Shown here in pieces: positions 1 through 39,751 of a stretch of DNA of 39,751 bases. This DNA comes from an uncultured Nitrososphaerota archaeon (GTDB lineage: Archaea > Thermoproteota > Methanomethylicia > Methanomethylicales > Methanomethylicaceae), in NCBI GenBank assembly GCA_964617245.1, contig CAZTWF010000085.1:1-39751 (forward strand), given 5' to 3'. The translations under genes were made by a program, and so were the position numbers. Within the stretch, counting starts at the first letter, position 1; every line of letters begins with the position of its first letter. Under the pieces are notes generated by a model. It searched no databases, was not told the DNA's origin, and saw nothing but the letters and a program-made list of their open reading frames with translations.

Positions 1-477
1 TATGTAATTCATCCTGGCTTTAGAACTCCATTAGAAAATTTTATACCAGATATAAATAAAAATATTAATATTTTATCATTAAAAGAAATAATATATTATG
101 GTGAAGATTTAGGACTTAAAGTAGCTATAGAAAATATGCCAGCAAGAACTCGTTGTCTTCTTCAAAATGTTAATGAATTTTTTGATTTAGAAGAAAAAGG
201 AATTTCTCCATATATAGCACTAGATATAGGACATGCTAATACTACTTCACAACTTGAGATATTTCTATCAAAACTTAATGATAAAATAATTCATGTACAT
301 CTTCATGATAATTATGGTATAGAGGATGAACATAGAGTAATTGGTGAAGGAAATATTAATTGGCAATTAGTAAAGTCATATATATCTTTTGATAAAATTT
401 ATGGTGTAGTTGAAAATAATACATTAGAAGAAGCAAAAATTTCTTTTGAAAAAGCTCTTCAAATCTTTAAATCATAA
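1..477 (+). CDS. Sugar phosphate isomerase/epimerase (xylose isomerase-like TIM barrel), 5'-truncated by the window edge
   Basis: Frame 1 is open from position 1 with no stop, so the gene starts upstream of the window. Motifs VAIENM, HVHLHDN and EDEHRVIGEGNINW are typical of AP endonuclease 2 / xylose isomerase-like TIM barrels. Confidence 0.6.
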   Translation, partial: YVIHPGFRTPLENFIPDINKNINILSLKEIIYYGEDLGLKVAIENMPARTRCLLQNVNEFFDLEEKGISPYIALDIGHANTTSQLEIFLSKLNDKIIHVHLHDNYGIEDEHRVIGEGNINWQLVKSYISFDKIYGVVENNTLEEAKISFEKALQIFKS

Positions 478-1364
478 GTTTTAAAATCTTCAGCAATTTC
501 TGCATTTTCAAAAATTTTCTTTGCTTCTTCTTCAAGAATTTTTGTATCTTTATATCTACTACTTATATGAGTTAATATTAATTTTTTAACATTAGCTAAT
601 TTTGCTATTTTTGCTGCATCTTCTGCAGTAGAATGTTTTTCTTCATGAGCTCTATCAGAAAGATCTGAAGCAAAGGTTGCTTCATGTATTAATAAATCAG
701 CTTCTTTTGCTATTTCTATTATTTTTTCACAATATCTTGTATCTCCACTATATACTATTTTAATTCCTGGCTTTGGTTCTCCTAAAACTTCTTCAGGTTT
801 TATTATTCTACCATTTTCTAATTTTATACTATGACCTGATTTTAATAAACCCCATAATGGACCTTCTGGAATACCTAATTCTCTTGCTTTTTCTGGTAGG
901 AATTTTCCAAGACTTGCTCCTATAGTTATACAATATGCAATATTTTCCCTAGAATGATCAGCTAAAACTCCAATAACTTTAATTTTTTTATTTGAAAAGA
1001 TCTCACCTTCTGAAATTTCATTTATTATTATATCAAAATTTGGTTTACAGATTTCAATATTTTTATAAATAAATTCCTTTATTCCCTTAGGTCCATATAT
1101 TTCAAGTGAATGTATTCTATTAAGTAAGGTCATAGTTTGAAGCATTCCAGGTATTCCTAATATATGATCTCCATGTAAATGTGTAATAAATATCTTCATT
1201 TTTTTACATAAACTATATCCAGCTATCATCATTTGTCTTTGTGTTCCTTCTCCGCAATCTAATAAAATTATTTCACCATTAACACTTATGAGTATTGATG
1301 GAAGATTTCTTTCAGGTGTTGGCATTCCACCAGCTGAACCAAGTATGATTACTTTAATATTCAT
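459..1364 (-). CDS. rnz: Ribonuclease Z (tRNA 3' endonuclease, metallo-beta-lactamase fold)
   Basis: HLHGDH motif, N-terminal LGSAGGMPT, about 300 aa, C-terminal LILTHIS. The start is taken at MNIKVIILG (fifth codon of the listed ORF). Confidence 0.85.
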   Translation of the reverse strand: MNIKVIILGSAGGMPTPERNLPSILISVNGEIILLDCGEGTQRQMMIAGYSLCKKMKIFITHLHGDHILGIPGMLQTMTLLNRIHSLEIYGPKGIKEFIYKNIEICKPNFDIIINEISEGEIFSNKKIKVIGVLADHSRENIAYCITIGASLGKFLPEKARELGIPEGPLWGLLKSGHSIKLENGRIIKPEEVLGEPKPGIKIVYSGDTRYCEKIIEIAKEADLLIHEATFASDLSDRAHEEKHSTAEDAAKIAKLANVKKLILTHISSRYKDTKILEEEAKKIFENAEIAEDFKTYDLKI

Positions 1365-2379
1365 AATTCTCCACAACTATTATTGATCTTGTAAGAGATT
1401 TATGAACTTTCATTATATGTATTTCATGGACTTTATAACCTTTTTTTATTGCTTCTTCTTCAATTTTAATTTCTTTAGGAGAAGCAATACACATAAATCT
1501 ATTTTTTCTTAAAATTCCTTTTACTTCTTCTAAGAAATTTGAAATAATTTCTTTAATACTTCTTCCTTTTGTTGATGTTCCCCTGCCATAGGGAGGATCT
1601 GTTGATATTCCATCAACTTTATTTATTGGTAATTTTCTTGCATCTGCTAATATTAAATTTGCTTCTAATCCATAATATCTTAAATTTTTATAAGCTCCTT
1701 TAATCATTTTTAAATCAAGATCAGATCCATATGCTTCTAATCCCATTAGTTCTGCTTCTATTAAAAATCCACCTGTACCACAAAAAGGATCAAGAAATCT
1801 TTCTCCTCTTTTAATTCTACATAAATTTACAAAAGCTCTAGAAAGTTTAGCATCTAAAGCTCCTGGATGGAAAAAAGCTCTTTTTCTTGGTCTTCTTTCA
1901 ACAAATTTTTTTCTATTAGTCATAAAATTACATTCATATATGAAAATTCCTCCATTAGTTATTATTCCTCTTATCCAAATTTCTGGATTTTCTAAATTTA
2001 CTTTAGCATTAGTATGTTTTTTTATGATTTCACCTAATTTTCTTTCTATTTCTATTGATGAAGCTTCTTTCCAATAATCTTTAATTCTTTTTACTCTTAC
2101 TCCAAAACTTTTTTCTTCTAAAAAACTCCAATCTATTTTATTACATTGATTAATAAAATCACTAACATTAGAAATATGAACTATTAATCTTCCTCCTTCT
2201 ATTATATATGCTCCTCTTTTTTCTAAGATTTCAAATATTTCTTTTCCTCCATTTATTATCATTAATTGATCAAATCTATTTATTTCATTAAATAATATCT
2301 CTTCACCTTTTAAAATAGCATTTACCTCTGAATAAGGAATAGAAGGATGTTCTCCTGAAAGTAATATTGCTATTAACAT
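1354..2379 (-). CDS. THUMP-domain tRNA (guanine-N2)-methyltransferase (archaeal Trm-G10/Trm11 family)
   Basis: SAM-binding motif DPFCGTGGFLIEA and catalytic TDPPYG. The N-terminal roughly 150 aa are THUMP-like, and the length is about 340 aa. Confidence 0.75.
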   Translation of the reverse strand: MLIAILLSGEHPSIPYSEVNAILKGEEILFNEINRFDQLMIINGGKEIFEILEKRGAYIIEGGRLIVHISNVSDFINQCNKIDWSFLEEKSFGVRVKRIKDYWKEASSIEIERKLGEIIKKHTNAKVNLENPEIWIRGIITNGGIFIYECNFMTNRKKFVERRPRKRAFFHPGALDAKLSRAFVNLCRIKRGERFLDPFCGTGGFLIEAELMGLEAYGSDLDLKMIKGAYKNLRYYGLEANLILADARKLPINKVDGISTDPPYGRGTSTKGRSIKEIISNFLEEVKGILRKNRFMCIASPKEIKIEEEAIKKGYKVHEIHIMKVHKSLTRSIIVVENYEY

Positions 2380-3239
2380 AATTCTCTTGCTATAAGTGGA
2401 GCAACTGTTATTTTACTAAATTCATTTTCTACAGTATCTGTAGCAATAATTTCATCAACACCTGCATTTTTAATTTTTTCTAAAGCATCTTTAATTAAAA
2501 GTGCATGGGTACATGTTACAATTATTCTTCTTGCTCCTTTTTCTTTTACAATTTTTGCAGTAGTTGCTATAGTTCCACCTGTACTTATTATATCATCTAT
2601 TATTATTACATCTCTATTTTTGAAATTAATATCTATTTCTTCTATCTTTATAGCACCACTAATTCTATCTCTATATTTTTCAAAATATCCATATTCACAA
2701 TTCATAATTTCTCCTAATTTTTTTGCTCTTTCTAATGCACCTTTATCTGGAGCTAATATATATGGCTCATTAAAATTAATATTCTTAAAATAATCTGCTA
2801 TTACTTCTATTGCTTTTAAATTCTTTGCTTTTATTTTAATTGTATTTAAAGAATATTCCTTATGAATATCAATAGTAATAAATTCATCAGCTCCTATTTT
2901 TTCTATTAATTTAAGTATTGTATTTATACTTATGGCTTCTCCTTCTCTAAATCTCATATCTTGTCTAGCATAAGCAATATATGGAACTACAACCTTAATT
3001 TTCTTTGCACCAAGATCCTTCAGATTATCAATAAGTAAAAATAATTCAATAAGTCTTTTATCTTGATTTGGATAAGTTGAATTAACAATTACTACATCAT
3101 CTTTAATATCATCTACAATTCTTATATAAGATTCACCATCTGGAAATATTTTATATTCTATATTAGCAATTTTAACTTTCATTATTTCTGCTAATCTTTT
3201 ACTTAAATTAATTGAAGCAATACCTGGTATTATAATCAT
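2373..3239 (-). CDS. prs: Ribose-phosphate pyrophosphokinase (PRPP synthetase)
   Basis: FPDGE motif, VVPYIAYARQD, and the PRPP-binding loop VIIIDDIISTGGT. Length is 288 aa. It overlaps the downstream methyltransferase start, forming a prs-trm-rnz operon on the minus strand. Confidence 0.9.
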   Translation of the reverse strand: MIIIPGIASINLSKRLAEIMKVKIANIEYKIFPDGESYIRIVDDIKDDVVIVNSTYPNQDKRLIELFLLIDNLKDLGAKKIKVVVPYIAYARQDMRFREGEAISINTILKLIEKIGADEFITIDIHKEYSLNTIKIKAKNLKAIEVIADYFKNINFNEPYILAPDKGALERAKKLGEIMNCEYGYFEKYRDRISGAIKIEEIDINFKNRDVIIIDDIISTGGTIATTAKIVKEKGARRIIVTCTHALLIKDALEKIKNAGVDEIIATDTVENEFSKITVAPLIARELC

Positions 3240-3296
3240 AAGATCACCATTTTAAAAATAAATACTTAATTGAGAAATAAATTTTAGGGATTAAAT

Positions 3297-4298
3297 TTGG
3301 AGGCAATGTTATATAGTAAATTAGATTCTGATAAAGTAAAATGTAATCTTTGTCATTTTCGATGTATTATAGCTAATGGAAAAAAAGGTAGTTGTGGTGT
3401 AAGAGAAAATAGAAATGGTATTTTATATACTCTTGTATATGGAAAAGCTATTTCTTATGCTATAGATCCAATAGAAAAGAAACCTTTATTTCATTTTTAT
3501 CCTGGTAGTACTACATTTTCTATTGCTACTATAGGCTGTAATTTTAAATGTATATTTTGTGATAATTGGGTTATAAGTCAAGATAGAGAAGCAAAAGGTG
3601 AAGAATTATTACCAGAAGAAATAGTCTATATAGCAAAAAGATATGAATGTAAATGTATTAGTTATACATATACTGAACCAACAATATTTTTTGAATATGC
3701 TTATGATACAGCTAAACTTGCTCATAAAGAAGGGATATTTAATACATTTGTAACTAATGGTTATATGACACCTGAAGCAATAGATTTAATCAATGGATAT
3801 CTAGATGCTGCAACAGTAGATTTTAAAGGAAGTGGAGATCCTGATTTTTATAAGAAATTCTGTAAAGTACCTGATGTAGAACCTATTTTTCAATCTTTAT
3901 TAGAAATGAAAAGAAAAGGAATTTTCATTGAAATAACTGATTTAATTGTAACTGGTGGAGGAGAATCAAAAGAAGCTTTTAAAAAATTTATTAAAAGAAT
4001 AATTGATATTCTTGGAGATTCTGTACCTTTACATATACTTAGATTCTTTCCAAGTTATATGTATATGAATACTACTTCAACATCTATTACAATATTAGAG
4101 GAATTATATAAAATAGCTAAGGATTTTGGACTAAAATATGTTTATTTAGGTAATGTACCTGGTCATAAATATGAACATACTTATTGTCCTAATTGTAATA
4201 ATATAGTAATAAAAAGAATTGGATTTGAAATTATTGATATTAAACTTAAAGGTAAGAATTGTGCATATTGTAATAATGAGATAAATATAAGAATATAA
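3297..4298 (+). CDS. amrS: AmmeMemoRadiSam-system radical SAM enzyme (AmrS-like)
   Basis: N-terminal VKCNLCHFRCIIANGKKGSCGVREN, radical-SAM motif GCNFKCIFCDNW, and C-terminal CPNC...CAYC. Length is about 333 aa. The start is ambiguous between TTG 3297 and ATG 3306. Confidence 0.75.
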   Translation: MEAMLYSKLDSDKVKCNLCHFRCIIANGKKGSCGVRENRNGILYTLVYGKAISYAIDPIEKKPLFHFYPGSTTFSIATIGCNFKCIFCDNWVISQDREAKGEELLPEEIVYIAKRYECKCISYTYTEPTIFFEYAYDTAKLAHKEGIFNTFVTNGYMTPEAIDLINGYLDAATVDFKGSGDPDFYKKFCKVPDVEPIFQSLLEMKRKGIFIEITDLIVTGGGESKEAFKKFIKRIIDILGDSVPLHILRFFPSYMYMNTTSTSITILEELYKIAKDFGLKYVYLGNVPGHKYEHTYCPNCNNIVIKRIGFEIIDIKLKGKNCAYCNNEINIRI

Positions 4299-4310
4299 GA
4301 GGTGATGATT

Positions 4311-5416
4311 ATGTGGTATATAATTCGTCCAGATGCAGTATCTGCATTAGAAGATCCAAAGGTACTAGAAGCTCTTCCTAGATATGTAGATATTGTTAAA
4401 AATAAAAAATTAGCAAAATTTAGAATATCTAGATTAATTTCAGTAGAAATTTCAGGAGATGAAACTATAGAAGAACTTTGGAATATTCATAAAAAATCTA
4501 TTAATGAATATATTAGACTTGAAAAAGATTTAGATGAAGGAAAGCCTATATCCTTAGAAACTCCTAAATTTTCTCTTCTTCATCTTAAATCTACTATAGC
4601 ACAAAGAATAATGAAATCATGTATATTATGTGAACGTAGATGTATGAAAGATAGAGAAAAAGGAGAACTTGGATATTGTAAAGTAGGAAGAGAAATGTTT
4701 GTATCATCGTATTTTGATCATATGGGGGAGGAACCTGAAATTGTTCCCAGCTTTACGGTATACGACTTTTAGTCGGCCGAATTAGCTTGGGATGCAATTT
4801 CAGGTGTCTCCATTGTCAAAATTGGACTATAAGTCAACAATTTGAAAAAGGAGAATATTATGCAGAAAAAGAATTAGCATTATTAATAGATGATGCGCGT
4901 AGAAGAGGTTGTAGAAATCAAAATTGGGTAGGTGGAGACCCTATACCTCATATACCATTTTGGTTAAGAGTTTTACTTTATGAAAAAGAAAATATGCCTG
5001 TTTTCTTTAATACTAATGGATATTTAACTATTGAAGCAATGGAATTATTAAGAGGTATTGTAGATATTTATAAAATAGATTTTAAATATGGTAATAATAA
5101 ATGTGCAGAAAGAATTTCTGATGTAAAGAATTATATGGAAGTAATAACAAGAAATCTAAAACTTGCAAAAGAATATGGTGAATTATTGATAAGAATTCTT
5201 GTTTTACCAAATCATTTAGATTGTTGTTTATCCAAAATATTAGAGTTTATATCAAAGGAACTTGGAAAGAATACAAGAGTTAATTTAATGGATCAATATA
5301 CTCCACATTGGAGAGCAAAAGAAGTACCAGAAATTACAAGACGTTTAAATGCACTTGAATGGAGAAAAGCAATTGAAATGATAAAAAATTATGGACTTAC
5401 TAATGTAATTTTTTAA
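4311..5416 (+). pseudogene. PflX-like (COG1313) radical SAM protein split into two frames (4302/4311-4772 and 4787-5416). It is either frameshifted or interrupted.
   Basis: The N-terminal fragment ends ...HMGEEPEIVPSFTVYDF* and the C-terminal fragment begins (L)GCNFRCLHCQNWTISQ. Together they make one roughly 360 aa activase-like protein. The break falls just upstream of the CxxxCxxC cluster motif, and the two frames differ by 1 nt. Confidence 0.6.
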
Positions 5417-5418
5417 TT

Positions 5419-6474
5419 TTATTTTTGTTTTTTAAAGAAAATTGGCTTTATTGAAAATATTACTACTAAAAATCCACATACTAAAACACCAAGTCCAGAT
5501 ACTAAGAGAAAAGGAATTAGACTTGCTTTTGGATTTGTTATAATTAAACTTGCTTCAATTACTATTTGTCTTATAAATAATAAAGCAACTAATCCTATAA
5601 TTTCATACCATATTTTTTGTGATTCTTCTAAATATTTTACTATAAGTCTTCCTGTAATATATACTGCTATTCCTATAGCAAATAAATCAATAGTATTTGA
5701 TAATGTTAATCCTACAAATAATTGTAGATTTTCTAATGAGGCTTCTATTAATGCTATACTTATTCCTCTATATATTGCAATTGATGAAATTATTATTCCT
5801 ATAAGAGAAGTAATAAGTCTTATTGGTGATTCTTTCCATGCTTCTTTTATTATTTTATCAATACTAAATCCTTTTATTATTAAGACTATACCAATAATTA
5901 TTCCTAAGGAAATAATTGCATAGCCTATTAAATTAAGTAGATATAATACTGTTACTATAAGAAGAATTAATCCAGGAATACCTAAAAAAGTCTTTGAATA
6001 TTCAGGATCAGTAAGTTTTTTTAAATATCTATAAAATAGTACATAAGTTTCTTCTACACTTTTTTCTTGTTGAACAAATACTCTTTTTACTGATATTATA
6101 GGAATTTTAGATTGTACTATTGGTATTGCTTGTTCATCAGCAACACCATCACTTACAAATATTACTCCATCAGCTTTAAAATTTCTAAGAATTTCTTCTA
6201 ATTCTGATAATATCTTTATATCAGATTTATATCCACCTTCTGGTAAACCTGTTATTATTGCAATTTCACAATTATGATTTTCCTTAATTAATTCATCATA
6301 TACTTTTATTGCCTCAAATATAGAATTTATATCAGAATCTTCTGGATTTTTAAGAGCAAATGAAATTGCAGCAGATAAGACTTTCTCTCTTCCTATAATT
6401 GGTGTAGAAAGTCCTATAACTCTACCTATATCATTATCCTTATCTACACTTAATACTAGTATATTTTTTTCCAT
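5419..6474 (-). CDS. DUF373-family archaeal membrane protein (soluble N-terminal domain followed by multiple TM helices)
   Basis: The N-terminus VLSVDKDNDIG...ITGLPEGG is followed by about 7 hydrophobic helices. The family assignment comes from memory of Pfam DUF373/COG2237. Confidence 0.55.
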   Translation of the reverse strand: MEKNILVLSVDKDNDIGRVIGLSTPIIGREKVLSAAISFALKNPEDSDINSIFEAIKVYDELIKENHNCEIAIITGLPEGGYKSDIKILSELEEILRNFKADGVIFVSDGVADEQAIPIVQSKIPIISVKRVFVQQEKSVEETYVLFYRYLKKLTDPEYSKTFLGIPGLILLIVTVLYLLNLIGYAIISLGIIIGIVLIIKGFSIDKIIKEAWKESPIRLITSLIGIIISSIAIYRGISIALIEASLENLQLFVGLTLSNTIDLFAIGIAVYITGRLIVKYLEESQKIWYEIIGLVALLFIRQIVIEASLIITNPKASLIPFLLVSGLGVLVCGFLVVIFSIKPIFFKKQK

Positions 6475-6531
6475 TTTTTCAATAATGAATTTGTTTTATA
6501 GACTTAAAACTATTATGGAAAAATTTAAATA

Positions 6532-7392
6532 TTACTCTTTTGCTGACAATAAAGCTGCAAATTCATCAAAAGTTAATCTTTCTCCATTTTTAATTTTCTC
6601 TTCAGCCTTTTTTGCTAATTCTATTCTTTTTCTCAATATTTGCTTAGTTTCTTCTGCTATAATTTCAATTTTCTTTTCTAGTATTTCTTCTTTGATTTTA
6701 TTATATTTAACATTATTTTCATTATATTCTTTTTTAAGATTACTTATTTCTGTTTTTAATAAAGAAATTTTCTCCTTTATTTTAATTAATTCAGATTTAA
6801 TTAATTTTAAATTCTCAATTGATTTTATCATAGACTCATGATATTTTTTAGATTCTTGTGCTAATGATAAAATTTCATTATGTATATTATTAGCTTTTTC
6901 TTTAAATTCATTATAAGATGATCTATATGAATTTATTTTTTCATTTATTTCTTTAATTTGCTTATATACTAGTAATTTCTTTTCTATTTCATTTCTTCTT
7001 TGAAGTAATCTCTTTTCTTCTTCAATAGATAGTGGATTTGTTTGCTGTTTCCAATCTATATTTTTAATTTGATTTATAAGATCTTCTTCTTTTTCTTTTA
7101 TTAATGAAGGTAGTCTCTTTTTTTCTAATATTAACTCTTTAATTTTTTCTGAAATTTCTTTGCATTTATTATTAAGTTCTTCTCTTATTTTTTTCTTTTC
7201 AGCTATTTTTATATTTATATCATTTCTTAAATTTCTTAAATTTTCTATTTCTTTTCTTATTTCATTTATTTTCTCAATAATTTCTTTCTTTTTCTCTTTA
7301 AGTTGTTCTAATTCTGAATTTTTTTCATTTATTTTTTCATTTAAAGACTTTATTTTTTTAATTATTGATGATATTTCTTCCATTAATATCAC
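6532..7392 (-). CDS. Lys/Glu-rich coiled-coil protein (archaeal COG1340-like)
   Basis: 286 aa that are almost entirely heptad-like K/E/I/N repeats. The non-repetitive C-terminus reads RLTFDEFAALLSAKE. The gene directly abuts the GPN GTPase gene. Confidence 0.6.
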   Translation of the reverse strand: MILMEEISSIIKKIKSLNEKINEKNSELEQLKEKKKEIIEKINEIRKEIENLRNLRNDINIKIAEKKKIREELNNKCKEISEKIKELILEKKRLPSLIKEKEEDLINQIKNIDWKQQTNPLSIEEEKRLLQRRNEIEKKLLVYKQIKEINEKINSYRSSYNEFKEKANNIHNEILSLAQESKKYHESMIKSIENLKLIKSELIKIKEKISLLKTEISNLKKEYNENNVKYNKIKEEILEKKIEIIAEETKQILRKRIELAKKAEEKIKNGERLTFDEFAALLSAKE

Positions 7393-8148
7393 CTAAATGT
7401 CTATTCCACCAGTATGAATACGTTGAAGTTGTGCAAATAGATCAGTCATACCTTGTCCTGTATATGATGATACTAATAAAAATTCTCCTGGTCCACCAAT
7501 CTCTAATAATGTATCAAATATTCTTTCAGATAATTCTCCTTTTATATCTACAATTTCTGAGAAGAAACTTTCTTTAAGTGATAATGGTTCTGTTATCCAT
7601 TGTATTGCTCTTTCCATCATATCTTCAGATAGAAGATCTATTTTTGATATACAGTTTATCTGTGGGGCTTTGAATCTTGTTTGAACTGAGTAGGCTAAGA
7701 GCATAATGGAAACAAAATCAGAAGGTCTATTTAAGAAAATCGAATCTGCAAGAAATATAATTGAAAAATTATTTTTTGAAAGAGCTGTTGTGATAATTCT
7801 TCCAGAATCTCTATAAGCGAAAAGCTCAAGTTGTCCTGGTGTATCTACTATAACATAATCAGGTTCAAATCTTTCAATTTCTTCTCTCATTTTTTCAATA
7901 TAATTTACAGCAGTATCAACACATAATATAAGAGCACCATTAGGACCAAGTTGATATTCTTCAACAATTTTATCATAATCAATATATTCTCTTATATCAA
8001 TTTCAGGATAATAAGGAAGCCATTTTACTCCTGGATCTAGATTTACTGATATAACATTAAGTTCAGCAGCTCTTAATGTATCTAAAAGAGATGAAGTTAA
8101 TGCAGATTTACCAGATCCAGCTGTTCCTAGTATATACACAAAATTCAT
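7393..8148 (-). CDS. GPN-loop GTPase (PAB0955/Npa3 family)
   Basis: P-loop GTAGSGKS, GPNGAL (the GPN motif) and DTPGQLELF. The start is taken at MNFVYILG, because the upstream 18 codons are hydrophobic read-through. Confidence 0.85.
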   Translation of the reverse strand: MNFVYILGTAGSGKSALTSSLLDTLRAAELNVISVNLDPGVKWLPYYPEIDIREYIDYDKIVEEYQLGPNGALILCVDTAVNYIEKMREEIERFEPDYVIVDTPGQLELFAYRDSGRIITTALSKNNFSIIFLADSIFLNRPSDFVSIMLLAYSVQTRFKAPQINCISKIDLLSEDMMERAIQWITEPLSLKESFFSEIVDIKGELSERIFDTLLEIGGPGEFLLVSSYTGQGMTDLFAQLQRIHTGGIDI

Positions 8149-8180
8149 AATAAACATAAAAAATGGAAAAATAAAAAATT

Positions 8181-8387
8181 TTACTTCTTTGTAGTCCACC
8201 ATTTTATATATTCTTTTCTTATTTTCTCTTTTTCATCTTCATCTTTATGTACTCTATATTTAGCTTTTATTTCATCTATTTCCTCTCTTGTTAATGATAT
8301 ACCACAACTTTTACAAACATATCTCCTAATAGATTGTTGATAAAGCATTTCTCCACCACATTCAGGACATATTAGCATTTTACTCAC
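8181..8387 (-). CDS. Small zinc-ribbon protein
   Basis: CPECGG...CKSCG zinc-ribbon motif followed by a basic/acidic tail. Length is 68 aa. It is the first gene of the minus-strand trio with the GPN GTPase. Confidence 0.55.
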   Translation of the reverse strand: MSKMLICPECGGEMLYQQSIRRYVCKSCGISLTREEIDEIKAKYRVHKDEDEKEKIRKEYIKWWTTKK

Positions 8388-8421
8388 AATTTAAAATTAA
8401 TTTTCAAATTAATAAATTCAT

Positions 8422-9207
8422 TTATCTTCCAAATCTTCTATGTCTTTTTTGATATGTTCTAATTGCTCTTAGAAGATCTATTTTCCTTATTTCAGGCCAA
8501 TATACATCCATGAAATATAATTCAGAATAAGCACTTTGCCAAAGTAAAAAACCACTTAATCTTTCTTCACCAGAAGTTCTTATTATAAGGTCAGGATCTT
8601 TATCTCCTTGCGTATATAAATATTTGGAAAAAATATATTCATTAACATTCTTTATATCTAATTCTCCTTTTAATACAGCTTCAATAATTTTTTTAGTAGC
8701 ATCTAAAATTTCAGCTCTTCCTCCATAAGCTATTGCAATATAAAGTCTATTTTCTGAATATTTTTCTGTCTTTTTTTCAACTTTTTTAATTAATTCAATT
8801 AATTCTTCATCTAATAATTCTAATCTTCCTATTGCTTTTACTCTTACTTTATACTTATCTATTTCTGGATTTTCTAAGATTTCTCTAAATCCTTTTTTTG
8901 CTAATCTAAATATATTATCTAGTTCTTCTTTACTTCTATTTAGATTTTCAGTAGAAAGTACATATATTGTCACAATATTTATTCCTAATTCCCAACACCA
9001 TCTTAATACTTCTTTTACTTTTTCAAATCCAAATTCATGACCTTTTTCTGGAGAAAAACCCATTTCTATTGCCCATCTTCTATTACCATCAAGTATTAAT
9101 CCTATATGTTCAGGCATTTTACCTTTTTTTACTTCATTTAGTAATTTCTTTTCATAGTAATCATATATGTATTTGAGTATGCAAGATTTAATCCAATTTA
9201 TTATCAT
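8422..9207 (-). CDS. uppS: cis-Prenyltransferase (undecaprenyl diphosphate synthase family)
   Basis: HIGLILDGNRRWA, IRTSGEERLSGFLLWQSAYSELYF, and C-terminal RRFGR. Confidence 0.9.
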   Translation of the reverse strand: MIINWIKSCILKYIYDYYEKKLLNEVKKGKMPEHIGLILDGNRRWAIEMGFSPEKGHEFGFEKVKEVLRWCWELGINIVTIYVLSTENLNRSKEELDNIFRLAKKGFREILENPEIDKYKVRVKAIGRLELLDEELIELIKKVEKKTEKYSENRLYIAIAYGGRAEILDATKKIIEAVLKGELDIKNVNEYIFSKYLYTQGDKDPDLIIRTSGEERLSGFLLWQSAYSELYFMDVYWPEIRKIDLLRAIRTYQKRHRRFGR

Positions 9208-9229
9208 AGTTCTCCTCTATAATATAACC

Positions 9230-10294
9230 TTATAATATAATTAATGTTTTTTCAAAACTAGTTAAATTTTTACTTCCATTTTCTGTTATCAATAACATAT
9301 CTTCTATTCTTATTCCTCCAATTTTTGGAATGTAAACTCCTGGTTCTATGGTTATAATATTTCCACATTTTAATTTCTTTTCTTGTTTTTTATTTATAAA
9401 TGGCTCTTCATGGACATTTATTCCAATTCCATGCCCAAGTCCATGATTAAAATATTTTTCTAATTTATATTCTTTTAAGATATTAATAGCAATTTCATTA
9501 AGTTCTTTTCCAATAATTCCTGGTTTTGCATATTTTATAGCTTCTTCTTGAGTATATTTAACAGCATAATAAATATCAATAATATTTTTACTTGGCTCTC
9601 CTATGAATATTGTTCTTGTCATATCTGAACAATAACCATTATATCTTACTCCTATATCTATTATTATTCCTTCATTTTTTTCAATAATTTTTCTTGTAGG
9701 AGATCCATGTGGATAAACTCCTCTTACACCAGATAATACTATACTATCAAAAGCATAGGATTCTGCACCATAAATTCTCATAAAATATTCTATTTTTGCT
9801 ACAATTTCTAATTCACTCATTCCTATTTTTATTTCTTTTAAACTTTCTTCAAGTGATTTCTCTGTAATTCTTTGAGAATTTTCAATTAATTTTATTTCAT
9901 CTTCATCTTTTATTTCTCTCATTTCTTCAATATAATTATCTATAGAAATAAGTTCTAAATCTTTTTTTAATTCCTCATAGACATAATATGAAATTTTCTT
10001 ATTTTCAAATCCTATTTTTTTACCTAATTTTTTTATTAATTTCTTTATTTCCTCTATGAAATTTTCTGTTTTTATTATATTTACATCTTTTACATTATCT
10101 TTTATTTCTTCATAATTCATTTCATTTGTTATTATGTATGAATTACCATCATTACTTAAATAAAGAAACTTATTACAATTTAATGGAGCACCTGTAAGAT
10201 AAAATATATTTTCATTAGAAGTAACTATTATTCCATCCATTTCCTTTTCTTCTATTAATTTTAATAATTTCTTTTGTCTTTCTTTATAATTCAT
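9230..10294 (-). CDS. pepQ: Xaa-Pro aminopeptidase/dipeptidase (M24B)
   Basis: The pita-bread fold metal ligands are present in DIGVRYNGYCSDMTRT, HGLGHGIGINVHEEP and TIEPGVY...GGIRIED. Confidence 0.85.
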   Translation of the reverse strand: MNYKERQKKLLKLIEEKEMDGIIVTSNENIFYLTGAPLNCNKFLYLSNDGNSYIITNEMNYEEIKDNVKDVNIIKTENFIEEIKKLIKKLGKKIGFENKKISYYVYEELKKDLELISIDNYIEEMREIKDEDEIKLIENSQRITEKSLEESLKEIKIGMSELEIVAKIEYFMRIYGAESYAFDSIVLSGVRGVYPHGSPTRKIIEKNEGIIIDIGVRYNGYCSDMTRTIFIGEPSKNIIDIYYAVKYTQEEAIKYAKPGIIGKELNEIAINILKEYKLEKYFNHGLGHGIGINVHEEPFINKKQEKKLKCGNIITIEPGVYIPKIGGIRIEDMLLITENGSKNLTSFEKTLIIL

Positions 10295-10352
10295 AAGAAA
10301 TAATAAGAGTATTACTTATATTAAAATTATAATTACTTATATTGGTGATAAT

Positions 10353-10892
10353 ATGATTATTGCAGTTGGTACTTCAAATCCTATTAAAGTAAAAGCAGTT
10401 GAAAATGTTTTTTCAAAATTATTTAAAGTAACTATCATAATGAGACCAGTTTCTATTAGTATTCCATCCCAGCCAATAGGATTAGATATTGTAATAAAAG
10501 GAGCAATTGAAAGAGCAAAAAAAGCTTTAGAATTAGAAGAAAAAGCAGATCTTGGTGTAGGTATAGAAGCTGGAATCATTCCTATGCCATACACTATAAC
10601 TGGATATATGGATCAACAATTTGCTGCAATAGCTGATAGATCTGGAAAAGTTACTATTGGCGGAGGTCCTGCTTTTGAATATCCTCCTCTTGTTATAAGA
10701 AGAGTAATTAATGAAAAATTAGAGGTTAATACTATAATGGAAGAAATTACTAAGCAACCTAAAATTGGACAAAAAGAAGGAGCAATTGGATTTTTATCTA
10801 AAGGAATTACAAATAGAATTCAAATTACTGAAATGGCTATAATAATGGCTCTTATTCCTCGTCTTAATGAAGATTTATTTAACAAATTCTAG
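10353..10892 (+). CDS. Non-canonical purine NTP phosphatase (YjjX/DUF84, inosine/xanthosine triphosphatase)
   Basis: N-terminal IAVGTSNPIKVKAV motif, about 175 aa, with a GGTGA Shine-Dalgarno sequence upstream of the ATG. Confidence 0.7.
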   Translation: MIIAVGTSNPIKVKAVENVFSKLFKVTIIMRPVSISIPSQPIGLDIVIKGAIERAKKALELEEKADLGVGIEAGIIPMPYTITGYMDQQFAAIADRSGKVTIGGGPAFEYPPLVIRRVINEKLEVNTIMEEITKQPKIGQKEGAIGFLSKGITNRIQITEMAIIMALIPRLNEDLFNKF

Positions 10893-11895
10893 GAACAGGT
10901 TCTCCTAATGGAGGATTAATAATTCTTTTTCCTCCTATTATTGTATTCATAATTACATATCCAGGCATTTCTTTTTTTACATATCCAATAATTTTTGCAT
11001 CTTTTCCTTCTTCAGTTGACTTAATTGCTTTAAGTATATTATCAGCATCTTCAGCTTTTACACCCATTACTATTCTTCCTTCACATGCAAGTTCTAAAAA
11101 GTCTATACCTAGCATTTCACATGCTCCTTTTACTTCATTTCTAATTGGTATTTCTTCTTCATTGATCCATATGCTTACATTAGATTTTACAGCCATTTCA
11201 TTTAAGGCCATAGCTAAGCCTCCTCTTGTTGGATCTTTTGCAGCAGTAATTTCTCCTGCATCCATGGCTTTTTTCATTAAATTCCATAATGGTGCTACAT
11301 CAGATAATATATTTGTTTTAAAAGAAATTCCTTCTCTTAAAGAAATTATAACTATTCCATGATCCCCAATTGGCCCAGTTACTATAATTTTATCACCTTC
11401 TTTTAATCCAGAATCTAATATTGGTCTTTTTTTATAAAGCATACCTATACCCATTGTTGATATAATAATTCCATCAATTTTTCCCCTTGGCATAACTTTA
11501 AAATCTCCATGTATAAGAGAAATTTCAAATTTCTCCATAATTTCATTCATAGAAATGAAAATCTTTTTCAAATCTTCTATTTCAAATCCTTCTTCTACTA
11601 CAACTGTATCTATTATAGCAATTGGTCTTGCTCCCATTACAGCTAAATCATTTATAGTTCCACAAATTGCAAGTTTTCCAATATCTCCTCCAGGAAAGAA
11701 TATTGGTGTGATAGTATAAGCATCTCCAGTTACTACAATTTCCTCAGAATTTATTGGTATAGTAGCTCCATCATCAAGTTCATCTAATCCTATTCCTCTT
11801 CCAACTTTTCTATTTTTTATATTTTTTAGAATAATATTTTTAATAAGATCATTCATTATTATTCCGCCAGCACCATGACTGAGCTGTATCTTCAT
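10879..11895 (-). CDS. hypE: [NiFe]-hydrogenase maturation protein HypE
   Basis: N-terminal LSHGAGG, PurM-like fold, and the hallmark C-terminal PRIC (the cysteine that carries the thiocyanate). Confidence 0.9.
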   Translation of the reverse strand: MKIQLSHGAGGIIMNDLIKNIILKNIKNRKVGRGIGLDELDDGATIPINSEEIVVTGDAYTITPIFFPGGDIGKLAICGTINDLAVMGARPIAIIDTVVVEEGFEIEDLKKIFISMNEIMEKFEISLIHGDFKVMPRGKIDGIIISTMGIGMLYKKRPILDSGLKEGDKIIVTGPIGDHGIVIISLREGISFKTNILSDVAPLWNLMKKAMDAGEITAAKDPTRGGLAMALNEMAVKSNVSIWINEEEIPIRNEVKGACEMLGIDFLELACEGRIVMGVKAEDADNILKAIKSTEEGKDAKIIGYVKKEMPGYVIMNTIIGGKRIINPPLGEPVPRIC

Positions 11896-11921
11896 TTTCC
11901 CTCAAAAAGACTTAGAAAAAA

Positions 11922-11935
11922 CTTATATTTTTATT
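11922..11935 (+). promoter_or_regulatory. TATA-like element (CTTATATTTTTATT) about 24 nt upstream of the S8e ATG, lying in the divergent hypE/rps8e spacer
   Basis: The call rests on position relative to ATG 11952 and the absence of a Shine-Dalgarno sequence. Confidence 0.3.
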
Positions 11936-11951
11936 CTTCTTTTTTCCAAAT

Positions 11952-12338
11952 ATGAGTTATTATCAAGGTAGAGATACAAAAAAGCCTAGTGGTGGAAGAT
12001 TACCATATAGTAGAAAGAAGAGAAAATATGAACTTGGCTCTCCTCCTATAGAAACATCTTTAGCAAAGGAAAATGAATTTAGAGAAAATATTAGAGCTTA
12101 TGGTGGAAATAAGAAAATAAAATTAAAAGAAGCTCTTTTTGTTAATGTAACTGACCCATCAACTAATACTACAAAGAAGTGTAAAATACTAAGAGTTAAA
12201 GATAATCCATGTAATGTAGATTATGCAAGAAGAGGAATAATAACTAAAGGAGCAATTATTGAGACAGAAATTGGAACTGCTAAAATAACATCAAGACCAG
12301 GACAAAATGGTATAATTAATGCTATTCTTATTAAATAA
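11952..12338 (+). CDS. rps8e: 30S ribosomal protein S8e
   Basis: [13 protein letters not shown]...RKKRKYELG, 128 aa. Confidence 0.9.
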
Positions 12339-12339
12339 T

Positions 12340-12696
12340 TTATCTTATTCCTCTAATCTTTCTAATTACTAATTCTTTTCCTCTTTCTAATTCAATTTCT
12401 CCTTTACAATATGGACATTTCATTTGAAAAGCTATAATTTCTTTAATATCTTTTTTAATTTTTTTCTTACAATTTTTACATATGAAAATAGGTTTACTTT
12501 TCCTTATGTATAATTTACTATTTTCTCCTATTGTTCCTTTACTTAAAATTTTAAAACAAAATTTAAATTGTAAAGGATTAATATGTGTCATTTCTCCTAA
12601 TTCAATATGTATAGAAGTTATTTTCTTTAATTTCATTTTTTTACTTAAGTCTTCTATATAATTTATTACAGATAATGCAAGAGAAAATTCATGCAT
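12340..12696 (-). CDS. hypA: [NiFe]-hydrogenase nickel-insertion protein HypA
   Basis: N-terminal MHEFSLA nickel site and the zinc motif CKNC...CPYC. Length is 118 aa. Confidence 0.85.
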   Translation of the reverse strand: MHEFSLALSVINYIEDLSKKMKLKKITSIHIELGEMTHINPLQFKFCFKILSKGTIGENSKLYIRKSKPIFICKNCKKKIKKDIKEIIAFQMKCPYCKGEIELERGKELVIRKIRGIR

Positions 12697-12736
12697 AATA
12701 AAAGAATTTAATTTTTAGTATATATACAATATTATT

Positions 12737-13015
12737 ATGAACAAAGACAAAATAGTAATATGGCCAGTATATTTTGATGCTTCTAAATCTCGTAAAGAAG
12801 GAAGAAGAATTCCAAAAAAACTTGCTATTAAATCTCCTTTAATTAATGATATATTTAATGCTTGTATTAAACTTGGTTTAGAAGCAATAATAGAATATGA
12901 TAAAGCTTTTCCAAGAACTCCTTGGGAAAAAAGTGGAAGAATTATAATTAAAAAAACAGAAAAGAAAAAATCTAAAATTATTTTAGAAATTAGTGAAATA
13001 TTAAATAAAAAATAA
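12737..13015 (+). CDS. srp19: Signal recognition particle protein SRP19
   Basis: IWPVYFDASKSRKEGRRIPK, 92 aa. Confidence 0.85.
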   Translation: MNKDKIVIWPVYFDASKSRKEGRRIPKKLAIKSPLINDIFNACIKLGLEAIIEYDKAFPRTPWEKSGRIIIKKTEKKKSKIILEISEILNKK

Positions 13016-13042
13016 AAACTATATAGTAAATAATAGCAAAGG

Positions 13043-13052
13043 ATATATTTTT
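13043..13052 (+). promoter_or_regulatory. TATA-like element (ATATATTTTT) about 27 nt upstream of the gar1 ATG
   Basis: The call rests on position relative to ATG 13074 and the absence of a Shine-Dalgarno sequence. Confidence 0.3.
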
Positions 13053-13073
13053 GTGTCACTAGTATAATTACTA

Positions 13074-13352
13074 ATGGGGAATTCTAAGAAAAAACAACTT
13101 CAAAAAATAGGAAAGATTATTAATATTTCAAAAAGTAATTTGGTAACTATAAAAGCATATTTTCCTGTAAAACCAGGTTCTCGTATTTTATCTAAAAATG
13201 GAAATAATTTAGGAATAGTTGTAGATGTATTTGGCCCTATTCATTCTCCCTATATTTCAATTAAACCAGAAAATATTAAGGATATTGTTATTGGATCTGA
13301 AGTTTATACAATAGAGAAGGGGAATCGAAGATGCAAAAGCATATCAACTTAG
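13074..13352 (+). CDS. gar1: H/ACA RNP protein Gar1
   Basis: LGIVVDVFGPIHSPYISIKP beta-barrel motif, about 90 aa. It overlaps the TFB start by 22 nt. Confidence 0.75.
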   Translation: MGNSKKKQLQKIGKIINISKSNLVTIKAYFPVKPGSRILSKNGNNLGIVVDVFGPIHSPYISIKPENIKDIVIGSEVYTIEKGNRRCKSIST

Positions 13353-14257
13353 ATGAATTTATTTGTCCTGAATGTAAATGTAAGACACTAATAAGAGATG
13401 ATTTTAGAGCTGAAATTATATGTACTTCTTGTGGTCTTGTAATAAATGAACGAATGCTTGATCCTGGTCCTGAATGGCGTAATTTTAATAATAGTCAAAA
13501 TGATAAGCGTTCAAGAATTGGTGCCCCTTTAACATTAACAATTCATGATAAGGGCTTATCTACAGTTATAGATTGGAGAAATAAAGATAGTCATGGAAAT
13601 TCCTTAACATTAAGAAAAAAAATTCAAATCTATAGACTTAGAAAATGGCAACAAAAAGCTAGAATTTCTAATGCATATGAAAGAAATCTTATTTTTGCTT
13701 TATCAGAAATAGAAAGAATGATTTCACAAATGGCTCTTCCAAGAAATGTACAAGAAACTTCTGCTCTTATTTATAGAAAAGCTATAGAAAGTCAATTAGT
13801 ACGTGGTAGAGCTATAGAAAGTATGGTTGGTGCAGTTTTGTATATTGCATGTAGACAATGTAATATACCAGTAACACTAGATGATATTTCAAAAGTTTGT
13901 AGAGCAAGTAAAAAAGAAATTGCAAGAAATTATCGTTTTCTTTTAAATGAATTAATGCTTAAAATATCACCTATTGATCCTATAAATTATATACCTCGTA
14001 TAATAACAAAACTTAATCTAGATGGTTTAGTTCAAAAGAAATCTATAGAAATAATAAAAACTATGGAAAAAGCTAGACTCAAATCAGGAAAAGGTCCAAT
14101 GGGAATTGCAGCAGCTGCAGTCTATATAGCAAGTGTAATAATGAATAAAAAAAGAACACAAAGAGATATAGCAAATATTGCAAAAATAACAGAAGTTACT
14201 TTAAGACATAGATATAAGGAAATTTTAGAAAATCTTGATTTAGAGATATTTTTATAG
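13331..14257 (+). CDS. tfb: Transcription initiation factor IIB (TFB)
   Basis: N-terminal zinc ribbon CPECK...CTSCG, a B-reader/linker region, and two cyclin repeats. Length is 308 aa. Confidence 0.95.
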   Translation: MQKHINLDEFICPECKCKTLIRDDFRAEIICTSCGLVINERMLDPGPEWRNFNNSQNDKRSRIGAPLTLTIHDKGLSTVIDWRNKDSHGNSLTLRKKIQIYRLRKWQQKARISNAYERNLIFALSEIERMISQMALPRNVQETSALIYRKAIESQLVRGRAIESMVGAVLYIACRQCNIPVTLDDISKVCRASKKEIARNYRFLLNELMLKISPIDPINYIPRIITKLNLDGLVQKKSIEIIKTMEKARLKSGKGPMGIAAAAVYIASVIMNKKRTQRDIANIAKITEVTLRHRYKEILENLDLEIFL

Positions 14258-14297
14258 ATTTTTACAACTCTTTTATTTTTGAGAGTGCCACTTATTG

Positions 14298-14666
14298 ATG
14301 GAAAAACTAAGAGAGAAAGTATTAGCAATATTAAAAAATTCAAATGGTATAGAACAAAGTAGTTTACCAAAGCTACTTGGAGTAGATAGAAGAGTAGTTT
14401 ATAAATTATTACAAGAATTAGAAAAAGAAGGTGTAATAAGAAAAGAACTTTATACTAATGAAAATAAAAAAACATACAAGATCTTTCTTACAAAAAAGGA
14501 ATTAGAAATTGATATAAGTGATATAAGTTGGGCTCCTTGTGCAATATGTCCAGATATTGAACGTTGTGGAAGAGGACAGCCTATTTCCCCTGAATCATGT
14601 ATTAAACTCACCAATGCACTTAGATCTGAATATATGAATTTAATTGGAGAGAAATCTAATGGTTAA
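14298..14666 (+). CDS. Winged-helix protein with a C-terminal 4-Cys motif, RPC34/TFE-beta-like
   Basis: The N-terminal wHTH reads SSLPKLLGVDRRVVYKLLQELEKEGVI. The C-terminal APCAICPDIERCGRGQPISPESC resembles the FeS-binding PCxxCP...C...sP..C motif of RPC34/hRPC39/TFE-beta as I recall it. Confidence 0.5.
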   Translation: MEKLREKVLAILKNSNGIEQSSLPKLLGVDRRVVYKLLQELEKEGVIRKELYTNENKKTYKIFLTKKELEIDISDISWAPCAICPDIERCGRGQPISPESCIKLTNALRSEYMNLIGEKSNG

Positions 14667-15258
14667 AAATCTTGAAGATATATATTATAAAGAAGCAAAA
14701 AGAAGAGGTTTAAGATCAAGATCTGCTTTTAAGTTATTAGAAATATCAAAGAAATTTTCTATTATAAAAAAAGGAGATATTGTTTTAGATTTAGGAGCTG
14801 CACCAGGAGGATGGCTTCAAATAGCAAGAATGCTTACAGGAGAGAATGGAAAAGTAATTGGTGTAGATATTTCTCCAATAGAACCTCTTCCATATGAGAA
14901 TATATTTATTATAAGAAAAGATGTAAGAGATCCTTCTTTAATAGAAGATATAAGAAAAATATCTGGAGGAGAAGTGGATGTAATTCTTTCTGATTTAGCA
15001 CCAAAATTCTCTGGTTTTCATCATTTAGATCATATGAGACAAATTTTACTTGTAAGATCTGCTTTATCTATTGCATTTTCTCTTTTAAAAAAAGAAGGAA
15101 ATATGGTTATTAAAATTATTATGGGATCAGAACTTAATGAATTATTAAAAGAAATAAATAGAAATTTTAATTATGTTAAATTATATAAGCCAAAGGCCTC
15201 AAGGAAACATAGTAGTGAAATATATTTAATATGTAAAGAATGGAAAGGAAAATCATAA
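14659..15258 (+). CDS. rlmE: 23S rRNA U2552 2'-O-methyltransferase (FtsJ/RlmE)
   Basis: YYKEAKRRGLRSRSAFKL, DLGAAPGGW and SDLAP. The start is taken at ATG 14659. Confidence 0.85.
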   Translation: MVKNLEDIYYKEAKRRGLRSRSAFKLLEISKKFSIIKKGDIVLDLGAAPGGWLQIARMLTGENGKVIGVDISPIEPLPYENIFIIRKDVRDPSLIEDIRKISGGEVDVILSDLAPKFSGFHHLDHMRQILLVRSALSIAFSLLKKEGNMVIKIIMGSELNELLKEINRNFNYVKLYKPKASRKHSSEIYLICKEWKGKS

Positions 15259-15295
15259 GAGTAAAAACTTATGAAAATAAATTAGGTGTTAAAAT

Positions 15296-16459
15296 TTGAA
15301 ATGCTATATTGTAGATTCATTTTCTGGATTTTTAGCATATAATGAAGATTTGAAAATATTATTAGCAAAAAAATTTAAAGATACTAATGATGCTATTTCT
15401 CAATTATTAGAATTAGAAAAAACAGGAACATGTCCTTTATTAGAAGAACTTATAAAAGAATTGATCGATATGGGTTGTGATTCTATTATAGTTGAGGATG
15501 AAAAAGAAGCTAATGCTTTAAGATCAAAATTTAATATTCAAATAAATGTAATATCTCCAAGTGCTGCTGGTAGACTTTTTAGATCCTCAATAATTTATGA
15601 ATGGCAAAAAGCTGGTATTAATCCTAATTTCATAAACTCTATGCAAAAAGAAGTAAGTGAAGCATTAGTTAAAGCAAAAATTCGTTTGGCATTTGAAAGA
15701 AGAGATAAACTCATAGCTCAAGCAATATCAGCACTTGATGAAATTGATAAAATTACAAATATTCTTGTATTAAGAATAAGAGAATGGTATGGTCTTCATT
15801 TTCCAGAACTTGGTGATTTAATTCAAGATCATAAAACTTATTTAAAAATTGTAAGTGAAATTGGAGAAAGATATAATTTTAATATTGAGGATATTAATGA
15901 TCTAATTCATAATGAAGATAAATCAAAAGTTATTTGTGATCTTGTAAATAAATCAATGGGAGCTGAAATAAGAAAAATTGATTTAGAAATGATTCAAAAC
16001 TTAGCAAAAATATGTTTATCTCTATATTCATATAGAGAGAGCCTAGAAAAATATATAGATGAAACAATGGAGGAAGTAGCACCTAATATAAGAGAATTAG
16101 TAGGTTCTAATCTTGGAGCACGTTTAATAGCTCAAGCTGGAGGATTAGAAGCATTAGCAAAAAAACCAGCTAGTACTATACAAGTACTTGGAGCAGAAAA
16201 AGCATTATTTAGAGCTTTGAGAACAGGATCAAAACCTCCAAAACATGGTATAATATTTCAAAGTCCTTATATTCATTCTGCTCCAAAATGGCAAAGAGGA
16301 AAAATTGCAAGAGCATTAGCAGGAAAATTATCTATTGCTGCAAGAATTGATGCTTTTGGAGGTACATTTATAGGTACTGAATTAAAGAAAAGTTTAGAGG
16401 AAAGAATAAATGAAATAAAGATTAAATATCCAAAACCATCTAAAAAGAAACGAAGGTGA
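15296..16459 (+). CDS. nop5: C/D box RNP core protein Nop5 (Nop56/58)
   Basis: The Nop domain reads LRIREWYGLHFPEL ... GAEKALFRALRTGSKPPKHGIIFQ, with a KKKRR tail. TTG is the only in-frame start. Confidence 0.9.
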   Translation: MKCYIVDSFSGFLAYNEDLKILLAKKFKDTNDAISQLLELEKTGTCPLLEELIKELIDMGCDSIIVEDEKEANALRSKFNIQINVISPSAAGRLFRSSIIYEWQKAGINPNFINSMQKEVSEALVKAKIRLAFERRDKLIAQAISALDEIDKITNILVLRIREWYGLHFPELGDLIQDHKTYLKIVSEIGERYNFNIEDINDLIHNEDKSKVICDLVNKSMGAEIRKIDLEMIQNLAKICLSLYSYRESLEKYIDETMEEVAPNIRELVGSNLGARLIAQAGGLEALAKKPASTIQVLGAEKALFRALRTGSKPPKHGIIFQSPYIHSAPKWQRGKIARALAGKLSIAARIDAFGGTFIGTELKKSLEERINEIKIKYPKPSKKKRR

Positions 16460-16465
16460 TTTTAT

Positions 16466-17152
16466 ATGGTTATAGTAAAACCTCATTCTAAATTTTCTGG
16501 TGTTTATATAGTAGAAGATATTGAAGGAAGAAAATTAGCAACAAAGAATCTTGTTCCTGGTTTCAAAGTCTATGGTGAAAATTTATATAAATATAATAAT
16601 GAAGAATTTAGAGCTTGGGATTTATTTAGAAGTAAACTTGCAGCATCTATAGAAAAAGGTATAATAGATGTACCAATTAAAGAAGGAAGCTATGTATTAT
16701 ATCTTGGAGCAGCGAGTGGAACTACTGCAAGTCATGTCTCTGATATTATTGGAGAAAAAGGAAAAGTATTTTGTATAGAATTTGCTCCAAGAGTAATAAA
16801 AGAATTAATTGAAGTTTCTTCACGTCGTAAAAATATGATCCCTATACTTGGAGATGCAAGATTTCCTATGTCATATAGATATCTTGTAGAAAATGTAGAT
16901 ATGATATATTGTGATATAGCTCAACCAGATCAAGCTGAAATACTTTTAGAAAATGCTAAAATATATTTAAATAAAAAAGGAAAAATAATGATCGCAATAA
17001 AAGCAAGAAGTATTGATGTAACAAAGGAACCTACTGAAATCTTCAAAAGAGAAATAAATATTTTAGAAAAAGGAGGAATAAAAATATTAGATATAAAAAG
17101 ACTTGATCCTTTTGATAAAGATCATGCAATGATATTAGGAGAGTATACTTAA
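16466..17152 (+). CDS. flpA: Fibrillarin (rRNA/tRNA 2'-O-methyltransferase)
   Basis: YRAWD-like FRAWDLFRSKLAA, VLYLGAASGTTASHVSD and ADVAQP-like CDIAQPDQ. Confidence 0.95.
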   Translation: MVIVKPHSKFSGVYIVEDIEGRKLATKNLVPGFKVYGENLYKYNNEEFRAWDLFRSKLAASIEKGIIDVPIKEGSYVLYLGAASGTTASHVSDIIGEKGKVFCIEFAPRVIKELIEVSSRRKNMIPILGDARFPMSYRYLVENVDMIYCDIAQPDQAEILLENAKIYLNKKGKIMIAIKARSIDVTKEPTEIFKREINILEKGGIKILDIKRLDPFDKDHAMILGEYT

Positions 17153-17571
17153 TGGAAGCAAATGAAGAACGTTTAACAAAACTTTTCTGGGAAATAGAAA
17201 TTAAAAAACTAAATGAAAGTCTACCTAAATTTAGAAAGTCTATTTCTTTATTATTAAATGAAGAAGATCCACATTATATAACCTTAGCTAATGAAAAAAT
17301 TTCATTTAATAAGAAAGAAATTGAAGAATTTTCTTCTTTTGCATCTGAAGATGAACTTAAATCAATATCCTTACCTATAGTTATAGTAAAAGAATGGGAA
17401 AGTAAGAAGGGCACATATAAAATCTTAGGAAATGAATTTGAAATAAAATTAGTTAATAGAATTCTTGAAAAACCTGAAGATGCTAATTATATATATTTAC
17501 CAGAAATTCTTGAGCTTTTTAGAAAATTTCCTTCTCTATTTGTCTTAGGTTATAAGTTTTCACTAGAATAA
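17152..17571 (+). CDS. Conserved archaeal hypothetical protein, UPF0216/DUF61-like (tentative)
   Basis: EIKKLNESLPKFRKSISLLLNEEDPHYITL...FNKKEIEEF...LPIVI resembles my memory of UPF0216 proteins. Its ATG overlaps the fibrillarin stop (TAATG). Confidence 0.45.
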   Translation: MEANEERLTKLFWEIEIKKLNESLPKFRKSISLLLNEEDPHYITLANEKISFNKKEIEEFSSFASEDELKSISLPIVIVKEWESKKGTYKILGNEFEIKLVNRILEKPEDANYIYLPEILELFRKFPSLFVLGYKFSLE

Positions 17572-17621
17572 TAAAAATATTTATTTATACTTCCATTATT
17601 CTTTTTATATTTGATAGAAAA

Positions 17622-18545
17622 ATGTATAAAACATTAGTCTCAGAAGTAGTTGATATATTAAATAAAGCAGGATTTAGTGTATATAAGGTTAATTCAAATT
17701 ATTGTGTAGATGTAATAGCAAGTAGAGATGATAGAAAATTAATGTTAAGAATTGCTATAAATATAGATAATGAAAAGAAAGAAACTACTGAAGACTTAAA
17801 AACACTTGCATATACTTTTTCAGCAATACCTATTATAGTTGGACTTAAATATCAAGGTGGTATGATTGAAGATGAAACTCTTCATGAGAGATTTAATATT
17901 AATGCTATAAATTTGAATACATTTAGGAATATTTTACTTTATGAAAGATTTCCAATGGCATATGCAAAAAGAGGTGGTTTATACTTTAAAGTAGATGGTC
18001 AAAAATTAAGGAAATTAAGAACAGAAAGAAAAATGTCTCTTGGAAATCTTGCAGATAAATTAGGTGTAAGTAGAAAAGCTGTATATGAATATGAAAATTA
18101 TAATATGGGTGCAACACTTAGAACTATATTAAAAATGATGGAAATTTTTAATGAAGATCTAACAATGAAAATTGATATATTTAAATGGAATTATTATAAG
18201 GAAGTAAAGGAAATACCTGATAGAAGTCCAACTGGCCGTATAGCAAGACAACTTCATAATAAACTTAAGAAAATAGGATGTAAGGCTATTGGTTTTAAAT
18301 ATGCTCCAATAGAAGTTCATGCAAAAGATTTAGAAATGAGTTTTCTTACAGATGAAGACTTAGATAAGGATGATTTAAGAATTAGAATTGAAGATGTTAC
18401 TAATATTGGAAAGATATTGAAAATAACTCCAATACTTGTAACAAAGTCCTTAAGTGGTAAAGATTTTGATATTTATACCATTCCTATAGATACAATCAAT
18501 AAAATTAAAAATTTAGAAGATTTAAAACAATTTATTAGTTCATAA
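17622..18545 (+). CDS. Archaeal XRE-type HTH protein (COG1395-like) with a nuclease-fold-like N-terminal domain
   Basis: The central HTH_3 reads KLRKLRTERKMSLGNLADKLGVSRKAVYEYEN. The flanking domains are typical of the roughly 300 aa archaeal family. Confidence 0.6.
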   Translation: MYKTLVSEVVDILNKAGFSVYKVNSNYCVDVIASRDDRKLMLRIAINIDNEKKETTEDLKTLAYTFSAIPIIVGLKYQGGMIEDETLHERFNINAINLNTFRNILLYERFPMAYAKRGGLYFKVDGQKLRKLRTERKMSLGNLADKLGVSRKAVYEYENYNMGATLRTILKMMEIFNEDLTMKIDIFKWNYYKEVKEIPDRSPTGRIARQLHNKLKKIGCKAIGFKYAPIEVHAKDLEMSFLTDEDLDKDDLRIRIEDVTNIGKILKITPILVTKSLSGKDFDIYTIPIDTINKIKNLEDLKQFISS

Positions 18546-19169
18546 TTAATGATTATAGTAAGATAATAGATTAGTAAATGTCTTCCAACTTTTTCTTATA
18601 ATATTGGGAATTTGATTTTTTCTAATAGAATTAATTATAAAATTTATAGTTTTCATATCAGAAGGATAGCCAGATCCAAAATCTCCATAATACTTCTTTA
18701 ATTCTGTTATAATTCTATCTCTTGTGACTTTTGCTAATATAGAGGCTGCTGCAACTGTAGGAAAAATATCTTCAGCATTATGAACTGAAATTATTTCTAT
18801 ATTTTTTATTTTTCTAGTAATTTTTTCAATAAAACTTTTAGCATTATTTTGTGGACTTCCTATTTGTACAATATTTGGCTTAAGTTTTTCTATAATATTG
18901 ATCATTGCTTCTACTTCTATATCATTTAAAGTTTCATACTTTCTTTTTCTATCAATAACTTCAGCATTAATAACTTCAATATGATATCCTTTTACATTTT
19001 CTATTATTCTATTGAATACTATTTCTCTTTTTCTTGGACTTAATTTTTTTGAATCTTTTATACTTATATTTAATAAAGTATTTACATCTTCAATTATAAT
19101 ACCTGCTATTACCATTGGACCTATAACAGAACCTCTTCCAGCTTCATCAATTCCTGCTATAATATTCAT
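18546..19169 (-). CDS. rnhB: Ribonuclease HII
   Basis: GIDEAGRGSVIGPMV, ASILAKVTRD and GSGYPSD. Confidence 0.9.
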   Translation of the reverse strand: MNIIAGIDEAGRGSVIGPMVIAGIIIEDVNTLLNISIKDSKKLSPRKREIVFNRIIENVKGYHIEVINAEVIDRKRKYETLNDIEVEAMINIIEKLKPNIVQIGSPQNNAKSFIEKITRKIKNIEIISVHNAEDIFPTVAAASILAKVTRDRIITELKKYYGDFGSGYPSDMKTINFIINSIRKNQIPNIIRKSWKTFTNLLSYYNH

Positions 19170-19206
19170 AAAAATAAATTATTAAATATATCTTATATAT
19201 TCTTAA

Positions 19207-19734
19207 ATGAAAAATATGAAAAAAGCATTTATAACAGGTCGTCCTGGAATAGGTAAATCTACTGTTTTAAGAGAAGTAGTTAATATACTTAAAAATAAAG
19301 GATGGAAAATTGGTGGAATAATTTGTCCTGAAGTACGTAGAAATGGAATAAGAATAGGTTTTAACATCATAGATATTCTCTCTAATACAAGTGGAATATT
19401 AGCATCTATAAATTTATATAATGGACCAAGAATTGGACGTTATTATGTTAATATTAATGATATTGAAAGAATTGCTATTCCTGCTATTAAAAAATCATTA
19501 GAAGAAGCAGATCTTACAGTAATAGATGAAATTGGTCCAATGGAATTATTATCTAAAAAATTCTATAATTTAATAATAGAGATTTTATCAATTGATAAAT
19601 CTATATTATGTGTAATTCATAAATCTTTAGTAAAAGAATTTTCTTTAAAATTTCCAAATATTCCTATTTTTGAAATAACAGAAGAAAATCGTTCATTTAT
19701 TGCAAATAAAATCTTGAATTATCTATTAAGGTGA
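19207..19734 (+). CDS. THEP1-family nucleoside triphosphatase
   Basis: P-loop TGRPGIGKST, Walker B VIDEIGPMEL, about 175 aa. Confidence 0.75.
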   Translation: MKNMKKAFITGRPGIGKSTVLREVVNILKNKGWKIGGIICPEVRRNGIRIGFNIIDILSNTSGILASINLYNGPRIGRYYVNINDIERIAIPAIKKSLEEADLTVIDEIGPMELLSKKFYNLIIEILSIDKSILCVIHKSLVKEFSLKFPNIPIFEITEENRSFIANKILNYLLR

Positions 19735-20918
19735 TGAAATTGAATCTTATACAAATAAAAGAAGGAAGGACTATTTTATTTGTACCAAATTTTAAAGAAT
19801 ATGAAGTAAAAGGAAGTTATGTTCCTTCTAAGGCTAAAGTCTTTTATAATCCAAAAATGGAATTTTGTAGAGATATAGGTGTATTATTTTTAAGAGAATT
19901 TTCAAAAATAACTAATCAAGATATTATTATTTGTGATCCTCTTGCAGGTGTTGGAAGTAGAGGAATAAGATATGCAAATGAAGTAAAAGGTATTAAAAAA
20001 AGTATAGTAAATGATATAAATAAAAATGCTATTCCAATTATAATTCAAAATATAAAAATTAATAATTTAGAAGATATTGTTGAAGTAGAATGTAAAGATG
20101 CTAATTTACTTTTAATAGAGTATGCAAAAAAAGAATCAAGATTTAATTTTATAGATATTGATCCATTTGGTACTCCAATTCCTTTTATTACTTCTGCTAT
20201 TAAAGCCATAAAAAATCATGGAGTTATAGCAATTACTGCTACTGATGCTCCATCACTTTGTGGTATTTATCCAAAAACTTGTTTAAGAAAATATGGTGTT
20301 CTAAATATTAAAACTGATTTTTGTCATGAAGTAGGATTAAGAATATTACTTAGTAGCTTAGTATTTTCAGCTATCAAAGAAAATTTTGGTATTGAAGTAT
20401 TATTATCATATAGTATAGATTATTATTTTAGAGCTTATGTACAATTTCATCTTGGTTCAAAAAAAGCAGATAAATCAATTTCTATGTTAGGTTATATTTC
20501 ATATTGTAAAAATTGTTTATGGAGAGAAGTATTTTCTTTTTATGATAAACTTAAATATACATGTCCATTTTGTTCAAAAGATACTCATATAATAGGTCCA
20601 ATTTGGTGTGGTCCTATAATTAAAAGAGAATTAGTAATATCATTAAAAAAAGAAGACCTTTCTGATTTCAATAATAAGAAAAGAATTGAAAAGTTATTAG
20701 GTTTATTACTTGAGGAATATGATATGCCCATCTCTTATTATTTACTAGATGATATTGCTAGTAGATTAAAAGTTTCAACTCCTTCAATTCAAATAGTAAT
20801 TGAAAAATTAAAAGAATTAGGTTATAAAGCATCAAGAACTCATTTTAATACAAAAGGTATAAAAAGTGATGCTCCATATCATGTTATTCTTGATATAATT
20901 AAAAAACTTGGAAAATAG
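19734..20918 (+). CDS. trm1: tRNA (guanine26-N2)-dimethyltransferase Trm1
   Basis: FYNPKMEFCRD, DPLAGVGSRGIRYA, IDIDPFGTP and a C-terminal Cys cluster CKNC...CPFC. The start is uncertain among GTG 19731, ATG 19734 and TTG 19740. Confidence 0.85.
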   Translation: MKLNLIQIKEGRTILFVPNFKEYEVKGSYVPSKAKVFYNPKMEFCRDIGVLFLREFSKITNQDIIICDPLAGVGSRGIRYANEVKGIKKSIVNDINKNAIPIIIQNIKINNLEDIVEVECKDANLLLIEYAKKESRFNFIDIDPFGTPIPFITSAIKAIKNHGVIAITATDAPSLCGIYPKTCLRKYGVLNIKTDFCHEVGLRILLSSLVFSAIKENFGIEVLLSYSIDYYFRAYVQFHLGSKKADKSISMLGYISYCKNCLWREVFSFYDKLKYTCPFCSKDTHIIGPIWCGPIIKRELVISLKKEDLSDFNNKKRIEKLLGLLLEEYDMPISYYLLDDIASRLKVSTPSIQIVIEKLKELGYKASRTHFNTKGIKSDAPYHVILDIIKKLGK

Positions 20919-20965
20919 CAAAAAATTTTTATTTTAACTTTTATTAAATCAAACTGTGAATAATT

Positions 20966-21127
20966 ATGCCATCACATGGTTCTCTTACTAAAGCAGGAAA
21001 AGTCAGATCTCAAACACCAAAAATACCTGCTAAAGAGAGAAAAGGATTAAGACCAATACATAGAAATAAGAAGAATTATATTAAAAGAATTTTGTATGCA
21101 AAAACAGAATCCTCAATAAATCAATAG
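20966..21127 (+). CDS. rps30e: 30S ribosomal protein S30e (not in the supplied ORF track)
   Basis: Hand translation gives [53 protein letters not shown] (53 aa). [14 protein letters not shown] is the S30e signature. Confidence 0.8.
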
Positions 21128-21198
21128 TTAAGTTTATATACTACTAATATTTTTGGCAGAAATAGAACATCCTAAAATAGGAGGATCTTGAAACAAAA

Positions 21199-21564
21199 GT
21201 GGTAAATACATCTCAAGTAGTTGGAAAGCACATATATGGCAATTTATATGAGTGTAATCCAGCACTTCTTGATGACGAAAATTTCATTAAAAATATTGTC
21301 ATTGATGCTGCAAAAATTGCAAAGATGAACATTTGGGACATAAAAATATGGAGATTTGGTGGAGAAAAAGGCGGTCTTTCAATAATTGCTCTTGTTTTAG
21401 AAAGTCATATAGCAATTCATACTTGGAAAGAATTTAACTATGCAACAGTAGATATTTTTACATGTGGAGAAAAAAGTGATCCTGAATTAGCTTTTAATTA
21501 TATAGTTTCAAAGATGAATCCAAAGCGTATTACTAAGGGCTTCATTGATCGTTCTAATTTTTAA
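21199..21564 (+). CDS. speH: Pyruvoyl-dependent S-adenosylmethionine decarboxylase proenzyme
   Basis: GKHIYGNLYEC, the self-cleavage site LESHIAIHTWKE (E|S), and DIFTCG. GTG is the only plausible in-frame start. Confidence 0.85.
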   Translation: MVNTSQVVGKHIYGNLYECNPALLDDENFIKNIVIDAAKIAKMNIWDIKIWRFGGEKGGLSIIALVLESHIAIHTWKEFNYATVDIFTCGEKSDPELAFNYIVSKMNPKRITKGFIDRSNF

Positions 21565-21576
21565 TTTTTTTATTTT

Positions 21577-23010
21577 TTAATATGATCTTGCTATTCTTAT
21601 CCAATTAATTGCAGGAAGACTACAATTAGCACATAAACCAGATGGTTTTTCATTTAATTCATAAGGTATACCAAGTATTCTTGCATCTATTTTATTCTCA
21701 ATATCCTGACCACATATATCTCTACCACACCATGGAATTTCAATAATTCCTCCTCTTTCACTTAATAAATCTTTTACTTTATTAAGATCATATTCTCTTG
21801 ATATATGTTTATTAAACCAATTTCTTGCTCTTTCTTTTAAGCTTATATCAATTTCTTCCAATAATTTCCTTATTTCTTCATTGATTAAATCTCTATTTAT
21901 TGTGATTTTTTGTAAAGTATCTCTTCTTACTAAAACTATTGTTTTCTTTTCAACATCTTTTGGTCCTATTTCTACTCTTATAGGTACTCCTCTTAATTCC
22001 CATTTAAAATATTTACTTCCAGGAGTTTCTTCTTTTTCATCATCTAAATATACTCTTAAGTTAGCTTTTTCTAAAATTTCTTTAATTTCTTTACAAATAT
22101 TTAATGCATCTTCTTTACCTTTATAAATTATTGGTATTATAACTACTTGAAAAGGTGCAATTATACTTGGTAATATAAGTCCATGATCATCTCCATGTAT
22201 TGATATTAATGCTGCAATAACTCTTTCAGAAATACCATAACAAGTTTGCCATACATAATCATAATTTCCATCAATATTCATATATTTTATATCAAATGCT
22301 TTTGCAAAATTCTGTCCAAGGAAATGAATAGTTCCAATTTGTAATACTTTTCCATCTGGCATTATTGTATCAAATGCTATAGAGTATTCTGCTCCAGGAA
22401 ATTTATCCCAAGAAGGTCTTATGGATATTACATAGGGAATTCCTAATTTTTCAAAAAATATCTTATAAATCTCTATACCTTCTTTTATTTGTTTTTCTGC
22501 TTCTTCTTTTGTAGCATGAGCTGTATGTGCTTCTTTAAATGTTGAAATCTCTCTTACTCTTATCATTGGTTTTGTTGCTTTTGTCTCATATCTAAATACA
22601 TTAACAATTTGAAAGATTTTTAATGGAAGATCAGAATAACTTTTTATCCATAATTGAAACATTGGATAAATTGAAGTTTCACTAGTAGGTCTAAGAGCAA
22701 GCTTAACATCAAGTAAAGAAGCACCACCATAAGTTATCCAAAATACTTGATCTTCAAAACTTCTTATATGCTCTCCTTCTTTTCTTATCATATATTCTGG
22801 TATAAGTGTTGGAAATAATACTTCCTCATGTCCTCTTTTTATTAATTCTTCTCTTATAATTTCAATTGTTTTTTGTCTAATTTTAAATCCATATGGCATC
22901 CAAATACCAGTTCCTTTTACAGGATATCTAGTATCATAAATTGGAATTTCAAAAATTACTCTATGAAACCATTCACTAAAATTTTTTGACCATTGATCTC
23001 TTTCAGGCAT
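21577..23010 (-). CDS. proS: Proline--tRNA ligase (archaeal/eukaryotic type)
   Basis: Class II motifs are present ([17 protein letters not shown] and GISERVI) together with a C-terminal zinc domain ending in Y. Length is 477 aa. Confidence 0.95.
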
Positions 23011-23022
23011 TTTTAATCCTCC

Positions 23023-24249
23023 TTATTTAATATAATCTTCTAGACTTCTTCTTCTAATTAAAAAATTTACTTTAATTTCTCCATATTTTCCATCATATCC
23101 TGGAATAATCTTCATATCATTTCTTCTATTCATCATAATTAATTCTGTTAACTCTTTTCCACAAACTTTTTTTAAATTTTCTTCAGGTTCTTCTAAAAGT
23201 ACTTTCAATTCATTACCAAGTTCATTAACTATTTCCCAATATTTTTTTTGTACTTCATTTGAAAAACTTTCTTTATTAAGTGCAACAGCAATTAAGTCTA
23301 TAAGAGGAAGAATTCTCAAAAAATTTTGTTTATCTTTAGGTCCTTCTCCTTCTTCTCTATCTGCTAATTCTTCAACTCTTTCTGCAACACCTTTTGTCAT
23401 TTTCTTTCCACATATTGGACAAATTCCTTTAAGTTTTTTTGCTTCTTTTGGTGGAAATGAAATACCACATTTTCTATGACCACTCCAATGATATTTTCCA
23501 TATGCTGGATCAACTTCTATAGTTTCAACTTTATATTTATTAAACATTATTGTCTTAATAATTTCATTATAGCTCAATTCTTTTACTTCTATTATATTTG
23601 CTTCTCTTCCAATTTTTAATAAACTATGACTATCACTATTTGATACTAATGTATATGAATCTAAAGCACTTACTCTCCAATTCATTGGAGGGTCTGATGA
23701 AAGTCCTGTCTCTATTGCACAAATATGAGGTGTTTGATCTTCATAACATTCTTCAATACTATCAACTCCTCCTTTATCTCCAAAAAGAGAAAACCAAGGA
23801 GTCCATATATGAGCAGGAATTACCATACAATTTTCTCCAAATTCCATTACTTCTTCTACTAATTGTGCTCCAGTCATTGATAAATTTGGTCTTCCATCAG
23901 ATTTAAGATCACCATAAATTGATAATCTATTTGAAAGCTCTTCAGCTATTTCAATAGAAGGTAATATAATTAAATGATGAATTCTTCTAGTTTTTCCCTT
24001 ATATTTAAAAGTTGTACAAACTTCTCCACTAATTATAAATCTTGTTTTTCCTTTTTCTAATCTATAAAGTCCATTTTCTTCAATAAGTTTCTTCATTTCT
24101 TCTCTCCATTTTGGATGTGTAAAATCTCCTGTTCCTATAACATCTATTCCTTTTATTGAAGCTATACGATCTATATTCTCAAATTTCATATCTTCACTAC
24201 TTGCTCTACTATAACAACTATGTATATGTAAATCAACTACTATTCTCAT
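23023..24249 (-). CDS. PHP-domain endonuclease Q (EndoQ-like, cleaves 5' of deaminated bases)
   Basis: DLHIHSCYSRASS, GTGDFTHP, RIHHLIILPS, SDGRPNL, SNSDSHS, DPAYGKYHWSGHRKC, the zinc finger CPICGKKMTKGV, and PGYDGKYGEI. The start is taken at MRIVVDLHIHS. Confidence 0.7.
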   Translation of the reverse strand: MRIVVDLHIHSCYSRASSEDMKFENIDRIASIKGIDVIGTGDFTHPKWREEMKKLIEENGLYRLEKGKTRFIISGEVCTTFKYKGKTRRIHHLIILPSIEIAEELSNRLSIYGDLKSDGRPNLSMTGAQLVEEVMEFGENCMVIPAHIWTPWFSLFGDKGGVDSIEECYEDQTPHICAIETGLSSDPPMNWRVSALDSYTLVSNSDSHSLLKIGREANIIEVKELSYNEIIKTIMFNKYKVETIEVDPAYGKYHWSGHRKCGISFPPKEAKKLKGICPICGKKMTKGVAERVEELADREEGEGPKDKQNFLRILPLIDLIAVALNKESFSNEVQKKYWEIVNELGNELKVLLEEPEENLKKVCGKELTELIMMNRRNDMKIIPGYDGKYGEIKVNFLIRRRSLEDYIK

Positions 24250-24275
24250 ATATTCAAAAATTATTAATACTACCT

Positions 24276-24289
24276 GAATATATAAATTA
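24276..24289 (+). promoter_or_regulatory. TATA-like box (GAATATATAAATTA) about 25-28 nt upstream of ATG 24311, suggesting a leaderless first gene for the respiratory block
   Basis: An AT-rich TATA-like element sits in the 61-nt divergent spacer, and no Shine-Dalgarno sequence precedes ATG 24311. Confidence 0.3.
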
Positions 24290-24310
24290 GTAATTATGAG
24301 CTGAGCGGCC

Positions 24311-24595
24311 ATGGCTCCTCCACTATTTGCACGATTTTACATTAATGGTCAAATACTTTATGAAAAAGTAAAAGAAATTGCAAAAAATCAAAATTATGAA
24401 ATTATTTATGAAGATCCAGTAAATAAGATTCTTCATATTCATAAAAGAGTTTATGGCAGAACAATTCATTTAATTATTCATATTGGTGATGGAAAAGATA
24501 GAAGTTTAGCTATAGATGTAAAACCTGGTTATGAGGGATTTTCTATGGATTATGGAAGGAGATTTCTTGAAGAAATTAAAAAAGTAGCTAGGTGA
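24311..24595 (+). CDS. Hypothetical soluble protein, first gene of the hydrogenase block
   Basis: 94 aa with no TM helices and no motif that I recognise. AGGTGA lies just before the next gene. Confidence 0.45.
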   Translation: MAPPLFARFYINGQILYEKVKEIAKNQNYEIIYEDPVNKILHIHKRVYGRTIHLIIHIGDGKDRSLAIDVKPGYEGFSMDYGRRFLEEIKKVAR

Positions 24596-24599
24596 TATT

Positions 24600-24905
24600 A
24601 TGAGTCTTTTCTGGGGTATTCGTTTTTGGTTAAGATTAATAAGAGAAATTTTAGCTTCTATTATAGATGTAAGTAAAAGATGTTTAAATGGTAATATTGA
24701 TCCAGTAATTTCACCAATAGATTCAATATTAGCTAAACCAATTTCTCAAACAATGTTGGCTAATAGTATAACATATACACCTGGTACTGTTACTATAGAT
24801 GTAAATGTACCAGAAAAACGTCTATATGTAGGTGTTATTAATCCAAGAAAAAGAGAAGAAATAATACCATTAGAACCACATATAGAGAGGTGGCTTGAAA
24901 AATGA
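24600..24905 (+). CDS. MrpE/MnhE-like antiporter subunit (MbhA-like), short form
   Basis: LANSITYTPGTVTIDV...LYVGV matches the MnhE ITLTPGT core. At 101 aa it lacks the usual N-terminal TM pair. Confidence 0.6.
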   Translation: MSLFWGIRFWLRLIREILASIIDVSKRCLNGNIDPVISPIDSILAKPISQTMLANSITYTPGTVTIDVNVPEKRLYVGVINPRKREEIIPLEPHIERWLEK

Positions 24906-25204
24906 TTGATGCATTAATATTAGAAGAGATTGCAGATTTAACTTTCTTTTTTGGAGCATTTATATTTATGATAGCAACAGCTTTTGCTGGATTAGGTGCC
25001 TTAAGACTTGCTCTTAAAGGTGAAGCTGTTACATCACTTATGGGAGTAAGTGCTTTAACTACAGCTGCTGGAGTGAGTTTATACATAATACAAATTATAT
25101 TTGAAGTAGAATTTGCTAGAGATACAGCAATAGCTTTACTAATTCTTGGATCAGTAGGTACTATAATATTTGCAAGATTATTTAGAATGGAGGAGGGAGA
25201 ATGA
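24902..25204 (+). CDS. MrpF/MnhF-like membrane subunit (MbhB-like)
   Basis: About 100 aa with 3 TM helices. ARDTAIALLILGSVGTIIFARL resembles the MnhF C-terminal helix. ATGA overlaps occur at both ends. Confidence 0.5.
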   Translation: MIDALILEEIADLTFFFGAFIFMIATAFAGLGALRLALKGEAVTSLMGVSALTTAAGVSLYIIQIIFEVEFARDTAIALLILGSVGTIIFARLFRMEEGE

Positions 25205-25680
25205 TATCTGAACTTTTTGTATTAATATATGCAATTATTATAATTGGATTTGTAGCATGGAATATAAAAAAGGGATCATTTGTTATAGAACCTAGTAAAC
25301 TAATAATTATTATTATAATATTATCGATAATTACTACATTTATCTTAAGTTATAAGATTGATATTTATATTACTATTCGTTCTATTGCAAAAATTTTAGC
25401 TGGTGGAATAATGTTTGCAGGTGTTTTACCTATGATTTCTGCAGGAATTGGTTTATTTAGATTTGGTGATGAATATGGTCCAAATATCTTCTATGTTAGA
25501 AATCATATTACTGGTGTTATTGATACTACTGCTTCTCTTGTTATGATTTTTGCTGGTTTATTGATATTTAGATTAGATTTAGTTGCTGTAGGATTTTTCT
25601 TCTTTATATTAATACCATTTGTTGGTAATGCTTTAGCTAATGCTTATTATTATTCATATCAAAGGAGGTTAAGAGAATGA
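25201..25680 (+). CDS. MrpG/MnhG-like membrane subunit (MbhC-like) with an N-terminal extension
   Basis: GIGLFRFGDEYGPNIFYVRNHITGVIDT resembles the MnhG GllRlPD..tRlHa motif. At 159 aa it is longer than the usual roughly 110 aa. Confidence 0.55.
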   Translation: MISELFVLIYAIIIIGFVAWNIKKGSFVIEPSKLIIIIIILSIITTFILSYKIDIYITIRSIAKILAGGIMFAGVLPMISAGIGLFRFGDEYGPNIFYVRNHITGVIDTTASLVMIFAGLLIFRLDLVAVGFFFFILIPFVGNALANAYYYSYQRRLRE

Positions 25681-25940
25681 TAGAATTATCTTCAAGTTTT
25701 ATAATAACTGCATATATTATGTTAATTGCAATAACTATTGGTGCTATTGCTGCTTTACTTCAAAAAGATCTATTAAGAGCTGCTTTTATCTCTGGAGCAG
25801 AAAGTATTGCTCTTGCTTTCTTCTTCCAAGCCTTACTTGCACCAGATCTAGGATTAACACAAGCAATTGTTGGCACAGTTCTTTTACCAGGAATTATAAT
25901 TCTTGGTGTATTTAAAACAAGGAGGACTGAGGAGGATTGA
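25677..25940 (+). CDS. MbhD-like small membrane subunit (DUF4040, MrpA C-terminal fragment homologue)
   Basis: AESIALAFFFQALLAPDLGLTQAIVGT matches the APDVALTEAAVG-type motif. Length is 87 aa. Confidence 0.6.
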   Translation: MIELSSSFIITAYIMLIAITIGAIAALLQKDLLRAAFISGAESIALAFFFQALLAPDLGLTQAIVGTVLLPGIIILGVFKTRRTEED

Positions 25941-26311
25941 CTGAAATTACCATACAGTTACTAGGATTTATTGCAGCAACAGTACTTATTGTAGTAGGCA
26001 TGGGAGGAATGTTATTTTTAGATAATTTGATTAAAAAAGTAATTGCATTTACATTACTTTCAGATGGTGTTAATTTATTACTTGTTGCACTTGCATATAT
26101 AGAAGGAGGAATTGTTCCAATTTTATTACCTGGCATGTCTATATCTGAATTTACTTCAAGAGCAGCTTTAGTATTTCCTGCAGGAATAGTTTTAACTAAT
26201 ATAGTAATAGGTGTAAGTACTACAGCTATACTTGTAGCCTTAGTTATAATGCTTTATAGAAGATATGGAACTTTAAAAGCTTCTGTTATTTTAAAAGGTG
26301 AAAGAAGATGA
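25937..26311 (+). CDS. MrpC/NuoK-like membrane subunit (MbhG-like)
   Basis: LIKKVIAFTLLSDGVNLLLVA resembles the NuoK/MnhC pattern. 124 aa with 3 TM helices and a TTG start preceded by GGAGG. Confidence 0.65.
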   Translation: MTEITIQLLGFIAATVLIVVGMGGMLFLDNLIKKVIAFTLLSDGVNLLLVALAYIEGGIVPILLPGMSISEFTSRAALVFPAGIVLTNIVIGVSTTAILVALVIMLYRRYGTLKASVILKGERR

Positions 26312-27804
26312 TGGAAAGTATTTCAAATCTTTGGTCAATTCCATTATTAGTTATAATTCCTATGTTAACAGCTATAATAGTGAATTTCCTTTATGATAAA
26401 GCTATAAAACCTATCTCTATTTGTTCTGCTATAATAATATTAATAATTTCTATAATTTCACCTTATGGTTATCATTGGTTTACTGGACATCCTGCTTTTA
26501 ATCCAGATACTTTATTATTTACATTTAATCCTAATATTTTTGGTTATAGACTTTCATTAGAATTTATTTTTGGTCCTTTACAACATATAATGATTGTTAT
26601 ATCATCTTTAATATTACTCTTTTGTGTTACATTATCAACAATAGGATTAACAAAACGTCAAGGTCCATATATGGCTTTATTATATCTTCTCTTCATGTCT
26701 TCTGTTATAGTAATAATGGTAAATGATCTTTATCATTTATGGATTGTTGTAGAAATAGGTAGTCTCATAGTAGTTGGTGTAGCTGCAGCTTCTGGTACAA
26801 GTATTAGTCATAAAGCTGCTTTAAAATATGCTTTCTTTTCTGCTATAAGTGGAGCTGGATTAGCTGTTTCATTAGCATTAATACTTGGATTAACAGGATT
26901 TGCAAATATTTCAGATGCTATAATATATTTAAGACAATTTGGTATTGGAGATATGGCTACTGTTTTATATATAGCCTTTGGATTTTTTGTACTTTCTTGG
27001 ATGTATGCAGGAGGTTTGGCTCCTATTCATCCACTAAAATCTGAAGTTTATGGAGCTTCATATCCTCATGCTACTGTATTATTACAAGTTCAATCAAAAC
27101 TTATGCTTGTAGCCATAGGTATTATAATGCTTCGTTTATTTAGTATGCTTCCTTTTGTAAAAGAAGTTATGATATTCCTCAGTGTTATAACAATGATGAT
27201 TGGTGTAATAATGGCTTTAATACAAGTAGATTTTAGATGGATTATTGCTTATTTAATAATAAGTCATAGTGGTCTTGTAACTTTGGGTATAGGACTTGGT
27301 ACTCAAGAAGGATTAGTTGGAGGAATATTTCAAGCAGTAAATGATATAATATATATGACTATATTATTACTTTGTTGTGAAGCATTATTTTATTTTGGAG
27401 GAAAAACTTCAACAAAAGAAGCTTATGGCATTGCAAAGAAATCACCTTTTATTACTACAGCAGTAATATTAGGTGCTATTGCAGCTGCAGGTATACCACC
27501 ATTTAATGGTTTTCAAAGTGAAATAATATTAATTCAAGCATGTTTAAAAGAAGGTCTTCCAGAAATTGCTGTTTTAATACTTATGGTATCAGTAACTACA
27601 TTTATTGCCTTATTAAGAGGAATCTATAGAATATTCTTAAAACCACCTGAATTACAAGATCAAGATGATTCTAATGTTGATTTACCAAAAGTTCTTATTA
27701 TTGGTATTATTATATTTATTATTCTCTCAATTATAATAGGTATTTATCCTGATATTGTTTTAAGATTTATTATTCCAGTAGTAAAGGAGGTTCTTTTAAT
27801 ATGA
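26308..27804 (+). CDS. MrpD/NuoL-M-N-like antiporter subunit (MbhH-like)
   Basis: 498 aa with about 14 TM helices. LWIVVEIGSL, APIHPLKSEVYGASYPHATVLL and IAYLIISHSG are typical of the complex I antiporter-like family. Confidence 0.85.
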   Translation: MMESISNLWSIPLLVIIPMLTAIIVNFLYDKAIKPISICSAIIILIISIISPYGYHWFTGHPAFNPDTLLFTFNPNIFGYRLSLEFIFGPLQHIMIVISSLILLFCVTLSTIGLTKRQGPYMALLYLLFMSSVIVIMVNDLYHLWIVVEIGSLIVVGVAAASGTSISHKAALKYAFFSAISGAGLAVSLALILGLTGFANISDAIIYLRQFGIGDMATVLYIAFGFFVLSWMYAGGLAPIHPLKSEVYGASYPHATVLLQVQSKLMLVAIGIIMLRLFSMLPFVKEVMIFLSVITMMIGVIMALIQVDFRWIIAYLIISHSGLVTLGIGLGTQEGLVGGIFQAVNDIIYMTILLLCCEALFYFGGKTSTKEAYGIAKKSPFITTAVILGAIAAAGIPPFNGFQSEIILIQACLKEGLPEIAVLILMVSVTTFIALLRGIYRIFLKPPELQDQDDSNVDLPKVLIIGIIIFIILSIIIGIYPDIVLRFIIPVVKEVLLI

Positions 27805-28127
27805 CTTCAACTGAGACTATTTATGAAAGATTAAAAAAATGGTTGGATAAGTTTGTAATTGGAAGTGGATATACTAGTATAACAACTGGATATATAACAG
27901 GAGAATTACAATTTTTAGTTTTCATAATAGTATTATCAGTATTCTTTAGAATATTTTCAATTCCATTAGCAATTATAATGCTTATTTTTATTACAACTTT
28001 TGCATTATATTTTGCACCAGTAATAAAAGATGTAGAAAAAGAAAATATGAATGATTTAAATAGAGTACTATTTTGGATGGTTATTTATTTTGCAATTATA
28101 ATTGCTATAACCTTATGGGGTGGATAA
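27801..28127 (+). CDS. Small integral membrane protein (position equivalent to MbhE; unassigned)
   Basis: 108 aa with about 3 TM helices, translationally coupled by ATGA overlap. Confidence 0.4.
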   Translation: MTSTETIYERLKKWLDKFVIGSGYTSITTGYITGELQFLVFIIVLSVFFRIFSIPLAIIMLIFITTFALYFAPVIKDVEKENMNDLNRVLFWMVIYFAIIIAITLWGG

Positions 28128-28128
28128 T

Positions 28129-28953
28129 ATGGAAGAACTAAAAGGAAAAAGAGGAATAATTGCTGTAATAGCATTATTAATAATAACTATAGGACTTCTT
28201 TCTTCACTTGAAAAATTAACAGGAAGAGTTAATCCTGGCATTAGTATGATATATAATTCTTTAGCATATCTAATAGCTCCAAATAATTTAGCTACATGGG
28301 TTTATGATTGGCGTGGTTTTGATACATTACTTGAAACTGCAGTAATATATGTTGGTGGATTAGTTTCTGCTCTTGCTATAGGAAGAGGAGTAGTACAAAT
28401 GAAAAAATGTAAACAAGAATCACCAGTTACTTCTAGACCTTTGGAATTTAGAATAGAATCTCTTACAGTAATATTAAAATTTCTTGGAATTCCTGCATCA
28501 ATTCTCGTACTTTCATATGGTATAATGATAGTAACAGGTTCTTCTACTTGTGGTGGTGGAGGATTCCAATGTGGTGTAATAATGACATCTGCATACTTAT
28601 TAGCTGCAATATTCTATGGAAGAGATAATCCAATAAAATTTGGAAAGAGATTCATAGTAGGAATTGGTGCAATTGGACTTGGAGGTTATACATTATTGGG
28701 CCTTCCTGGTTATTTAGCAACAGGATATTGGCAATATAATATTGGTACAGATGTATGGAATATAGCTCCTAGTATACTACATACAATATTTGGAGATCCG
28801 TTTAGATTATCTTTAATTTTAAAAGAAGGAGTATTTTATTCATCTCCTGGTATAATTCCATTAATAAATATTGCTGAAGCTTTTAATGTAATTGGTGCTA
28901 TTGGTTTAATTTATTTTGCATTTCTTTATGGTTGGTCTGATGAAGGTGAGTAA
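28129..28953 (+). CDS. MnhB/MrpB-domain membrane subunit (MbhF-like) with an extra C-terminal membrane domain
   Basis: WRGFDTLLETAVIYVGG is the MnhB-domain signature. At about 275 aa it is roughly twice the usual length, and it includes a CGGGGFQC segment. Confidence 0.6.
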   Translation: MEELKGKRGIIAVIALLIITIGLLSSLEKLTGRVNPGISMIYNSLAYLIAPNNLATWVYDWRGFDTLLETAVIYVGGLVSALAIGRGVVQMKKCKQESPVTSRPLEFRIESLTVILKFLGIPASILVLSYGIMIVTGSSTCGGGGFQCGVIMTSAYLLAAIFYGRDNPIKFGKRFIVGIGAIGLGGYTLLGLPGYLATGYWQYNIGTDVWNIAPSILHTIFGDPFRLSLILKEGVFYSSPGIIPLINIAEAFNVIGAIGLIYFAFLYGWSDEGE

Positions 28954-28954
28954 A

Positions 28955-29212
28955 ATGATGCTTGGAGAAATTGCTCCTTCTTTAATAGCTCTTATATTAG
29001 GTATAATCTTTGGTACACAATTAAATTATAAATTCACAGGAAGAATGGTTATATTACTAATTAGTTTTAGTATAGTAGCTAGTTTATTATTTGGAACTTT
29101 TACATTTATGTATTCTATATATGGAGGTTATATTGCTCCTGGTATAGGATTTTCTATGCCTTTAATAACTGCTACTATTGGTATTATTATAGGAAAATTA
29201 TTGAAAGGGTGA
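28955..29212 (+). CDS. Small integral membrane protein (MbhI position; unassigned)
   Basis: About 86 aa with 3 TM helices. The start is taken at the ATG after the GGTGA Shine-Dalgarno sequence. Confidence 0.4.
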   Translation: MMLGEIAPSLIALILGIIFGTQLNYKFTGRMVILLISFSIVASLLFGTFTFMYSIYGGYIAPGIGFSMPLITATIGIIIGKLLKG

Positions 29213-29655
29213 TAATTGTGTATCTTACAACTACTGATTGTGATAAATGTGGAAAATGTTGGGAAGCATGTCCTACTGATTGTATAATACATCCTGATGG
29301 CTATCCTTTTAGTTGTACTACTTGTGGTGAATGTCTAAAAGTATGTCCAGTTCATGCTATTAAAAGAAATAGATTTGGTGGATTATATGTAGATAGAAAA
29401 AGATGTACTCTTTGTGGTGAATGTGTTAAACATTGTCCATTTGGATTTGCTAAAATTATATTTGATGAGAATTTAGGAAGAGAAGTTGTAAAAGGAATAT
29501 GTGTAAGATGTGGAAAATGTCTAAAAGTATGTCCAAGAAATGCAAGATTTGATATAGGAAGATATATTCCTCATCCTTTAGATTATTCATTTGTTCTTGA
29601 AATTACTACACCTGAAAAATTAAAAGAAATTCTTAAAGGAGTTGTTAATAAATGA
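29209..29655 (+). CDS. Ferredoxin with four CxxCxxCxxxCP motifs (potentially 4 x [4Fe-4S])
   Basis: The four motifs are CDKCGKCWEACP, CTTCGECLKVCP, CTLCGECVKHCP and CVRCGKCLKVCP. Confidence 0.8.
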   Translation: MIIVYLTTTDCDKCGKCWEACPTDCIIHPDGYPFSCTTCGECLKVCPVHAIKRNRFGGLYVDRKRCTLCGECVKHCPFGFAKIIFDENLGREVVKGICVRCGKCLKVCPRNARFDIGRYIPHPLDYSFVLEITTPEKLKEILKGVVNK

Positions 29656-30674
29656 AAGTTTCAAAAAGGAAAATCTATAGAGATCTTTCAAAATGTATAT
29701 TATGTGGAAGATGTAGAAATGTATGTCCTACAAATGCTATTAAATTTGAAGTTAAATATTATGGATTATGTACACATTGTAATTTATGTGCAGAAATTTG
29801 TCCTGTAAAAGCTATAGATTCTTATGAAGGAAAAATAAGTCAAGAAGAATATGGTAAATTATATACAAATTTAAAGAGTTATAATGAAAGAAAAATAAAA
29901 TTAAATTGTGTTATGTGTATGAAATGTTATGAAGAATGTCCAGTTGATGCTATAAAAATAGTTGATGGAAAATTAGAAATTAATAAAGGAAATGCTTTTC
30001 CATCTATTATAAATTGTAATTTATGTTCTTTATGTTCTATGGTATGTCCAAATAATGCTTTAAAATTTGAAATGAATAGAATAAAATTAAATCCTGAATT
30101 ATGTACTCTTTGTGGTGAATGTGTTAAACATTGTGTAACAAATACTATGTATCTTAAAGATAGATATCCTGCAGGATATTGTGTTATGTGTGGTCGTTGT
30201 ATAAAATCATGTCCTGTTTCTGCTCTTTCCATAAAGACTATTACTTGGGATGGTGAAATAACTACATGTATAAAATGTGGTACATGTGTAAAGATATGTC
30301 CAGTTAATGCTATAAGTCTTAATCCAATAATTGATGATAAACCATTAATTAATACAAGTAAATGTATTCTTTGTGAATTATGTGCTGCTTATTGTCCTGT
30401 TGATGGTATTCCTATATTAAATATACTTAAAAAGAAAAAGTTAGAACAATGGTCAATATCAATAGATAGAAATGTATGTATTGGTTGTGGACTTTGTGTA
30501 GATGCTTGTAAAATATCACTTAAAGGAGAAAGTGCAGTATATCTTAATAAAGGATTAGCTTATGTAAATAAAGATAAATGTATTGGATGTGGTGCATGTG
30601 CTATGACATGTCCAACTGATTGTATTAAATTAACTAAAATTTATGAAACAAAGGAGGTTGTTATAATACCATGA
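29652..30674 (+). CDS. Polyferredoxin with ten CxxCxxCxxxC motifs (potentially 10 x [4Fe-4S])
   Basis: I counted ten motifs in the 340 aa translation. Eight end in CP, one in CV and one in CK. No TM helices are present. Confidence 0.85.
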   Translation: MKVSKRKIYRDLSKCILCGRCRNVCPTNAIKFEVKYYGLCTHCNLCAEICPVKAIDSYEGKISQEEYGKLYTNLKSYNERKIKLNCVMCMKCYEECPVDAIKIVDGKLEINKGNAFPSIINCNLCSLCSMVCPNNALKFEMNRIKLNPELCTLCGECVKHCVTNTMYLKDRYPAGYCVMCGRCIKSCPVSALSIKTITWDGEITTCIKCGTCVKICPVNAISLNPIIDDKPLINTSKCILCELCAAYCPVDGIPILNILKKKKLEQWSISIDRNVCIGCGLCVDACKISLKGESAVYLNKGLAYVNKDKCIGCGACAMTCPTDCIKLTKIYETKEVVIIP

Positions 30675-31153
30675 TAACTTTATTAAGACTTATGCTTCAA
30701 GGAGCTTATAGAAATATTGCAAGAATATTAGCAAAAGCTGATAGAGCTACAAGTATTGAAATAAGAAATAAAGTTTTAACTCTATCTGTACCAGCTTGGG
30801 AAACTGTACTTGATGAAATGTGTATTGGATGTGGTGCATGTGAAAAAGTTTGTCCAACTAAGGCTATAACTATGATAAAATTAGAAAAACCAATTGAAAT
30901 AATTGAAGGTTATAAAAGAGAAAAAGTTCCTAGAATAGATTTAATGAAATGTGTCTTCTGTTTAAATTGTCATGATTTTTGTCCTATTTTTGCATTATTT
31001 GGAGAAGCAGCACCAATTCATGCAAGAGATGTAGGTAGTCCTAGATTAACTCTTAGTGAAATACTTAAGAAACCAATAAAAGCACCACCAGAAAAAATTG
31101 AAGAGCTTAAGAAATTAATTCCATCTGAATTTTTTAAAAGTATAAGGAGGTAA
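30671..31153 (+). CDS. 2 x [4Fe-4S] subunit, NuoI/MbhN/EchF/HycF-like
   Basis: [12 protein letters not shown] and [12 protein letters not shown] with the spacing and N-terminal leader typical of NuoI-like subunits. Length is 160 aa. Confidence 0.75.
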
Positions 31154-31157
31154 GAAT

Positions 31158-31607
31158 ATGGGATTAAAAGCTATTGCAAGAAAAAATGCAATTCATGTCA
31201 TGTTAATTTATACTGGAGGATGTAATGGTTGTGATATTGAAGTTGTTAATGCAGTTTTCTCTCCAAGATATGATGTAGAACAATATAGAGTTCTTTTAAC
31301 ATGGAATCCAAGAGAAGCAGATGTACTTATTGTTACAGGATGTGTTACTTGGCAAATGATAGAACCATTAAAGAAAATTTATTCATTAATACCTGAACCT
31401 AAAGCTGTTGTTGCTGTTGGTGCATGTGCTATAAATGGTAATGTGTATAAGAATATGGTAGGAGAAATTGAAGTAAATGAAGAAGTATTCGCTCCAATAG
31501 ATAATATAGTTCCTGTAGATGCTAAAGTACCTGGATGTGCTCCAAGACCTGAAGATATACTAACAGGAGTTGTAAAAGTAGTACCAAAATTAATGGAGGC
31601 ACCATAA
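31158..31607 (+). CDS. Group-4 [NiFe]-hydrogenase small subunit (NuoB/MbhJ/EchC-like)
   Basis: [20 protein letters not shown] and PGCAPRPE. Length is 149 aa, and a strong AGGAGG Shine-Dalgarno sequence lies upstream. Confidence 0.9.
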
Positions 31608-32777
31608 ATGTCTAAAAAAATAATAGAAAAAGAAATCTCCATAGGGCCAGTTCATCCTGCTTTAATTGAACCATATAGAATTAGATTTTTTGTAAATGAT
31701 GAAATTGTTGAAGATTGTGAAATAAATATAAATATGGCATATAGAGGTGTAGAAAGATTATTAGAAGGTCTTCCTGTAGAAAAAGCATTATTAATTACAG
31801 AAAGAATTTGTGGAATTTGTTCAAATGTTCATGCATGGAATTCTATTCGTGTTATAGAATCAGGTCTTAAAATAGAAGTTCCTGAAAGAGCTAATTATAT
31901 AAGAGTTTTAATTAATGAAATTCAACGTATAGCAAGTCACTTAATATTTTTTGGTCATGCCTTTGAAGTTGTAGGACATGAAACCTTTGCTTATAGATCT
32001 TTTCTACTCAGAGAAGTATTTATGGATCTAATGGCTTATATTGGTGGTAATAGAGTAATGCCTTCTGTTCCTGTAATTGGAGGTATAAGACCAAGAGCAG
32101 ATTTAACTAATACTCTTAAAAAAGTAATATTAGAGAGAGCAAATGATTTTGAAAAGAAATATAAAGAATATGTTGATAGAATTCTTGCAGATACTATGGT
32201 AATGTCAAGATTAACTGGTGTAGGATTTTTATCAAAAGAAGAAGCTATAAAATATCGTGCTACAGGTCCAACAGGTAGAGCTTCTGGATGGAATTATGAT
32301 GTAAGAACACTTATGCATGAATATAAACCATTTGATTTTGAAGTAATTGTACTTAAAGAAGGTGATAACAGAGCAAGAGTAGTTCAAAGAGCTCTTGAAG
32401 TTTTTGAATGTTTAAAGATAATTAGACAAGTAGTAAATAATTTACCAGAAGGACCTGTTGTAAATAGAAACTGGACTGTAAAAGAAATGCCATATACAAC
32501 TGCATATTTTGAAGCATTTAGAGGAGAATTAATGCATTCATATGGATTAGATTCTCAAGGATTAATACGTAATTATAAAGTTAGAACACCAACACCTACT
32601 AATCTTGCTGCTATGGAAAAAGCATGTATTGGTGATCATATAACAGATGCTGTTGTAACTATAGCAAGTTGTGATCCTTGTCTTACTTGTTGTACAAGAA
32701 TTGAAGTAGTAGAATCTGGAAAAACTAAGATTATGAGTGATATTGAAATTGTAAGAAAATATGGATGGAGGAGATAA
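31608..32777 (+). CDS. Group-4 [NiFe]-hydrogenase large subunit (NuoD/MbhL/EchE-like)
   Basis: The N-terminal Ni-Fe motif is RICGICSNVH (Cys68, Cys71). The C-terminal motif is DPCLTCCTR (Cys358, Cys361, Arg364), followed by a 25 aa tail. Length is 389 aa. Confidence 0.9.
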   Translation: MSKKIIEKEISIGPVHPALIEPYRIRFFVNDEIVEDCEININMAYRGVERLLEGLPVEKALLITERICGICSNVHAWNSIRVIESGLKIEVPERANYIRVLINEIQRIASHLIFFGHAFEVVGHETFAYRSFLLREVFMDLMAYIGGNRVMPSVPVIGGIRPRADLTNTLKKVILERANDFEKKYKEYVDRILADTMVMSRLTGVGFLSKEEAIKYRATGPTGRASGWNYDVRTLMHEYKPFDFEVIVLKEGDNRARVVQRALEVFECLKIIRQVVNNLPEGPVVNRNWTVKEMPYTTAYFEAFRGELMHSYGLDSQGLIRNYKVRTPTPTNLAAMEKACIGDHITDAVVTIASCDPCLTCCTRIEVVESGKTKIMSDIEIVRKYGWRR

Positions 32778-32779
32778 AT

Positions 32780-33808
32780 ATGGAATTAATAAAAATATTA
32801 TTAGCTTCTATATTAGCTATAATTATTTCAATTCCATATTCTTTAATTCTTCCAGGAATTGAAAGAAAAATTCAAGCAAGAATACAACAAAGAATTGGAC
32901 CACCTATACTTACTCCAGGATTATGGGCAGTATTAAAATTCTGGTATAAAAAAGATGTAGAACCAGTTTCATACTTACCTACATTCTATAAATCATTAAT
33001 AATATTTGGTATTATTATATGCATTATCTTATTCTTATTTTCTACACCATATTGGTGGCAAATACTAGGCTGGGGTAGTGTACTTGGTTTAATTGGAATG
33101 TTGAAATTAGAAGAATGTTTATATGTTCTAATGGGCTCACAATCACAATCCTTTTTATCTACAACAATGCCTGTACCAGATCTTGCTAAAGGAGCTAAAG
33201 GTGTTGGTATATTTAGAGAATTTTTAGAACAACATTCTGCTGAAAGATCAATAAAAATGATGGCAGTAGGCTCACTTCCATTATATATCGCTTTCACAGT
33301 TCCTTTTGCTATGGCAAAAAGTGGAATGCTTTCAGATGTAATAAGAATTCAAAATCCATTATACTTTAATTCTACATGGCTTTCTATTCCAATTCCATCC
33401 AATCCAATAATATTTACAATTCCAGGCTTTCTATCAGCTATTGTATACTTTATAGGATATGTTATATTATTAAATGAAAAGCCTTTTAATATATTAAAAG
33501 CTAAAGTTGATGTAATTGAAGGAGGAATTCTTGAATATGCTGCAAAACTTAGAGCAGGATATTATATAATAAGAAATCTTATGTTATTTATACTTTCAAG
33601 TATTTTTGTTACATTATTTATTGGAATACCATTTGATCCTTTTATGCCTTTATGTATGATTATGAATATAATATTAAGCTTAATAATGCCAATTGCTCTT
33701 TCTGTATTTGTAGCATTTTCTCCAATATTTACTTTCCGTCAAATTTATCCAACAGTTATAGGATTTTCTGCAATGGGAGCACTTGCCTTAATAATTTCTA
33801 TAATCTGA
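32780..33808 (+). CDS. NuoH/MbhM/EchB-like membrane subunit
   Basis: GIERKIQARIQQRIGPP (the NuoH RK..A..Q.R.GP motif) and about 8 TM helices. The start is taken at ATG 32780 after GGAGG. Confidence 0.8.
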   Translation: MELIKILLASILAIIISIPYSLILPGIERKIQARIQQRIGPPILTPGLWAVLKFWYKKDVEPVSYLPTFYKSLIIFGIIICIILFLFSTPYWWQILGWGSVLGLIGMLKLEECLYVLMGSQSQSFLSTTMPVPDLAKGAKGVGIFREFLEQHSAERSIKMMAVGSLPLYIAFTVPFAMAKSGMLSDVIRIQNPLYFNSTWLSIPIPSNPIIFTIPGFLSAIVYFIGYVILLNEKPFNILKAKVDVIEGGILEYAAKLRAGYYIIRNLMLFILSSIFVTLFIGIPFDPFMPLCMIMNIILSLIMPIALSVFVAFSPIFTFRQIYPTVIGFSAMGALALIISII

Positions 33809-33817
33809 GGTGATAAT

Positions 33818-34069
33818 ATGCCAAAAATTGTTTTAAGAGGAAAACATGTGATAAATCTTGGTGGATGGATTGTAGAAAATGTAGCTAATTTACCATATAG
33901 AGATTATATTGTTGGAAATCCATTTGATGAACCTGTTAAAATAGAAGCTCCTATATATTCTATTGATGGTATAAAAGCACTACAAGAACTTGGTTTAATT
34001 GTTGAACCTTTATTACCATATGAAAATCTTGTAGAAAAAATTAAAAAAGTAAAATCTATGATTAGGTAA
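33818..34069 (+). CDS. Hypothetical soluble protein between the hydrogenase and ATPase genes
   Basis: 83 aa with no Cys motif and no TM helices. An AGGTGA Shine-Dalgarno sequence lies upstream. The spacer is 9 nt after the NuoH-like gene and 5 nt before atpF. Confidence 0.45.
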   Translation: MPKIVLRGKHVINLGGWIVENVANLPYRDYIVGNPFDEPVKIEAPIYSIDGIKALQELGLIVEPLLPYENLVEKIKKVKSMIR

Positions 34070-34074
34070 TAAAA

Positions 34075-34356
34075 ATGAAAATTGTTTTTATTGGTAATCC
34101 AGGGCTAACATATGGATATAAACTATTTAATGTAGAGTGTATACCAGTTACTTCAAAAGAAGAATTCTTAAAAGCAATTGAAAAGGTATTGAAAATGAAT
34201 GATGTGGGAATTATATTAATAGATAGTGATTTTTCTTCATTAGTAAAAGATTATATTTATAATTTAAAAATAAAAACAACAATTCCTTTTATAGTAGAAG
34301 TTCCCGGATTAAAATCTACTCCAGAATTAAATATAAAAGTTATTTCAATAAGATGA
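34075..34356 (+). CDS. atpF: A-type ATP synthase subunit F
   Basis: 93 aa reading MKIVFIGNPGLTYGYKLFNVE...VGIILID, which fits the AtpF/VatF pattern. Confidence 0.7.
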   Translation: MKIVFIGNPGLTYGYKLFNVECIPVTSKEEFLKAIEKVLKMNDVGIILIDSDFSSLVKDYIYNLKIKTTIPFIVEVPGLKSTPELNIKVISIR

Positions 34357-34369
34357 TAAGGTGTTAAAT

Positions 34370-34963
34370 ATGAGTCAGAATATAGAAGCTTTTAAACAAA
34401 TGGTTGATAAATTACTAAATGATACAAAAGAAAAAGCAATTTCTATTATCAATAGTACATTTGAAGATATCTTGAAAACATTTAATGAATCTGAAAAATA
34501 TGCTACATCTTATTATAAAGAAATTTTATCTTCATATAAAGAAAGAGCAGAAATTGAATCAAAAAAAGAAATTTCAAAAGCAGAGATAGAATCTCGATTA
34601 TATTTATTAAATTTAAAAGATACATATATTAATAAAGTTTTTGAAGAAGTAAAATCTAAATTTATAGAGTATTGTAAAAGTGATGAATATATAGAGATAA
34701 TTTTAGAAAAATTAAAGAATATATCAAAGGAAATCCCTATAGAACAACTTCTTATGAAAGAAGAGGATATTAAACGTATAAAAATTAGTAGACTTAAAAA
34801 AATTTTAGGCTCTTCAGAAATAAAGCCTCATCCTATTGAAATAGGTGGATTTATTATTATATCTAAAGATGGAAAATTAACAATAAATAGAACATTTGAT
34901 TATTTATTAGAAAAAGAAAAACAAATTCTAAGATCAAAAATTGCAGCAATTCTATTTAGGTGA
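34370..34963 (+). CDS. atpE: A-type ATP synthase subunit E (peripheral stalk)
   Basis: About 198 aa with a long N-terminal coiled coil and a globular C-terminus ([19 protein letters not shown]), placed just before atpA. Confidence 0.65.
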
Positions 34964-34968
34964 TAAAA

Positions 34969-36732
34969 ATGAAAATTGGTAAAATAATGAGAATAAGTGG
35001 TCCTGTTGTACAAGCTGAAGGTGCACTAGGTTTTGAAATGCATGAATTAGTAATGGTTGGAAATGAGGAATTAGTAGGCGAAGTTGTCAGAATAGAAGGA
35101 GATATTATAACAGTACAAGTATATGAGGATACTGTTGGTTTAAAAATAGGAGAACATGTTAAAGGCTCTGGAATGCCTTTAGCTGTAGAACTAGGTCCTG
35201 GATTATTACAAAATATATTTGATGGAATCCAACGTCCACTTACTGTTATAAAAGAAATTACTGGTGATTTTGTAAGAAGAGGAGTTAAAACAACAGCATT
35301 ATCAAGAGATAAAAAATGGCATTTTATTCCATTAAAAAAAGTAGGAGATTATGTAAAGCCTGGTGAAATTATTGGAAAAATCCAAGAAACACCATTAGTA
35401 GAACATAGAATTCTTGTCCCTCCAAATAGAGAAGGTAAAATAGAATATATAGTAGAAGAAGGTGATTACACAATAGAAGAAATAATAGCAAAACTTTCAT
35501 TAAATAATGTAACATATGATTTAAAAATGTATCATAGATGGCCTGTAAGAAAACCAAGACCTTATGTAGAACGTCTTGAACCAACAGAACCTCTTATTAC
35601 TGGTCAAAGAATTATTGATACTCTATTTCCAATTGCTAAAGGAGGAGCAGTTTGTATTCCTGGAGGATTTGGTACTGGCAAAACTGTAACTTCTCATCAA
35701 CTTGCTGCATGGTCAGATGCTCATATAATTGTATACATTGGTTGTGGAGAAAGAGGAAATGAAATGACTGAAGTTCTAATAAACTTTCCAGAATGGAAGG
35801 ATCCAAGAACTGGAAGACCATTAATGGAAAGAACAATATTAATTGCAAATACAAGTAATATGCCTGTAGCTGCAAGAGAAGCTAGTATATATACTGGTGT
35901 AACAATGGCTGAATACTTTAGAGATATGGGATATGATGTTGCAATAATGGCAGATTCTACAAGTAGATGGGCTGAAGCATTAAGAGAAATTGCTGGAAGA
36001 CTTGAAGAAATGCCAGCTGAAGAAGGTTATCCTCCATATCTTGCATCTAGACTTGGAGAATTTTATGAACGTGCTGGAAGAGTTAAAACATTAAGTGGAT
36101 TATACGGGTCTGTAACATTAATAGGTGCAGTTTCTCCACCAGGAGGAGATTTTTCAGAACCTGTAACCGTTCATACAAAAAGATTTGTAAGAGCATTTTG
36201 GGCATTAGATACTGCATTAGCAAGTATGCGTCATTATCCTGCAATAAATTGGTTAATATCATATTCTGAATATGTTGATTATGTTGAAAAATGGTGGAAT
36301 GATAAAACCCATGGAAATTGGAAGAACTTAAGATTAAAAGCTCTTGAAATTTTGAAAAGAGAAGATGAATTAAAAGAAATTATAAGATTAGTTGGTATAG
36401 AATCTCTTCCTGAAAGTGAAAAATTAATTCTTGAAACTGCAAGACTCTTAAGAGAAGCTTTCCTTCAGCAAAATGCATATGATCCAATAGATACATATTC
36501 TTCACCAGAAAAACAATATATGCTTCTATATGCAATTCTTGAATTTCATGATATGGCACTTAAATCAATTTCAAAAGGTATACCAGTTTCAAAGATTATT
36601 TCATTAAAGTCTATTATTGATTTAGCAAAAGCAAGAATGAATATACCAAATGAGAAAATTAATGAAATAGATAATATTTTAAGACAAATAAAAGATGAAA
36701 TCAATAGTATTATGGAGGAGAGATCTTCATGA
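34969..36732 (+). CDS. atpA: A-type ATP synthase catalytic subunit A
   Basis: P-loop [18 protein letters not shown], and the non-homologous region typical of A subunits. Length is about 587 aa with no intein-sized insertion. Confidence 0.95.
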
Positions 36733-38117
36733 GTATAGAATATAGAACTATACAAAAAATTAGTGGACCTTTAATATTTGTAGAGGGAGTATCTGGTGTA
36801 GGATATAATGAACTTGTAGAAATAAAAGATCCAGAAGGAAATTTAAGAAGAGGAAGAGTTCTTGAAATTAATAGAAATATTGCAGTAGTTGAGGTTTTTG
36901 AGGGAACAACAGGTCTATCCATTACATCTTCAACTGTAAGATTTCTTGGCAAACCTTTAACAATACCATTATCAACTGAAATGCTTGGTAGAATTTTCAA
37001 TGGGCTTGGAGAACCAATAGATGGTGGCCCTTCTCCATTTACAGAGGAATATAGAGATGTAAATGGATTACCAATAAATCCATATGCAAGAGATTATCCT
37101 ACAAAATTCATACAAACAGGCATTTCTGCTATTGATGGTATGAATACATTAGTAAGAGGACAGAAATTACCAATTTTCTCAGGTTCTGGTTTACCTCATA
37201 ATTTACTTGCAACACAAATAGCAAGACAAGCTACAATAGTTGGTGAAGAAGAAGGATTTGCTGTTATATTTGTGGCTATGGGTATAAAACATGATGAAGC
37301 TGAATTCTTTAAGAAAAGTTTTGAAGAATCTGGTGTATTAAAAAATTCAGCTTTATTTTTAAATTTAGCAGATGATCCTCCTGTAGAAAGATTAGTAACA
37401 CCAAGATGTGCTTTAACTTTAGCAGAATATTTAGCATTTGAACAAGATATGCATATATTAGTTATATTAACTGATATGACAAATTATGCAGAAGCATTAC
37501 GTGAAATTAGTGCAGCAAGAGAAGAAGTTCCAAGTAGAAAAGGATATCCAGGTTATATGTATAGTGATCTTGCTTCTATTTATGAACGTGCTGGAAGAAT
37601 AAAAGGAAAAAAAGGAAGTATAACTCAAATGCCTGTACTTACTATGCCAAATGATGATATTACTCATCCTATTCCTGATCTTACTGGATATATAACAGAA
37701 GGACAAATTGTACTTGATAGAGATTTACATAGACGTGGCATATATCCACCAATAAATGTTCTTCCAAGTCTTTCTAGATTAATGAAAGATGGAATAGGAA
37801 AAGGAAAAACAAGAGAAGATCATGGTCCAGTATCTAATCAGCTTTATGCTGCATATGCAAGAGCTCAGGAATTGAGAATGTTAAGTACTATAATTGGAGA
37901 AGAAGGATTAACTGATAGAGATAAATTATATTTAAAATTTGGAGAATTATTTGAAAGAAAATTCTTAAGTCAAGGAGTAAATGAAAATAGAACTCTAGAA
38001 ACTACATTAAATATTGCATGGGAATTACTTTCTATATTTCCAGAAAGTGAACTTACAAGAATTCCAGATTACATAATAAAGAAATACTGTAAGAGGGCGC
38101 AACTCTTTGTCTCTTAG
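36729..38117 (+). CDS. atpB: A-type ATP synthase subunit B
   Basis: [43 protein letters not shown] and [11 protein letters not shown]. Confidence 0.95.
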
Positions 38118-38733
38118 AGTTATTCCCTCTAAGATAAATTTAATTCGTTTTAAAAGAACTCTTAATTTTTTAATTAGAGTTCATGATCTTCTTGAAGATA
38201 AGAAAGAAATTTTACTTTTAGAAATAAGTAGAAGATTAAATGAAACAATAAAATTAAGAAAAGAAGTTAATGAAATGTTAAGATATGCTTATGAGCTTTT
38301 AAGTAAAGCTAATGTAATAGTGGGTAATAAAAAAATAGAAGCAATAAAACCAGTAAGTGAATATAAAATTGAAATTAAAAAGAGAAAGATTATGGGAATA
38401 ACTATACCTGCTATTTCTTTTTCTAAAGAAAGAAAACCTATTTCTTATGGTATTTCTCAACCTACTATATTATTAGATAATTCTATTGAAGTTTTTGATA
38501 AAAGTATATTAATGCTATTGAAATTAGCAGAAATGGAAATGATTCTAATAAAATTATTAGAAGAAGTTAAAAATACTCAAAAAAGAATAAATGCACTAGA
38601 GTACATTTTAATTCCTCGATATCGAAATCTAATAGCATTTATATCTTCTGTTCTAGAAGAAAGTGAAAGAGAGGAATTCATAAGAATTAAAAAACTTAAA
38701 AGTATTTGGATGAGGCGAGCAAAACATGGATAG
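38107..38733 (+). CDS. atpD: A-type ATP synthase subunit D (central stalk)
   Basis: [18 protein letters not shown]...[10 protein letters not shown] at the N-terminus and [11 protein letters not shown] at the C-terminus. The TTG start overlaps atpB by 11 nt. Confidence 0.85.
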
Positions 38734-38866
38734 AGAGGAATTAAAAATAAAAGAAATTTATGAATTAAAGAAAACTGAAATAAGAAAACAAATAGAAGAT
38801 ATCATTAATGAATTATCAAAAGAAATTGAAAGAAAAAAAGAAGAAATATATAAGGAAGTTTTATAA
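38726..38866 (+). CDS. 46 aa K/E-rich coiled-coil ORF (not in the ORF track), a possible small stalk subunit (H/G-like or Sulfolobus epsilon-position)
   Basis: Hand translation gives [46 protein letters not shown]. Its ATG overlaps the atpD stop by 8 nt. The assignment rests on position only. Confidence 0.35.
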   Translation: MDREELKIKEIYELKKTEIRKQIEDIINELSKEIERKKEEIYKEVL

Positions 38867-38881
38867 AAGAGTTTTATAAAA
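38857..38881 (+). promoter_or_regulatory. Tandem duplicated TATA-like 12-mer AGTTTTATAAAA (38857-38868 and 38870-38881) upstream of the proteolipid gene
   Basis: There are two exact copies with a 13-nt period. The second copy is centred about 26 nt upstream of TTG 38902. Confidence 0.35.
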
Positions 38882-38901
38882 ACAGAGAGAGGCGAACATT
38901 A

Positions 38902-39264
38902 TTGAGAATAAAGAGCTTACATAGAAGAGTCAAATTATTCTGGACTTTGGTTATCATAATGGGAGTATTTATGGCAGCATCTTCAGTGATTCTAGTAAAA
39001 GCAGCAACACCAACAACTCCATCTACTAGTATCATTGGGTCAAGTGATATTAGTACATTAGCAATAACTTCAGCTGTATCAGTTACAGTATGTGGAGTTG
39101 CTGCAGCATATGCATTAGCACGTAGTGGTACTGCTGCAATTTCTGCTCTAGTAGAAAAGCCTGAAACTTTTTTTAAGGCATTTCTTGTTGTTACACTCTG
39201 TGAAGCTATTGCTATCTATGGTCTAGTAATATCTGTACTATTATGGATTAGAATACCTGGATAA
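38902..39264 (+). CDS. atpK: A-type ATP synthase proteolipid (c/K subunit), single hairpin with an N-terminal extension
   Basis: ALARSGTAAISALVEKPETFFKAFLVVTLCEAIAIYGLV shows a helix 1 - PE loop - helix 2 layout with a conserved Glu. The start is either TTG 38902 or ATG 38959. Confidence 0.8.
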   Translation: MRIKSLHRRVKLFWTLVIIMGVFMAASSVILVKAATPTTPSTSIIGSSDISTLAITSAVSVTVCGVAAAYALARSGTAAISALVEKPETFFKAFLVVTLCEAIAIYGLVISVLLWIRIPG

Positions 39265-39277
39265 TTAGGTGTATTCA

Positions 39278-39751
39278 ATGTTTCGTCCGGAAAGAATGTC
39301 AAAAACTTCTTTAATTTTTTTTAAATCTGATACTGAAGAAGTACTTAATGTATTAAGTAAATATGAAGCTTTTCATATAATTACAAAAGAGAATGTTATA
39401 GAGTCTGAAAATGTAAATAAATTAAAATTATTAATTGGAAGAATAGATGACATAGTAAAGAAAATAAGAAATATTCCTATTGAAGTAAAAGTAGAATCTT
39501 ATCATAGAATTTCTGAATTAAAAGATATAGCATCTTTAATTTCTAATATAGAAAATGAAATAAATGATTGTGAAAAAAAAGTAAAGGAATTTGAACAATT
39601 ATCAAATTTAGAGAATTCACTTAGTTTTCTTATTTCTCTTTGGAAACCTCTTGCTATTAAACTAGAAGAATTATCTCCAATTAAGTTCTACTCAAAGTAT
39701 TTTTCATTTATTGCTTTATACCAAAAAGAGTATTGTTCTATATCACCTAAT
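39278..39751 (+). CDS. atpI: A-type ATP synthase subunit I (a subunit), 3'-truncated by the window edge
   Basis: Hand translation gives MFRPERMSKTSLIFF..., matching the typical M.RPE.M N-terminus. The frame stays open for all 158 codons to the window end. Confidence 0.8.
   Translation, partial: MFRPERMSKTSLIFFKSDTEEVLNVLSKYEAFHIITKENVIESENVNKLKLLIGRIDDIVKKIRNIPIEVKVESYHRISELKDIASLISNIENEINDCEKKVKEFEQLSNLENSLSFLISLWKPLAIKLEELSPIKFYSKYFSFIALYQKEYCSISPN

Follow-up and report, generated by a model that had tools for sequence, protein, structure and literature searches.

Ehb (energy-converting hydrogenase B, group 4i) of Methanomethylicia is already known, including its fused EhbH and EhbI: in Methanomethylicales it forms a highly conserved cluster in which the EhbHI fusion was described (PMC9635834), and eha/ehb genes were reported from Methanomethyliales (PMC6421429). 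Canonical EhbK carries 14 [4Fe4S] clusters (PMC3087415). Ehb has also been found in six of six YNP Methanomethylicia MAGs. Its sister group, the Eha of class I methanogens (group 4h), likewise has polyferredoxins (EhaP/Q) and no NuoC and, by published descriptions, which are our only basis for comparison with Eha, has 20 subunits and different small membrane proteins. The Mbh of Pyrococcus furiosus (group 4d) is ferredoxin linked and ion translocating, with its genes in the order A-B-C-D-E-F-G-H-I-J-K-L-M-N. To our knowledge, the structure of Ehb is still unsolved, and of the two directions in which Ehb could run, ferredoxin reduction alone is backed by genetics (M. maripaludis).

We analyzed a window of 39,751 nt, by which we mean the whole stretch of archaeal DNA under study; its G+C content is very low (~28%). 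On the plus strand, positions 24311 to 34069 hold 17 tightly coupled co-directional ORFs (Table 1), so that the co-directional block of the original prediction is real but its count of sixteen genes is not. The junctions among them are 4-nt overlaps or gaps of 0 to 9 nt, and the longer overlaps measure 8, 13, and 38 nt. Pfam and NCBIfam supported the gene-by-gene assignments made beforehand, with matches to MnhE, MrpF, MrpG, MbhD, MrpC/NuoK, MrpD/NuoN, and MnhB and to NuoI-like, NuoB, NuoD/[NiFe] large-subunit, and NuoH families. Two points had been overlooked, namely, that the last ORF is Pfam EhbP and that the ORF at the start of the block (here called o1) encodes a soluble orphan. A PHP-like protein and ProRS are encoded upstream on the minus strand and A-type ATPase genes lie downstream; as predicted, no FDH or CODH genes adjoin the block.

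Table 1. Features of the putative ehb block and of the genes that follow it
Feature	Position	Strand	Basis or remark
o1, 94-aa hydrophilic orphan	24311..24595	+	First operon gene, Methanomethylicia only
EhbA (MrpE/MnhE-like)	24600..24905	+	PF01899 4.8e-16; NCBIfam PRK06279 110 bits, above cutoff
EhbB (MrpF-like)	24902..25204	+	PF04066; PRK12612.1-2; synteny
EhbC (MrpG-like)	25201..25680	+	PF03334 over residues 71-150
EhbD (MbhD/MrpA C-terminal-like)	25677..25940	+	PF13244 3.8e-14; PRK06280; synteny
EhbE (MrpC/NuoK-like)	25937..26311	+	PF00420; PRK07375.1-3 130 bits, above cutoff; synteny
EhbF (MrpD/NuoN antiporter-like subunit)	26308..27804	+	PF00361; NCBIfam PRK06277
EhbG (small membrane protein, Ehb-specific)	27801..28127	+	Iterated HMM, position
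EhbH-EhbI fusion (MbhE + MbhF/MrpB-like)	28120..28953	+	PF04039
EhbJ (small membrane protein)	28916..29212	+	Iterated HMM, position
EhbK N-terminal fragment	29209..29655	+	4 strict [4Fe-4S] motifs
EhbK C-terminal fragment	29652..30674	+	10 strict [4Fe-4S] motifs
EhbL (2 x [4Fe-4S], NuoI-like)	30671..31153	+	NCBIfam PRK06273 187.9 bits, above cutoff; TIGR01971 NuoI 1.3e-15
EhbM ([NiFe] small subunit, NuoB-like)	31158..31607	+	PF01058 1.9e-30; synteny
EhbN ([NiFe] large subunit, NuoD-like)	31608..32777	+	PF00346, PF00374
EhbO (NuoH-like membrane subunit)	32765..33808	+	PF00146 9.3e-18; synteny
EhbP (small hydrophilic Ehb-specific subunit)	33818..34069	+	PF10622 EhbP 62.8 bits, cutoff 27
A-type ATPase genes atpF-E-A-B-D, then gap, c subunit	34075..39264	+	Pfam

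Judged by its sequence, the block is very probably the Ehb operon ([NiFe] group 4i) of a Methanomethylicia (Verstraetearchaeota) archaeon. ORFs 2 to 17 correspond one to one, and in the same order, to EhbA-B-C-D-E-F-G-HI-J-K-L-M-N-O-P, with HI fused and K split. We found this order in the ehb clusters of Methanobacterium sp. MBAC-LM, M. ferruginis, Methanobrevibacter, and Methanofastidiosum, in 23 Methanomethylicia loci, and in Theionarchaea and Altiarchaeota loci, both of which are without EhbK; that dozens of loci keep every ORF in its place is far beyond chance. Three Ehb equivalog models scored above their cutoffs (PRK06279, PRK07375.1-3, and PRK06273), and the ortholog of EhbA is the first ehb gene of Methanobacterium loci. 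The top NCBIfam match of EhbF was "energy conserving hydrogenase EhbF" (PRK06277; E value = 6.6e-113), and because its 378 bits fall under the 578-bit equivalog cutoff, EhbF is divergent here. The Ehb-specific small subunits EhbG, EhbJ, and EhbP are all present. EhbG had no Pfam or NCBIfam match, and iterated HMM searches recovered, at the matching position, EhbG orthologs from 59 loci spanning all lineages and EhbJ orthologs from 61 loci; the EhbJ ORF may really begin at the ATG near 28955. Neither protein has a relative among solved structures. EhbP was found in 73 loci, and a 97%-identical protein is named EhbP by NCBI. The specific family matches here (EhbF and EhbP) are all to Ehb, which sets the block apart from Eha.

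We compared the locus with the Ehb (EhbA-Q) of Methanothermobacter, Methanobacterium, and Methanosphaera, a comparison made through Methanobacterium and Methanobrevibacter relatives of the biochemically or genetically studied Methanothermobacter and Methanococcus proteins. The two have in common 16 orthologous subunits (A to P) in a shared order, 14 + 2 [4Fe-4S] motifs encoded ahead of the genes for the small, large, and NuoH-like subunits, EhbP after EhbO, a Mrp-like membrane arm, and the lack of a NuoC homolog. Unlike canonical Ehb, this locus has EhbH and EhbI (separate ORFs in Methanobacteriaceae) in one ORF, a 4/10 split of EhbK, o1 upstream, and ATPase genes directly downstream; its EhbC has a Methanomethylicia-specific N-terminal extension of ~65 aa (orthologs of 159 to 162 aa there versus 84 to 95 aa elsewhere), and its large subunit is only ~52% identical (~440 bits) to the Methanobacterium "energy-converting hydrogenase B subunit N" (JGI naming). 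No EhbQ was detected here by position, the next ORF past EhbP being atpF, and there was no EhbQ reference sequence to compare; EhbQ is unlinked in Methanosphaera and absent past EhbP in Methanobacterium (locus L060). Gene content and order are identical to those of "Ca. Methanomethylicus," Methanosuratincola petrocarbonis LWZ-6, M. verstraetei LCB70, and MAGs S31 and WYZ-LMO11, which share o1 and the downstream atpF-E-A-B; large-subunit identities to these other Methanomethylicia loci are 72 to 94% (93 to 94% for Methanomethylicia MAG proteins and 72 to 87% for Methanomethylicaceae/Methanosuratincola).

The strict count of CxxCxxCxxxC motifs was 4 + 10 + 2 in the two polyferredoxin ORFs and EhbL, which agrees with the 16 counted previously. 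The 4-motif ORF aligned with residues 1 to 131 of the single-gene EhbK of Methanobacterium (locus L060), the 10-motif ORF aligned with residues 138 to 448 of single-gene EhbK, and the concatenated fragments were colinear with it (E value = 2e-106). Going by these alignments, the two ferredoxins are the halves of a split EhbK. EhbK is encoded as 4+10 or, unlike here, as 4+6+4 genes in Methanomethylicia and as a single gene in Methanobacteriaceae and one further locus (L036). The block thus holds the canonical 16-cluster set, a 14-cluster EhbK in two ORFs plus a 2-cluster EhbL, and the electron wire, which had been called unusually long, is of the length seen in canonical Ehb.

A NuoC-like ORF had not been seen in the block, and our searches bear this out: no block ORF matched Complex1_30kDa in Pfam, and neither of the two hydrophilic proteins, o1 and EhbP, was NuoC-like in PDB profile and fold searches. 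The AF2 model of EhbP (pLDDT 84.7) had no PDB fold match, and that of o1 (pLDDT 79.9) is a beta-alpha-beta4-alpha arrangement with a weak BamC-N/KA1-like fold match. The absence of NuoC is a property of the Ehb family, and what stands in for NuoC is a general question for Eha and Ehb, not one particular to this window.

The lineage-specific features that are left are minor: o1, the EhbK fission, and the A-type ATPase genes after ehbP. They could nevertheless mark a Methanomethylicia-specific Ehb of altered composition and coupling, with o1 as a 17th subunit or an assembly/regulatory factor, separable EhbK polyferredoxins including a dissociable 4-cluster ferredoxin, and an operon transcriptionally fused to, and coexpressed with, the A-type ATP synthase head genes, a reading that we consider doubtful. 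In its favor, all 17 Methanomethylicia loci whose flank is long enough have o1 directly upstream of ehbA, at translational-coupling distances (-4 to +7 nt), and no other Ehb locus examined has it. Among 1.84 billion representatives o1 had ~4 true relatives, none outside Methanomethylicia. The fission of EhbK into two or three genes is kept across the class. Furthermore, in all 22 Methanomethylicia loci that have an EhbP match and sequence past it, atpF comes next after ehbP (-32 to +63 nt; 5 nt from stop to start in this window), an arrangement shown by no other lineage among the loci examined, and the genes after ehbP matched ATP-synt_F, vATP-synt_E, ATP-synt_ab, ATP-synt_D, and ATP-synt_C. 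However, adjacency of genes does not show co-assembly or cotranscription, split polyferredoxins may assemble just like the fused protein, and o1 has no Pfam or NCBIfam match, no recognizable function, and weak fold matches. If true, this reading would describe a hard-wired hydrogenase-ATP synthase bioenergetic unit, which is not known to have been described for other Ehb-containing archaea.

The original prediction, that a Mbh/Mrp membrane module joined to Eha/Ehb-type polyferredoxins makes this group 4 hydrogenase a new, hybrid class, is very unlikely. Single membrane subunits do match Mrp/Mbh Pfam families, and P. furiosus Mbh (PDB 6CFW) shares homologs of MrpE/F/G, MbhD, MbhE/F, MrpC, and MrpD as well as NuoB/D/H/I-like subunits; the EhbHI profile matched MBS subunit 6U8Y_E (8e-21) and Mbh subunits 6CFW_F (1e-15) and 6CFW_E (1e-6), and the closest solved structure to EhbN was Mbh alpha (172 bits), with FHL HycE at 155 bits. 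But every canonical Ehb locus that we examined, that of cultured Methanobacterium among them, has these Mrp-like subunits in this order, and this synteny refutes the hybrid. EhbN similarity (440 bits and above) is far above that to Mbh, and by bit scores and named matches the large subunit appears nearer to EhbN than to other group 4 large subunits. The EhbP and EhbF family matches also argue against a hybrid, as does a gene order unlike that of Mbh, a difference noted from the start. Mbh has a NuoC-like MbhK and a 14-gene mbhA-N order without polyferredoxin or EhbP; here there is no Complex1_30kDa match and polyferredoxins are present. The peripheral layout had rightly been called Ehb-like and matches canonical EhbK-L-M-N-O-P. 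By the scores above, the large subunit sits in a described subgroup whose members have this gene content and order, except for the EhbK fission, the published EhbHI fusion, and o1. That the block encodes a non-hydrogenase complex-I-like or Mbx-like oxidoreductase with a lost NiFe site, as the large subunit's best NCBIfam matches (NuoD models) might suggest, is extremely improbable, since its ligands (C68/C71 and C358/C361) and L1/L2 motifs (RICGICSNVH and DPCLTCCTR, the latter followed by a ~25-aa C-terminal extension past DPCxxCxxR) are intact, the ligands are invariant among aligned homologs, PF00374 (NiFeSe_Hases) was matched, and the maturation genes for HypE and HypA are encoded within the same window.

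Beyond the gene identities, orthology, synteny, cluster motifs, and NiFe ligands observed directly, we infer the assembly, electron path, ion coupling, and direction of the Ehb complex. By homology, its products would form a membrane complex in which electrons pass from the NiFe site on EhbN to the proximal cluster of EhbM, to the two EhbL clusters, and onward through the 14 EhbK clusters (in two proteins here) to or from soluble ferredoxin or ferredoxin-dependent enzymes. H2/ferredoxin redox chemistry would be coupled at the EhbO (NuoH-like) junction to ion translocation through EhbA-J, a Mrp-antiporter-like arm in the membrane in which EhbF is the subunit of MrpD type. The predicted activity, H2 + Fd(ox) + ion-motive force <-> Fd(red) + 2 H+, could in principle run either way, and sequence alone fixes neither its direction nor the coupling ion. 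We lean slightly toward H2-driven, gradient-consuming ferredoxin reduction; ferredoxin oxidation that builds up an ion gradient, for use by the ATP synthase whose genes come directly after the block, has a little under an even chance.

Work on newly cultured Methanosuratincola strains could take up two leads, the conserved adjacency of ehb and atp genes and the orphan gene that opens the operon. The main value of the finding is a correction: a Mrp-type arm with polyferredoxins, 16 clusters, and neither NuoC nor an adjoining donor module is normal Ehb anatomy.

ORF calling in the window placed 17 codirectional plus-strand genes between positions 24311 and 34069, one more than the 16 of the original prediction, and their junctions were mostly 4-nt ATGA-type overlaps or gaps of 0 to 9 nt. 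Pfam and NCBIfam scans of all 17 ORFs bore out the earlier gene-by-gene assignments. Furthermore, the last ORF, which had been overlooked, clearly belongs to PF10622, "Energy-converting hydrogenase B subunit P," and a 97%-identical NCBI protein carries the name EhbP. The top NCBIfam model for the antiporter-like subunit was "energy conserving hydrogenase EhbF" (E value = 6.6 × 10−113, under the equivalog cutoff), and three further subunits passed equivalog cutoffs (PRK06279, PRK07375.1-3, and PRK06273).

Genes of the 24311-34069 block and of the ATPase cluster that follows it
Feature	Position	Strand	Evidence or remark
o1 (first gene)	24311-24595	+	
MnhE/MrpE = EhbA	start 24600	+	Pfam/NCBIfam; synteny
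MrpF = EhbB	start 24902	+	Pfam/NCBIfam; synteny
MrpG = EhbC	25201-25680	+	Pfam/NCBIfam; synteny
MbhD = EhbD	start 25677	+	Pfam/NCBIfam; synteny
MrpC/NuoK = EhbE	start 25937	+	Pfam/NCBIfam; synteny
MrpD/NuoN = EhbF	start 26308	+	Pfam/NCBIfam; synteny
MnhB = EhbH+I fusion	start 28120	+	Pfam/NCBIfam; synteny
Multi-Fer4 proteins = EhbK in two ORFs (o11, o12)	starts 29209, 29652	+	Pfam/NCBIfam; synteny
NuoI-like = EhbL	start 30671	+	Pfam/NCBIfam; synteny
NuoB = EhbM	start 31158	+	Pfam/NCBIfam; synteny
NuoD/[NiFe] large subunit = EhbN	start 31608	+	Pfam/NCBIfam; synteny
NuoH = EhbO	start 32765	+	Pfam/NCBIfam; synteny
EhbP	33818-34069	+	PF10622, 62.8 bits, cutoff 27
atpF-E-A-B-D, then after a gap the c subunit (A-type ATPase)	34075-39264	+	5 nt past the ehbP stop

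We scanned 185,579 species genomes and obtained 80 loci, in which ORFs were called and searched with the window proteins, with iterated HMMs for unassigned ORFs. ORFs 2 to 17 matched one to one, in identical order, the ehb (energy-converting hydrogenase B) clusters of cultured Methanobacterium (sp. MBAC-LM and M. ferruginis) as well as those of Methanobrevibacter and Methanofastidiosum. The Theionarchaea and Altiarchaeota loci kept the same order but both lacked EhbK, and all Methanomethylicia loci shared it, including those of cultured Methanosuratincola petrocarbonis LWZ-6 and M. verstraetei LCB70. Two small membrane proteins previously left unassigned are EhbG and EhbJ, of which 59 loci have the former and 61 the latter in the corresponding place; a search against solved structures gave no credible match for either. 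The original prediction had described a hybrid of an Mbh-type membrane module and Eha/Ehb polyferredoxins. The Mrp-type module has the same order across ehb loci, however, which makes it the usual membrane arm of Ehb and not an Mbh graft; the survey found that a described subgroup shares both gene content and order, the outcome named beforehand as refuting a hybrid, and the hybrid interpretation is thereby refuted. Gene content and order identify the block as an ordinary Ehb operon of a kind described before.

The large subunit, EhbN, contains the NiFe ligand motifs RICGICSNVH and DPCLTCCTR, which showed no variation when aligned with 12 homologs, and because these motifs are intact, we rejected a reading as an Mbx-like or complex-I-like oxidoreductase. 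EhbN was 93% identical to a protein of "Candidatus Methanomethylicia archaeon," 72 to 87% identical to other Methanomethylicaceae and Methanosuratincola proteins, and ~52 to 54% identical to Methanobacterium proteins named "energy-converting hydrogenase B subunit N" by JGI. Among solved structures, the best match was Mbh alpha (6CFW_L), which scored only 172 bits, and the next was FHL HycE (155 bits); the PDB as searched contained no Ehb or Eha structure. The [NiFe]-hydrogenase maturation genes for HypE (10879-11895, minus strand; TIGR02124, 405 bits) and HypA (12340-12696, minus strand; TIGR00100, 91 bits) lie ~12 kb upstream of the block, amid housekeeping genes.

The earlier observation that no NuoC-like subunit is encoded was confirmed by every approach used. 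Neither Pfam nor NCBIfam gave a Complex1_30kDa or other NuoC-like match in the 17 ORFs, profiles of o1 and EhbP searched against the PDB at E values up to 10 matched no NuoC or MbhK chain, and Foldseek comparison of their AF2 models (pLDDT of 79.9 and 84.7, respectively) with the PDB revealed no NuoC-like fold. In addition, the alignment of EhbN to Mbh alpha starts at residue 9, and therefore no NuoC domain is fused to EhbN. ORF calling in canonical ehb loci gave no ORF besides the mapped ones, and only four Eha/Ehb subunits (EhbO, F, M, and N) resemble Nuo core subunits (Kaster et al., PMC3087415). The block truly lacks a recognizable NuoC, but this lack characterizes the Ehb family as such.

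A regex count confirmed 16 strict CxxCxxCxxxC motifs, with 4 in o11 (the N-terminal EhbK fragment), 10 in o12 (the C-terminal fragment), and 2 in EhbL. Concatenated, o11 and o12 were colinear with the single EhbK of Methanobacterium (E value = 2 × 10−106), whose residues 1 to 131 align to o11 and 138 to 448 to o12, and EhbK is a 14[4Fe4S] polyferredoxin (Kaster et al., PMC3087415). Thus, what had been taken for an unusually long wire is the canonical Ehb complement of 14 clusters in EhbK plus 2 in EhbL, carried on three polypeptides in the window and on two in canonical Ehb. EhbK is a single protein of 451 to 477 amino acids in Methanobacteriaceae and is also single, with 14 strict motifs, in one Thermococci-class MAG. 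The window shares a 4+10 split with Methanosuratincola and Methanomethylicus; the arrangement is 4+6+4 in other Methanomethylicaceae (loci L003 to L009, L021, and L023), where the 10-cluster fragment is divided again into 6- and 4-cluster ORFs (~7950 to 9040, locus coordinates). By strict motif count, the Methanofastidiosum EhbK is split 3+9 or 3+10. EhbC also varies, measuring 159 to 162 amino acids in Methanomethylicia (L001 to L023) versus 84 to 95 in other lineages; its MrpG domain (residues 71 to 150) is preceded by a conserved hydrophobic N-terminal extension of ~65 amino acids.

The first gene, o1, encodes a soluble, hydrophilic protein of 94 amino acids and heads the operon in all 17 Methanomethylicia loci with enough upstream flank; among the surveyed loci, it was seen in no other lineage. 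An exhaustive HMMER search of 1.84 billion representatives found ~4 short relatives, and long proteins matching only in short repeated stretches are probably spurious. A word-based search returned Methanomethylicaceae hypothetical proteins only, and the AF2 model (beta-alpha-beta4-alpha) weakly matched the BamC-N and AMPK/MARK KA1 folds (E value of ~3 × 10−4), which did not indicate a function. None of these searches supported identifying o1 with a relocated EhbQ or with any known family. For the minus-strand PHP-like gene (TIGR00375), Met22 (~24249) is the probable start, rather than 24312, and this would leave a 61-nt divergent intergenic region (24250-24310) upstream of o1. A TATA-like element (atatataaa) lies within it, ~25 nt before the o1 ATG, a spacing that suggests an ehb transcript with a short leader or none. 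A promoter/terminator scan with a bacterial-type model was uninformative for archaeal DNA, with counts at or below shuffles. The G+C content of the window, 24 to 31%, is very low for a Methanomethylicia genome fragment, and tRNA and Rfam scans of its 39.7 kb detected nothing.

Wherever a Methanomethylicia locus had both an EhbP match and downstream flank (22/22), ehbP and atpF were adjacent (gap of −32 to +63 nt). No surveyed locus from Methanobacteriaceae, Methanofastidiosa, Theionarchaea, or Altiarchaeota showed this arrangement. The pattern suggests a possible hydrogenase-ATP synthase super-operon. The ATPase c subunit (38902-39264) has its carboxylate within TLCEAIAIYG, where a Q...ET-type Na+-binding signature is not obvious. 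This sequence points only weakly to H+ as a possible coupling ion.

We infer every step of the mechanism from structures of the homologous Mbh, MBS, and Mrp complexes and from the Ehb literature. Electrons would be exchanged between H2 at the EhbN NiFe site and ferredoxin, passing along the clusters of EhbM, EhbL, and EhbK, and this redox chemistry would be coupled at EhbO to ion translocation via the Mrp-like arm. The sequence does not fix the direction of the reaction. Genetic work in M. maripaludis supports ferredoxin reduction driven by H2 for anabolism (PMC3087415), and for the methyl reducer Methanosphaera, as well as for Methanomethylicia, ferredoxin oxidation generating an ion gradient has been proposed in the literature.

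Ehb has already been reported in Methanomethylicia/Methanomethylicales, and the finding is therefore already known. The first report in Methanomethylicia was reportedly that of Vanwonterghem et al. in 2016. Adam et al. (2022, PMC9635834) treated Ehb as group 4i, described a "highly conserved cluster" in Methanomethylicales, and noted fused EhbHI in Methanococci, Methanofastidiosales, and Methanomethylicales. Berghuis et al. (2019, PMC6421429) noted eha/ehb in Methanomethyliales, and Lynes et al. found Ehb in six of six Yellowstone Methanomethylicia MAGs; the paper describing M. petrocarbonis does not mention hydrogenases. In the literature consulted on Ehb, we found no discussion of o1, the EhbK fission, the EhbC extension, or the ehb-atp adjacency. 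These lineage-specific features modify a known system only modestly, and the residual interest, which is small, lies in the ehb-atp linkage and o1.
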